In this document: positions 1-64,000 of the stretch, one piece after another | How the letters are laid out: each line of letters starts with the position of its first letter | How positions within the stretch are numbered: the stretch's first letter is position 1 | From: Macrostomum hystrix | Taxonomy: Eukaryota > Animalia > Platyhelminthes | Reading direction: 5' to 3' | Assembly: GCA_950097015.1 (NCBI GenBank) | Contig: CATNEN010000027.1 | Coordinates: 372,001 to 436,000, forward strand | Length of the DNA stretch: 64,000 nt | The notes under the pieces: model-generated | Databases searched by the model: none | What the model was told of the DNA's origin: nothing | The model's input: the letters and a program-made list of their open reading frames with translations, nothing else | Translations under genes and position numbers: made by a program

Positions 1-817
1 GTGCAGCAAAAAAATTCCCCCTGGTTGTTCTACTGTTAAAAATTATCAATGAAGATGGCTTTTAAAATTGCTGCTGCCGTTGGCCATTGTCCTGTTTACC
101 CAGAGTTTGCAAAAAAAGTCTTTCTTCGACAGCTATAATGTTCTCAATTAATAATTCAGTTTTTGGTTGTAGCTTACTGTTCGATTAGTGGCATTGAAGC
201 AGCAAAACTGCAAAATAGTATTCACCGTTGCTGAGGTTTTTGAGTAAAACAATTGTCTTAAGAATCAAAGCGCATAATTAAAACTATACTGAAATATACA
301 GGTGCCTTCATAAGCTTTGGCATCTTGATCTGTTTTCTCTATATTTGTAGGTATTAATGAAAAAAATTATTAATTTCCTTTGTTCGACTGATTTCCATTG
401 AGTTTGTTAGTTGTGACTACTGTTTCCGGATAATAATGTACAAATAAAAAATTCCGCTGTAATTCGAAATGTTTCTGGTCCATGGACAGTTGCTAGTACC
501 AAGTAGAACTCGGTTTTAGGACCGAAATCAATAGTGTTCTAAAGGAACTTTTATAAAGTAAACCAATAGTATTATTTGTTGGAGTTTCTTCAAGCAAATA
601 CATATAGAAACATTGGGTGTTGTCAGCACACGCTACTTTGTAACTTTCTCCTGTTTTGTAAATAGTTTCTTCTTCTTTTTTGTACTTAATTCAACAAATT
701 TACTATTTATTAAAGCAACAAGTTCATAATCGGCAGATTTTGTTAAAGAAAATAACACCTATTTGCTGGCCCTTGTCTCTTACAGTGACTGGTCCTGCTT
801 AATTCCATGAGTCAGCT

Positions 818-3800
818 ATGGTCACTTTAGACGATTTACGAAAGAAAGGCTGGTTAGTGGCTTATGAATATTACTTTTGTTCTCCGGTTAATTAATCCAT
901 GTTGAACTCTTGGCTAATTGATAATTAATTACCGATGCTTTGCACAGGCACCTTAGCCAAGAGGGTCTTCAATACTGCATCGACAAGCTGGATGGAAAAG
1001 CGACCAATGTGGACAATGTGATCCAGGTGGCTCTCAATGTAAGTCGGTTATTCTTTATTAACAGGTCATTCTTTAGCCTATATTTAGATATTATAGATCT
1101 ATATTTAGAACTCCGTGATGACTCAATAGTAAAATCCTACCGTGCTCGATGCAGACTGACCTGAAGGACATTGGAGACACAGCCCTGCCCACGACTGGCC
1201 GTCTGGACGCCTTCCCGTCTGGCACTGGTGGCTCAAGCTACGTGATGCAGGTGCAACGCGTTCGCAATGTATCAGCGCCCAAGGACAATGAGGATAGTGG
1301 AACTGCTCCTCCTTTGCTTAAGGTAAGTGTAAATTTACTTCTCGCACTACTAATAATCCTTTTAGTAGTACACAAAGAACATTCTCCATGAGAAGTTTTT
1401 TTTTTTCAAAAAAATTTTGGGCAAGATCCTTAGTAGAGAACAGTGACTTTTAAGTCCTTAGCAAGTAGGCAAAAATATAAATGATTGCACCTGCCCCGAT
1501 GGATGTGCTGACATCCGCATTGATTTGCAGCCAACAGCACATCCGCAGCTGAAGGTTGCGTACGGCTGTTCAGTCCATGGACTGGGGGGACGCCACACCC
1601 ACCCTCAATTACCCCAGTGAATTCTGGTACGGCCCTTTTAACAGCTGGGTGAACTGAAGCAATGCAGAGTTGCTTGCTAAATAACACAATGCTACAACCC
1701 CTGTTGCATGCTATAGTGAAAATACTAGATGGCATCCTTATCTCATCCCTTTGATCTACCCTCAATCCTCTCCTCCCCTTGCAATCTCCTCCCTCCTCTC
1801 CCTCACTCCCCTCCGCTCTGCTCATCTTGAAGCGTACTATTAAAACAACGAACTGCAGGTGACACTCACTGACGGCAAGGTGACAGTCATCGGTCTGGAC
1901 GTACACAATCGTCTGGCTGGCCTGCTGTCAACCCGGACTCCGCCAGGCACTAAGGTGGCCCTGGACTGCGCCAAGGCCGTCTTCGCCGAGGGCTACTGGC
2001 TGGCCGACGCCTCCGCCTGCAAACACCTAGGTGGCCGAGTCACCCTGCTAGCCGAGAGCTGGCGCCTCCGCTCCGACCTGCGCTGCGGCGCCGACGGTCG
2101 CGGACGTCGCCGAGAAGTCGGCGGCGGCGCGCCCTCATTTGTGCCGTTCGGCTCGGCTAAAGCCGCGCCTGTGGCTGTTGTGGCCAACTTCAAATCCATG
2201 TCAACTGTTGGCGTTGTCGGCAACGGGGGTAACGACGCTGCCGGGGTCGATGGCGAAGCCGACGCTGATGGCGACGACGGTGGTGAGTTCGCCGAGCAGC
2301 GTCGCGCCATGATTGATGAGGCGCGCCAGCAGCAGAAAAGGGCGTTCGCCACAGCCAGTCACAACCAGCAGCGACCGCAGCCGCCTAAAAAGCAGCAGCC
2401 GCAGCAGCAGAATCGGCAGGAAGGCGATGACAAGTTCGATGAGCGCTCGGTTGACACCATCATGGGCATGGGCTACAGCTTCACTGAGGCCCTGACCGCT
2501 CTGCGGCACACCCACGGCGATCTCGGCAAAGCCGTTGACCACATCCTGGCGAGCCAGACTGCCGCCTCGGCCAAGCTGCGCGATCCGGACCGCGAGGACC
2601 GTGGACCCGCCTTCGCCGGCGCCGACGGGTCTATGGCGAAGCCTTTAGCCAAGCTGAGCCTATTTGACTTTGTCCAGGGCTTGCCAATCGCAATGGACGT
2701 TGAAGCGTCGACGAGTCAACAGCGCGCTGGCCAGGGGGGACCGCCGGATCAAAGAGGCCATTATCATAATCAGCGATATCAGCGAGGCAATCTGCCGAAT
2801 CAACGAGGGCCACCTTTCAATCGGCAGGGCAGGTCAGATGAGCTGGACTCACACTGGCCCCCAACTAGTCAGCGCAATCAGAGAGGCGATCAAGATCAAA
2901 GAGGACCGCCGCCTTATCAGCGCAATCAAAGAGGTGACCAAGATCAAAGAGGACCACCGCCTAATGAGCGCAATCAGAGAGACGACCAAGATCAAAGAGC
3001 ACCGCCGCCTAATCAGCGCAATCAAAGATGTGACCAAGATCAAAGAGCACCGCCGACTAATCAGCGCAATCAAAGAGGTGACCAAGATCAAAGAGGACCG
3101 CCGCCTAATCAGCGCAATCAGAGAGGTGACCAGGATCAAAGAGCACCGCCGCCGAATCAGCGCAGTCAAAGAGGTGACCAAGATCAGAGAGCACCGCCGC
3201 CTAATCAGCGCAATCAAAGAGGTGACCAAGATCAGAGAGCACCGCCGCCGAATCAGCGCAATCAAAGAGGCGACCAAGATCAAAGAGGACCGCCGCCTAA
3301 TGAGCGCAATCAGAGAGACGACCAAGATCAAAGAGCACCGCCGCCTAATCAGCGCAATCAAAGAGGTGACCAAGATCAAAGAGGACCGCCGCCTAATGAG
3401 CGCAATCAAAGAGGTGACCAGGATCAAAGAGCACCGCCGCCGAATCAGCGCAATCAAAGAGGTGACCAAGATCAGAGAGCACCGCCGCCGAATCAGCGCA
3501 ATCAAAGAGGTGACCAAGATCAGAGAGCACCGCCGCCGAATCAGCGCAATCAAACGGGTGATCAAATGGGACCGCCGCCCAATCAGGGAGCAGAGCGGCA
3601 TCAAAAAGTGTCAGCATTTCGGGCACCGCCTCAGCCGTCCTGGTTTCCGATGGAGAATGAGTTCTGCATGGCTCGCTACAGTGACGGTCAGTACTACAAG
3701 GCCATTGTAACTAAACTGCAGCCGCCCGAGCGAGTACTAATTCACTGGTGCGACTACAATGAAAACCAGAGTGTGCTCATGAAAGACCTGACGCCAGTCC

Positions 3801-3940
3801 GGTTTGATCAACCGCCACTGATGCCACCAACCAATGTGCCACCTCCGTCATTTCCGATGATGCCGCAGCAGCAGCGGCCCGGCTCGGAAGTGTTTCGGCG
3901 GGACTTCTACGGCCGCAACGCTCACGGCTATCACGGCTAG
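818..3940 (+). CDS. TDRD3: Tudor domain-containing protein 3 (OB-fold, UBA, low-complexity repeat, Tudor); exons 818-852, 948-1038, 1155-1322, 1859-3940 (791 aa)
   Basis: GT-AG exons join in frame: MVTLDDLRKKGW|HLSQEG...VALN|TDLKDIG...QVQRVRNVSAPKDNEDS...LLK|VTLTDG...TPPGTKV...GGAPSFVPFG. This matches the TDRD3 N-terminus (GWYLSDEG, TDLRTIG, QKIRNVAAPKDNEES, TPPGTKV, GGPPPFVPFG). Also a UBA domain (FDERSVDTIMGMGY...KAVDHIL), the SLFDF motif and a C-terminal Tudor (CMARYSDGQYYKAIV...HWCDYNE). Confidence 0.93.
1478..1690 (-). mobile_element. tRNA-derived SINE, headless copy in TDRD3 intron 3
   Basis: Shares CAGTCCATGGACTG, CCACACCCACCCTCAATTACCCCAG, CAGCTGGGTGAACTGAAGCAATGCAGAGTT and the GGGGCAGGTG 3' end with copies at 7515-7800 and 62341-62627. 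Confidence 0.85.
2870..3582 (+). repeat. Coding 48-bp tandem repeat in TDRD3, 14 copies plus a partial, unit QRNQRGDQDQR(A/G)PPPN
   Basis: Read directly in the DNA and in the translated ORF 1859-3940. Confidence 0.95.
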
Positions 3941-4584
3941 CGAGTTATGACTGCTTTCTTCCGCGTTGAAACTGAGCTAATAATTATGTTATCTTGACCG
4001 ATTTATGGGTCCTCCTATAGACATCAACTAGCTCAAACCTGTACTTTCCGGCTTCGGGTTCAGTTACTTAATTACTTAATTACTTAATACACAATACGCT
4101 ATGGTATCCAAATATACTGAGCTGCATTGCGTTGTTGATTGTTGAAGAACTAAGTTGTTCAATTTCAAATATCGAATTTGTGTTTTGGGTCTTTGTCTTT
4201 TCATGCAGGCATACTTGCGTTAAATGAGTTTTAGCAATCAGATACATTCGTATAGATGGTGAGTGGCACCAAGGTCCCCGAGATCGGCCTCTGTCGTGCA
4301 ATTTGCGCTCTTGATGGTAAGAGTTTGGCGATAAAATGGCATATGTACACCTCTGCGTGAGTTGTGTACCTGCGTACACGTATCTGTGTGCGCGTAGTGT
4401 GTGACAGTGCCGACAACCGTCCTGCAAAAATTCTCAGAGTTGGGTGTGCGCGATTATATAATCAATGAGATCAGTCGGGGTAATCTTGGATTGCTATCTC
4501 CCTGTATATTTTTATATAAAGAATCCAGAGAGCACAAAGGTATTGTGCTTATGTGAGCGCAGTGAACACAACAGACACTCGCAC

Positions 4585-5003
4585 TGTACAGTCGGCTTCC
4601 GCAAGGCTGCAGGCGACGGTCAGCCGGAGCGGCGCGCTGTCTCCGTAGCCCGGCATCGGCGGCGGCGACTCCGACGGCAGCCGGCGGGCGGTCAGTTCAG
4701 CAAGCAGGGCCGCCGTCTCTGGTCGTAGGACGCCCGGGAAAGCGGCACGAAAGTCGGCCACGGCGGCGCCGATGTCGTTCGCGTCAGCTCGGATTCCGAC
4801 TCGATTAGCTGTAACCAAACGGAGGCCGCCGCCGCCGTCGCTATTCAAGAAACCGGCGGTGCTGAAGCCGCCAGTCAGGTTCGGACTGGGTGGTTGGCCC
4901 TCCAGCTCGCGCATTCGATGCAGCGACTGCAGACCGGCCGGATCCAGCGACTGCGACACTTCCAGAGACTGGCCGAGCCATAGGCGCTTGGCCGGCTCGT
5001 GCA
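4585..5003 (-). CDS. Probable additional coding exon (about 140 aa), candidate C-terminal extension of the DNase I gene
   Basis: GC-rich open frame with coding-like third positions (HEPAKRLWLGQSLEVSQ...ADFRAAFPGVLRP...LRLTVACSLAEADCT). It follows a CCCCAG acceptor in phase 1, matching the phase-1 donor at 5651. Homology not recognised. Confidence 0.45.
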
Positions 5004-5650
5004 CTGGGGATTATCGATTGCCGGATGCAGTTACTTCGACAGTAGAAATACCGCGCTATTTTTCCCCCTAGGGAAAGACCACGGGGATATTTATCTCCGT
5101 TGTTTTTATCCCCTGTCCACTTCACGATAGCTCCTAAGCCAAATAACCGATTTTCGTGAAAGTCCACCACACATATCAAAATTTTCCGCCCTTCACGTAC
5201 GATAAACTAACTTTCAAAGCTACCCCGACGTCAGCATCGTCGACATATTCAAAGATTCTCGTCGAAGACCCTGGTGACAAGGACAACTAACATTGCCCTC
5301 TATAAAACTCTGGCGAATCCACATTAGTTAAAAAATAAAATATTAACAATATTTGTAAATATAATATAGTCAACAATAATATCCGACGTAATAGGGAAAT
5401 CAAAAATGTGGGTATTTAAAATACTTCTGCTGTTAAGGCAGCTAGAAAAGTCATTAAAGCGGCTACGAATATCTTTCTAAGATATTCCGTTGATATGAAC
5501 TGATTCACAATCAACTACGAGCCCTCGTAATCAGCCGACTGTACTTCACGCTTCTCTGACCTAATGCAGCTTCAGAACACTTTAGAGTCCATCACATTTA
5601 ATAAACTGGACAAAATTGAAGGTTATCAACACGAACAATACAATTCTCAC

Positions 5651-8600
5651 TCTGGCCTGTGATGAGCAGCTCAATTGGATAATGATCGCTCACTTCCTCG
5701 GCCTGGAAGTTGGGTTATTGGGTCATTGCAGTGCTTTTCTCAGCTAATACGGCAGTAACGTATATTTAGCAGATATCCACAGCTCACCACTGTGCTGTTA
5801 AGCTTGAAGGCGCTGTCAAAGCGAAACACGCTGGCGGATGCAGCATCTATGGCAGACATGAGGCCTGGTCCCGCGGCCAGCATGTGGTCATATAGGCAGG
5901 AGGTTCGCAGCATCGTGGTCTCCATGCAGGCTGTGATGAACCAGGTTAAGTTACTGTCGCGCACTAGCTGCAGGTTGGTCTTCTGTTGCCGACTGAGATA
6001 AGTGCAGTCGGCGTTGAAGTCGCCAACAATGAGAACATTCTGTGAAAGATTGTTAATAAATTGCCTATAACACCCACAATGGAAAATAATCGGTTTCCAA
6101 AGAGCTTCGGACTCGTGACTTTAAGGTCGGAGTTCAATTCTTGACTAAAACATAAAACAATTTATGTCCTCCAGCATTATATAGCTGGGGTTATTGAGGG
6201 TGGGAATGGCGTTGTCCATGGACAGGACTGAAGAGCGTACGTTGGCTCCAGATGTGCCGCGCAATAGCTGCGGCTGTGCTGTCTTATAAATTCGCAAAGC
6301 TTTTGCCGCCGTTAGAACAGTTTATTCTCATCCTTTAAACTTCACGTTTCAAATTGCAAAACTTGCATTAAAGTTGCCTTCATTCTTGCTTTATCTACGA
6401 GTAATTCGACTTCACTAAACTACCCAAGAAATCAAATTAAACTTTCCAATTCTAGGGAAAGACAAGAAAAGTAAACGAGCTAGAATGAGATCAAATAGAG
6501 AAATATTTCTATGGCCGAGAGGATTATACATGAGTTGCCTGTTACCTGGCTGATGGTCGACTACCGCCAAATGACGTAGTCATTGCCCATATCAAATACC
6601 ATCATCACGATACTATCCTGTCAAGCATGAAGCAGGGCCCATTAGACTGACCTCATTTTGCCAGGCGGCTCTGGCTGCCAGCTGAACCGAGTGCAGAGCC
6701 TGAAGCTCGTTGAAGACGTCTCGTGGCGATGAGTGCAGACCGAGGACGCCGAAGGTTGTCATCTTGACTTGGATAATTCAGGGAGAGGACTTTGTTATTT
6801 TATCTATTTGGTTGCCATGGAAATGCACTGAATGCATGCATTTATCTATCGCGCTACTCACGCGCTCCCCGCACGTGAAACAGGGCGCCAAACGGTGGCC
6901 GCTCGAAGCGGTCCTGCGGATCATCGTACTGATAGGTGCCGGCCAGAGTGAAGATGGACTCCCTGCGGAGGGGGGAACAGATTCTGGGTCAGCTGAATCG
7001 ACAGAATTTCCTACTCGCCAAATAACACACCAGTGCTTACAGTCTCATGAAATTCTGTCTAATTCTTTCGGAATCGTTACTACGAGTAACATAAATATTA
7101 CTTGCAGGAGGGCTGCGGGTTACGGCACATCATTTGGTGAAAGTATAGAGCCGCAGCTAGCGAGGAGGCAAATTCTACTTCAGTAGTATACACAATCCAC
7201 AGACCCACACAAACGCACACAGGTGTGTACATATGCCCTTACTCAGGGCAGAGTATACTTTCTTTTATTGTGTCTTGGAGGTTGGCCATCAAGGGCGTAA
7301 ATTGTACGACCAACCCCAGATGAATGTGGCCTCGTCGAGAATCGAGCTCAGGGACCTTGGTGCGAGAGGCAAACGCCTTAGACCGCTCTGCCACCGACCC
7401 GGACCAACCCCTTCGGCATTGTTTGTCCGTATCCCATTGTTTCAGACAACTCATACCTGTTCTATGTTCTATTATTACCTCATATTACAACCTATTTCAA
7501 ATAAGAGGTTGTACGAGCGTAGCCTAGTGGTTAGGGTGTCGGACTCACAACTTGAAGGTCGGGGGTTCGATTCCCGACTCCACTGAAACAATTTGTGTCC
7601 TTTAGCAAGGCCCTTAACTCTGCATTGCTTCAGTTCACCCAGCTTTTAAATGGGTACCAGCATTAGCTGGGATTATTGAAGGTGGGTGTGGCGTCCTCCC
7701 AGTCCATGGACTGTACGCAGCCTTCAGATGCGCCGCGCAATAGCTGCGGCTGTGCTGTCGGCTGCACATGTGGCCCGAATGGGGCAGGTGTAATAAATTC
7801 TAATTACTAGTTATTATCACTTTTCTATGGAATTGTGTCGCTTGAGCCTTTCCTGTCCTATCAGGTAAGTAAATGTATTCCAAGTTCCAGTTGATTTTTT
7901 CTCTGTCACCAGTCCGTGAAATCTAAGAGTATACTAAATGCACTTTAAGTGAGGATTCACCTGTAGAAAAAGGCGTACTGCTCTTTTGAGCTCGTGCGGC
8001 CTAGCCGGTCGCTGATGGCCATTGCGTAACGATTCGCCGCGCCAACTCTGTGGTTGAGCTGATCCAGGAGGCTGACTATCGCCCGGCCTGTGGCATCCCG
8101 GATCTCCATGATGAACACCAGATCGTAGCGTTCCAGCGTCTGCGGGTTGGGCCAGACATGGAATCCGACATGCGGAGACTTTCGAACTCAACAACACGGG
8201 CCAACTTTTTGTTGCGCGTCTTTTGAAACAAGAATCATGTCACCATGCAGCTCTTCAGACCGTCGAGATATTCAATGGTTCTGACCGAAGGTCACATTTT
8301 TCTCATAAGCGCTAGTGCATTTCCTGCACCCCTATACACGAATTAGCACTGCGCCTCAGTGCGGCCTTGCCAGGCCTTTAAACTTTATCAGCATGTCACC
8401 CGAATGTGCCTGCATCATCTCCGTCTTCGGTGGTCACCTAACTTTATCTAAACGGACTGCTAGACCGTAAAGGGCTACAACAGGTGGAACTAGGCCACTA
8501 TCGACACCGTGACGCGAATTTCTTCAATTTCACTGATCAAGCCAAAATATTCGGCGCAGCTCAACCACAGGACACTCGTCTAGTCTGCCAACCAATCAGT

Positions 8601-9024
8601 CACCACCCAATGCTGTTAGTATTCGGGCGCTACCAAAAACATTTTCAGGGGGAACAAAGCGGGGAACAGGGAAAAGGGAAAAGGGAAAACTTGGTATAAA
8701 AACGGGTGGCAAAATGGCTTGGTAGTCCTGTTCAGTTTTTTAGACACTAAGGAGGACAAAACCTTCTCAGGAGACTCAAACCTTCAGCAGCACTTGCACA
8801 ACATGCGGCTTAGACATTTTCGTGACTCCGAACACTTGAATGTTAAACGATCCGAAACGGATTGGAGGCAGTCCTAGTTCTGGCAGTGCCTGCTTTGTGG
8901 ACTTTGAACAGCCAGCAGCAGCAGCGTCCCTAGCAACGGCGGCGAAAGCGAAAGAAGCTAAAACTGCGCATGCCGTTAGCAACCAAAGAGTGACTGACGC
9001 GACACGTAGCACGCGTAGTTCCAT
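5651..9024 (-). CDS. DNASE1: Secreted deoxyribonuclease I-family endonuclease; exons 9024-8782, 8139-7961, 6962-6862, 6767-6652, 6039-5788, 5702-5651; 3' end unresolved
   Basis: Signal peptide, then FGSFNIQVFGVTKMSK|TLERYDLVFIMEIRD...LGRTSSKEQYAFFYR|...YDDPQDRFERPPF...|FGVLGLHSSP...|NVLIVGDFNADCTY...TSCLYDH...|AEEVSDHYPIE. All splice phases are compatible. Equivalents of catalytic E39, E78, H134, D168, D212 and H252 are present. The symbol denotes the family, not proven orthology. Confidence 0.93.
6100..6290 (+). mobile_element. Degenerate, internally deleted copy of the tRNA-derived SINE (DNase intron)
   Basis: Decayed head (TCGGACTCGTGACTTTAAGGTCGGAGTTCAATTC) plus body CCAGCATT...TAGCTGGGGTTATTGAGGGTGGG...CAGATGTGCCGCGCAATAGCTGCGGCTGTGCTGTC shared with 7515-7800. 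Confidence 0.75.
7255..7400 (-). mobile_element. Second tRNA-like (Ser/Leu-type A box) head, probable SINE or tRNA pseudogene
   Basis: Minus strand reads GGGTCGGTGGCAGAGCGGTCTAAGGCG...GAGCTCGATTCTCGACGAGGCCAC: intact-looking A box and a mutated B box. Confidence 0.55.
7515..7800 (+). mobile_element. Full-length tRNA-derived SINE (about 285 bp) in a DNase I intron
   Basis: A box TAGCCTAGTGG and B box GGTTCGATTCC, followed by a non-tRNA body GTGTCCTTTAGCAAGGCCCTTAACTC...CACCCAGCTTTTAAATGGGTACC and a GGGGCAGGTG+AT-rich tail. Four related copies are in the window. Confidence 0.88.
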
Positions 9025-9764
9025 GATGGCGACGTCTAATTAACTCTAGTTCCTCTTTAGACGGAAAAAGGGGCCTAAAGTCGCTACATGAATGTGCGGT
9101 ATATAAATAATCTCTATTCACTGGTGGCCCCTGTTTTATTCACCGCATCTATAAATTCTTTCGTGTAATTTTGTATTTCATTTAAGCCTCAATGTGTGCT
9201 TATCTGTGCATGTGCGCGTGTGAACTGAACCAGATGACGAGTGTCCTATCACGCCTCCTCTGTGCAAAATAGCAGTCCCATTGTCTGGGAGAAGAGATAA
9301 ATTAAGGCAATACAATTGCCGCCCTTAATATTTCCCTAAATGACACACATTTATCTAAAAAACTAATTTCAATGCGATTGCTCCTACTGAAACCAAAAGA
9401 TTAGAATTTACATGCAAGATTGTTAAGGCATACTGAAGATTGACTGTAGCATCACGATTTCGTGGTTTTGTGCTTAACTTTAGTAACTATTGGCGGCTCA
9501 GGCTTAGACGGATAGGCTTCGTTAAGTACACCTACCACAGTGGAGGTATTTCACATACCCCATTTTTTCTTTTTTTCTGTATCTCCCAAAATATTTAACC
9601 AATCGCCATGAAAATACAGAACACGGGCCAAACTATTGCGCTCTATCCGATGAAACAACTTCCAGAATCACAAAACATCGGTATCGTAGAGATATTCAAC
9701 GATTCTCGTCGAGGTTTCTGGTGGCAATAAGCCACAAAAACATGCAAAATTGTTCTCACAATTT

Positions 9765-9980
9765 CAGCCATTACACCCACTTGATACTCAGGCGAGTCAG
9801 CCAGTACAACCACTTGATACTCAGGCGAGTCAGCCAGTACAACCACTTGATACTCAGGCGTCAGCCAGTACAACCACTTGATACTCAGGCGTCAGCCATT
9901 ACACCCACTTGATACTCAGGCGTCAGCCATTACACCCACTCGATACTCAGGCGTCAGCAGTACAATCACTTGATACTCCG
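9765..9980. repeat. Minisatellite, 30-33-bp unit (CCACTTGATACTCAGGCG(A)GTCAGCCA...), about 7 copies
   Basis: Direct inspection. Confidence 0.9.
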
Positions 9981-10628
9981 GCAACGAGACGATTCACTGG
10001 CAGAAATAAAATAATTTAAGCATAAAGTTCAAATTAATGTTTTCAGTTTTTGATTAGCAACATTTCTTTGCGAAATAACAAAAGGCTTCCTATCTATACT
10101 CATATTCATGTAATTTCATATTTCATTGGTCAATATTCTACCAAAAAGGATTTTTTACTAACATGCACAAAAATAAAAATAGATAAATAAAGAAATTAAA
10201 GTTTAAAACACATTTAAAAGCATAAAATTAAGAGTGGCGTGGCAGGCACAGCAGTCAGTTCATATTACTCTCTAATTATAAGCATACGCTCGTACGTTTC
10301 AAAATTATGTATAGACGACAGCCTTCTAATAACTTCTTAAAAGTAAAACACTCGATAATTGAAAATATGTTCAAATGGCTACCTAAAAGCATATCAATTT
10401 AACAGAAACACAACTACCTGCTATGTCAGTGTCAAATATGGCTCGTAGATTCGTTCTCATTACAGAAATTCTCATTTGATCTGCGACAGAAACATAGGAT
10501 ATTATCGTCTGGGTTCTTCAGGAGTCGTTTTAAGTACTCAATGGAAGAAATTTTGTTATTTGATACAGTACGAAAATGGCAAACTTTGTTGTGAGTTAAC
10601 TAGCTAGATGGTGTAGATAATTAAAGTA

Positions 10629-12093
10629 TCAGTTAGTAATGCTGGAATTCTCCACCGATTTGGTTTCAGTCGATTCCGAGCCGGCGGCTTCAACTGCTGC
10701 CGGCTTCGGCGGTTCAGTAGATTCTTTATGGGGAATCGTCCCAGCAATAGAGGGTTCTGTCACGTTAATATCAATTTTAGAAGATTCTTCGGCGGATTTC
10801 TCGGCTTCGGAAGATTCTTCGGCGTGTTTCCCGGCTTCGGACGATTCTTCGGCGGGTTTGCCGGCTTCGGAAGATTCTTCGGCGGGTTTGCCGGCTTCGG
10901 AAGATTCTTCGGCGGGTTTCCCGGCTTCGGAAGATTCTTCGGCGTGTTTCCCGGCTTCGGACGATTCTTCGGCGGGTTTGCCGGCTTCGGAAGATTCTTC
11001 GGCGGGTTTGCCGGCTTCGGAAGATTCTTCGGCGGGTTTCCCGGCTTCGGAAGATTCTTCGGCGGGTTTCCCGGCTTCATAAGATTCCACAACTGGTTTA
11101 TCGACTTTGGTAGATAATTTGAGGGATACTTGATTCTTGAGAGTTTCATTAGCAATAGGCTGTATAGATTTCTCTACAGTCGCAGGCTCAACAGCTTTGG
11201 CAGATTCCTTAACGGTCTGATGAAGGCTTGGCATGGCATTTTTGGCTTCATCGGCTCCAGCTTCGTTGGAGTCTGTGTCGTCATGTCCCTCCTTATGCGC
11301 TTGGCCGCTGTTCTCAGCCTTTTTGTCATCTTCTTCCTCCTCGTAGTGCTCACCGCCCGCCGTCTCTTCCTTCTCATTCACTTCGGCTCCCGATTCTGTC
11401 GTTTGTCTGCCGCCACGACCGCGACTGTGACCTCGCCAACGAGCGCGAACGCGGCTGCGAACACCGCGATAGCCGTACCCGCCGCGCCAGTTTGACGGGC
11501 GACTAAAAAGTTGATCGGAGCGCCTGCGAACCGGAACTTCGGGCGCCTCGGCACCGGCGCCCGCGTCTTCAGTAGCTCCGTTGACACTCGGTTTGGGTCG
11601 AGGCTCTCGAAAGCGATCATTCTGTATGGTGACAGCAAAGCCGCCGTTCTGTGCCGGCGTGAATTCCCGATCCACCTGGTCTGAGCAGGATGGGACCGAG
11701 TTGAGGCAGACAGTTGTTAAAAAATCTGATAATAAAAAGCTAGGTTTTTCAAGCCTAATTTGAAGCCACCAACTATTTAATCGCCCCAGCCTCACATTGA
11801 TACGCAGTCATACGCAGACCACCGCCGCGACCCCTGCCCCTGTATGGACTGTGGCTGCCTCCACTGCTGAACCAGGTACCGTCATAGCTGCCGCGGTAAT
11901 AGCCAGTGAAACTGCTGTCTCTGAAGTTGCCGCGATTGCCTCGAAAATAAGCACCACCGCTGCCGCTTCTATCAAAGTGGTTATCGCCTCCGCCTCTGAT
12001 GTGACCGCCTCCGCTGCCTCTATAGTACCGATTGTCACCTCCACCACCACCTGTGCGTCCCTCATAAGGAGCCTGTGGAACACCCTGACTGTC
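10629..12093 (-). CDS. Orphan intrinsically disordered RGG/RG-rich protein with an acidic repeat C-terminus; exons 12093-11814 and 11680-10629; possible first exon 13482-13453 (MLSVENVILR)
   Basis: TTTCCAG acceptor at 12094, GTATGA donor at 11813 and CTCAG acceptor at 11681 keep the frame (…RGRGRGGGL|HQVDREF…). Many RGG, RGRGRG and FRG motifs. No folded domain recognised. Confidence 0.72.
10783..11082 (-). repeat. Coding 30-bp repeat, 10 copies, AGK(P/H)AEESSE, with a 120-bp higher-order duplication
   Basis: Line 10801-10920 is nearly identical to 10921-11040. Confidence 0.93.
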
Positions 12094-15000
12094 CTGGAAA
12101 GCCAAGATTTTTTCAATAAAATTCAGTAAAAATAACTACTTTAAAGTGGGGAAATTTTAGTAGGAACGTGAAGAGCAGGTATAAATAAATGTGTAAGAGA
12201 GAGAAAAAAGTTTTTGTCCTGTGTGAACAAGGTTCGGAATAAGAAAGTTGGAAATAGTGAATTGTTTGTCCAAAAAGTTATTTCAAGAAACATAGAGAAA
12301 GATAAGTGAATAAAGTGCAATAAAGAGAGCTGTTACCCTAGATCCACTGGTAAGCCCAAGAGTGATAAGACTTAAGAAAGATGGATAAATATTGATGAAG
12401 ACTGCTAAAGATTAATTAGAGGAATAACACAGTATAATGCAACAATGCCAACAAATTTGAATTTGAAATAAGAGGTACATAAAGTAAATACCTAAAGACA
12501 CTCATAAGTTAGTGTTAAGACAATTTCTGAATTAAAAGTCTCTGAAAACACATTTATAAGAACAGCCCTAGAACAATATATATAACAAATAACTAACCAC
12601 TTTGCAATTATGGCTAGTTATTAGCAGATTCTATGGAAAAGTCAAGGCTAAGCTAACTACTTAGTCTAAAAACAGTTATTAAGGAAGGGGCCTTGAAGTT
12701 AATCCAGATCCACACAATGGATAAAGTTGATCTGAGGCCCATATTTGCATTTTTGCAATTCAGTATATGTTTAAAGAGATGTACTTTTAGCCCAGTAGGA
12801 AACTCACTCTAAAACCTTTGTGGGAAAACTATCTGCAGGAAAGTCATGTGTTCCTAACAAACCTTTCTGAGCATTGGAAGTTCAACTTAAAATTCTGGTT
12901 TTCTAGATCATGATTGCCTAAAAATACATGTACCTATGCCGAATACTTACCAACATATCAAGGCCTAAATATAAATTTTGCTTAGGCCTATTGTCAATCC
13001 TGAAAAAACTTAATTTTTTAATAACACACTGCTAATAATCAACACAAATTTTATTATCTAGCTCAAATCCTTGGCACATGATTTTTACTTAGGCTCCAAC
13101 CTAAATCATCTAAATGGTTATCAACATCTAAAAATATATAATTCAACAACTTAAAAGACATGGGACTAGTGATACTAATTTGCAGCAAATTAAAAAGGAA
13201 ATAGCAATTACTGTGTTGTTTTCCTTTGGCCTGAATAAAAAACATAGCATCAAGGGCCAGTTTTTTCTGCTAGATATTAAGGAAGGTGGCTTTTAGTGCT
13301 GTAGGCCTATATATACAAAGCAAGAAACCTATTTTGCCAGAATTTTTATTAGGTCTGAAGACAAATTAAAGTATATAGTCCCTTAGGGTTAAAGCATAGA
13401 ACAATATTTTTTTAGAAAAAATCGTTCACAAAGATAGAAGTGGAATTCTTACTCGCAAAATTACATTTTCAACACTCAGCATCTCAGTAAGAAAATGCAA
13501 ATGTGATAGCTATACAGCTCTAGTTTGTCTACTCTAAGTTCTAACGAAAACGAAAAAGTTACATAGAAAGTTAAAACTAAAACGTGTGTTATGAATTACC
13601 GAAATGCTTCTAATTCTAAATGATTAATTACAGGCAGATAGATTTGCGCATAATAAGTCTCTCTAAGAAACTGTCCTAACATAATATTGCTCTTCTTTTC
13701 TACTAAGCGGTTGATTTGTTATATCATACACCGGTTTGTATCGACTCATCAGACTTATTATTTTCCACTGGAATGTTTAAACGCTTCATTGAAATATTTT
13801 TTGCCAGTGGGATAAGAGAGTCAACAATATGATGGTTTGGTAAAAGTATTTTATGTTAATTTTATACAGAACGTCAATATCTATTAAACAATGGCTGTAA
13901 CTTAATTTGATTGTAACCCTTGGTTGCAAATTCGACTGTCTACTACCTTTCTTCTAATGTACTTTAATTCCTTACTTTAGACTAAATTGAACGAAAACTA
14001 GTATTCCACTAAATGATTTGATGTTTAATTTGCCAAAATAATATTCTAAATGAAAAAACAATGATCGTGATCATTATTCAAGACTAACACGTACTACACA
14101 CACGTGCGTATCAATGGCGTAAACGAATCCTGGAATCACATCTCTCTTGTGCTTTTACCAAACACAAAGACTTCGTCTATGGCCAATCTTTGAAGATAAC
14201 TAAGAGCGGTATGCAATAAAAAGATGCAAGCAGTACGCAATAATCGTGACGCGATGATTAGATCATAGAATATTTATTATTAGGCCATAGAAAAATACGC
14301 GGGTACATTCTGCGGTCGTAATAGCAACTATAAAGGGGATTGTATAGTTCAATGAGTTAATTTTGATTGCCCCGAAAAAGATAAAAAAGTAAGCAATTTT
14401 TTCCAACAACAATCAAAGTCATGTAAAATTATTATCATAAGTGAACTTTTCTGACAAAAACAGGATTCAGTGGTTCAGTTTTTGCCATTAAGAAATGTTG
14501 AGAAACGAAAAAAGCGCTAGAAGTTCTAGAAGCATAGAACATTTGGTTTAGATTCTTATTACACAATTGCCAATTATTCCGAGACATGCCCAGACAAGCT
14601 GACAGTTCTTTATCTCATCCTCATTTGAGTCTGCACGCAGTGACGCTGGCCAAGCAAGTCGAAGTCAACCGATAATTTGCATAATTGTGCGCACAGTATG
14701 CCTTTGGGCTAGTGCAGCAGGCGGCAATTCTTACGCCCGAATTTGCAGATGATTTCGCAACTTTTTATTTCTCGCAGCAGTTCGGCCATCACGGGACCCG
14801 GCCGGACGCAGTGGTGCATGCGGATGAGTAAAGTATATGCCTGGCCATGTATTAGTATATATTATATTATGTTGCAGCGAACATCTAGTTCTCTCAGGCC
14901 CGCAAGAGGAGCTAAACTCACAATATCCTCGGTGATCCTACTGTAGCCTAATTCGCGGGATTATAGCTTTCGGTCAATATTCATTCCAGCCGGAAGAGAC

Positions 15001-15249
15001 GCTGCAAGCTGATCCGTGCAGTTAGAAGGCAATTAATTAAAATTAAAAAAACGATGTTACACTGCACGGAAACCAATGAGCAATGGTTTAGTTTGCCTTT
15101 TCGTGTGTCAAGCTGGAACATTCCTGCTTAATTCTACAGATGAGTCCACAGGAGCTATTAGTCAGCCAAAATGGCTCGCAAATCAACTCACAATCTCAGA
15201 AGGATGGCCGTAGTTAGAACCAAAGCTGCATCGTCAGAATCTTTTCTTC

Positions 15250-16700
15250 GGAATCGCAGCAGGATCCTTCTTCGTAATCGCCTCAAAATCCTTGTTTGGA
15301 ATCGCAGCAGGATCCTTCTTCGTAATCGCCTCAATATCCTTCTTTGGAATCGCAGCAGGATTTGTTCTTGGATCGCAGCCGGGTTTTTAGAATCGCAGCA
15401 GGATTTGTTCTCGGATCGCAGCCGGGTTTTTAGAATCGCAGCAGGATTTGTTCTTGGATCGCAGCCGGGTTTTTAGAATCGCAGCAGGATTTGTTCTTGG
15501 ATCGCAGCCGGGTTTTTAGAATCGCAGCAGGATTTGTTCTTGGATCGCAGCCGGGTTTTTAGAATCGCAGCAGGATTTGTTCTTGGATCGCAGCCGGGTT
15601 TTTAGAATCGCAGCAGGATTTGTTCTTGGATCGCAGCCGGGTTTTTAGAATCGCAGCAGGATTTGTTCTTGGATCGCAGCCGGGTTTTTAGAATCGCAGC
15701 AGGATTTGTTCTTGGATCGCAGCCGGGTTTTTAGAATCGCAGCAGGATTTGGTCTTGGATCGCAGCCGGGTTTTTAGAATCGCAGCAGGATTTGTTCTTG
15801 GATCGCAGCCGGGTTTTTAGAATCGCAGCAGGATTTGTTCTTGGATCGCAGCCGGGTTTTTAGAATCGCAGCAGGATTTGTTCTTGGATCGCAGCCGGGT
15901 TTTTAGAATCGCAGCAGGATTTGTTCTTGGATCGCAGCCGGGTTTTTAGAATCGCAGCAGGATTTGTTCTTGGATCGCAGCCGGGTTTTTAGAATCGCAG
16001 CAGGATTTGTTCTTGGATCGCAGCCGGGTTTTTAGAATCGCAGCAGGATTTGTTCTTGGATCGCAGCCGGGTTTTTAGAATCGCAGCAGGATTTGGTCTT
16101 GGATCGCAGCCGGGTTTTTAGAATCGCAGCAGGATTTGTTCTTGGATCGCAGCCGGGTTTTTAGAATCGCAGCAGGATTTGTTCTTGGATCGCAGCCGGG
16201 TTTTTAGAATCGCAGCAGGATTTGTTCTTGGATCGCAGCCGGGTTTTTAGAATCGCAGCAGGATTTGTTCTTGGAATCGCAGCAGGGTCTATCTTCGGAA
16301 TCGCAGCAGGGTCTATCTTCGGAATCGCAGCAGGATCTATCTTTAGAATCGCAGCAGGATTTTTCTTGGAATCGCAGCAGGATTTGTTGTTAGAATCGCA
16401 GCTGGGTTTTTCTTGGAATCGCAGCAGGATTTGTTGTTAGAATCGCAGCTGGGTTTTTCTTGGAATCGCAGCAGGATTTGTTGTTAGAATCGCAGCTGGG
16501 TTTTTCTTGGAATCGCAGAGGATTTGTTATTAGAATCGCAGCAGGATTTTTCTTGGAATCGCAGCAGGATTTGTTGTTAGAATCGCAGCTGGGTTTTTCT
16601 TGGAATCGCAGCAGGATTTGTTGTTAGAATCGCAGCAGGATTTTTCTTGGAATCGCAGCAGGATTTGTTGTTAGAATCGCAGCTGGGTTTTTGTTAGAAT
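15250..16700. repeat. Minisatellite, 43-bp dimeric unit GAATCGCAGCAGGATTTGTTCTTGGATCGCAGCCGGGTTTTTA (about 21 homogeneous copies, with degenerate flanks)
   Basis: Direct inspection; the unit is built from two ATCGCAGC subrepeats. Confidence 0.95.
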
Positions 16701-17839
16701 TGCTGGAAAATATTTCGAAGCAGGACTCAGATTCCTGGTCTGTCTCTGGCAAGCGTTCGAGTAATTAGCGGAGCCTCACAAACTGTTCCTACCAAGTTGT
16801 TATTAGGGAGAAAATTGGTGGAATAAGTTATTATGAAATTTTCCCAAATAAATTTCCTACCGAAAAATAAGTTTCTGTCCCACAAAACAAACCGAAAAAT
16901 CAGGTCCTTCAGAGTTCTCAGAGTCTGTCTGCACTTTAATGTGTCCACTTCTGAGTGCAGTTTCTTTGATTTTAGCTTTTTTTTCTGCGGACCAGAAAAA
17001 AAGAAAAGAATTTTCATCAATCGGCACGAACTGAATCGCTTCGTCATGAAAGTCTGATTCTCCGTGTTTTCTCTGCTCTCCAATTTTTCGGGTCCTGGTT
17101 TTCCCCAAAACACATAGCTCTAGAGCTAGTTGACTCGGCTCTAAAGTGTCAGTTTCTGTTTTCTATAGTCCTGCACTAGCTCAAATAATTATTGACAGAC
17201 AGGTTGAGAAAGTCAAGAGACAATCTGGGGAAGGTCAGATCCGTACAACGGTCAGGCACTGATAATCATTGAATAGCATTGGTAGATACCTGCATAGATT
17301 AAGGGAAGATATAAATTGTTTTTGTCAGTAAATCTCTGCCAATAAAAACTGACTCAGACTAGAGGCTCCAGCGGTTCTCAAGTGCAAAAATAGCCCCGGC
17401 CAATTCCCATTCAAGGATCCCTGCAGGTTCGGGAGAGAGAGGCAGGGAGACGGGGGGAGAGAAAGAATGGAGATGGGAAATCATAGGCTGAGGGGGTGAG
17501 GGGCAGTTGGGGTGGGTGAGGAACTGCTAGAATAAGGCCGTAGGTCCATTCGCCCATCGCCACTTCACGTCTAGAGCTAGCGAGTCAGACCAGACAGACG
17601 GGCAGAGGCGGACAAGTCGGCAGCTGACGGGGTCCCAGATCCATCCCAATCCAACCCACCTGTCCCATAGCCCAGAAGTCCCGGCTAATAGTCCAGGAAT
17701 TCTCAAGCATATCTCAGCGAGCAGAGCGTCAACATGCCTCGCCCGATTGCCGAAGTCGCCTTCGCCATAGTCGCTTTTGTTGCCGCAGCAGCCGCCGTCG
17801 GAGCAGCTGCCGCAGCTTCAGTAAGTCTTTGAACTGGCC

Positions 17840-18937
17840 ATGGCAAAGGGCGTCAGCTTCAGTTCCGATACGCGATTCAACGCAGCCATGCGCAACGGTT
17901 CTCATCATGGCTCTCACGACAGCGGAGGCGGCGGCAGCGGCGCTAGCGAAGCAGCCGGAGGCGGCGACGTCAGCGACGGTGGCAGCGGCAGCGGCAGCGA
18001 CTCGGAGGGCAGCGGAGAGTCGGTGGGTCTGTCCAGGCCAACCAGGCAGCGGCTGCAGAGATCCTTCTCTCTGGTGCCGGAGCGCCTCGGCCGCGGCTTC
18101 GGCGGCTCCCTGCAGAGCAAGCGGCCGATGCAGTTCTGCGAGCTGCTGCTGCAGGTGCTCATCGGCCTGTTGATTGCGGCCACATTTCCATTCTCCTTCT
18201 ACTTCTGTCTGAAGGTGATTGCCCAGTACGAGAGAGCGGTGATCTTTCGCCTGGGACGAATCCTCAGCGCTGACGCCAGCGGTCCGGGCCTCCTGTTCAT
18301 CATGCCCTGCATGGACAGCCTCAAGCGGGTCGACCTGCGCACGATGACCTTCGACGTGCCCACCCAGGAGGTGCTGACGAAGGACTCGGTGACGGTGGCT
18401 GTCGACGCGGTGGTGTACTATCGCATATTCGACCCGGTCATGTCGGTGGTCAACGTGGAGGACTGCAGCCGGTCCACCAAGCTTCTGGCACAGACCACCC
18501 TGCGCAATGTCCTTGGCACCGTCAGCTTGTACGAACTGCTGGCTGGCCGGGACGACTCCGCCATCGTCATGCAGGAGACGCTGGACGCTGCCACAGATAC
18601 CTGGGGCGTCAAGGTTGAGCGGGTCGAGATCAAGGACGTCCGGCTGCCGACTCAGCTGCAGCGGGCGATGGCGGCGGAGGCGGAGGCCGCTCGGGAGGCC
18701 CGCGCCAAGGTGATCGCCGCGGAGGGCGAGAAGAAGGCCAGCAAGGCGCTGAAGTCAGCGGCCCTAGAGCTCTCTGAGTGCAACCTGGCGCTGCAGCTGC
18801 GCTACCTGCAGACCCTCAGCAGCATCTCGGCCGAGAAGAACTCCACCATCATCTTTCCGCTGCCTTTGGAACTGCTGAGGTTCTTCCAGGAGTCCGGCGG
18901 TGGTCAGGACTTTTCCCAGCAGATGCCGCAGCAGCAG

Positions 18938-18997
<60 letters not shown>

Positions 18998-19135
18998 TCT
19001 TTCGTCTCTAAGACCGGCGGTTGCGGCGGCCACGGTGGCAGTCGGGCAAGCTGCACGAGGCCCGTCACAGTCAGCTCGCCCAGTCGGGTATCCAGGCACG
19101 CCCATCCTGCCGGCGGCTTCGGATCTGGTTGCTAG
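17840..19135 (+). CDS. STOM: Intronless stomatin / MEC-2-like band-7 (SPFH) protein, 431 aa, with Gly/Ser-rich N-terminus and polyQ C-terminus
   Basis: Hairpin membrane segment with Pro (ATFPFSFYFC), then YERAVIFRLGRI, GPGLLFIMPC, VDLRT..FDVP.QEVLTKDSVTVAVDAVVYYRI, AQTTLRNVLG, WGVKVERVEIKDVRLP, LQRAMAAEAEAAREARAKVIAAEGE, ALQLRYLQTL..ISAEKNSTIIFPLP. Family-level symbol. Confidence 0.95.
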
Positions 19136-19744
19136 GGACGGTTGCTAGGGACGGTTGCTAAGGCCCTCTTCACCCCAAAAATAGCTGTCAGTGTTGTGTA
19201 CTCTAACACTCTCAAACTCTAAGGCCGATTTTTGTAGTTCCTATCACATTTATCCCTTGTGAGCCCATCTCTATTTGCAAGCTCGATTTAAACTGAAAAG
19301 TTTTTTTGCCCACTAAGCGTTTGTTCAAAGTTACTTTTTTTCTCTTCGTGTGAATGTCTCCATTTTATAAATGCTCCGATTTTTTTCTTCACAATCAATT
19401 ATCTCGTTTGCCCCCAATGTCTCAAAAATTGTACTTGTACTTATTCACCTATTTTCTTAACTGAATTCAATTATCGTTGACACCTTTCAGACCCTCGAGC
19501 TTGTGCTCAAAAATGGGTTGAGTCGTTTCGTCGATGCTCAACAGAAAGCAGCTCCCGTCTTTCCCATTGCAAATGGGAAGTTGTGACCCCTACTACTTTG
19601 CTACAAATTTTCCGTGACACTTTTCAAACGATCCTTATCCTGGTTGGTCGATGGTTCGATTTCCCTCCCTGTACAAATCGCTAGATCCTCTAGTTCGAAC
19701 CGGCTACGAGTCTTTATGAAAATTACTTGGACTGCTTAGACTCC

Positions 19745-20490
19745 ATAACCATTGAGTGGATTCCACCATCCATGACCATAGAGTGGATTCCATCATCCAT
19801 GACCATAGAGTGGATTCCATCATGACCATAGAGTGGATTCCATCATCCATGACCATAGAGTGGATTCCATCATCCATGACCATTGAGTGGATTCCATCAT
19901 CCATGACCATAGAGTGGATTCCATCATTCATGACCATAGAGTGGATTCCATCATCCATGACCATAGAGTGGATTCTATCATCTATGACCATTGAGTGGAT
20001 TCTATCATCCTTGACCATAGAGTGGATTCCATCATCCATGACCATAGAGTGGATTCTATCATCCATGACCATAGAGTGGATTCCATCATCCATGACCATA
20101 GAGTGGATTCCATCATCCATGACCATAGAGTGGATTCCATCATCCATGACCATAGAGTGGATTCTATCATCCATGACCATAGAGTGGATTCTATCATCCA
20201 TGACCATAGAGTGGATTCTATCATCCATGACCATAGAGTGGATTCCATCATCCATGACCATAGAGTGGATTCTATCATCTATGACCATTGAGTGGATTCT
20301 ATCATCTATGACCATAGAGTGGATTCTATCATCCATGACCATAGAGTGGATTCCACCATCCATGACCATAGAGTGGATTCCATCATCTATGACCATTGAG
20401 TGGATTCTATCATCTATGACCATTGAGTGGATTCCACCATCCATGACCATAGAGTGGATTCCATCATCCATGACCATAGAGTGGATTCCA
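19745..20490. repeat. Minisatellite, 27-bp unit CATCCATGACCATAGAGTGGATTCCAT (about 27 copies)
   Basis: Direct inspection. Confidence 0.95.
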
Positions 20491-20776
20491 CAGTCTATGT
20501 TAATTCGCTGCTGTACAAATTTTATTGGTCTGAACAATTTAGCTTTCGCCTAATGAGTTTCGAACAATGTATTGAAAAATATTTTCTGCTATTGCTAAGA
20601 AAATGGTGTGGTAGACAATTTTTTATGCAGTGTGCCGTAAGTTAATAGTATGTTGCTGATAGCTACGGTATATGTTTCTTATCTTTTGCTTAAATTAAAT
20701 TAGAACTAACATCAAAACATTTTGCTAACTTTTTTCATGAACTTAATTTCTTAATGTCATTTATCCATAAAAAATT

Positions 20777-20848
20777 GTCCGCGTAGCGTAGTGGTGAGGA
20801 CTGGCGATTTTTGACGCAGCGGTCGGGGATTAGAATCGCAGCTACGAA
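20777..20848 (+). pseudogene. Decayed tRNA-like sequence or SINE head
   Basis: TAGCGTAGTGG A-box-like motif and GGGATTAGAATC degenerate B box at tRNA-like spacing. Confidence 0.4.
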
Positions 20849-21654
20849 GCGGAAATGTTGACATATTTTGAGGTATTTGAATCTCTAAACTAAAATGACT
20901 TTAGCCATAGACTACTGCCGCAGATAGCGAGTGCACACAAACACTGCTCCACTGTGGGTGATACGCATCTTAAACTGAAAATTGAGTATGTGTTATAAAA
21001 GCAGCTCATGCTCAAACTGCTGTACCTAAGACCCGACTTCCGCATTCTAGTTGAGTGCATTTCTCGCATAGGAGGTTAATTTTAGGTGGGGTTTGGGTTA
21101 AATGTATTGGAAAATCATTGTGAGCCCATGCACCTGTCTGTCCTGCCTGCTTGGGGGAGGTGAGTTACAAAAGCAGCAGGGAAGGATTCTGGTCGCATCT
21201 TCAAACTGCAGATTCAATCGGCGACTGAATCTGAGGAAGAAAAAACGGCTGCTGCCGCTGCTGCTGCTGCTGCTGCTTAACAAGAGCTAAGAAATAAAAA
21301 CGCTGGCTGCACATCCTACGCTCTGGATGACATGGGAACGGGTAAGTGACACAAAGGGTTCGCTTTTTTGTCTATAGTCATTCCCCATAATGGCGACCCG
21401 TCTGCAGTGAGAAATGAAGGAGTAAGATGAACATTTATGCACAAAAATTAAACTAAGAAACTGGGACCCGTACGGAGACGAAGAAAGCATTGCTAGAGGC
21501 TGGTGAAGAATAGTAATGAGTTGTTCATTAGAACTACTGACTCCTGAGATGAGATTGGGAAAGAAGAATGGTCTCAGAAGAGTCGCAAACGAAGTAAACG
21601 AAAATGAGAGACACATTAGGAAAGACATTGTGAAATATAATAATATAAGAGAGA

Positions 21655-21890
21655 GATAAAGAGACAAGCAAACAGAGTGTGAGAGAAGGAGAGAGAGGGA
21701 GAGTGAGAGAGGGAGAGTGAGAGAGAGGGAGAGAGAGGGAGAGAGGGAGAGAGAGGGAGAGAGGGAGAGAGAGGGAGAGAGGGAGAGAGAGTGAGAGAGG
21801 GAGAGTGAGAGAGAGGGAGAGAGAGGGAGAGAGGGATCAGAGAGGGAGAGAGGGAGAGAGTGGGAGAGAGAGCGGGAGAGAGGAGAGAGG
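21655..21890. repeat. (GA)n/GGGA polypurine microsatellite
   Basis: Direct inspection. Confidence 0.95.
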
Positions 21891-21946
21891 ACACTGCCCT
21901 TTGAATTTCAAAAATCTAATGTTGGAATCGATTCCGATATGTATCG

Positions 21947-22056
21947 AAAAAATTGAAATCAGGATTCGAACCAAGGCAACTCCAGACGCGTTTCGCTCTT
22001 ATTGGAGCTCATCAGTAGAGTCTAGCCTAGCGCTCTAGCCATTAGGCTATAGGCGC
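21947..22056 (-). ncRNA. Pol III-type tRNA-like cassette carrying a type I minimal hammerhead ribozyme
   Basis: Minus strand in order: A box TAGCCTAATGG (22049-22039); stem I 5' GACTCTA; core CTGATGA (22015-22009); stem II GCTC-CAATAA-GAGC; GAAA (21994-21991); palindromic stem III ACGCGT with GUC cleavage triplet ending at 21985; stem I 3' TGGAGTT; B box GGTTCGAATCC (21972-21962); T6 terminator (21952-21947). Confidence 0.85.
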
Positions 22057-22144
22057 TTGTTCAAATCCAGCTTTCAACCTCAACATATCGTAATCGATTC
22101 GGCAGCGCCCCGCAACTCAATCCACACTCACTCAACTCCTCTCC

Positions 22145-22565
22145 GAGAGAGAGGGAGAGAGAGGGAGAGAGAGGGAGAGAGAGGGAGGGAGAGGGAGAGA
22201 GGGAGAGAGAGGGAGAGAGAGGGAGAGAGAGGGAGAAAGAGAGGGAGAGAGAGGGAGGGAGAGAGGGAGAAAGGGAGAGAGAGGGAGAAAGAGAGTGAGA
22301 GAGAGGGAGGGAGAGGGAGAGAGGGAGAGAGAGGGAGGGAGAGGGAGAGAGAGGGAGAAAGAGAGGGAGAGAGGGAGAGAGGGAGAGAGAGGGAAAGAGA
22401 GGGAGAGAGAGGGAGAGAGAGGGAGAGAGGGAGAGAGAGGGAGAGAGGGAGAGAGGGAGAGAGAGGGAAAGAGAGGGAGAGAGAGGGAGAGAGGGAGAGA
22501 GAGGGAGAGAGGGAGAGAGGGAGAGAGAGGGAGAAAGAGAGGTAGAGAGAGGGAGGGAGAAAGAG
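22145..22565. repeat. (GA)n/GGGA polypurine microsatellite
   Basis: Direct inspection. Confidence 0.95.
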
Positions 22566-23104
22566 AAATGAACAGGCTATAGTTGGTTGATATGGAGATG
22601 AGGATAAAGGAGGACGAAGCGGAAAGAGTGCTTAAGAGAGTTGCTGAGTAAATGGGAACTCAAACAAAGGTTTAAAAAGTTGGACAGGTCGTAGAAAGCG
22701 ATTAGCAATGCGAATTTTGAGGACGCTGAAAAAAACTACTTGAAAATGACATATCCGTGTCTCTCCGGAAACAAGAGCTTACTCGTAACCAGACCTCACA
22801 GACTGCAGACAGCAAAAATGTTTCGAAAACTTTTTTGATGGCTAAGTCACGTGACTGACAAAGTCCGCCCAGGATGATGAAGCGACAGACTTTGGACCCG
22901 ATCGCAAATAAATTATTAACGAAAGCCGGAAGCTGCCTCTGCTAGGAAAAATATCTAGCAGTAAAACAGCCTGGCACAATGAGATCCATTCAACTTGCTT
23001 TTGCATTCTTGCCAAGGGAAGAAAATTTCTGCTTGTAAAATTGTTCGCCTTTTCCCGATGAAGATAAGAAAGAATTTATTGACTAGCACAATGTGCCGAC
23101 TTGA

Positions 23105-23570
23105 AAAACTACTGTTCTTAGCTGTTAGATACTGTTCTCATCTGTTAGACACTGTTCTCATCTGTTAGACACTGTTCTCATCTGTTTGACACTGTTCTTA
23201 GCTGTTAGACTCTGTTCTCAGCTGTTAGACACTGTTCTCATCTGTTAGACACTGTTCTCATCTGTTTGACACTGTTCTCATCTGTTAGACACTGTTCTCA
23301 TCTGTTAGACACTGTTCTCATCTGTTAGACACTGTTCTCATCTGTTAGACTCTGTTCTCATCTGTTAGACACTGTTCTCATCTGTTAGACACTGTTCTCA
23401 TCTGTTAGACACTGTTCTCATCTGTTAGACTCTGTTCTCATCTGTTAGACTCTGTTCTCGTCTGTTAGACACTGTTCTCATCTGTTAGACTCTGTTCTCA
23501 TCTGTTAGACACTGTTCTCATCTGTTAGACTCTGTTCTCGTCTGTTAGACACTATTCTCATCTGTTCTCA
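23105..23570. repeat. Minisatellite, 20-bp unit CTGTTAGACACTGTTCTCAT (about 23 copies)
   Basis: Direct inspection. Confidence 0.95.
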
Positions 23571-24569
23571 TCTCTTGCACTTTAAGCGCCAAGTTGTTGA
23601 TTAGAATTTTGTCAAACTATCGTGTGTCTGGTTCAGGCTCTGGCCAGTCAGCATTTATCATCGGAGTCAGGATTCTCTGCCTTACTAGGCAATCCCCATA
23701 TATTGTTATACTCGTACATCTGCTTTTTAATTATTAATTAGGCTGGGGAATTGAAGCTGTCTTGAGAGAGTGAGGTTGAAAGCTGGTGCGACGTCTAAAT
23801 AAATCCCAATTCCCAGTTTTTTCCAAGACACGTGAAATCGACTCTATGGCGGTAACTAAAAACACGGCCGCCAAGACTGAGTGTGGGCTGAGCTGTCACA
23901 GCTGTCACGAATGACTGATTGGTATCTGATTGTATCCCTGTACTCTCTCCAAGTCCTCCCATGGGCTTTTTTGTTTGAGAATAAATGCTTCGCCAATACC
24001 TCCCAATGGGATAATATCCCAAGCCTTCCGAAAGCAATCCTTGTCACGGTCAATATAATGTCACGGCAGTTTGCCTGCTGCCAGTTTGGGTCACCGGTCT
24101 GTCAGCTTGGCCATTTTGATTGAGCTCATTTATCGACTCATGCTTTCCCTAGTGCTCAAAGCGAGCCACTTTTCTGGCGCGCCTTTTCACTTTTTTTTCT
24201 ACGACCCTAGCAACGGTGAGGCGGACTCTTCTCAGAATTCAATATGGGTCTGAGAAACATTGCCAACTATTTTATTGACTTATTGACTGTAAGAAAAATT
24301 GACAGGCATAAAATTTATAAATCAAGCCTTTATAAATGTAGCCCAAACTCCAGTCTTGAGGACTTTTCAGATTCAGTCACTTCAACAATGTCCAATGCAG
24401 CACAATGTAACTTAAGGCTTCAACGAGCATTTCTCTCTAAATTGTGAATTTTTTCTTTGTTGAAAAGAAATGGTGACTTTGGCAATGCAGATTTCAACGA
24501 TAGGCAAGGATACTTGCAATGATATTTGGAAATTTAAGAACTCCGGTATGAGTACAGCACAGCATTGAA

Positions 24570-26110
24570 TAACTGGATGAGTACACTATTTAATGACTGG
24601 ATGAGTACACTATTTAATGACAGGATGAGTACAGTACTGAATGACAGGATGAGTACACTATTTAATGACAGGATGAGTACACTATTTAATGACTGTATGA
24701 GTACAGTACTGAATGACTGGATGAGTACAGTACTGAATGACAGGATGAGTACACTATTTAATGACAGGATGAGTACAGTACTGAATGACAGGATGAGTAC
24801 ACTATTTAATGACAGGATGAGTACACTATTTAATGACTGTATGAGTACAGTACTGAATGACAGGATGAGTACACTATTTAATGACTGGATGAGTACACTA
24901 TTTAATGACTGGATGAGTACACTATTTAATGACAGGATGAGTACAGTACTGAATGACAGGATGAGTACACTATTTAATGACTGGATGAGTACACTATTTA
25001 ATGACTGGATGAGTACACTATTTAATGACTGGATGAGTACACTATTTAATGACAGGATGAGTACAGTACTGAATGACAGGATGAGTACAGTACTGAATGA
25101 CAGGATGAGTACACTATTTAATGACAGGATGAGTACAGTACTGAATGACAGGATGAGTACACTATTTAATGACTGGATGAGTACAGTACTGAATGACAGG
25201 ATGAGTACACTATTTAATGACTGGATGAGTACACTATTTTATGACAGGATGAGTACAGTACTGAATGACAGGATGAGTACACTATTTAATGACTGGATGA
25301 GTACACTATTTAATGACTGGATGAGTACACTATTTAATGACTGGATGAGTACACTATTTAATGACTGGATGAGTACACTATTTAATGACTGGATGAGTAC
25401 AACATTTAATGACAGGATGAGTACAGTACTGAATGACAGGATGAGTACAGTACTGAATGACAGGATGAGTACAGTACTGAATGACAGGATGAGTACACTA
25501 TTTAATGACAGGATGAGTACAGTACTGAATGACAGGATGAGTACACTATTTAATGACAGGATGAGTACAGTACTGAATGACTGCATGAGTACACTATTTA
25601 ATGACAGGATGAATACAGTACTGAATGACAGGATGAGTACAGTACTGAATGGCAGGATGAGTACACTATTTAATGACAGGATGAGTACAGTACTGAATGA
25701 CAGGATGAGTACAACATTTAATGACTGGATGAGTACACGATTTAATTACTGGATGAGTACAACATTTAATGACTGGATGAGTAAACTATTTAATGACTGG
25801 ATGAGTACAACATTTAATGACAGGATGAGTACAGTTCTGAATGACAGGATGAGCACACTATTTAATGACAGGATGAGTACATTACTGAATGACAGGATGA
25901 GTACAGTACTGAATGACAGGATGAGCACACTATTAAATGACAGGATGAGTACACTATTTAATGACAGGATGAGTACACTATTTAATGACTGGATGAGTAC
26001 ACTATTTAATGACTGGATGAGTACACTATTTAATGACTGGATGAGTACACTATTTAATGACTGGATGAGTACAACATTTAATGACAGGATGAGTACAGTT
26101 CTGAATGAAT
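24570..26110. repeat. Minisatellite, 24-bp unit with two interspersed variants (GAGTACACTATTTAATGAC(T/A)GGAT and GAGTACAGTACTGAATGACAGGAT), about 64 copies
   Basis: Direct inspection; explains ORF 24565-26244. Confidence 0.95.
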
Positions 26111-26574
26111 GGGTGAGTACCAATATCAGTATAAATGGTCACGAGGGAGTGAAAGGCGAAATGCAAAAGCAAATTTCGCAACTTCCATGTGGAAATGACG
26201 ACAGAGAAGGCAGTGCTGAGATTCAACCCTTGTTAATTAGGTGAGTTCAGCAAAGATGTGGAAACTTCCTTAATGTAGCCATCGCTAATTTTTAATCGAC
26301 TTGCGAACGAAAGCTTTGCAACATTTTGATCTGGAAATAGGACCTGAGGGGTACGATTCGGCATTCGAATTTTTCTCGCACGTATGAAGGTAAGGTGTGA
26401 TTATAAATGATGTGATTTGTGTGTGTGCGCGCGTGTGTTGGTGTGTCTGTGTGTGTCTAGCTAGCACGAATGCATTCAACGTAAAAGTAATGGGGGTGTT
26501 AAAACGGTTGGAAAATGAGCTTTAAAGTGGGTGCTGGAATGTTATTAAAAGGTTACTTATACTTAAAAATGTAT

Positions 26575-27180
26575 TAGCCGTGAGGTTGGTGCTGTAGTGG
26601 TAGGAATGAAGGTCTGGCATGAGGTGGGTGCTGGAGGGGTAGAGATAAAAGTCTGGCGTGAGGTGGGTGCTGTAGTGGTAGGAATAAAGGTCTGGCGTGA
26701 CACCGTGCTGGAGGGGTAGAGATAAAAGTCTGGGCGTGAGTTGGGCGCTGGATTGGTAGAAATAAAAGTCTGGGCGTGAGGTGGGCGCTGGATTGGTAGG
26801 AATAAAGGTCTGGCGTGACACCGTGCTGGAGGGGTAGAGATAAAAGTCTGGGCGTGAGTTGGGCGCTGGATTGGTAGAAATAAAAGTCTGGGCGTGAGGT
26901 GGGCGCTGGATTGGTAGAAATAAAAGTCTGGGCGTGAGGTGGGCGCTGGATTGGTAGAAATAAAAGTCTGGGCGTGAGGTGGGCGCTGGATAGGTAGAAA
27001 TTAAAGTCTGGGCGTGAGGTGGGTGCCGGAGGGGTAGGAATAAAAGTCTGGGGCGTGAGGTGGGTGCTGGAGGGGTAGGAATATGTCTGTGGCGTGAGGT
27101 GGGTGCTGGAGGTAGGAATCAAAAGGTCTGTGGCGTGAAGTGGTTGCTGGAGGGTAGGAAAAGGAAGGTCAGTGCAGGTT
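26575..27180. repeat. Minisatellite, about 40-bp unit GGTAGAAATAAAAGTCTGGGCGTGAGGTGGGCGCTGGATT (about 15 copies)
   Basis: Direct inspection. Confidence 0.92.
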
Positions 27181-27839
27181 TCCACGTGTCAGAGTATAAT
27201 GCTTTGAATTTAAAAGAATCGAATGCTCTCTGAATGGAGAGCTAAAAACTGAGACCTTTCAGCAATGTGGGAATTTCTTTCTCTAGGTTCTCTAGGATCA
27301 CAATCACAATTTCTTTATCCAAGAATGTAAGGAGCGCAGGAACCAATTAATTCTTGATGAAGCATCTAGGGGAAACAAAGATTTCATTACTCGTCAGTTC
27401 TTTGCCAATGGCTGCATTTGATGGCACACAATCTTGGTGTCAATCAGCTTGTTCAGGTGCAGACAGATCCGCGGAGGCAGAAAAAAGGAAGCTACAAAAC
27501 ATCGGGGCATTTTATTGCGACTCCCATTCCAGCACTAGCACAGAGTTTCGCTTCCAGTTTTTTTTTCCACTGCGGCTGCATCAAAGTGTATGCCCTTGTT
27601 GGAACACAAACAAAGGTATAGATAAAGAGACGAGAGAATTGGGAAAAATGCGAGATAATACTCGTCCAATGTGCAGACAGACCTCGAAAAATAAGGCCAA
27701 ATTCCTTGCCTTTGCATCCAAACTAGACTTTCAAAAACAGCATTCCTTGTAGCCTACAATAGTTGCCTCAGAAGCAACAGCTTGACTGGCTAGATAATAA
27801 ATTTGATGCACTATCGACATTGATGGAAGCACCAACCGC

Positions 27840-28540
27840 ACGACTAGACCATCCCGTCTAACAGCTAGACCATCCTGTCTAACAGCTAGACCATCCCGTC
27901 TAACAGCTAGACCATCCCGTCTAACAGCTAGACCATCCCGTCTAACAGCTAGACCATCCCGTCTAAAAGCTAGTATACCATCCTGTCTTACAGGTTGACC
28001 ATCCTGTCTAACAGCTAGATCATCCTGTCTAACAGCTAGACCATCCCGTCTATCAGCTAGACCATCCTTTTTAACAGCTAGACCATCCCGTCTAACAGCT
28101 AGACCATCCCGTCTAACAGCTAGACCATCCCGTCTAACAGCTAGATCATCCTGTCTAACAGCTAGATCATCCTGTCTAACAGCTAGACCATCCTGTCTAA
28201 CAGCTAGACCATCCTGTCTAACAGCTAGACCATCCTGTCTAAAAGCTAGTATACCATCCTGTCTTACAGGTTGACCATCCTGTCTAACAGCTAGATCATC
28301 CTGTCTAACAGCTAGACCATCCCGTCTATCAGCTAGACCATCCTTTTTAACAGCTAGACCATCCCGTCTAACAGCTAGACCATCCCGTCTAACAGCTAGA
28401 CCATCCCGTCTAACAGCTAGACCATCCTGTCTAACAACTGGACAATCCTGTCTAACAGCTAGACCATCCTGTCTAACAACTGGACAATCCTGTCTAACAG
28501 CTAGACCATCCTGTCTAACAACTGGACGATCCAGTCTAAC
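27840..28540. repeat. Minisatellite, 21-bp unit CTAACAGCTAGACCATCC(C/T)GT (about 33 copies)
   Basis: Direct inspection; the minus strand reads (VRRDGLA/VRQDGLA)n in ORF 27731-28906. Confidence 0.95.
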
Positions 28541-29114
28541 AAGAGGCGACTCAGGCGTATGGCAGGGTTCGTCTGTCAGTTGTGCAATAGCTGTGCTCAT
28601 CTCCTGCACTTCTTTGGCCCCAACCAACCGCGCTACTTTCTTGGAAAGGTCGATTGCCCAGACGACATGATAGTTCAGGCCCGCTTCCTTATCTGCGCCC
28701 ACCGATCTACTAAGATGAGAGCTCGGGGAGCCGTGAGAGCGAAAATCCCCGCAGGATTCATCGCCGGAATAAATGGGAGAAATAGGAGAAATGGGAGAAA
28801 TAGGATTGCTTCCTCTGCCCATGGGTCTGCTCAACCGCCCTCCGCCCTTCCCGATGGAGCAGTTTTTAGCATAGGAAAAAAGAAAAAATTTGAGGAATAT
28901 TCGCATCCCAGGGAAAGATATGGAGTGAGAGAGGCCGGACTATTGCCAGTATTCGATCTCCCAGACCCTGTCGCGATCATGCGGAAGCAGCAGCTGCGAC
29001 CATCTGTGTCGCTGTGCTAGCCGTCACAAACTTGCCAGCTCGTCCTTTCCATCAGCTAGTGTCCTAAAACAGAAAACTTTTTTAGAAAAAAAATAAAAAA
29101 GAAAAAAACTGCTT

Positions 29115-29415
29115 ACCCTGTTGCTTAGCCCAATTCTCACACCCTTTACCCCGTTGCTTAGCCCAATTCTCACACCCTTTACCCTGTTGCTTAGCCCAAT
29201 TCTCACACCCTTTACCCCGTTGCTTAGCCCAATTCTCACACCCTTTACCCCGTTGCTTAGCCCAATTCTCACACCCTTTACCCTGTTGCTTAGCCCAATT
29301 CTCACACCCTTTACCCTGTTGCTTAGCCCAATTCTCACACCCTTTACCCTGTTGCTTAGCCCAATTCTCACACCCTTTACCCCGTTGCTTAGCCCAATTC
29401 TCACACCCTTTACCC
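29115..29415. repeat. Minisatellite, 33-bp unit GTTGCTTAGCCCAATTCTCACACCCTTTACCC(T/C) (about 9 copies)
   Basis: Direct inspection. Confidence 0.95.
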
Positions 29416-29879
29416 TTCAATTCAATCACCACTCACTCTCTCCTCATCCATATTCCCTATCCTTTTTTACATCATTCACCCTTGTCACAAACTCCATTTA
29501 TACTCACCTTTCCCGTCTCCCAAGGTCTCCCAACGGGATATAGAAGTTGTCAAATATTTGATACCGGGCCAGCCATATCTGGATACAAATGGGATGTGAA
29601 AATGTGCCTTCAAGCGGCTGTGTGGTCGGCCAAACGGTCACACCACAAAACTGATTCTGAGGTTGTTGCTGGATGATGAAAGGCCAAACCGGCTGTTTGC
29701 TAGCTGTCAACTGGGGATTTCTAGCGTCCAACCGAAGCAGAGGGTTATCCCATATTATTTCGTGACGTCGGTTTTTCATTCGCATGTTATTGCCTGCCCA
29801 TCAAACTTCGATAACTGCCAGAAATTAGAAAAGTGTAGGGAATTCATTACAATACTGACAATTCTGAGCTCCTATGTAC

Positions 29880-30620
29880 TCTCTCCTTCCACTCTCTCCT
29901 TCCACTCTCTCCTTCCACTCTCTCCTTCCACTCTCTCTTTCCACTCTCTCTATCCACTCTCTCTATCCACTCTCTCCTTCCACTCTCTCCTTCCACTCTC
30001 TCCTTCCACTCTCTCCTTCCACTCTCTCCTTCCAATTTCTCCTTCCACTCTTTCCTTCCACTCTCTCCTTCCACTCTCTCCTTCCACTCTCTCCTTCCAC
30101 TCTCTCCTTCCACTCTCTCCTTCCACTCTCTCCTTCCACTCTCTCCTTCCACTCTCTCCTTCCACTCTCTCCTTTCCACTCTCTATATCCACTCTCTCTA
30201 TCCACTCTCTCTATCCACTCTCTCTATCCACTCTCTCTATCCACTCTCTCTATCCACTATCTCTATCCACTATCTCTATCCACTATCTCTATCCACTCTC
30301 TCTATCCACTCTCTCTATCCACTATCTCTATCCACTATCTCTATCCACTATCTCTATCCACTCTCTCTATCCACTCTCTCTATCCACTCTCTCTATCCAC
30401 TCTCTCTATCCACTCTCTCTTTCCACTCTCTCCTTTCCACTCTCTATATCCGCTATCTCTATCCACTGTCTCTATCCACTCTCTATATCCGCTATCTCTA
30501 TCCACTATCTCTATCCACTCTCTCTATCCACTCTCTCTATCCACTCTCTCTATCCACTCTCTATATCCGCTATCTCTATCCACTATCTCTATCCACTCTC
30601 TCTATTCACGCTCTCTCTCT
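29880..30620. repeat. Polypyrimidine minisatellite, 13-bp unit grading from CCACTCTCTCCTT to CCACTCTCTCTAT
   Basis: Direct inspection. Confidence 0.93.
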
Positions 30621-31364
30621 TTCAGTTAAAATTCCCGGAGGAATGTTTATAGAAAGCAAAGCTATTCTTAATTCTTGAAAATTTCCATCCCATTCGCATT
30701 AAAGAATTGAAATCCCATTGCAATAAGCCTCACAGGCCTCGCTATGCTCTCGGAGTAAACAGTTGCGCAAAATAATCCCAATCCCTATAATAATGCTAAT
30801 AGCAAGGAGCAGCAATCTCAACTGATTGCTTCTCTTCTTATTCTTCTTCACAGGAGAAGATTTGGCAATGCGATGAAAGATGAAGCGTTTTGATTGCATC
30901 AGGCAATTTTATTAATTCGCTCATTCACTTGAGGCCCAACATTTTTCGGCCCAAAAGTCACGCAGAAACTTTCTTTTATCGTCACAAATTTATTCACGAT
31001 AATCTCCTAGTCGAGCCAGTCAATGTGTGGAGATAAAAAAGCAGTTTTTTTCAAGAGAAAAATTTCGACAAAGAACTTATCATTTATAATGAGTATTTGG
31101 GGTCTAGGAGGTGGGAAGAGGAGGGACAACTCTGGGAAGACACGGGAGTCTGGCGCGAATGCACCAGAGTGAGATATGCTAAATTGCATTTTGCACCACG
31201 GTGTAATATGTATTACATAGGAGACACTGCGGTCATGCAGTCAAAGGCATCTGACTCCAGTTGCTGATGCGAAAACTAATTAGTAAGCCTGTCCTGTCAC
31301 TGGTCACATTCTTTTCGTTTTGCTTCTCGTTTTTTCTTTCGCTTTTCCTTCCTTCTTGCTAACC

Positions 31365-34320
31365 TTCTCATCCCCTCCCTCTAACATTCTCATCCCATCC
31401 CTCTAACCTTCTCATCCCCTCCCTCTAACCTTCTCATCCCATCGCTCTAACCTTCTCATCCCCTCCCTCTAACCTTCTCATCCCATCGCTCTAACCTTCT
31501 CATCCCATCCCTCTAACCTTCTCATCACATCCCTCTAACCTTCTCATCCCATCCCTCTAACCTTCTCATCCCCTCCCTCTAACCTTCTCATCCCATCGCT
31601 CTAACCTTCTCATCCCCTCCCTCTAACCTTCTCATCCCCTCCCTCTAACCTTCTCATCCCCTCCCTCTAACCTTCTCATCCCATCGCTCTAACCTTCTCA
31701 TCCCATCCCTCTAACCTTCTCATCACATCCCTCTAACCTTCTCATCCCATCCCTCTAACCTTCTCATCCCCTCCCTCTAACCTTCTCATCCCATCGCTCT
31801 AACCTTCTCATCCCCTCCCTCTAACCTTCTCATCCCATCCCTCTAACCTTTTTATCCCCTCCCTCTAACCTTCTCATCCCATCCCTCCAACCTTCTCATC
31901 CCATCCCTCTAACCTTCTCATCCCATCCCTCTAACCTTTTTATCCCCTCCCTCTAACCTTCTCATCCCATCCCTCTAACATTCTCATCCCCTCCCTCTAA
32001 CCTTCTCATCCCATCCCTCTAACCTTTTTATCCCCTCCCTCTAACCTTCTCATCCCATCCCTCTAACCTTCTCAACCCATCCCTCTAACCTTCTCATCCC
32101 ATCCCTCCAACCTTCTCATCCCATCCCTCTAACATTCTCATCCCCTCCCTCTAACCTTCTCATCCCATCGCTCTAACCTTCTCATCCTATCCCTCTAACC
32201 TTCTCAACCCATCCCTCTAACCTTCTCATCCCATCCCTCCAACCTTCTCATCCCCTCCCTCTAACCTTCTCATCCCATCGCTCTAACCTTCTCATCCTAT
32301 CCCTCTAACCTTCTCATCCCCTCCCTCTAACCTTCTCATCCCATCCCTCTAACCTTCTCATCCCCTCCCTCTAACCTTCTCATCCCATCCCTCTAATCTT
32401 CTCATCCCATCCCTCTAACCTTCTCATCCCCTCCCTCTAACCTTCTCATCCCATCCCTCTAACCTTCTCATCCCATCCCTCTAACCTTCTCATCCCCTCC
32501 CTCTAACCTTCTCATCCCCTCCCTCTAACCTTCTCATCCCATCCCTCTAACCTTCTCATCCCCTCCCTCTAACCTTCTCATCCCATCGCTCTAACCTTCT
32601 CATCCTATCCCTCTAACCTTCTCATCCCCTCCCTCTAACCTTCTCATCCCCTCCCTCTAACCTTCTCATCCCATCCCTCTAACCTTTTTATCCCCTCCCT
32701 CTAACCTTCTCATCCCATCCCTCTAACCTTCTCATCCCCTCCCTCTAACCTTCTCATCCCATCCCTCCAACCTTCTCATCCCATCCCTCTAACCTTCTCA
32801 TCCCATCCCTCTAACATTTTTATCCCACCCACTAACCTTCTCATCCCATCCCTCTAACCTTCTCATCCCATCCCTCTAACCTTCTCATCCCATCCCTCTA
32901 ATCTTCTCATCCCATCCCTCTAACCTTCTCATCCCATCCCTCTAACCTTCTCATCCCATCCCTCTAACCTTCTCATCCCATCCCTCCAACCTTCTCATCC
33001 CATCCCTCTAACCTTCTCATCCCATCCCTCTAACCTTCTCATCCCATCCCTCTAATCTTCTCATCCCATCCCTCTAACCTTCTCATCCCATCCCTCTAAC
33101 CTTCTCATCCCATCCCTCTAACCTTCTCATCCCATCCCTCTAACCTTCTCATCCCATCCCTCCAACCTTCTCATCCCATCCCTCTAACCTTCTCATCCCA
33201 TCCCTCTAACCTTTTTATCCCTCCCTCTAACCTTCTCATCCCATCCCTCTAACCTTCTCAACCCATCCCTCTAACCTTCTCATCCCATCCCTCCAACCTT
33301 CTCATCCCATCTCTCTAACATTCTCATCCCCTCCCTCTAACCTTCTCATCCCATCGCTCTAACCTTCTCATCCCATCCCTCTAATCTTCTCATCCCATCC
33401 CTCTAACCTTCTCATCCCATCCCTCTAACCTTCTCATCCCATCCCTCTAACCTTCTCATCCCATCCCTCTAACCTTCTCATCCCATCCCTCTAACCTTTT
33501 TATTCCCTCCCTCTGACCTTCTCATCCCATCGCTCTAACCTTCTCATCCTATCCCTCTAACCTTCTCATCCCCTCCCTCTAACCTTCTCATCCCATCCCT
33601 CTAACCTTCTCATCCCCTCCCTCTAACCTTCTCATCCCATCCCTCTAACCTTCTCATCCCATCCCTCTAACCTTTTTATTCCCTCCCTCTGACCTTCTCA
33701 TCCCATCGCTCTAACCTTCTCATCCCATCCCTCTAATCTTCTCATCCCATCCCTCTAACCTTCTCATCCCATCCCTCTAACCTTCTCATCCCATCCCTCT
33801 AACCTTCTCATCCCATCCCTCTAACCTTCTCATCCCATCCCTCTAACCTTCTCATCCCCTCCCTCTAACCTTCTCATCCCATCCCTCCAACCTTCTCATC
33901 CCATCCCTCTAACCTTCTCATCCCATCCCTCTAACCTTTTTATTCCCTCCCTCTGACCTTCTCATCCCCTCCCTCTAACCTTCTCATCCCATCCCTCTAA
34001 CCTTCTCATCCCCTCCCTCTAACCTTCTCATCCCATCCCTCTAATCTTCTCATCCCATCCCTCTAACCTTCTCATCCCCTCCCTCTAACCTTCTCATCCC
34101 ATCCCTCTAACCTTCTCATCCCATCCCTCTAACCTTCTCATCCCCTCCCTCTAACCTTCTCATCCCCTCCCTCTAACCTTCTCATCCCATCCCTCTAACC
34201 TTCTCATCCCCTCCCTCTAACCTTCTCATCCCATCGCTCTAACCTTCTCATCCTATCCCTCTAATCTTCTCATCCCCTCCCTCTAACCTTCTCATCCCAT
34301 CCCTCTAACCTTCTCATCCT
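31365..34320. repeat. Large minisatellite, 22-bp unit CTCTAACCTTCTCATCCC(A/C)TCC (about 134 copies, 3 kb)
   Basis: Direct inspection. Confidence 0.97.
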
Positions 34321-34824
34321 TTACTTTAATTATCCAGATTCGCTAAGTTTTTGCTAATATTTCGAGTTTTCTGCCTCAGCAACTGTATTTTTCTCAGCCA
34401 CAATATCTGAGCTTAATCCGTTCTTAGCACTCAGCTCACTGAGCCCCCAAAAAAGCTCACCTCGTGGCTGTCACATCCTTGAGCGGGCGCTGACAGCCCA
34501 AAATCTTCGCCGGGCTGGCCGATAAGTCATAATCCCGTCAGAAATGCTTAGTCCCCAGTGACATAAATTCCGCACAACTAGGGTGGGATATTTTCCGCTA
34601 AAGAAGCCGCCTGATTATCCCTCAGCCCAGTTTGCCTCACTGAGTGCACTGTGAGCCTGCCTTAACTGCCGCCACTACCAGCTGCTCCGCGTCTATCACT
34701 GCATGGTTTCACGCTCCAAAGAGTTATTTAGATTTGAACAATCTTAGCGAATTCTGTCTTCTGTTTACACTGAACAATCCCACTGACTCATTTATATGCA
34801 TGTGAGCAAGAGTGAGTGGAAGAT

Positions 34825-35430
34825 TGAGCAGTTGCTCAGAGTCACAGCTTGAGCAGTAGCTCAGAGTCATAGTTTGAGCAGTAGCTCAGAGTCACAGCTT
34901 GAGCAGTTGCTCAGAGTCATAGCTTGAGCAGTTGCTCAGAGTCATAGTTTGAGCAGTAGCTCAGAGTCACAGCTTGAGCAGTTGCTCAGAGTCATAGTTT
35001 GAGCAGTAGCTCAGAGTCACAGCTTGAGCAGTTGCTCAGAGTCACAGCTTGAGCAGTTGCTCAGATTCACAGCTTGAGCAGTAGCTCAGATTCACAGCTT
35101 GAGCAGTTGCTTAGAGTCACAGCTTGAGCAGTTGCTCAGATTCACAGCTTGAGCAGTTGCTCAGATTCACAGCTTGAGCAGTTGCTCAGAGTCACAGCTT
35201 GAGCAGTTGCTCAGAGTCACAGCTTGAGCAGTTGCTCAGAGTCACAGCTTGAGCAGTTGCTCAGAGTCACAGCTTGAGCAGTTGCTCAGAGTCACAGCTT
35301 GAGCAGTTGCTCAGAGTCACAGCTTGAGCAGTTGCTCAGAGTCATAGCTTGAGCAGTTGCTCAGATTCACAGCTTGAGCAGTTGCTCAGATTCACAGCTT
35401 GAGCAGTTGCTCAGAGTCATAGCTTGAGCA
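34825..35430. repeat. Minisatellite, 25-bp unit GAGCAGTTGCTCAGAGTCACAGCTT (about 24 copies) containing the palindrome TGAGCA-GT-TGCTCA
   Basis: Direct inspection. Confidence 0.95.
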
Positions 35431-36064
35431 GAAACAGAAGCAAAGTTCTAGAAAATCAATTTTATATAAAAACTCAGCAGAACTTATCGCTAAGATTGTA
35501 AAACTACCCCAGTCAGTTTGCTGAGTACTTTAGCTCATCGCAATCTTTACTTCCTGTCTTCCATCTTTCTTCTGATCCTCTGTCTCTAATGAATGCTATC
35601 AAAATCGCTACAAATATGGATATGTGGCTAATTTGGTTAGGGGAAATAAAACAGGAAAGTTTTTTTGCAGTATCAAAAAATCTTCTTCCCCATCCAGGGC
35701 AGTTCTACCCATCCCATGCACAATGAGACAGCAGGGCTTCGAGCAGGCGAGAAATGAGAAATTGGACTTATAATTGCAACAAAAAGAACGCATTTTATTT
35801 TGCTACAGTGCAACTTGCTCAAGAGATGCTCAAGGCATAAAAGGCTGGAGCAGCCAAGGCTTTAAGAAACGCACAGAACGGTCGAGATTTCTAAGAATTT
35901 TCGCGTGCTGGCTAAACAGGAAAGCTATGTACATGTAATTGCTGTTTGGCGCACATTGCAGACATAAGACAGATTTTTACAACACAGTTAAACAGATTTG
36001 TAGAAATGTCTTTTAGGCTAAATTCTTATCAATAAAATGAAAAATTTCAAAGTGCGCGCAATAA

Positions 36065-36833
36065 CTAAACAAATGTCACGTTGCTGATGTCGTATGTCGG
36101 GTCTGGCTCCTCCAGGTTGCCGACAGCAGCTTCAGCGCGGCTGACTTCGCCAAGCGGAGCTGCTGAAGTTTCTGCGCTGTTATTGGCTTCCAATGTAGCA
36201 GTTAGGGCTGTTCTGCAGAAAAATAATTGTAGTTTAGATGCAATGTAATCGACTGCCAGGTAAAAAAACGTTTCTATAAGCAGAAGTTGGAATTTTATGT
36301 CAACCTGGCTTCTCTCACTCCTACAGTAGCCACCTCACTCCCTACAGCAACCTCACTCCCAACAACAACCTCACTCCCTACAGCCACCTCACTCCCTACA
36401 GAAACCTCACTCCCTACAGCCACCTCACTCCCTACAGCCACCTCATTTCCTCAGAAAATAAGGGCTTAACTCTGTTGTTTATACTGAATGTAATTAATTA
36501 CACAGGTAACCCAATATTAAAGTCTGCATAGCAATAATAACGTCAGGCAAAATCGACTAGGAAAAGTCCAGCTCAATATAATATCGCTTAGTCTGTAGTG
36601 GACCGTGTGAGTTGACTATTTTGAGTTCCCCGCGCCGAGCAATTATGCCATGCAAATACAGCGACCCATAGTCCACCAACTGTTGGCTGAGAACTCAGTG
36701 GGTCATGCAGTGCTCATCGGCAAACTCTTCAAAAAATAGTGTGGCACCCAGCCTACAAAGGAAAACGTTTTCTTATAATAGTTTAGCAGCGAAATCGTCT
36801 GCCTAATCGCGGAACTGAGAAATCTGAGCAAAT

Positions 36834-36866
<33 letters not shown>

Positions 36867-39800
36867 TAGGCCCTCAATATTCTCTATTGACTGTTTTACT
36901 AAATTAGAAAACTATACGTCTGATATGTCTAATACCCGGCGATATTCCTTCCTTTCTATTGCGCCTATTTTACGTGGCCGAGGACTTTTGACCATAAAAC
37001 TTCATAGAACGGAAATAATAAAAACTTCAAACCTATCACAAATTTTCAAAATCGAAAAGGTGGGGTCGTACTATAATATAGATGTCTGGTGTCTGCAACA
37101 TTTCTTGCTAATTGTCAACATAATTGACCTTGTTTTCAGATCAAATAATATTGGCCAGGAAGTAGTCCAGTCTGGAAGAGAAGTCAAGTTAAAAGTTTGC
37201 TCGCAGATGACTACAACGGTCTACGAGAAATGTTTATGGTTGTCTGGTTTTGCTAGTATACTACTGCTAGCAGAATGCAATGCATTCTATGGGCTTAAAA
37301 GGCTGTTGTTGCAAAAATATGCATGTCAATTATAGTAGTCAATCTTATTCAATGCGCGCCTCCCTTCTCGTCCACAGAGTTTTCACATTCTCATTTGATT
37401 TTCTCTCCGCTCTGCCAACCCAACTTTTCTGGCCCAACCTATCAAATGCCAAATCAAAAGCCACCTTAATTGTAAAAATCACAAATCGGTGTTGTGCTCG
37501 TACCTGTCCGTTGTCGTCACTGGGGGCAGCTGATGCCCTTGCCGCCAGTGCGCATCGTTGCCGCCGCTTCCATATCCGTAGGCGGTGGTGGCAGCCAAGG
37601 AGTCGCCCGGTTCATACACGCCAGTGGTGCCGTAGCTATAGCCAGACTCAGTTGGCGGCGCCGGTGGCAAACGGCGATGACTGTGGGCCGGTACAACTGC
37701 CGCCTGCTGAGATGTCGTAGGCGGCGGAGGCGGAGGTGGCGGCGGCGGCGGCGGCGGAGGCGGTAGGTGCGGCGGCTCGTCAATGCTCTCGTAGGTCTGA
37801 TCGGTGGTTTGATGTCGGCTCCGATGTCGGCTCCGATCAAGGCGGGGCGGCCGTCCTATTGCCTGGCCTGCGCCATCTAGAATTGGATAAAATGTGCTTG
37901 CGCTTGGCTTTTCTGAAAGTAAACGGCGGGAGCTACTTTAACCAGTTTGACACATGCTAAATGCTTCGTCAGCTTGCCATCGTCAGTCAGTCATAGCCAG
38001 CTGATTGGAACAGCTATTTTCACGCTAACATTTTCTAGTCTTCCATGTGTGGAATTCGCGCTATGTTCACTGAGCGCGCGTTACTATTAGTAAGCAATCA
38101 CCTGCACTGTACAAGCGTAAGCTGTAAGGTCTTGTTTTTTTAAAACACGCCCTACCTGTGGGAGTTCGCGGCATCTCGCAAGCGGCCCGCCGCTTCTCAT
38201 TTGGATCTGGCGGCCGGCTGGTGAATCGCCGAATTCCTGGGTCCGTGGTACCGCTGCTGCCAGAGTTTTCCTCGTCGATTTCCTCCTCCTCGTAGCTCTC
38301 CGTTGGGGGTAGGGCGCGCAGCTGCTGAGCTCGGTGATAGGCCTCCGAGAGCTCGTCGTGATTGCTGCTCAGAGTCGTAGCGGAAGACACGCTCCGAGCA
38401 CGCATCAGCAGCAGCGCCGCGGGTCCTGGCGATACCGACTGCTGGTGCTGCAGCCGGCGCGCGACTCCGTTCTCGTACGGCGCCCGTCTGACCCGAGCCG
38501 TAGCTCCCTGCGGCAGCTGCTGCAGGCGGCGGCGGCTGCTGGCACCAGTTGTGCCGCCCTTGTCAGCGTCGAAGGTGGCGTAGGCCCGGATGTTGCCACG
38601 CGAGTCCACCGACTCGCGATCATCCTCATATTCGTAAGGAACAGACGGGGCAGATGGCGCTGAAGTCGGCGGCTGAGCAACTGGTGGTTTTGTCGGCGGC
38701 GGAGGCGGAGGCGGCAGTCCAGGACAGGGCACATACACGCTTTCAGGAGCCGCGGGCGAGGGCATCGCTCGCTGACGCATTTGCTGCAACGCGCGCTGCA
38801 CGGGAGGCCTTGGCTGCTTCTGAGCCGCGGAGCGCTGCACGGCGGATGAGCCGACGGGAGGCGCCGTCTTGACACCGCCGCCACTGATTCTGCCTGTTGT
38901 ATCATCAGCACCGCCGGGCCTTCTCTGCAGCTGCAGTTGCTGCTGCCTGCGGCAGAGGAGCGCAGCCGTTAGCGCCATCAGGCCTAGCACGAGCAGCATG
39001 ACGAGCGCAGCCACAAGGGCCACCTGCTGCCACCAGGAGATCCAAGATGAGGACGGAAGACGCTCTGCAGCATCAGCTCCGCCGCTGTCCGGCATTAACA
39101 CGTGTGGCGGCTGCTGCGGCCTGCGACCGCCATTTGCGGAGAAGGCGGTACCGTCTCCACCATTGGCGGCGCTGGCAGCGGCGGCGGCTGATGCTGCCAC
39201 GGTTGAATCAACTTCGACGACGCCTTCCAGGGGAAGACTGCCTGCCGCGTTCTCCGCTACCACTGAGTAGCGTAGCAGCTGGCGACGGCCGATCAAACGC
39301 TGTCCTTGACGTCGCGTCAGCACCAGGTTGTGGCAGCAGCCGCCAACGAGCTGGCTGGGCAGAAGTTCCACTGAAGCCGCCTCAAAGTCGTCAGCAGCTG
39401 AGTAGGCGTCGTCAACACTGCGAACGCGTAGCCGATAAAGCGCCGGCGGGCAGTTGTCACCCGGCAACACACTGGACAAGTTGAACTCTAGGGAGCGGCC
39501 GCGGCGGCCAATGCGGACCAGGGTCCGCTCCGACTCCGGCACGGTCGCAGCCCATGGCGCCAAGACTGGCGCAGCGCCCGGTGCGTGGAGCGTCAGCCGC
39601 CTGCTGAACTCGCTCTTGAGTCCGCCGGCATTGACGGCTCGAAGGCGAAACTCCACCCGGACGCCGCAGGGCAGCGGATCGAGGACGAAGGACCGGTTCG
39701 TCGCTGGCAGGACGCGGGCCGTCTCCGTACCGTCTCCGCCATTCTGCAGAGTAGTCGAGTGAAGCTCGAATTCGCGAAGTCGCGATCGGCTATTGAAGCT

Positions 39801-42800
39801 GGTTGCGTTGCCACCGCTGACGAGGTTGGGAAAGGCTGCGCTATCGAGCCCAATGCCATGGGTGAGCCAGATCACCTCCAGCGAGCTGGCAGTGCTGCGT
39901 CCTGGCCGCAGCTCCGGTGATGGCGGCGTGGCTGAAAGAGTGCAGAGCGGGATGTTCATAAAGTTTCGGCATAATTTTCTAGTAGTAGTCAGTTAGTAGC
40001 AATTCTCACGATTGGTGTTTGAGTCCAGCAGTTCAATGTTGTAGACGACCTCATGTTGGCCATCCCTTGTGCCGCAGGTATGCACGCCTGCGGCTAGTAC
40101 CTGTTTAATTAGCGCCGATCCGTTGGGCAGTTTGATTGTTGGCGAGTGGCTGGAATGAAATATTTGTAGACGCCGCACTTTGATTGGCTGACCAATGCTA
40201 GCCACTACAATCAAGCAAACCTCGAAAACATTGAATTTCATGTGTTACTCTTCCTAGTTTATCTTTTGATTGGCAGGAAGGTGGAAAATCTACATCTAAT
40301 TACTCACTCTAAGATTGGATGCTTCCAGTGCAGATCTGTGCTGCCCTGGCCCACAGCGTAGCAGTCGAGCATAATCTGCGAACCGCTTGGTACCTTATAC
40401 ACGTGAGAGAACGACATGATGGACAGCGGGGCTGAAAAATTACGATTCGAGTGTGCAATTTACGAGTAGTTTAGTAAAAATCGTTTATAAGAGTAAAAAT
40501 ATTTCAAAAATATCCAAGACTTACACCACACGACCAAACTCACCGTAGACAGTACACCACACGACCAAACAAACCATAGACAGTACACCACACGACCAAA
40601 CTCACCGTAGACAGTACACCACACGACCAAACACACCATAGACAGTACACCACACGACCAAACACACCATAGACAGTACACCACACGACCAAACACACCA
40701 TAGACAGTACACCACACGACCAAACAAACCATAGACAGTACACCACACGACCAAACAAACCATAGACAGTACACCACACGACCAAACTCACAGTAGACAG
40801 TACACCACACGACCAAACAAACCATAGACAGTACACCACACGACCAAACTCACTATAAAAAGTACACCACACGACCAAACTCACCATAGACACTACACCA
40901 CACGACCAAACACACCATAGACAGTACACCACACGACCAAACAAAGCATAGACAGTACACCACACGACCAAACTCACCATAAACAGTACACCACGCGACC
41001 AAATACACCATAGACAATACGCCACACGACCAAACAAACCATAGACAGTACACCACGCGACCAAATACACCATAGACAATACGCCACACGACTAAACACA
41101 TCAATCGCATGTCTGAATTCAGAAACTCTTACGCGTTTCCAAAGCATCGAAGATAACTTGAGGCGAGCAGTCGCCTTCGCCGACGTGTTCAACAATGGCG
41201 CTAACGCAGAACTCGTAGCGGCCACCCGGCTGCAGGCCGTCAATGCGTTTGTGCTCGTAGTGAGACCAACCGCTGGTCGAATGGTTGAGTCTAACGGGTA
41301 TATTGAAGCTAGCGCTGCCGCAAGCCGTAAAGCAGCTGTAGTGCAGGCTGTAGCCAATGAGGCGACCGTTTGCTCGCGACGCCGGAGTGACGCGCCATGC
41401 GGCAACTGCTGCGCGCCCGTTGTCGGCGCTGGAGACTCGCAAGCCTTCGGGCGGCGGCGGTCGAGTCGGGCGGGTTCGACACACAGCCGGTGGATGTGAG
41501 CGCGGTGAGCGGCCTTTGGCATTGGAAGCGGTAACTGTGAAACTGTAGCTCGTGTACGCGTTGAGGTTTTTAACCAGCAGCTGCTGCCGACTTCCAGGTT
41601 GAGGATCCGGCCGCACAGGAATCTCGATGGCACGCGACTCGTCTGAAAAAGCAGTGCTCTAGAATAAACTCAGGAGATGCGCAAACTCGCATTCAGCCCC
41701 GCACTAGGGTTAGGGATATCACTAATGGAGAGTTTCTTAAAACGAATGGGCCCTTACTTTCAATCGCTGAATCTTCAGTGGGCATGTAGAGCACCTGGTA
41801 TTCGACAATCTCATCGGTTGCATCTCGTGTGCCCGATGGTGGCAACCAAGTCAGCAGCACATTGCCATCGATGCTGACTTCGCAGAGAACGTTCAATGGC
41901 GGATTGCTCGGAGCTGGAGGCAGAGAAATGGAAGGAGGGCGTGCTTTCAAGCTACTGTTAGTAGAGGGAGCAGTAACAACATATATATTTATATCAACGC
42001 TCTAGACAGTAGATGTGGTTCGGCAGGCCTCACTAGTCTCTGGAGTTCGACCCACAGCGCACACCGGAGGTCCTGCGCCAGCCGAGTTGTGCGCGGCCAG
42101 CCGGACCTGATAGACTGTGCCCGCCTGCAGAGTCAGAAAGGCCACACCGGCGCCGGCTTGACAGGCGCCAGCAACGTCGGCGGAGGACGCCGCAAAATCG
42201 CCTGCTCGGCCGAGGATCGCCGACGGGCCGGGACAGCGGACTATGGCGTCGGTCAGGTCGACAGCAGCGGTACAGTCGGCCTCGCGATCCACTGCTGGCA
42301 GGCGCCGCAGAGCCAGGCTGTAGTCAGCGATGCGTCCGTTGCGCACGGCTGCCTCAGGCGGCTGCCAGTCGACGCGCAGTGCCGACGGACCGAGCGGTCG
42401 CACCGTCAGGAGACGGGCTGGTCCCGACGGCGGGCGCGCCTCAGTGTCTGCCTCGCAGGCAGCCGGTGGACTCGAACCGGCAGCATTCTCGGCTACCAAT
42501 TCGAAAACGTACCGGCCGCCCGGACGGAGGCCCTCAATGCGGACGCTCTTGGCATCGGCCGGCAGCTGGCGCTGGACTGTGGAATTGTCACCGGTACGGC
42601 CGATGCCATCCTCGGGCTCGGGAAGCAGACGATAGGCTAGGCGATAGGATGCCACATCGCTTCCGGAGCTCGGAGATGCCTGGACTGGCGGCTCCCACTG
42701 CAGCATAACCCAGTCGTGTCCTCGGTCAGTGTGCCTCAATGAGGCGACCCTTCCGGGCCGTTCGACCACGTGGACTTCAATGGACTGCTGGCTGGGCTGT

Positions 42801-45800
42801 CCGACTGGGTTGTGTCTGTTGCTGGCCTGGCAGGTAAAACGGCCGCGAACTCCGCGATTCACGTTCGACAGAATCAGGCTGGTGCCGTCCTCTGTCACCC
42901 TGATGGCGGCATAGTCGGTCGACTCTGACGCTGACTCGGACGCTGGCAAAATTCGTTCTGGCAGACAGCTGTCTGTTGTTGATGGGATCTGACGGAGATT
43001 TGAGTGAGAGATTACACAACAATCATGGATTAGAAAGTAACTGGTCTTAACTGGCTGGATGTAAGGATATATTGAAACTCATAGTGTCCTAAACACCTGC
43101 TCAAGCCGCTAGCTACTCATTGGGGTCAAAAACCCACCTCGTATCGGAGCCGGCACTCGGCATTCCTGCCGGCCTCGTAGTGGCCAATCCACTCGATTCG
43201 AAGCGGCTTATCGCCTTCGACGCTGCAGTCAACCTGGCCGCTGGCTCCGGCAGTCAGCACCAGCCGGCTGGTGTGAAACGGCTTCACCTGGGCCGGCACG
43301 CGGATGTTCGGATTGAACGTCGCCGAGCGCAGCTGCTGCCGGATGGCCACGTCGGTGGCGCACAGGAAGCTGCTGTCGTCTCGCTCGATGCGCACAATGT
43401 GCAGCGTGCCGTTTGGGAACTGGTAGATACGTCTGCTGGCGTTGTGAGCAACGCGAACCTCCGGTGAGTAGATGGGCACTCGCTTGTCTTTGGGGAGTGA
43501 AGAAGTGGGACTCGATACATCAGGCGTCTCAGACAGTGTACTAAATTCCTGCTTACATCTTCACACATTAACACAGATGCATCAGGTAAAACACGTGCAT
43601 TCTTACACAACGACATACAGGACTCACCTTTGCGCACCGCATTGCCCTGGAACCAAATCACGGCCGGTGTGTCCGGCCCGGACTGGGTGAGGGCGCAGTC
43701 AACCGTCAGTGACTCGCCCACTACAACCTCGCGACTGTTGGGCGGACTGCCAGACTTAAAGCGGAACTCCTCTGAATGTTGGGATCATCGCGTTGATTTT
43801 TGGACGGACTTGAAACCAGAAAATGGATAAAAATAGAATGAAAAGCACGCTTATTACCTTTATATTTGACCCGCCTGACAAGCGCCACCTGGTCATAGCA
43901 GTTGACAATTCTGCAGGTGAATGTGCCCTGGTAGTTGATGTTCTGCGGATGCCTGATGTCCAGGGTGGCCTCCAATCGAGCCCAGTTCTTTCTGACCTCT
44001 GCTGGCACTCCAGCCCTGACGAACCGGTCGGACAAGCCGCTGCTCCGGCAAGTGGCGTTCGCGGTGTGGAAGCCGCCATCGATCGGTATGTACTGCGGCG
44101 GGGAAATGCATTTTCAAGCGAGGAAATGGTGATTGATGGCCTCATTTGGACTGATCTTGGTTTGAGTTTGAAGATTTGTGGCCAGGAGGTCGGGAGTTCG
44201 TTCTCAGCCCAGAAAAAAGATTTTTGTCCATGAGCAACACACGGCCCCAGTCCATAGATTTAAAAATTGTATACAGCCTGTACACAGCTAAATTCTTACT
44301 GAAAGCAAAGACTTCTCTCACCTTTACTATCAACGGATCTAGCAGAATCTGCTTCTCCAATTTACCATCGGAGCTGCTACCATTGACAAACTCCCACCAA
44401 GCGAACCAGACGTCAGTCTGCTGATTGACAGGCCGGCAGGCATCCGTGATGGACATCTCGGTGTCCAAGTCGCCCTGCTTGCTCAGCTCCTTGGCTTTGA
44501 TGCCGGGCACCACCCGAACTCTGGCCGATGCGAAGAGCGCGCCGGCGCTGGACACCGCCGTTTCCTGCACCAGCTGCGGCTGCAGTGCGCTGAGATCCAA
44601 GCCGGCTGTGCAGGTGTACAATCCGGAGTCGGCCGGTTCAGCGCGAATTACCTGAGCGACGTTGGTCAAAACGAAAAAAAAGATTGACTACCAGGTGAAT
44701 GATTGACTACCAGGTGAATGATTGACTACCAGGTGAATGATTGACTACCAGTTTAATGATTGACTACCAGGTGAATGATTGACTACCAGTTTAATGATTG
44801 ACTACCAGGCGAGTGATTGACTACCAGGTGAATGATTGACTACCAGGTGAATGATTGACTACCAGGCGAGTGATTGACTACCAGGTGAATGATTGACTAC
44901 CAGGTGAATGATTGACTACCAGGCGAGTGATTGACTACCAGGCGAATGATTGAGTACCATGTGAATGATTGAGTACCAGGTGAATGATTGAGTACCAGGT
45001 GAATGATTGACTACCAGGTGAATGATTGACTATCAGGTGAATGATTGACTACAAGGTGAATGATTGACTACCAGGTCAATAATTGACTACCAGTTTAATG
45101 ATTGACTACCAGGCGAATGATTGAGTACCAGGTGAATGATTGACTACCAGGTGAATGATTGACTACCAGGTGAATGATTGACTACCAGGCGAATGATTGA
45201 CTACCAGGCGAGTGATTGACTACCAGGCGAATGATTGACTACCAGTTTAATGATTGACTACCAGGCGAGTGATTGACTACCAGTTTAATGATTGACTACC
45301 AGGTGAATGATTGACTACCAGGTGAATGATTGACTACCAGTTTAATGATTGACTACCAGGCGAGTGATTGACTACCAGGCGAATGATTGAGTACCAGGTG
45401 AATGATTGAGTACCAGGTGAATAATTGAGTACCAGGTGAATGATTGACTACCAGGTGAATGATTAATGGTTGCTATATCATAGATAGAGATCAGAGAGAG
45501 TCGCCGAAAGCGATGGAGATGGATGAGACATGTGGCTGGAATAATACTGGGCCGGCCGAGTCCGTACCAGCAGCTGGTTCGGCTTCGCCAGTCCGTTGAC
45601 TTGGGTCCTGTGGTCTCTAGGCAGGGTCAGAGGCTGTCTGCTTCCGTCAACCAGCAGTTGCCAGCTCAGCCGATAGTTCGGCAGTCGCTGTTGATGACTC
45701 TGTCTGGCTGGCTCCGAGTCAAGAAGCAGCGAGTTCAAGCCGCCGAGGACGCGGCAGTCGAGAACGAACGAGCGGCCAACCAGGGCGTGAATGTCGGCCA

Positions 45801-48800
45801 TTGGGCGCACCTCCAGGCGTGGCGCTGCAGGGGGGATTTGGAATACCAGGTGCTTTTTGGAAGTCTTTGTTCTTCGTACTTGTACTTTGTACTTTTGCTT
45901 TGTAATTGTACTTTTTACTTGTACTTTGTGCTTGTACTTTGTATTTGTTTTTTGTACTTGTACTTTGTAATTTTATTTTGTAATATGTACTTTTACTTTG
46001 TACTTTTACTCTATACTTGTACTTGTACTTGTACTTTGTACTTGTACTTTGTACTTGTACTTTGTACTTGTACTTGTACTTGTACTTAGTACCTGTACTT
46101 TGTACTTGTACTTGTACTTGTACTTTGTACCTGTACTTTGTACTAGTACTTGTACTTTGTAACTTAAATCGCAGTGAATAAATTTAAATTTGTCGATATT
46201 TTGAATATTATCAATTTTTTTCATGTCAGAAAGTTATTTTTATTATTATTTTAAAATGCCGATGAAAAATCGATAAAGAGAGTGTGTGTGAGAGCTCAAT
46301 TGAATAAAATCAAAATTAATAACGTATTAATTCTAATAGAAAATAGGTCACAGAATATCTGAACTGAAGTAAGACAAACTGGAGCGGTAGTTGCACAGAT
46401 TTTGTGATTTTGTGTCGAATCCGGCAGTTAAGCGCGCAGCCAAAAGCGGAATATGCAGCCAACCGAACAACATTATTACAATTTGCGTATTTTTGCGGTT
46501 GGATAAACTGGAAAACAGAGTCTGTGCAAATGTTTGTCCCTTGGTGTTGGGCGGGTCATAGCAATAAATTAATTAGTCTGTGTGCTAGCACCTCCGACTT
46601 GTCACCAGCAAGCATTCATTTAAAGTCTTTTCAAGTGACGGACCCAGAACTTGGACAAGTTGTAAGGAAAACTAAAAAAACAGCTTTTGTTGGTTAGTTA
46701 GGTTAGGGTGGGCGTTAACTGAAGCTGTGAAATAAGTCCGCGCTGATAAAACATTTATGGAATGTGAATGAATTGCACAAACTAAAGAACATAGAAACAG
46801 CTGGAATCTTACCAACTTGGAACAGCTGGAATCTTCCCAACTTAGGAACAGGTGGAATCTTCCCAACTTAGGAACAGCTGGAATCTTACCAACTTAGGAA
46901 CAGGTGGAATCTTCTTAAGTTACGAAAATATAGAATCTTCCCAACTTAGGAACAGCTGGAATTTTCCCAACATAGGAAAAGCTGAAATCTTCCCACTTAG
47001 GAACAGGTGGAATCTTACCAACTTAGGAACAGGTGGAATCTTCCCAAATTAGGAACAGCTGGAATTTTGCCAACTTAGGAACAGCTGGAATTTTCCCAAC
47101 TTAGGAACAAGGTGGAATCTTCCCAACTTAGGAACTTAAGTTAGAAGTTCTTAAGATTCCAATCTTAAGTTGGAATCTTCCCAACTTAGGAACAGGTGGA
47201 ATCTTCCCAAATTAGGAAAAGCTGGAATCTTCCCAACTTAGGAAGAGGTGGAATCTTCTTAAAGAAGATTCTACGAAAATATGCAATCTTCCCAAATTAC
47301 GAAAATTTGGACTCTTCTTATCTTGAAGAAAATTGGAATGTTCCCAAAGTAGAACTTCATAATAAGAAATCTTCCCAACTCATAAGCTAGTATCCTCCCA
47401 ATTTGATGAGTTTCAATTTCTCCGCCAGCAAGCAACTCACGATCCGTGATGCCCAGCAAGTAAATCTCGCAAGCAGTTTGGCCAAAATCGTTGACCGCCT
47501 CTACGGCCAGGGTTCCGGTGTGACCAAGCTGGGTGACCCTGAAGTCCACCTGGACCCATAGACTGCCAGCCGAGTGGCTCTCCCGGCTGATCTTGAAGAC
47601 GCCGTTCAGCTCGAAATCATGAAATCGTTTCCGGCTGCCGTCCAAGTAGAAATTTAGCGTAGGTCGTTGGTTCGATTCGAATGTGCAGGCTAGGCTACCG
47701 GAAGCACTGGGAAAAGTCCCGTTCAGGTGTAGCGGGATCTGTGATTGGCTGGGCAGCTTCCGCAGCAGAGCCGGTGGCAGCTCTAGGCGGGGAGGAAGGC
47801 GTGAAAATTTGGAAATTTACTGATTCTTCCTACTTCATATTTTTTCCGACAAAGTGGTTTACTTTTCAATTTATCATCATTGACTCTTCCTTTTCTATAG
47901 TCGCTACAAACCCAGTCCCCAAGCTGAGTCCCCGGCTCACTCTTAACAGTCAGCAGTGTCGATGCCTGCGCCGAATCAAACGGCACCCCGCCGCCACCGC
48001 CGATTCCGTCGGCACCTCCGCGCGGCAACCGCTCCAGCAGGCACTGATAAACTCCAGCATCGGCTCGCTCAGCATCGGTGATTCTGAGCACAGACCAGCC
48101 GTTTCGTACCTGGGTATTGTGCAACTGCCCAGTCTGTCTGCCATTGTGCAGCCAACGAACTCTGTCGATTGGCCAGCCGGTAACTCGACAGCGGATGCTG
48201 ACGTTGCCACCGTAGTCGACGCTGAGGGCGGTTTGCGGTATGCTGGCTGACAGCGGACCTGCGATAAAGTCGGGGTTCGGCGTGCTTTGAGTGACAGTTC
48301 GACTCTCGAACTCGAGGCCGCATTAATTTAGGTCTAGGACGTCGTTGGACGTCTAGAAAATGGATGAGGAACATTAGAACTTAAAGCATAAGGACTTGTT
48401 ACTTAGGTAGTACTCACTGTACAGATCCAGCTGGATCTCCTGCACCAGCTGGTTGTCGAAGCTGCACGCATAAAGGCCGGCGTCTTCTGGTCCGTCGGGC
48501 CGAAGCCTCAGGCTGCCATCGCTGCTTTCATTGCCAGCGAGGAGCAGCGAATATTTGGCTGTAGATGAAGACGTTGACAACGTCGCGCCGTCCTTTGACC
48601 AGTTGTAGCGACTACGAACGCCGGCCGGTGCGTTTGGCGCGTAGCATGGCAACAAAATATCCTCACTGAAGTCTCCTGCGGTCGCAAATTTTCGCGCCAC
48701 CCTCAGCCGCGGATTCGGCTCGGTCAAGCGTCGCCATGAAGCAGCCGGCTCCTCAACTTTAAATGGCATTGCCTGCGTTGTCTTGACAACAGGTTCGATG

Positions 48801-51800
48801 GCATCCGGCCGGAACAGGTGCAGCCGGGCGAAGTATTTATAGCGCGCATCGTCAGAGGTGAGGTTCAGAACATGCAACCGATTGATTCCGGGTCCGAAGA
48901 TGGCGTATTTTAGGTTTTCTGCGGCTGCAACACGAAATATATGCACTTTTTGAATAGACAAGCTGCGCGTCTGCTTTAGGCTAGTGCATCGTTTTAGTCA
49001 TTTCGGACTATTAACGTCCTCAAATACTTCGAAGCTTCCTCAAAGGCACTACCTAACGCTCTCATAGACTTTAAAACGTCGTGGCTGTAATAACAAATAA
49101 TAAAAGTCCTCACAGGTTATTAAATCAAAAGTAATAAAACTCACCATGTAATCAAGAAACTTCAAACTGCTACAAAACTGCTCACACTACCAAACGTCCT
49201 CCAACACTACCAAACGTACTCACACACTACCAAACGTACTCACACACTACCAAACGTCCTCCAACACTACCAAACGTTCTCACACACTACCAACGTCCTC
49301 TCACACTAGCAAACGTCCTCCGACACTACCAAACGTCCTCTGACAGTATAAGAACGTCCTCCGACACTACCAAACGTCCTCTGACACTATCAAACGTCCT
49401 TCGACACTATCAAACGTCCTCCCACACTACCAAATGTCCTCCCACACTACCAAACGTCCTCCGACACTATCAAACGTCCTCCGACACTACCAAATGTCCT
49501 CTGACACTATCAAACGTCCTTCGACACTATCAAACGTCCTCCGACACTACCAAACGTCCTGCGACACTACCAAACGTCCTCTGACACTATCAAACGTCCT
49601 TCGACACTATCAAACGTCCTCCCACACTACCAAATGTCCTCCCACACTACCAAACGTCCTCCGACACTATCAAACGTCCTCCGACACTACCAAATGTCCT
49701 CTGACACTATCAAACGTCCTTCGACACTATCAAACGTCCTCCGACACTACCAAACGTCCTGCGACACTACCAAACGTCCTCTGACACTATCAAACGTCCT
49801 CCAACACTACCAAACGTTCTCACACACAACCAAATGTCCTCCGACATTTTGTCCTGTCTCACCAAACGTCCTCCAAGGCTACCAAATGTCTTCCCACACT
49901 AGCAAACGTCCTCCGACACTATCAAAGATCCTCCCAAGCTAGCTACCAAACGTCTTCACAGACTACTACGATAACGTTCTTCTAATAAAAGTGCTAACAT
50001 CTTCCCAGGCTACCAAACACTTGTCTCGCCAGCAGTCCCAGCAATTTCAAGTGACATCAGCTTACAAATCTGCTGCGGGCTTTCATGCGACGCCAAATTC
50101 ATTCGATAATAGGAGACTTGTAGCGCATCGGGCGAATTTGACAAGATTCGCAGGTTGCAGACCGCTGTGCCACCACGCGGTCCAGATTCGCAGTCGATGC
50201 TGCCATCAATGGCGGTCAGATTCACTGGCAGAGTAGTGTGTGCGAAAGATGTAGATGTCGAGAAGGGGAAGGGACGAAGGATGGGTCCTTGGTGAAAATG
50301 TAATGTTGAAAAGTCAAGACGAAATAAAGTTTATCAGCAAAGTCGCCTGTGCTCACCAAATCGTGGCATAAACCTTCTGGACTGAATCACGAGGCCGGTG
50401 CCATCAGCTGACTCTGACTGGCAGTACAGTCGGCACTGTTGATTCCGATCATCAGACAACGTTGAAATTTTTTCCGGCTCAGCAGTCACAGTCAGCCGAC
50501 CGTCCCCAGCGTCGAATATACGGACAAATGGCGACCTGTTGGGCAGAGCCGACAGCTTCGGCAGGTCGCTCTCGTGGCCGTCGGCGGGACTGCAGCCCTC
50601 GTAGCGCCAGCGCAGGCGTTGGGTCGAAAACGACATCGGGGCGCAAAGCCGGACCTCATTCGAAGGCATTGCCAGAACCTGATCTGGCAACGGCTCCAAC
50701 GCGAAGTTGCGATCTGACGGTGCTCGAACTTCTATCGCCATGGCAACCACTGCGTTATGCGAATTATGCAAATGGCGACATAAACAGATTAACAGTCAGG
50801 CTTTTATTGGTTTATTTTGTTGACGATCTGTCTCACAGTCCTCTGTCTCACCTGTCTCACAGTCATCTGTCTCACAGTCATCTGTCTCACAGTCATCTGT
50901 CTCACAGTCATCTGTCTCACAGTCATCTGTCTCACAGTCATCTGTCTCACAGTCATCTGTCTCACAGTCATCTGTCTCACAGTCATCTGTCTCACAGTCA
51001 TCTGTCTCACAGTCATCTGTCTCACAGTCATCTGTCTCACAGTCATCTGTCTCACAGTCATCTGTCTCACAGTCATCTGTCTCACAGTCATCTGTCTCAC
51101 AGTCATCTGTCTCACAGTCATCTGTCTCACAGTCATCTGTCTCACAGTCATCTGTCTCACAGTCATCTGTCTCACAGTCATCTGTCTCACAGTCATCTGT
51201 CTCACAGTCATCTGTCTCACAGTCATCTGTCTCACAGTCATCTGTCTCACAGTCATCTGTCTCACAGTCATCTGTCTCACAGTCATCTGTCTCACAGTCA
51301 TCTGTCTCACAGTCATCTGTCTCACAGTCATCTGTCTCACAGTCATCTGTCTCACAGTCATCTGTCTCACAGTCATCTGTCTCACAGTCATCTGTCTCAC
51401 AGTCATCTGTCTCACAGTCATCTGTCACACCTGTCTCACAGTCAAGTTTCATAGTTAATAAAATTGGATTATACCACATCGGTTTTTGAAGTGTAATAAA
51501 AGAGCAACGTGAAATTAGATTGATCAGACCAGCCAGTTGCTTAGTCATACACTGGCCTGGTAGTTGATAGTTTGGAGTTACGATCTAACAGATTTCAAAT
51601 CGACAATGCGCATATTGCATATAGCTAGTGTACAGAGCGTGCACTTACACTAATAATCAGCATTCACAACCCTGGGGGAGGACAGGCCAATCTAAATATA
51701 GAAATGACGTCAGTCCCATTCAGCCCGCCATACGAAAGCGGGTATGCGTCACTTAGTCATGCACTGAACTATATTTGACAAGAGAGAAGAGAGGAGGAAC

Positions 51801-54800
51801 CCACAGCCATATGCCTCCCAGCGCTCAACTGAATCCCGACCCACCCCAATCTGCGGTTTCAGGCCCTCTTAAATCGTCAGTTTCCAATACCCCACCGCCC
51901 GATTCGCAACCTATTTTATACTGCTCTTCCACGAAATGGCCCATCGCTGGAGGCGGTCAGACAACAAAGACTTTGCAAGCCGCAACTGCATATAGCTGTA
52001 CTGTAAATAAAAAAATCCACACACAATAAGGATAAGTTAGGACCAATCTACCTGGGCATTGGTCAGCCAAGCTAAAATCTGGAATTTTGAATTGTGATTC
52101 CGATGCGTCACTTCATTTTCTTTTCTATTTCACAATAAAGATGCTGTGAACAGTCAGTAGTTGTTCCTGTGTTTATCTGAATACAGTGTGGAAGCCATTG
52201 CTTCTGTATACTATCAGCGCCGACTTGCTAGTTGTGCTGATGCTGAATGCCATTAAAGCTCGTTGGAATGGAAGACTGTCTAAGGGCCTAGATTCGAAAA
52301 TACCAGGGCTAAAAATGATCATTATGAGCTATTAACATCTTACAATGACAGACAGTGAGACATGTCACACACACAGACAGTGAGACATGCCACACACACA
52401 GACAGTGAGACATGCCACACACACAGACAGTGAGACATGTGAAACACACAGACAGTGAGACATGTCACACACACAGACAGTGAGACATGTCACACACACA
52501 GACAGTGAGACATGTCACACACACAGACAGTGAGACATGTCACACACACAGACAGTGAGACATGTCACACACACAGACAGTGAGACATGTCACACACACA
52601 GACAGTGAGACATGCCACACACACAGACAGTGAGACATGTGAAACACACAGACAGTGAGACATGTCACACACACAGACAGTGAGACATGTCACACACACA
52701 GATAGTGAGACATGTCACACACACAGACAGTGAGACATGTCACACACACAGACAGTGAGACATGTCACACACACACAGACAGTGAGACATGTCACACACA
52801 CACAGACAGTGTGATATGTCACACACACAGACAGTGAGACATGTCACACACACAGACAGTGAGACATGTCACACACACAGATCGTGAGGCATGTCACACA
52901 CACAGACAGTGAGACATGTCACACACACAGACAGTGAGACATGTCACACACACAGACAGTGAGGCATGTCACACACACAGACAGTGAGACATGTCACACA
53001 CACAGACAGTGAGACATGTCACACACACACAGACAGTGAGACATGTCACACACACAGACAGTGAGACATGTGAAACACACACAGACAGTGAGACATGTGA
53101 AACACACAGACAGTGAGACATGTTAAACACACAGACAGTGAGACATGTCACACACACAGACAGTGAGACATGTCACACACACAGACAGTGAGACATGTCA
53201 CACACACACAGACAGTGAGACATGTCACACACACAGACAGTGTGATATGTCACACACACAGACAGTGAGACATGTCACACACACAGACAGTGAGACATGT
53301 CACACACACAGATCGTGAGGCATGTCACACACACAGACAGTGAGACATGTCACACTCACAGACAGTGAGGCATGTCACACACACAGACAGTGAGACATGT
53401 CACACTCACAGACAGTGAGACATGTGAAACACACACAGACAGTGAGACATGTGAAACACACAGACAGTGAGACATGTTAAACACACAGACAGTGAGACAT
53501 GTCACACACACAGACAGTGAGACATGTCACACACACAGATCGTGAGACATGTCACACACACAGATCGTGAGACATGTCACACACACAGATCGTGAGACAT
53601 GTCACACACACACAGACAGTGAGACATGTCACACACACAGACAGTGAGACATGTCACACACACAGACAGTGAGACTTGTCACACACACAGACAGTGAGAC
53701 ATGTCACACTCACAGACAGTGAGGCATGTCACACACACAGACAGTGAGACATGTCACACACACAGACAGTGAGACATGTCACACACACAGACAGTGAGAC
53801 ATGTCACACACACAGACAGTGAGACATGTCACACACACAGATCGTGAGACATGTCACACACACAGACAGTGAGACATGTCACACTCACAGACAGTGAGGC
53901 ATGTCACACACACAGACAGTGAGACATGTCACACACACAGACAGTGAGACATGTCACACACACAGACAGTGAGACATGTCACACACACAGACAGTGAGAC
54001 ATGTCACACACACAGACAGTGAGACATGTCACACACACAGATCGTGAGACATGTCACACACACAGACAGTGAGACATGTCACACACACAGATAGTGAGAC
54101 ATGTCACACACACAGACAGTGAGACATGTCACACACACAGACAGTGAGACATGTCACACACACAGACAGTGAGACATGTCACACACACAGATCGTGAGGC
54201 ATGTCACACACACAGACAGTGAGGCATGTCACACACACAGACAGTGAGGCATGTCACACACACAGACAGTGAGACATGTCACACACACAGACAGTGAGAC
54301 ATGTCACACACACAGACAGTGAGACATGTCACACTCACAGACAGTGAGACATGTCACACACACAGACAGTGAGACATGTCACACACACAGACAGTGAGAC
54401 ATGTCACACACACAGAGACAGTGAGACATGTCACACACACAGACAGTGAGACATGTCACACACACAGATCGTGAGACATGTCACACACACAGACAGTGAG
54501 ACATGTCACACACACAGATAGTGAGACATGTCACACACACAGATCGTGAGACATGTCACACACACAGACAGTGAGACATGTCACACACACAGATAGTGAG
54601 ACATGTCACACACACAGATCGTGAGACAGACATTGGTGGCTTTGTTTCATGCCAGCACATAAAATGATGATAACTACAAGGTATAATTAGGACATTGTTT
54701 TATCATGGTATCAATACATGCGCATTCATTATTTCAATCCATATGGCAGAACGGGGCTGCTCGCTGACTAAGCCCTCAAAAATAGGGGCCATTGTTTTGT

Positions 54801-56310
54801 ATCTCGCTAAATAAAACGGTGAGGAAAAACTACTCGAGTTGAGTTGGACTGTGTCCTCGTTTAAGGGCCCGCGCAATGATTTGGCTTAGTTACGCTTGCA
54901 TTCATACAAGTTAGGCTGTACTAATATATTATTTAGCCCCTACTAATGTCTAGCTATATCGCTATATATAATTAGTGAAGGATTCTACTTACTCAGGAAG
55001 GAATGAGAGAGCGAAGTGTTATGGAAGGAGAGGTAGACAGGTAGAGTGAGAAGTAGAGTGATGGAATGAATGAGAGGTAAACAGGTAGATTGAGAAGTAG
55101 AGTGATGGAATGAATGAGAGGTAAACAGGTAGAGTGAGAAGTAGAGTGATGGAATGAATGAGAGGAGACAGGTAGAGTGAGAAGTAGAGTGATGGAATGA
55201 ATGAGAGGTAAACAGGTAGAGTGAGAAGTAGAGTGATGGAATGAATGAGAGGTAAACAGGTACAGTGAGAAGTAGAGTTATGGAATGAATGAGAGGTAAA
55301 CAGGTAGAGTGAGAAGTAGAGTGATGGAATGAATGAGAGGTAAACAGGTAGAGTGAGAAGTAGAGTTATGGAATGAATGAGAGGTAAACAGGTAGAGTGA
55401 GAAGTAGAGTTATTGAATGAATGAGAGGTAAACAGGTAGAGTGAGAAGTAGAGTGATGGAATGAATGAGAGGAGACAGGTAGAGTGAGAAGTAGAGTAAT
55501 GGAATGAATGAGAGGTAAACAGGTAGAGTGAGAAGTAGAGTGATGGAATGAATGAGAGGTAAACAGGTAGAGTGAGAAGTAGAGTGATGGAATGAATGAG
55601 AGGTAAACAGGTAGATTGAGAAGTAGAGTGATGGAATGAATGAGAGGTAAACAGGTAGAGTGAGAAGTAGAGTGATGGAATGAATGAGAGGAGACAGGTA
55701 GAGTGAGAAGTAGAGTGATGGAATGAATGAGAGGTAAACAGGTAGAGTGAGAAGTAGAGTGATGGAATGAATGAGAGGTAAACAGGTAGAGTGAGAAGTA
55801 GAGTTATGGAATGAATGAGAGGTAAACAGGTAGAGTGAGAAGTAGAGTGATGGAATGAATGAGAGGTAAACAGGTAGAGTGAGAAGTAGAGTGATGGAAT
55901 GAATGAGAGGTAAACAGGTAGAGTGAGAAGTAGAGTTATTGAATGAATGAGAGGTAAACAGGTAGAGTGAGAAGTAGAGTTATTGAATGAATGAGAGGTA
56001 AACAGGTAGAGTGAGAAGTAGAGTGATGGAATGAATGAGAGGTAAACAGGTAGAGTGAGAAGTAGAGTGATGGAATGAATGAGAGCAGACAGGTAGAGTG
56101 AGAAGTAGAGTGATGGAATGAATGAGAGCAGACAGGTAGAGTGAGAAGTAGAGTGATGGAAATGAATGAGAGGAGACAGGTAGAGTGAAAAGTAGACGAT
56201 GGGATGAGAAAGAAAGTGTCAGGCAGTTTGAGAAGCATTATTAGGTGAGCAGTCTCACCTGATATAGCACCAAAGTGTAGCAGTACAAGTGCAATCGCGA
56301 GCTGCATCAT
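36065..56310 (-). CDS. Dscam: Down syndrome cell adhesion molecule (Dscam): signal peptide, 9 Ig (some divergent), 4 FN3, Ig, 2 FN3, TM, Pro-rich cytoplasmic tail; 19 exons, about 2,422 aa
   Basis: Exons with compatible GT-AG phases: 56310-56259, 50749-50357, 50224-50066, 48924-48418, 48258-47941, 47782-47441, 45824-45568, 44651-44322, 44092-43858, 43771-43628, 43487-43138, 42988-42034, 41913-41758, 41642-41133, 40431-40308, 40149-40010, 39931-38156, 37876-37504, 36212-36065 (sum 7269 nt, divisible by 3). Diagnostic segments: PLSASIP...SVDYGG..C.V.GWPI..V.W (Ig4), D.G.Y.C motifs, V..G.NGRI..Y FN3 motifs, DNCP in FN6, TM VALVAALVMLLVLGLMALTAALLC, and the cytoplasmic YATF motif. Confidence 0.9.
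36310..36445. repeat. 18-bp repeat CACCTCACTCCCTACAGC (about 7 copies), last Dscam intron
   Basis: Direct inspection. Confidence 0.88.
40520..41095. repeat. 31-bp minisatellite CACCACACGACCAAACACACCATAGACAGTA (about 18 copies), Dscam intron 14
   Basis: Direct inspection. Confidence 0.95.
44683..45460. repeat. 19-bp minisatellite GATTGACTACCAGGTGAAT (about 41 copies), Dscam intron 7
   Basis: Direct inspection. Confidence 0.95.
45875..46165. repeat. (TTGTAC)n-type microsatellite, Dscam intron 6
   Basis: Direct inspection. Confidence 0.9.
46790..47260. repeat. About 26-bp minisatellite GGAATCTTCCCAACTTAGGAACAG(C/G)T with a local inversion hairpin AAGATTCCAA-N7-TTGGAATCTT near 47152-47180
   Basis: Direct inspection. 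Confidence 0.88.
49180..49935. repeat. 20-bp minisatellite CCGACACTACCAAACGTCCT (about 37 copies), Dscam intron 3
   Basis: Direct inspection. Confidence 0.95.
50830..51445. repeat. 15-bp minisatellite CTCACAGTCATCTGT, about 38 identical copies, Dscam intron 1
   Basis: Direct inspection. Confidence 0.97.
52345..54630. repeat. 25-bp minisatellite GACAGTGAGACATGTCACACACACA (about 90 copies), Dscam intron 1
   Basis: Direct inspection. Confidence 0.97.
55030..56200. repeat. 44-bp purine-rich minisatellite GAGAAGTAGAGTGATGGAATGAATGAGAGGTAAACAGGTAGAGT (about 26 copies), Dscam intron 1
   Basis: Direct inspection. Confidence 0.97.
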
Positions 56311-57394
56311 CCTAATGCAATTGTAAGCAGTCGAGTAGGTTTGTGTCGCACAGCGGGCCCAATTGACCGGTAGTCAGTCATTCAATAGGCAGCGAGTGTT
56401 TCAGTATCGATGGACATGGCTTACGTCTCTGGATGGGTTTCATACTATGGGAAGTTTTTTAATCGACTAGAATCTCCTCGTTTTATGTTTGATACCCTTC
56501 GCTGCCAGTCGTTCACTATTTAGATAAGGCACAACACACCCTCCTGTTAAATAGGCTGCAAGTGTCCTATTGGCTAACTGAACGGCCATCCTCACAGATT
56601 TTAATTTGCGTACATCTGCGAATGTGCGGTGTGGGTGCAGCGGGGAAGGTTTTGGGAGGGCTTGTGTCTGGGGGCAGGGAAGGAGCCAAGCAGACAAAGA
56701 GCACAAAATTTTATAGCTTTAGACAAGTCTTAGGGAAATACTGTGGAGGCCTGGAAGGGCAAATCGGGAACAAAGATCGTTGGGACTCGCAGACTTAGGG
56801 ATTGGGATATTTGGGGTGCCGCTCAGTTGAAGTTGGAATTTTATGAGCAAACACCAAATAATTGTAAACCAAAATGTAGAAAACGCGTCTCACACTACTC
56901 ATAAGCCTCAGCTAGCATTCGGAAATAAATTAATCAAAGACGCCGTGTAGGTTCGTGAATTTGCCTTCAAGGACCACTAGGAGTCGAAGGACGGGAAACA
57001 ACATTTCTTAGAATAAGTTTTGGAGGCAGGTTTTCACCGGTACTCTATAGATTTAGGAAAATTTCAACCTTTTCCCATTTAAACTGTGATAGTTTTCTAA
57101 ACGGATTTTAAAGACACTATTAGGACGTCACTGATTAGTTTGGGGTCTGCGTCAACAAATGATCTAGAGTCATGCAAGTGGCGCATTTGATTGAGATTGA
57201 ATAGATCCCTTTCGGCGTTTACCATATTGATTTGATCTTCAAAAATTACGTATACAGGTACAAATTCACACTGCACGTTTGTAAATCCCCAAATGCAATT
57301 ACACTTGTCCTCTCAATTAGCTAATACGCCCCCTCCTGTTGGCCCCAAACATAATCACCTCTTGACTGGCAACCTGGGCAGACAAAACCACTCG

Positions 57395-57800
57395 GCCCCC
57401 AGCAGCAGAGAACTAATGTCCCCCCAGCAGCAGAGAACCAATGTCCCCCCAGCAGCAGAGAACCAATGTCCCCCCAGCAGCAGAGAACCAATGTCCCCCC
57501 AGCAGCAGAGAACTAATGTCCCCCCAGCAGCAGAGAACTAATGTCCCCCCAGCAGCAGAGAACTAATGTCCCCCCAGCAGCAGAGAACTAATGTCCCCCC
57601 AGTAGCAGAGAACTAATGTCCCCCCAGCAGCAGAGAACTAATGTCCCCCCAGCAGCAGAGAACTAATGTCCCCCCAGCAGCAGAGAACTAATGTCCCCCC
57701 AGTAGCAGAGAACTAATGTCCCCCCAGCAGCAGAGAACTAATGTCCCCCCAGCAGCAGAGAACCAATGTCCCCCCAGCAGCAGAGAACTAATGTCCCCCA
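57395..57800. repeat. 25-bp minisatellite CAGCAGCAGAGAACTAATGTCCCCC (about 16 copies)
   Basis: Direct inspection. Confidence 0.95.
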
Positions 57801-58405
57801 CAAGCAGGAAATTTTTTGTTTGTTTGGAATAAAAATGTTTATAGCTCGTATAATATTTGAAAAATGCTGACAGCAACGTATGCTCAAACAGTCTTCATTT
57901 ATTTTTTAATCCTATTGAATATTGCTTGCATGAATGCTTAAAAAGACGTGAAAATTGAAAATGAACAACGCTACTTTGCTCAGAGTGTTTTCTTATATTT
58001 GTGAATCTAAAAACGCTAGCAGATATGCTCGAAATTCTTTCCTCAGTTTTGTAACGAACGTTTGTACGGACAGATTTAGATTAGACATTTAGTATATATA
58101 ATATTAACTTCTTGTCTCCCTACCTGCCCCATTGTCAGTCGACCTTTCGAACCCCCACGCGTGCGCGTATCTAGTTTGTAATTGTGATCCCCGCGACCCA
58201 GTTCCTGTATTCCCATGTTTTATTTCTCTGTTTAGTAGTAATTGGTGATGGAGCTAATGATATATTGATAAGGTTCCCCAATTAAGTTTATGTTTCCCGA
58301 ACATAGAATCCTTTTCCCCGGATTCCTATGATTCAAAATCCCCCATCCCCGGATTATTAATAGGGTAACTTGACTTGCTACATATCGAGACACCTGCTCG
58401 ATCAC

Positions 58406-58942
58406 GAAGGCTTTTCCTACATCCTGCTCGGTGCCCTCCAGTCTGACAGCATCGAGCGCAGTCCGGAGCTAACTACTTCATTTCTGCCAGGCAGCTGTCC
58501 GAGAACAATCGAAAGATCGCAGCTATTAGCTTGCTAAAATTTTCTCCGTTTTCGCTCCGCGATATCGATCGTGCGATCGCGGAGTTGACTCCCGAGCATG
58601 ATTCTGGAATGAAGAGACTGGCTCAGGAGATGGCGGCAACGATGGAGTTGACTGTTCAGCCCGAAGGCTCCGACTACACCGTCATCTACATGAGCGGTTG
58701 CATCGCGAAGAAACTGGTGCAGAGCAGACGTGGCTGCGAGTCCTGCCGGGAGCTTCTTCTCGAGTCGGATGTTCTGACCCCGCTAGAAGTAGACGCTCCA
58801 ATCCAGTCGACTGCCTCTGCCTTTATTGACGAGATTTACCGAGATGTCCCTTTTTGGCTCACAGGATTGGCCGAAAACCGGCCTCAACTTGCAGGGGAGA
58901 AGAAAGCCTTGCGGGCCCAGTTGTTATTTCTAGAAGTCTCTG
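58406..58942 (+). mobile_element. P-element/THAP9-superfamily transposase relic (C-terminal part) with a possible right terminal inverted repeat
   Basis: EGFSYILLGALQSDSIER (catalytic-E motif, cf. Q.DPLE.F), a frameshifting deletion, then SGANYFISARQL, and YMSGCIAKKL...GCESCRELL...AFID typical of the P-transposase C-terminus. The reverse complement of 58926-58942 is CAGAGACTTCTAGAAAT, fitting a CANRG P-type end (inferred). Confidence 0.7.
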
Positions 58943-59022
58943 GTCTGAATAATATTCCCTTTTACATCCAAATAAACACTGGGAGCACTCAATTTAACAC
59001 CAAGTGGCAGAACGCATGCGCT

Positions 59023-59638
59023 TTTTCTTTCTTTCTTTTACAGGGCGCGCCCGAGCCGGAGAACCGATAAGGGCGGGGGCGCTAGAGGCGCCCCATACTG
59101 CGCAGGAGCTCGATGACCGCGGCCGGGTTCTCCATCAAGTTCTCGGCCGGGATTCCGCGTAGGGCTCGGTGGCGGTCGCCTCTTGGGCAGTGGAGGACGA
59201 CGTGGTCGACACTGTCCAACTCGCCGCAGTCGGGGCACAGCGGGGACTCGTCGACGCCGAGACGGTAGCGGGTTTTTCTGTCGATCATGCTGGCGCCCGC
59301 GCGTAGTTGGTTGACCAGGACCTGTTGCTTCCGCGGCAGGCCCTGGGGCGGGCTCCAGAAAGGGCCGACTGCTGTGGTATCCAGGTCGCGTCGGCAGCGT
59401 CGGGCGGCTGCTCTGGCGGCGTCCAACTGGATCGGGGCCTGGCTTTGGTCTAGGTTTGCCGCCCTGGCCGCCGCCTGGTCGGCGGCCTCGTTGCCGGAAA
59501 TACCGCAGTGGGCCGGGACCCAGCAGAAGCCGATCTTGGTGCCTAGCTCGATCAGGTCCAGGATGAGCTCCCAGCAATCGGCTGCTACTGAGTCCCTCTG
59601 CCCAAGTGGCCCGGCGCTCAGGGTCGTGATGGCGCTCA
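59023..59638 (-). mobile_element. 5'-truncated non-LTR retrotransposon (I-group-like): RNase H C-half, CCHC knuckle, 3' UTR and (GAAA)n tail; 12-bp TSD AGCGCATGCGTT
   Basis: WVPAHCGISGNEAADQAA (LINE RNase H), QLRAG, CPDCGELDSVDHVVLHC, stop at 59082. TSD copies at 59011-59022 and 59639-59650. Confidence 0.9.
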
Positions 59639-59650
59639 AACGCATGCGCT

Positions 59651-59770
59651 TCTTCTTCTTCTGTTTCAGGGCGCCTCCGTGTGCGGACCAGCCGATCGGG
59701 AGGGGGGCAGAGGAGGGGGGCCCCATTCTGCGGATGAGCCCGATAATGGCATCCGGGGACCCCATCAGGT
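59651..59770 (-). mobile_element. Second, 120-bp 3' fragment of a related LINE with (AAG)n tail; 10-bp TSD AGCGCATGCG
   Basis: Encodes DLMGSPDAIIGLIRRMG, homologous to NLMENPAAVIELLRSMG of the neighbour. Both end GCGCCCTG(T)AAA plus a purine tail. TSD copies at 59641-59650 and 59771-59780. Confidence 0.8.
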
Positions 59771-59895
59771 CGCATGCGCTGCAGTCGCTGCTGCATCATG
59801 TCTGTGGCCAAAAGTGTGGTAAACGAGCAGCCAATTTAACACTCGGGGCACCAATTTCGTCCTTTTGATTTGCGCTGCTTAAAATCTCACTGCCA

Positions 59896-60906
59896 TGAGC
59901 GATCAGGAACTTCTATCTGATTCTATCAAGCCGCCAAAGCTACGAAACTGCTCCAGATGAACAGGCAGATGGACTGCGCCGAGGAACGTACGTTAGAATA
60001 AGCGATGAGCGGTACAACCTCGTTGTGGATGCTTAGAAAGAGGCGAGCGACCGGCTGATATCGCGCGCTGGCTGCAGCTCAACAAAAACACCGTCTACTC
60101 CATTCAGAAGCGATACGAGACGACAGGACAGCGAAATCGGCGTCCGCGTGGTGGAACTCGCGGCGCAAAGCTGGGCGAGGAACAGACAGAGTGGCTGGTG
60201 CAACATCTTGACTGGAACCAAATGATGACGCTGGCAGAGATGGCACGATCGGTACAAGGTAGATTTGAAGGTCTTCCAGTGAGCACTGCTACAATCAGTC
60301 GAGCTTTAGACAAGCAGCTTATCACCTTGAAATGTCTGAGCCGGGATGCCGACATTCCTGCAGCGCGCAATACTCCAGAGAATCGACTTCGAAGGCGCGA
60401 ATTCGCTCAATGGCTGATCGAATTGCCACCCTATCATCACCCTGTCTTCTTCGATGAAACAGGTTTTAATTTATGGACTCGAATGTCACAAGGGCGCAGC
60501 AGACGTGGGCAACGAGTGAGAAGGGTCGTTGTCGCTCAGCGAGGGGTGCAGGTGAATCTGGTACAGGCCGTGTCACCAACGGCAGGTCTTCTGCATAACA
60601 AGATTGTAGCAGTCACGATGACCGCAGAAAGATTTCAGACAGTTGTGGATGAGTTACTGGAGGTTGTAAGCAATCGGAACAACATCGGAGACGCTGACCA
60701 GATGCACATTGTGATGTGATGCCAGCCTGAAGTGTAGAGACCTGCCACCTCTGGACACTCCCCTGTGGCAGAGGCGGATTCTGGTGCTGCACAGGATTGC
60801 AGAGGAGGCCACTGGTGAGGTGACTCCTGCCAAATGCGGCGGCTGGTTCAGGCAGATGCTGCGACGAGTTCCGGTCTGCTTGGCAGGGCAGCCGATTGAT
60901 GACTGA
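59896..60906 (+). pseudogene. IS630/Tc1/mariner-superfamily transposase pseudogene
   Basis: HTH region (ADIARWLQLNKNTVYSI...RPRGG), VSTATISRAL, first Asp in VFFDETGF, second-Asp motif broken (IVM*), YSP.LNPIE region deleted, and C-terminal EEATGEVTPAKCGGWFRQM. Contains stops and frameshifts. Confidence 0.85.
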
Positions 60907-61499
60907 GTGGTGTTACGCTTTTTGCAAGTAACGCCGGACACTTTCTGTGCTGCACTGTTCCCTTTAATTGTTTGCATCTTGAGTTGCATTAAACTTTTGT
61001 TTACGCATATAGTTTAATTAACATTTTAATTAATCAAAGCGTAGAGTTGATAAAAAGCGTCAAAACAAGGACGCTGTACATTTTCTTCTGTACATACTAT
61101 ACTATACTGTATACTTAGTCTGGGCGCAAGGCGCAAAGTCAAAGGCGGTGGTTCCTAGTCGAGAGCCGAAAGGTATAAAAGGCAGAGTTAAGTATAAATT
61201 TGCTGTTGTTAAATTGCATATCAAAGTGAGCGCATATAGAGTTCTCACACGGTCGACGGGCCGAGATGGAATATACTTGTAATTACTTAACTCTATGCTG
61301 TATTGTCTGTTTTACTGCAGCCCTCCTCCTTTCTCATTATGGGCTTGGGACCAGACAATGGCGGAGTTGCTGCCAGTTTTACTGACTAGCAGTTTTACGG
61401 CTAAATGAGATCACAAAGAAAAACAGTAAGGTCAACTTTTAAAGAAAATTTAAATTGATTGGAAAAAAACTTTAAGCCACGTTAAGTTAAAGCTACTTA

Positions 61500-61567
<68 letters not shown>
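61500..61567. repeat. Compound microsatellite, (CTG)n of about 12 units followed by (TCTG)n of about 7 units
   Basis: Direct inspection. Confidence 0.95.
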
Positions 61568-62340
61568 GCTCAAACTGAGGGATGTGGCCAAGGCTCGCAC
61601 AGCAGTGCAGAAAGGCTCGGATGGACAACTCACCCGCTTGATACTTCGCCCAGCAGGTCTCGACTCCTGTCTGCAGCTGCTCATACCGTGCTCGGTGCTA
61701 AAGCTCTTGCGCTCTTGTGCCTCCGTGTACAGCAGGTGGACGAGCAGATAGAGTCAGCTGCACTCTCTCGGCTCGCTGCTCGAGTCGCCGATAGCCTTCG
61801 ACCTCGTTGTTGATCCGGATGGACTGACACTGACTTCCAGGACTGCATGGACCGGATTCGACAGCTAATAAAAAGAGAGATAACACTAAACTAAAGAAGT
61901 CCAAAAATGGAAATATATGACTAGATAGGCATGCCTTGAAATGCAAATAGGAAAGTATTCAGTTAAATATTTAAAATGATTAGTTGCTAATACTGATCAA
62001 ATTCATAAATAGCTTTGAAAATCAAGTTATTTATCTTCATTCCGTTTACTTAGACAAACATTGAATTTGAAATTATTTTTATTTTAAATTGTTTATATAG
62101 ATCTAAATTACGCAAAATTATCAATAGGCCTAGTTGAATTTTCAAGTCAAAATGTATACTGTGAAAAAATTATGGAATAAAACCATTTATCCTTATTTGC
62201 CCAAAGAAATATACAATGCCTCAAGTAGAGTCGATAAAATTATATCACGATTTCTTATTACTAATGTAGCAGGCCCCTTTTAACTGTCCATTTATACCCT
62301 CCTTTTATAGCCGTCACTTTATGTCTATGATTCATGCCCG

Positions 62341-62627
62341 TTTTTACACCTGCCCCAAATGAACCAGTTGCGCAGCCGACAGCACAGCCGCAGCTATTGC
62401 ACGTCGCATCTGAAGGCTGTGTACGGCTGTTCAGTCCATGGACTGGAAGACGCCACACCCACCCTCAATTACCCCAGCTGATGCTGGTACCCATTTATCA
62501 GCTGGGTGAACTGAAGCAATGCAGAGTTAAGTGTCTTGCTAAAATATGAAAAATGGTTCCAGTGGAGTCGGGAATCGAACCCCGACCTTCGAGTCGTGAG
62601 TCTGACGCCCTAACCTGCACTAGGCAA
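62341..62627 (-). mobile_element. Full-length copy of the tRNA-derived SINE
   Basis: Minus strand GCCTAGTGCAGGTTAGGGCGTCAGACTCACGACTCGAAGGTCGGGGTTCGATTCCCGACTCCACTGG, plus body and 3' GGGGCAGGTGTAAAAA, colinear with 7515-7800. Confidence 0.88.
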
Positions 62628-63664
62628 CAACCACCTCGTTCTTCAATAATAAGAATTTTTGACAGATGTTTCCCCGAATCTGTCCCTGCCTCTTAAAATG
62701 CGTCGAACATTAACATGCACGTACATAGTACTCCTTTGCACTGAGCAGGGAAGCATTATCCAACTTCTCTCGACGAGAGCTGATATTTTTAACACTTAGA
62801 GTTTCTGAAAATTAGCATTTGTTTATCTTATTGCATTTGCTTCTTAAAGTAGTTGTCGACACACAAGTCTAAATGACGACGTTCATGTTGGCACAAAATT
62901 TCCAAGAAACTATACGCGTTAGCAATTGACTAATAATTTCTAATGCCGCGTTCACTTGCCTGCGTATATTTAATTCTGTACAAGTGGTCTCCAGCATCCA
63001 GGTGACGTGTGGGAATCTGCAAGTCACGTCACTATTCCAATCTCCATGAAGTCGTCGTACATCCTTCAATGTTACAGTTCTGAGTTGTTTTCGTCCTTGT
63101 TGCGGGTAAAAAGCGCTTAAAAACTCACAAATATACTATTTACACACTTCGATATGACAGCTTATTAAATTTCGCTGAATGTTGTCATAGTTTTTAGGCT
63201 ACTTTATGGTTCTAAAATATGAACTAGTCATTGTGAAATGACTTTATTTAGGTAATATACACAAATCAATAAAAAACGGTCGATGCAGTAAATTATTTTA
63301 GTAAATTACTGCTTCTCTACTGTTACGTCACGTCTTATGAAGCATGCCTAGAACTCTAATGCCTCACTATTACACAATAGAATGGAATCTCTATCTTTAA
63401 GCATTTCTCAAGGTCAAGCAACAGATAGCAGGTCATCACACTATTCATTTTCACTAAGTAAGTTAAGACACAAATTCCTTTAATCTTGACTCATCTCACA
63501 CAATGAACCTAATTGTAGGAGCTACTCTACCTCAGTGTCAAGAGAACGCGGCTTGAATAGGAAAAGGAAAGCAGCAGCGGGTCGCTCTGCTGTGCAGCAT
63601 GTGAGACCAGCTTTCAAAGGCTCGATGAATTTCCATGACCGGAAAAACGTGTCGATTTGGAGTG

Positions 63665-63670
63665 TATAAA
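63665..63670 (+). promoter_or_regulatory. TATA box of the prepro-peptide gene
   Basis: TATAAA about 95 nt upstream of ATG 63764 at the AT-rich to GC-rich transition. Confidence 0.55.
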
Positions 63671-63763
63671 TTCGAGTCATCTCGATGCTGGGTGGACCTA
63701 CAAGCCAAGTGCAGCTCTCAGCTTCTCAACCTGCTTCATCAAGCGACAAACAGCGACACAAGC

Positions 63764-64000
63764 ATGAAGTGGCAGTTTGCTCTCGGACTCCTGCTCTGCG
63801 CAGCCCTGGCAGCCGCCAGACCCAGCCAGGAGATGTCGGAGGAAGACGCGGAGTCGCTGCAGGCCCTTGAGGCCCTGGCTGACCTGGACGAGTCGGAATT
63901 GACAGCGGAGAAGGCCGCGGAGCTGCAGAAGAAGTGGCGAATCCGGTGGAAGCGTGTGTGGCGCGTGGCCAAGTCGGTCTACAGGGTCTACCGCATGCTG
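63764..64000 (+). CDS. Partial (runs off window) prepro-peptide: signal peptide, acidic pro-piece, cationic Trp/Arg-rich amphipathic peptide; putative antimicrobial peptide precursor
   Basis: Hand translation: MKWQFALGLLLCAALAAA|RPSQEMSEEDAESLQALEALADLDESELTAEKAAELQ|KKWRIRWKRVWRVAKSVYRVYRML. AGCATGA start context, upstream TATA, GC-rich codons. Missing from the ORF track because it has no stop in the window. Confidence 0.8.
   Translation, partial: MKWQFALGLLLCAALAAARPSQEMSEEDAESLQALEALADLDESELTAEKAAELQKKWRIRWKRVWRVAKSVYRVYRML

Follow-up and report, generated by a model that had tools for sequence, protein, structure and literature searches.

We found that a short unit in the Macrostomum hystrix genome contains a complete, intact type-I hammerhead ribozyme on the minus strand at 21962-22033 of the stretch of DNA analysed here (64,000 nucleotides of contig CATNEN010000027.1, hereafter the window). 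Along the minus strand the order of elements is A box, hammerhead, B box and a run of six T. We read the unit as belonging to a non-coding macrostomid repeat family in which a tRNA-derived split Pol III promoter is combined with a dimer-dependent type-I hammerhead, and to this reading we give a probability of roughly 55%. Judged from the letters, the novelty is the order of the modules, namely A box, hammerhead and B box; elements that unite a promoter with a ribozyme are already known from Schistosoma. The unit sits in a 254-bp island between two GA-rich arrays, and its features, given here along the minus strand from 5' to 3' and followed by two other repeats of the window, are these:

22145-22560: GA-rich microsatellite 5' of the unit (Tandem Repeats Finder)
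22101-22139, minus strand: 5' flank common to contig X1, possible 5' end of the repeated unit
22083-22100: outer inverted repeat, upstream arm (repeat search, 17/18)
22059-22077: upstream arm of the inner inverted repeat (16/19), which places the B-box region in inverted form 5' of the A box
22049-22039, minus strand: A box TAGCCTAATGG, near-perfect fit to the A-box consensus
22036-22049, minus strand: D-arm-like hairpin UAGCC-UAAU-GGCUA holding the A box (fold and alignment with SINE heads)
21962-22033, minus strand: type-I hammerhead, like Rfam HH9, two-part helix I included (Rfam, 38.7 bits)
22028-22025 and 21977-21974, minus strand: distal helix AGGC/GCCU, which follows a UA bulge and extends helix I
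22022-22016 and 21984-21978, minus strand: helix I GACUCUA/UGGAGUU, seven pairs, two of them G-U
22015-22009, minus strand: catalytic core CUGAUGA (letters, HH9 alignment and pattern scan)
22008-22005 and 21998-21995, minus strand: helix II GCUC/GAGC, with loop CAAUAA at 22004-21999 (letters and HH9 alignment)
21994-21991, minus strand: GAAA (read from the letters)
21991-21986, minus strand: helix III palindrome ACGCGU (energy evaluation, monomer versus duplex)
21987-21985, minus strand: GUC triplet, with predicted cleavage between 21985 and 21984 (letters and HH9 alignment)
21972-21962, minus strand: B box GGTTCGAATCC, perfect match to GGTTCGANTCC
21953-21971: inner inverted repeat, downstream arm, overlapping the B box (repeat search, 16/19)
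21952-21947, minus strand: T6 run, candidate Pol III terminator, 9 nt downstream of the B box
21925-21942: outer inverted repeat, downstream arm (repeat search, 17/18)
21891-21924, minus strand: 3' flank beyond the outer repeat, common to contigs of other runs and species
21681-21890: GA-rich microsatellite 3' of the unit, CT-rich on the strand of the element (Tandem Repeats Finder)
about 7505-7800, plus strand: ordinary tRNA-derived SINE, copy 1
about 62640-62380, minus strand: ordinary tRNA-derived SINE, copy 2

The hammerhead core and GUC site that a preliminary description had claimed for the minus strand were located part by part. All of the conserved type-I positions were found (CUGAUGA, GAAA, A15.1-U16.1, G10.1-C11.1 and the NUH triplet), and the three-helix layout is satisfied with an open-ended helix I (7 bp plus the 4-bp distal helix), a helix II of 4 bp and an intermolecular helix III. 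The best Rfam match was Hammerhead_HH9, with the full model covered and 38.7 bits scored where the gathering score is 52; searched locally, the region gave an E-value of 1.2e-8, and over all 64 kb of the window the value was 2.9e-6. No Rfam family passed its gathering threshold anywhere in the window, and HH9 stayed below its own mainly because the helix III of the model is deleted in the alignment. A pattern built from the element's own core and helix III matched once in the window, compared with 0.01 matches expected. Through a looser descriptor of core plus helix II, no other hammerhead site was detected in the window, and neither a second copy of the unit nor a second hammerhead was found in the 64 kb.

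Helix III was said to be unable to close within one molecule, and the energies bear this out: forced intramolecular closure by the single A-U pair of ACGCGU gives +5.7 kcal/mol, whereas the 6-bp ACGCGU duplex between two molecules gives -8.9 kcal/mol. The dimer value refers to the helix III duplex alone, as the pairs of a double hammerhead cross and lie outside nested-structure energy rules. For the 8-nt helix III palindrome of Sj-alpha, the duplex value is -14.7 kcal/mol. When two molecules were cofolded, the minimum-energy dimer paired via the palindromic B-box region and not via helix III, which is uninformative on catalysis. In the canonical metazoan design of Cervera and de la Pena, helix I has about 6 bp and helix II has 4 bp (PMC4209133); helix III has 1-2 bp with a palindromic loop of 2-4 nt, and the ribozyme works as a dimer (PMC4209133, PMC7229834). 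The hammerheads of amphibian retrozymes show the same dimer behaviour (PMC7229834). As modelled, the window hammerhead fits this canonical dimer-type description. Dimer cleavage would need two separate transcripts here, because the copy is solitary.

The placing of the hammerhead between an A box and a B box with a T run behind them was confirmed for the boxes, the order and the T6 run, and the two boxes are 66 nt apart. In 128 kb (the window, both strands), the A-box pattern and the B-box pattern had four matches each; the two ordinary tRNA-derived SINE copies account for two of the exact B-box matches and for one A-box match. By a rough estimate from these box counts, same-strand A and B boxes would flank a given hammerhead by chance in about 3 cases in a million. 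TTTT is absent between 22103 and the T6 run.

As for the tRNA-type nature of the cassette, the earlier claim stands in part. The A and B boxes are there, and the D-arm segment can be aligned to the heads of this genome's tRNA-derived SINEs, but no tRNA fold was recovered: ARAGORN at default settings found no tRNA in the unit, with introns allowed or not, and with introns allowed and thresholds lowered it gave implausible low-score models only. Rfam tRNA had no match on the minus strand of the unit. A tRNA-like reading of the plus strand was rejected (Rfam tRNA 12.8 bits, E 7.2, chance level); this match arises because the unit is quasi-palindromic. The motif CTAGGC after the D-arm segment lines up with the anticodon-stem strand of the SINEs, which agrees with the proposal that AGGC/GCCU is the tRNA anticodon stem. 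The assignment is reasonable but not unique, because a GGC/GCC distal helix is normal in an HH9-type helix I, and the four pairs could equally be that helix. The tRNA variable loop and the 5' strand of the T stem are absent from the unit, and therefore the 3' strand of the anticodon stem abuts the B box directly. In the reading preferred here, the hammerhead would occupy the place of a tRNA anticodon loop or intron.

The 18-bp inverted repeats described for the two ends of the unit were confirmed with a 17/18 match, as were the two GA microsatellites around it and the absence of a visible target-site duplication at the repeat ends, where the flanks read ...ATGTTG and GGCAGC.... In a check for a SINE tail, the CT-rich array after the unit was found to have a similar array before the unit. 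The outer 10 nt of the 18-nt repeat, GAATCGATTC, form a palindrome, so the outer repeat reads direct and inverted alike. The 157-nt minus-strand RNA folds with -55.6 kcal/mol (z -4.8 versus shuffles) into a closing stem made by the inner repeat, a D-like hairpin and the hammerhead arm, and the 176-nt fold of the plus strand has a z of -6.8. Considering the inner inverted repeat together with the outer one, the unit reads better, in the predicted fold, as a single long hairpin with two side arms, of which the repeat arms would be the base.

Contigs from four public runs were placed on 21891-22144. The related contigs are 91-99% identical to the window and come from runs whose labels name at least four organisms. 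Contig X1 (organism A, a DNA contig of 332 nt) matches 21891-22139 with three differences and leaves the window sequence at 22139/22140 for unrelated non-GA sequence absent from the window, which suggests that X1 may be another copy, with its 5' end near 22139. Contig X9 (organism C, probably an RNA run) has 157 nt and spans exactly 22103-21947 with two differences; it terminates at the last T of the T6 run (21947), through which the DNA contigs X1 and X11 continue. This end suggests Pol III termination, the library type being a guess and contig ends possibly being assembly artefacts. Record 2 of X10 (organism D) covers 21891-21960 with six differences (91% identity). Organism D also has the hammerhead core in other surroundings, between long self-complementary sequences, and in the 30-nt flanks of this second core no A or B box is visible. 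In a 151-nt contig of organism E, the core carries U4>C and helix III carries C15.2>U; the helix III change can still pair as G-U in the dimer. Considering the core change, not all copies are kept active.

Similarity in X1, X10 and X11 continues past the T6 run, so that part of the repeated unit would be missing from a Pol III transcript. On the other side, homology with X1 begins at 22139, about 90 nt upstream of the A box, and X9 begins 54 nt upstream of it. The first nucleotide of a classical SINE is also that of its transcript, and the A box follows about 10-20 nt downstream. A homology start some 90 nt upstream would be odd for a SINE.

Pattern scans revealed no copy in metagenomes and none in viral contigs. 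One match in the prokaryotic genomes, from a Gemmatimonadaceae MAG, was without helix II and in GC-rich surroundings, and was taken as chance. The protein-database search with the ORF read across the element gave no candidate copies. A 105 kb sample of Macrostomum lignano yielded neither a hammerhead nor anything matching the unit. An intronless Band_7 gene is located 2.8 kb from the unit, and its protein is 82% identical to that of M. lignano; after this species, the next Band_7 protein matches are from other flatworms. A look-up of the window's own Band_7 protein gave no existing record. When the Band_7 locus was compared with M. lignano, the coding region alone aligned (79% nucleotide identity) and the intergenic DNA was unalignable. 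The window contains no reverse transcriptase ORF of at least 120 aa, and a neighbouring Penelope reverse transcriptase, which the preliminary description proposed to look for, is unsupported within the window. A fragment of a DDE_3 (Tc1/mariner-type) transposase was found in the same window at 60198-60719.

Because the host is a flatworm, Schistosoma's elements Sm-alpha and Sj-alpha are the natural comparison. These SINE-like hammerhead elements were reportedly described by Ferbeyre in 1998 and by Laha in 2000. Sm-alpha is a SINE derived from tRNA-Gln (PMC2770079), apparently transcribed by Pol III (PMC2770079, PMC6765202), and its layout was described as promoter, then hammerhead (PMC6765202). 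For the comparison, about 240 kb of Schistosoma DNA were used, 142 kb of which were scanned with Rfam, yielding 13 Hammerhead_1 matches and three twister-P1 matches. Where the head of a Schistosoma copy is intact, an A box comes first, then a B box, then about 30 nt and then the hammerhead; the distance from the B box down to the ribozyme match is 42 nt, and a second Schistosoma family has the identical order of A, B and hammerhead.

The parallel with Sm-alpha drawn in the preliminary description is apt. Both hosts belong to the phylum Platyhelminthes, and in both cases tRNA-derived A and B boxes are linked to a type-I hammerhead in one unit. In both ribozymes, helix II has 4 bp and is capped by a 6-nt loop (CAAAUA in Schistosoma, CAAUAA in the window), helix I is in two parts, and helix III is palindromic and of the form GAAAC-GCG...GUC. 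They differ in the order of modules, the B box preceding the hammerhead in Schistosoma and following it in the window, and in helix III, which has 8 nt in Schistosoma and 6 nt in the window. The missing tRNA variable loop and 5' T-stem strand, the 18-nt and 19-nt inverted repeats, the T6 run after the B box and the GA flanks distinguish the window element. A MAFFT alignment shares only the box motifs and the ribozyme core positions. The Schistosoma elements have a high copy number and are often in tandem. The window has one copy and no tandem, and related contigs occur in several runs.

Hammerhead_HH9 (RF02275) is an intronic hammerhead of amniotes, related to the hammerheads of amphibian and trematode retroelements. 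Its helix II (GCUC/GAGC) is identical to that of the window element and its loop 2 is near-identical; its helix I likewise has 6-7 bp, then a bulge and then a GGC/GCC distal helix. The 3-bp stem and 5-nt loop of HH9 helix III are absent from the window element, and HH9 resides in a conserved vertebrate intron whereas the window element is a flatworm repeat.

With the non-LTR retrozymes of animals, the unit shares small non-coding size, a type-I hammerhead that needs dimers and self-paired RNA (PMC7229834). Retrozyme monomers are dispersed in genomes (bioRxiv 10.64898/2026.07.22.740005). Differently from retrozymes, the window contains no tandem repeat or second ribozyme, and therefore the release of unit-length or circular RNA from this locus is impossible; tRNA-type promoter boxes are not described in the retrozyme papers covered here (PMC7229834; bioRxiv 10.64898/2026.07.22.740005). 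In the minimal hammerhead of Penelope-like elements, helix I is short and helix II, with about 6 bp, is long (PMC4209133). This minimal type resembles the window hammerhead in the palindromic helix III and the dimer requirement, but in the window a 6-nt loop closes the 4-bp helix II, and helix I is long (7+4 bp) and bulged; moreover, no Penelope-like reverse transcriptase or terminal repeat is near the unit. The assignment to the Penelope-type minimal hammerhead was thus refuted, as the 4-bp helix II, the 6-nt loop and the bulged helix I are of the Schistosoma/HH9 type.

Cotten and Birnstiel reportedly engineered a ribozyme into the anticodon region of a tRNA gene for Pol III expression in 1989. 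Such engineered tRNA-embedded hammerheads also have the ribozyme between A and B boxes, but they are synthetic, cleave in trans and have a full tRNA fold, whereas the window element is natural, is predicted to cleave itself and has lost the tRNA fold. Full-text literature searches gave no example of a natural hammerhead at the anticodon or intron site of a tRNA.

For a promoter-driven repeat of the kind preferred here, we infer Pol III transcription, termination at T6, cleavage in dimers, retroposition and mobility from the sequence, and the steps might be as follows. TFIIIC would bind the A and B boxes, and the Pol III product would be an RNA free of T4 that ends at the T6 run and measures about 110 nt, with 157 nt as the upper limit. 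This RNA may adopt a Y shape composed of the closing stem, the D-arm-like hairpin and the hammerhead arm. A single molecule would be a poor catalyst because its helix III is ACGCGU alone; two transcripts could join via this palindrome into a double hammerhead. Each transcript would then be cut after GUC, between 21985 and 21984, with the A-box half separated from the B-box half, and the cut ends would be a 2',3'-cyclic phosphate and a 5'-OH. For copying, retroposition by a Penelope-like or LINE partner would be the most likely route. Functionally, such an element would be akin to Sm-alpha and Sj-alpha.

Several other explanations of the unit were weighed. It might be a solitary monomer, or the remains, of a non-LTR retrozyme or of a Penelope-associated hammerhead repeat, transcribed by read-through or by Pol II, with the boxes as an inherited remnant that plays no part as a promoter and the hairpin as the rod-like retrozyme fold; we regard this main rival as unlikely, yet as an explanation to be taken seriously. 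The repeated unit has at least 249 bp, which is inside the retrozyme range of 170-400 nt, it pairs strongly with itself (minus-strand z -4.8, plus-strand z -6.8), and its hammerhead is of the type-I dimer type as in animal retrozymes (PMC7229834), of which dispersed genomic monomers do occur (bioRxiv 10.64898/2026.07.22.740005). The core of organism D, box-free in its 30-nt flanks and with self-complementary surroundings, points the same way, as does the homology that passes beyond the predicted transcription start and the T6 run. However, a tandem partner or second hammerhead is missing in the window, tRNA-like promoters are unmentioned in the retrozyme papers covered here (PMC7229834; bioRxiv 10.64898/2026.07.22.740005), the X9 contig stops exactly at T6, and accident is an unlikely reason for a perfect B box, a near-perfect A box and a T6 run to have persisted in correct order and spacing. 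A chance assembly of motifs without biological unity is extremely improbable: Rfam scores under the curated thresholds and the lack of a tRNA fold would agree with it, but the hammerhead has an E-value of 2.9e-6 over the whole window, boxes would flank it at random in about 3 cases in a million by the rough estimate above, and near-identical contigs occur in several independent runs.

The outer repeats had been thought of as MITE-like termini, and a DNA transposon of the MITE or foldback kind, with the 18-bp repeats as its ends and a DDE transposase as its mover, would make the hammerhead and the tRNA-like segment incidental. The inverted repeats do look terminal (17/18, with an inner pair of 16/19), the size of 176 bp is small, and the DDE_3 transposase fragment lies elsewhere in the window at 60198-60719; the explanation is improbable nevertheless, considering that the repeat ends lack a target-site duplication, that the outer 10 nt of the repeat are merely palindromic and that the repeats are fully accounted for as stems of an RNA or DNA hairpin. 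Furthermore, contigs of other runs and species pass both repeat ends (21891-21924 and 22101-22139), and this continued similarity argues against a MITE bounded there. It is very doubtful that the unit is a small-RNA gene of the host, in which the hammerhead would cut a Pol III tRNA-like transcript into defined halves or a tRNA ligase would rejoin them. Near-identical copies, hinted to be many by the contigs of other runs, the core mutation in one copy of another species and the location inside a microsatellite all speak against a host gene, and the intergenic DNA is unalignable with M. lignano, so that orthologous conservation is not demonstrable. In favour of a host gene are the intact promoter and terminator signals, the position of the ribozyme at a tRNA intron site and the predicted product ends (2',3'-cyclic phosphate and 5'-OH), which the tRNA ligase RtcB is able to join; in vitro, this enzyme makes circles of retrozyme RNA (PMC7229834). 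Compared with all of these, a repeat family with a split Pol III promoter around a dimer-type hammerhead remains the reading we prefer.

Hammerhead-bearing retroelements are widespread in animals, and to our knowledge Sm-alpha of Schistosoma is the only well-known one with a Pol III promoter of its own. A nested ribozyme in a free-living, distantly branching flatworm would mean that the partnership of tRNA and hammerhead is old or recurrent. Cleavage would divide the promoter into its two halves at the RNA level, and this is relevant to how elements of this kind retain or forfeit their capacity to spread. The unit would be a natural counterpart of the tRNA-embedded ribozymes made by engineers. 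We might speculate further, with little confidence, that this is a natural family of tRNA-ribozyme genes, whose self-cleavage would give base-paired halves with 2',3'-cyclic phosphate and 5'-OH ends; by mimicking tRNA-splicing intermediates, these ends would let the element engage RtcB, perhaps also RNase P or RNase Z. If true, the halves could be re-ligated by RtcB, circularised or retroposed, and the family would provide a direct evolutionary link from tRNA splicing and ligation to the life cycle of animal hammerhead retroelements.

The following features were identified around the hammerhead unit, a minus-strand type-I hammerhead lying between an A box and a B box, and elsewhere in the window.

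About 7505-7800, plus strand: ordinary tRNA-derived SINE, copy 1, with A box, B box and the body common to both copies
19742-20490: minisatellite, period 27 bp
23111-23566: minisatellite, period 20 bp
24564-25000+: minisatellite, period 24 bp
34872-35405, plus strand: four hairpin units spaced by ~100-150 nt, weak matches to the mir-434 model
60198-60719, plus strand: fragmentary ORF carrying a DDE_3 (Tc1/mariner-type) transposase domain, matched at E 7e-8
61317-61373, minus strand: sub-threshold candidate for a type-P1 twister ribozyme
About 62640-62380, minus strand: SINE copy 2, A box diverged, B box and common body present

Tandem arrays were unusually abundant around the hammerhead unit. 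The three minisatellites were well preserved (matches of 89-94% across the three arrays), and all lay no more than 3 kb from the unit. The four hairpin units scored 27.7-40.5 bits against the mir-434 model, of which the gathering score is 100, and they probably represent a minisatellite whose repeats form hairpins, not a cluster of miRNAs.

The A box of the SINE copies (TAGCCTAGTGG, diverged in the 62640 copy) differed by one base from that of the hammerhead unit, but the remainder of the two elements was unrelated. The B box of the SINE copies was GGTTCGATTCC. The quasi-palindromic sequence of the hammerhead unit makes it resemble a tRNA on either strand: on the plus strand (22006-22071), the antisense of the core (AGCTCATCAGTAGAGT) resembled a tRNA D arm and, together with an inverted B-box copy at 22059-22068, gave a tRNA match, which was rejected as chance-level (12.8 bits, E 7.2).

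The twister candidate, with a whole-window E-value of 7.2e-5, scored 38.6 bits, where the model's gathering score is 67.2. Its conserved segments (GGUCCCAAGCCC and AAAGG..GGAGGG) and outer helices were intact and the model's first internal stem-loop was deleted; the transposase fragment was located ~600 bp upstream. In the Schistosoma comparison loci L003 and L004, twisters were found at 471-541 with 74 bits.

The same core was found in another species, in a contig from X10, a public sequencing run of organism D, aligned to 21980-22020, but in a different context. Its flanks were mutually complementary over at least 20 nt, making helix I much longer, and the 30-nt flanks contained no tRNA boxes. 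This core in a different context, with no boxes in those flanks, suggests that the ribozyme module is common to several repeat families.

What the first reader, a model, noticed from the sequence alone, without database searches (positions are those of the whole stretch)
63764..64000. Unannotated antimicrobial-peptide-like precursor at the window edge
Seen: an 18-aa signal peptide ending AAA; a pro-segment of about 37 aa with 12 Asp/Glu; then KK followed by WRIRWKRVWRVAKSVYRVYRML (10 Lys/Arg in the last 24 aa, 3 Trp, no acidic residue). Hydrophobic residues (W5, V8, W9, A12, V15, Y16, Y19, L22) and basic residues fall on opposite faces of a helix. Established: an anionic pro-piece neutralising a cationic C-terminal peptide is the design of Hydra arminins and mammalian defensin precursors. 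Inference: a new linear, membrane-active host-defence peptide, possibly one of a lineage-specific family. I recognise no named family.
Basis: partly seen in the sequence, partly recalled or inferred. Interest (0 to 1): 0.85.

Follow-up and report, generated by a model that had tools for sequence, protein, structure and literature searches.

The report
Flatworm cationic peptide precursor gene
The window's last 360 bases hold the promoter and most of a small, transcribed gene from a large, undescribed Macrostomum flatworm family of secreted precursors built like frog and Hydra antimicrobial peptide precursors, but antimicrobial activity is untested and the only published staining of a relative is in the gonads.

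Summary

It is a real gene. RNA contigs match it exactly from 63724 onward, while the 1.7 kb upstream is silent. It belongs to a family of at least 23 protein clusters in M. lignano, all annotated "hypothetical". A profile search of 1.84 billion proteins found no member outside Macrostomum.

Members share a promoter module (GGAAAAACGTG, 13 nt, TATAAAT), a signal peptide and an acidic pro-piece. Their C-terminal peptides differ widely: 6-34 aa, charge +2 to +16, and 20 of 27 end in Gly or Gly plus basic residues, an amidation signal. dN in the peptide part is 2-4 times that in the pro-piece.

This is the evolutionary pattern of frog and Hydra host-defence peptide families, but there is no sequence homology to them. 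Function is inferred only.

A published in situ probe that covers a whole M. lignano paralog stains "gonads". Positional RNA-seq finds the same transcript equally in head-only fragments.

The scan found this family before on other DNA (s1-253527 and others). No paper describing the family was found.

The parts
63640..63651 (+). Conserved upstream promoter element CGGAAAAACGTG; the factor that binds it is unknown
   Evidence: Invariant in the window and in four M. lignano paralogs. Kept as GGAAA[AC]ACG[TA]G in distant subfamilies whose flanks no longer align and in L008. It occurs once in the window against 0 expected. In loci L001-L003 all 8 exact copies lie just upstream of family copies.
63665..63671 (+). 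TATA box TATAAAT, 13 nt downstream of the conserved element
   Evidence: ATAAAT is invariant in all aligned family promoters. It forms the end of the 32-nt pattern match.
63697..63763 (+). Inferred 5' UTR; the transcription start is not mapped, and 63697 is only TATA plus about 30 nt
   Evidence: An RNA contig of run X1 matches exactly from 63724, and X1 has no coverage of 62001-63675. The block CAGCTTCTCA..GCTTCATCA is conserved among paralogs.
63764..63817 (+). Signal peptide, 18 codons, predicted cleavage AAA|RP
   Evidence: It is the most conserved part of the family, with mean pairwise identity 0.77 and no indels; dN is 0-0.075.
63818..63928 (+). Acidic pro-piece, 37 codons, net charge -10
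   Evidence: dN is 0.03-0.17 with dN/dS 0.17-0.44. Across the family its charge tracks the charge of the peptide (r = -0.88).
63929..63934 (+). Lys-Lys, the predicted prohormone-convertase cleavage site
   Evidence: Both Lys are invariant in the subfamily alignment, and the second Lys is nearly invariant family-wide. That it is cleaved is inferred.
63935..64000 (+). First 22 codons of the cationic Trp/Arg/Tyr/Val-rich peptide (+8); the ORF runs off the window
Evidence: An X1 contig continues 16 nt past the window end.

Best explanation
Window 63640-64000 holds the compact promoter, the 5' UTR and 79 of about 84 codons of an intronless gene in a Macrostomum species other than M. lignano. The gene encodes a secreted prepropeptide of a genus-restricted multigene family. 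The proposed mechanism follows. Signal peptidase cuts after AAA. In the secretory pathway the -10 pro-piece neutralises the +8 peptide. A convertase cuts after KK. If the unseen 3' end carries Gly plus a basic residue, as in all intact paralogs of this subfamily, a carboxypeptidase and the amidating enzyme then leave a peptide amide of about 24-26 aa. That peptide is a very basic, Trp/Arg-rich amphipathic molecule: beta-type alternation in the first half and a helical pattern in the second. It most likely acts on anionic membranes, as a host-defence or cytolytic peptide. Shown here: the gene, its transcription, family membership, the conserved cassette with a variable payload, and charge balance. 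Inferred: every processing step, secretion, and the membrane or antimicrobial action. The structural part I hold at about 0.95; the confidence given below is for the functional claim.
For: Gene and family: homologs at 65-72% identity; a wider family of 10 representative clusters and 23 clusters at 90% identity, all from M. lignano except one Logan contig. Paralogs form tandem clusters with pseudogenes. Transcription: X1 contigs match exactly over 63724-64000 and beyond, while the upstream 1.7 kb is silent in the same run. Design: pro-piece charge -5 to -14 against peptide charge +2 to +16, r = -0.88. KK is conserved. 20 of 27 members end in G or G[KR]. Evolution typical of defence or toxin payloads: identity is 0.77 in the signal, 0.45 in the pro-piece and 0.31 in the peptide, with 48% one-sided gaps in the peptide. 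dN in the peptide is 0.16-0.36 against 0.03-0.17 in the pro-piece at similar dS. Payloads range from Pro/Arg repeats and a two-Cys form to 6-10-mer alternating amides. Language-model features place a paralog nearest to frog bombinin, temporin, brevinin and dermaseptin precursors, at scores of 0.70-0.77, which is a lead only. Long-type paralogs share a local motif, W-R-x-R...R-[VI]-R-W-R-[KR]-V, with Hydra arminin 1a-C (z 2.3-3.5; arminin sequence from PMC6217004). Hydra antimicrobial peptide families are likewise taxon-restricted, tandemly expanded and highly expressed (PMC10945409).
Against: No activity data exist. The only in situ datum for a paralog is 'gonads', not gut or epidermis. Positional RNA-seq of that paralog shows about 100 reads and no regional enrichment, so that copy is neither abundant nor clearly tissue-restricted. 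The peptide contains internal KR and RR pairs that a convertase might also cut. The helical moment of the whole peptide is only marginal (p 0.05). The AlphaFold model is of low confidence (pLDDT 60). The window peptide's own likeness to arminin is not significant (p 0.2). The very high read depth in X2-X4 covers only the family-wide cassette (63743-63876) and falls to zero over 63944-64000, so it says nothing about this particular gene. dN/dS in the peptide part is mostly below 1.
Confidence: 0.5

Rival explanations
1. It is a reproductive peptide. The subfamily is made in testis and ovary and acts on gametes, on eggshell or egg envelope, or on the mating partner. Its rapid evolution would then be driven by sexual selection rather than by microbes.
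For: The in situ probe RNA815_1838.3 is listed with pattern 'gonads' (source Ramm et al. 2019) in Table S11 of PMC7336406. Its primers match L001:9977-10000 and 10320-10340 exactly, giving 364 bp across the whole coding sequence of an intact paralog. Fast divergence and gene turnover also fit reproductive proteins.
Against: The same transcript has equal relative abundance in head-only fragments that lack gonads: 93, 94, 49 and 176 reads, class 0,0,0. Gonad expression does not exclude host defence; Hydra periculins are germline antimicrobial peptides (PMC10945409). The probe would cross-hybridise among paralogs. The datum comes from another species and from a paralog, not from this gene.
Confidence: 0.2
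2. It is a neuropeptide or hormone-like signalling precursor. Dibasic cleavage and C-terminal amidation yield a ligand for a receptor.
For: A KK site and a G or G[KR] ending are the hallmarks of amidated neuropeptide precursors. Some short members would end in ...VRF-amide or ...FRL-amide. The paralog transcript is present in head fragments.
Against: The conservation pattern is the reverse of that in neuropeptide precursors: the signal and spacer are conserved while the predicted ligand is hypervariable in length, sequence and charge. Charges of +8 to +16 and lengths of 22-34 aa are unusual for flatworm neuropeptides (own knowledge). There are dozens of paralogs with pseudogenes. The one in situ pattern is gonads, not nervous system.
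Confidence: 0.08
3. It is a structural or polyanion-binding peptide. The polycation condenses or cross-links acidic polymers such as mucus, glycosaminoglycans, eggshell or granule matrix, or self-assembles, rather than killing cells.
For: Charge density is extreme, at 36-47% Arg/Lys. Strictly alternating hydrophobic and Arg sequences in the short members and in the N-terminal half are a design known to favour beta-sheet assembly (own knowledge).
Against: A structural role would not predict so much diversity among payloads behind one cassette. No repeat or cross-linking residues are conserved. Nothing tested here links the family to a secretion product.
Confidence: 0.1
4. It is not a functional gene: a chance ORF or a decaying copy.
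For: The family does contain pseudogenes and truncated copies (L001 16757-17007, 26086-26354, 33432 and 35075). The 3' end of this copy was not seen.
Against: The frame is intact over all 79 codons and the promoter module is intact. Exactly matching RNA contigs exist. dN/dS is well below 1 in the signal and pro parts against the M. lignano copies.
Confidence: 0.02

Closest known systems
Hydra arminins (for example arminin 1a; C-terminal 31-mer active against bacteria)
   Same: Signal peptide, anionic N-terminal part and a strongly cationic C-terminal peptide, here +8 to +16 against +13 for arminin 1a-C, with an amidated end (PMC6217004). Both are taxon-restricted, tandemly duplicated gene families (PMC10945409). 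Long-type paralogs share a local W-R-x-R...R-V-R-W-R-K-V motif with arminin 1a-C.
   Different: No detectable homology: the profile search returned no cnidarian protein, and the window's own peptide is not more arminin-like than its shuffles (p 0.2). Arminins are made in endodermal epithelium, whereas the one localisation here is gonads. No activity has been shown here.
Amphibian skin peptide precursors (preprodermaseptin / FSAP family, Pfam PF03032; bombinins PF05298)
   Same: A conserved signal plus acidic pro-piece, a dibasic site, then a hypervariable cationic peptide, often with a Gly amidation donor. One conserved cassette carries many unrelated payloads. These are the nearest named clusters by language-model features.
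   Different: No Pfam match even at E 10. The site is KK, not KR. The genes here are intronless. The conserved unit extends into the promoter. Payloads are far more Arg-rich.
Cathelicidins (for example indolicidin, tritrpticin, PR-39)
   Same: A conserved pro-region with a hypervariable C-terminal cationic peptide, in Trp/Arg-rich, Pro/Arg-rich and helical types, which parallels the spread seen (the comparison is from my own knowledge).
   Different: There is no cathelin domain. The pro-piece here is a short acidic stretch without cysteines. No homology was found.
Amidated neuropeptide precursors of flatworms (FMRFamide-like peptides, NPF)
   Same: A signal peptide, basic cleavage sites and a C-terminal Gly for amidation.
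   Different: The predicted peptide is the least conserved part instead of the most conserved. There is a single peptide per precursor, of very high charge.

Membership tests
Macrostomum 'MKWQ-cassette' prepropeptide family (undescribed; M. lignano hypothetical proteins such as BOX15_Mlig001477g4, Mlig030644g1, Mlig025003g1) | Signal peptide M-[KR]-W-Q-[FLI]-[AV]-L-G-L-L-L-C | tested here: met
   The window protein has MKWQFALGLLLC. L7, G8, L9-L11 and C12 are invariant in 17 aligned members.
Macrostomum 'MKWQ-cassette' prepropeptide family | Acidic pro-piece that ends in a basic site (usually KK) directly before a cationic C-terminal peptide | tested here: met
   Pro-piece charge -10, then KK, then a +8 peptide. 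The same layout is seen in all members.
Macrostomum 'MKWQ-cassette' prepropeptide family | Promoter module GGAAA[AC]ACG[TA]G, a spacer, then [CT]ATAAAT, about 95-120 nt upstream of the ATG | tested here: met
   Window 63640-63671, aligned with six loci from four subfamilies and with L008.
Macrostomum 'MKWQ-cassette' prepropeptide family | Intronless ORF of 62-95 aa, usually ending in Gly or Gly plus Lys/Arg | tested here: inconclusive
   The window ends at codon 79. Paralogs meet the feature. Note s1-085010 reports a 255-letter gene ending in an amide signal, which was not checked here.
Hydra arminins | Sequence homology to arminin precursors | tested here: not met
   A profile search of 1.84 billion representatives gave only Macrostomum hits plus one spurious bacterial repeat protein. 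Local peptide similarity reaches z 2.3-3.5 for paralogs and p 0.2 for this gene.
Hydra arminins | Bactericidal activity of the released C-terminal peptide | not testable with these tools
   This needs a synthetic peptide and MIC assays.
Frog skin active peptide precursors (Pfam PF03032 FSAP_sig_propep) | Match to the PF03032 signal and pro-peptide model | tested here: not met
   No hit at E up to 10 for the window protein, or at E up to 1 for six paralogs. Only language-model feature similarity of 0.70-0.74 was found.
Frog skin active peptide precursors (Pfam PF03032 FSAP_sig_propep) | Conserved prepro-region joined to a hypervariable mature peptide | tested here: met
   Identity 0.77, 0.45 and 0.31 for signal, pro-piece and peptide; dN is 2-4 times higher in the peptide. 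This is a likeness of evolutionary mode, not of membership.
Amidated neuropeptide precursors | The bioactive peptide is the conserved part across paralogs and species | tested here: not met
   The peptide is the most variable part.
Amidated neuropeptide precursors | Neuronal or endocrine expression | not tested
   The only datum is a paralog's in situ pattern of 'gonads' in M. lignano, and equal abundance in head fragments.

The most novel reading that the evidence does not exclude
Macrostomum flatworms carry a genus-specific gene cassette (promoter, signal peptide and acidic pro-piece) that has been duplicated dozens of times, each copy with a different cationic amidated payload. On this reading it is a convergent counterpart of frog preprodermaseptins and Hydra arminins, and the first gene-encoded antimicrobial peptide arsenal described in free-living flatworms. 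The Trp/Arg-rich subfamility found here would be deployed in the gonads to protect germ cells, sperm or eggs. The short members would be natural versions of the alternating (hydrophobic-Arg)n amide peptides so far known mainly as synthetic designs.
Probability: 0.35. Interest if true: 0.7.

Novelty: new member of a known kind. Interest (0 to 1): 0.5.

Why it matters
In the two immunity papers read here, effector molecules of flatworm immunity are poorly defined. The 2021 planarian review (PMC7958881) names no flatworm antimicrobial peptide family. A 2026 paper (PMC13135979) still calls the antibacterial mechanisms incompletely defined.

A large, highly transcribed, lineage-specific family with the evolutionary pattern of host-defence peptides would fill that gap. 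M. lignano offers RNAi and transgenesis (PMC7053086 and PMC11075559 abstracts), so the family's function can be tested there.

The compact conserved promoter could also serve as a cell-type-specific driver. The natural peptide series, from 6-mers to 34-mers, gives a ready set for structure-activity work.

If the gonad localisation holds, the family also bears on how hermaphrodites protect gametes, or compete through them.

Tried and rejected
- Pfam gave nothing meaningful for the window protein or for six paralogs. The Lock_Gag1-like hit on P0019 is a 17-residue chance match on a duplicated pro-piece.
- A PDB sequence search with the 22-mer found nothing.
- Full-text searches found no paper on Macrostomum antimicrobial peptides, on ten gene IDs, or on four sequence strings from the family.
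- Supplement searches of PMC5946080, PMC12896417, PMC12801592 and PMC10786194 gave nothing, or no supplement files are held. Ramm et al. 2019 itself is not held.
- A second family copy in the window: tblastn and the promoter pattern each find only this one.
- Recovering the 3' end from reads: the X1 contig runs 16 nt past the window end, but its letters are not reported.
- The idea that the pro-piece is an amphipathic helix pairing with the peptide: its hydrophobic moment is no higher than that of shuffles (p 0.5).
- The AlphaFold model of a paralog has pLDDT 60 and pTM 0.26. It predicts helices only and was not good enough for fold searches.
- Homology to arminins is rejected.
- The window is not M. 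lignano itself. A Band 7 protein in the window is only 82% identical to its best M. lignano match, and shared repeats are 83-88% identical, so the window comes from another Macrostomum species.
- The opposite-strand ORF 63739-63972 is rejected, because all homology and the promoter lie on the + strand.

Full report
**What is in the sequence**

Window 63764-64000 on the + strand translates without a stop into 79 residues.
- an 18-residue signal peptide ending AAA, followed by RP;
- a 37-residue pro-piece with 12 acidic and 2 basic residues;
- KK;
- a 22-residue stretch with 8 Arg/Lys, 3 Trp and no acidic residue, which runs off the window.

A TATAAAT box lies at 63665-63671, 93 nt upstream of the ATG.

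**It is a real, transcribed gene**

A word-index protein search gave four Macrostomum lignano "hypothetical proteins" at 65-72% identity over the whole fragment.

In run X1 (labelled RNA, with some doubt), assembled contigs match the window exactly over 63724-63804, 63775-63840 and 63811-64000. The last of these continues 16 nt beyond the window. The same run has no coverage of the 1.7 kb upstream, which serves as an internal control against DNA carry-over. Other X1 contigs differ at 3-7 positions or diverge inside the pro-piece, so several paralogs are expressed in that organism.

Against M. lignano copies, dN/dS is 0.1-0.4 in the signal and pro parts.

**Species**

A Band 7 (stomatin-type) ORF at 17840-19135 is only 82% identical to its best M. 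lignano match. Shared repeats are 83-88% identical. The window therefore comes from a Macrostomum species other than M. lignano. The caveat is that the best match could be a paralog.

**The family**

Intact M. lignano relatives are intronless ORFs of 62-95 aa. Locus L001 (Mlig_3_7 contig NIVC01001664.1) holds a 27-kb cluster: three intact copies, two decayed copies with a stop codon or frameshift, and two truncated copies. Two public gene models, P0001 and the 634-aa "Sushi domain" protein P0005, are chimeras that fuse a family copy to other exons.

A profile of seven members was searched with HMMER against 1.84 billion representative proteins. It returned ten real hits and one spurious bacterial repeat protein. 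Nine of the ten are from M. lignano and one is from a Logan contig of unknown species. A second word-index search with a 17-member alignment listed 23 clusters, again all from M. lignano apart from that contig. Only one copy lies in this window.

**One cassette, many payloads**

All members share the signal peptide M[KR]WQ[FLI][AV]LGLLLC and an acidic pro-piece that ends in a basic site. What follows differs widely:
- Trp/Arg-rich peptides of 18-34 aa, which is the window's subfamily;
- a Pro/Arg repeat peptide;
- a two-Cys peptide;
- a Lys/Ala-rich form;
- many 6-10-mers of strictly alternating hydrophobic and Arg/His residues ending in Gly.

Twenty of 27 members end in Gly or Gly plus Lys/Arg (plus P0012).

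Mean pairwise identity falls from 0.77 in the signal to 0.45 in the pro-piece and 0.31 in the peptide. One-sided gaps rise from 0 to 48%. Within the window's subfamily, dN is 0.16-0.36 in the peptide, 0.03-0.17 in the pro-piece and 0-0.075 in the signal, at similar dS. dN/dS in the peptide is 0.35-1.1.

The negative charge of the pro-piece tracks the positive charge of the peptide: r = -0.88 over 20 distinct types. These types are related to one another, so this figure is descriptive only.

**The promoter belongs to the cassette**

The 12-mer CGGAAAAACGTG lies 13 nt upstream of TATAAAT in the window and in its close paralogs. The form GGAAA[AC]ACG[TA]G plus [CT]ATAAAT persists in distant subfamilies whose flanks no longer align, and in the Logan contig. 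In loci L001-L003, all eight exact copies of the 12-mer lie just upstream of family copies. The window has one match against zero expected. Which factor binds the element is unknown.

**Shape of the peptide**

The helical hydrophobic moment of the 22-mer is 0.58 (z 1.85, p 0.05 against shuffles). Its second half peaks at 105 degrees, which is helical. Its first half peaks at 180 degrees, which is strand-like alternation. The paralogs behave the same way.

AlphaFold2 on a paralog predicts helices at low confidence (pLDDT 60). The pro-piece is not amphipathic.

**Expression data from the literature**

Table S11 of Brand et al. 2020 (PMC7336406) lists in situ probe RNA815_1838.3 with pattern "gonads". 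It gives Ramm et al. 2019 as the source and maps the probe to Mlig001477.g4. I checked the primers. They match L001:9977-10000 and 10320-10340 exactly. That gives the stated 364 bp and spans the entire coding sequence of an intact paralog, which is 68% identical in protein to the window's gene.

In the positional RNA-seq of Arbore et al. 2015 (PMC4490696), the same transcript has 93, 94, 49 and 176 reads in the head-only, plus-testis, plus-ovary and whole-worm samples. Its class is 0,0,0, meaning no regional enrichment and presence in tissue without gonads.

The two data sets disagree, and both concern a paralog in another species. Ramm et al. 2019 is not held in the library.

The very high depth in runs X2-X4 (10^4-10^5) covers only 63743-63876, the family-wide cassette. 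It drops to zero over 63944-64000. It shows that the family as a whole is abundant in those runs, whose kind is unknown, and says nothing about this gene.

**Comparison with known systems**

No Pfam family matches and no PDB sequence matches.

The architecture and the mode of evolution are those of frog skin peptide precursors, cathelicidins and Hydra arminins. Language-model features put a paralog nearest to bombinin, temporin, brevinin and dermaseptin precursor clusters, at scores of 0.70-0.77, which the tool rates as a lead only.

Arminin 1a-C (31 aa, +13, amidated; Table 1 of PMC6217004) shares a W-R-x-R...R-V-R-W-R-K-V motif with the long paralogs, at z 2.3-3.5 over composition-matched shuffles. 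It does not share it with the window's own peptide (p 0.2). The profile search found no cnidarian protein. I read this as convergence.

Hydra antimicrobial peptide families are likewise genus-restricted, tandemly expanded and highly transcribed, and one of them (periculin) is germline-expressed (PMC10945409).

**Interpretation**

The structural reading is secure: a secreted prepropeptide gene of a Macrostomum-specific cassette family.

The functional reading rests on design and evolutionary pattern only. The inverse conservation pattern argues against a receptor ligand. The gonad in situ result keeps a reproductive role open, and it is also compatible with germline or egg defence. I put the membrane-active host-defence reading at about 0.5.

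**Novelty**

I found no paper that describes the family, although one paralog was used as an in situ probe. The two flatworm immunity papers I read name no flatworm antimicrobial peptide family.

The scan itself has met this family before on other DNA of this genome. The follow-up of s1-253527 reached the same picture of a shared cassette and promoter. Notes s1-253531, s1-085011 and s1-328864 look like further members. Note s1-085010 is this same gene read from the next window.

Noticed in passing
window 62369-62583 (also 7588-7769 and 1544-1670; L001:41736-41923): A dispersed repeat of about 200 nt, 83-88% identical between copies and to M. lignano. It is present in hundreds of contigs of runs X2-X4 at summed depths in the thousands, with many different joints. 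It is probably a short, abundant, transcribed mobile element.
   Followed up: partly
window 63357-63700: The non-transcribed promoter and upstream region of this gene, silent in X1, is covered in X2 and X3 by single contigs of depth 614 and 2408. These are about 94% alike and carry a 7-nt deletion at 63608. Either a paralog in that organism has a longer 5' end or read-through, or those runs of unknown kind contain DNA. This is unexplained.
   Followed up: no
window 17840-19135 (+): An uninterrupted 431-aa ORF with a Band 7/SPFH (stomatin or MEC-2 type) domain, 82% identical to M. lignano Mlig013819g1. I used it here only to judge the species.
   Followed up: partly
window 50462-51454 (both strands carry long ORFs): An ORF scores strongly as bacterial-type pentapeptide repeats (Pfam E 2.8e-34). 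Since overlapping ORFs lie on both strands, it is probably a translated tandem repeat rather than a gene.
   Followed up: no
window 20000-34000: A long stretch with extreme strand asymmetry: GC skew +0.2 to +0.27, then -0.3 to -0.98. An ORF at 24565-26244 hits several unrelated coiled or repeat Pfam models. It looks like satellite or low-complexity DNA.
   Followed up: no
L001 (M. lignano NIVC01001664.1), locus coordinates 9905-37330: The public gene model Mlig001477g4 (P0001) spans 27 kb and fuses the start of one family copy to another whole copy. UniProt A0A1I8JEL3 (P0005, 'Sushi domain') ends in a family copy. Two truncated copies, at 33432 and 35075, run into a TGTD/RHRQAQ-coding microsatellite.
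   Followed up: partly
window 59011-59868 and 60198-60719: By eye, ORFs resembling a reverse-transcriptase/RNase H tail and a Tc1/mariner-type transposase. These are mobile-element debris just upstream of the peptide gene. I did not check them with a profile search.
   Followed up: no
L008:370-425 (Logan contig of SRR31628392): The promoter element occurs twice in tandem (CCGGAAAAATGTG, then AGGAAAAACGTG) in front of the member that carries the Pro/Arg repeat payload.
   Followed up: no
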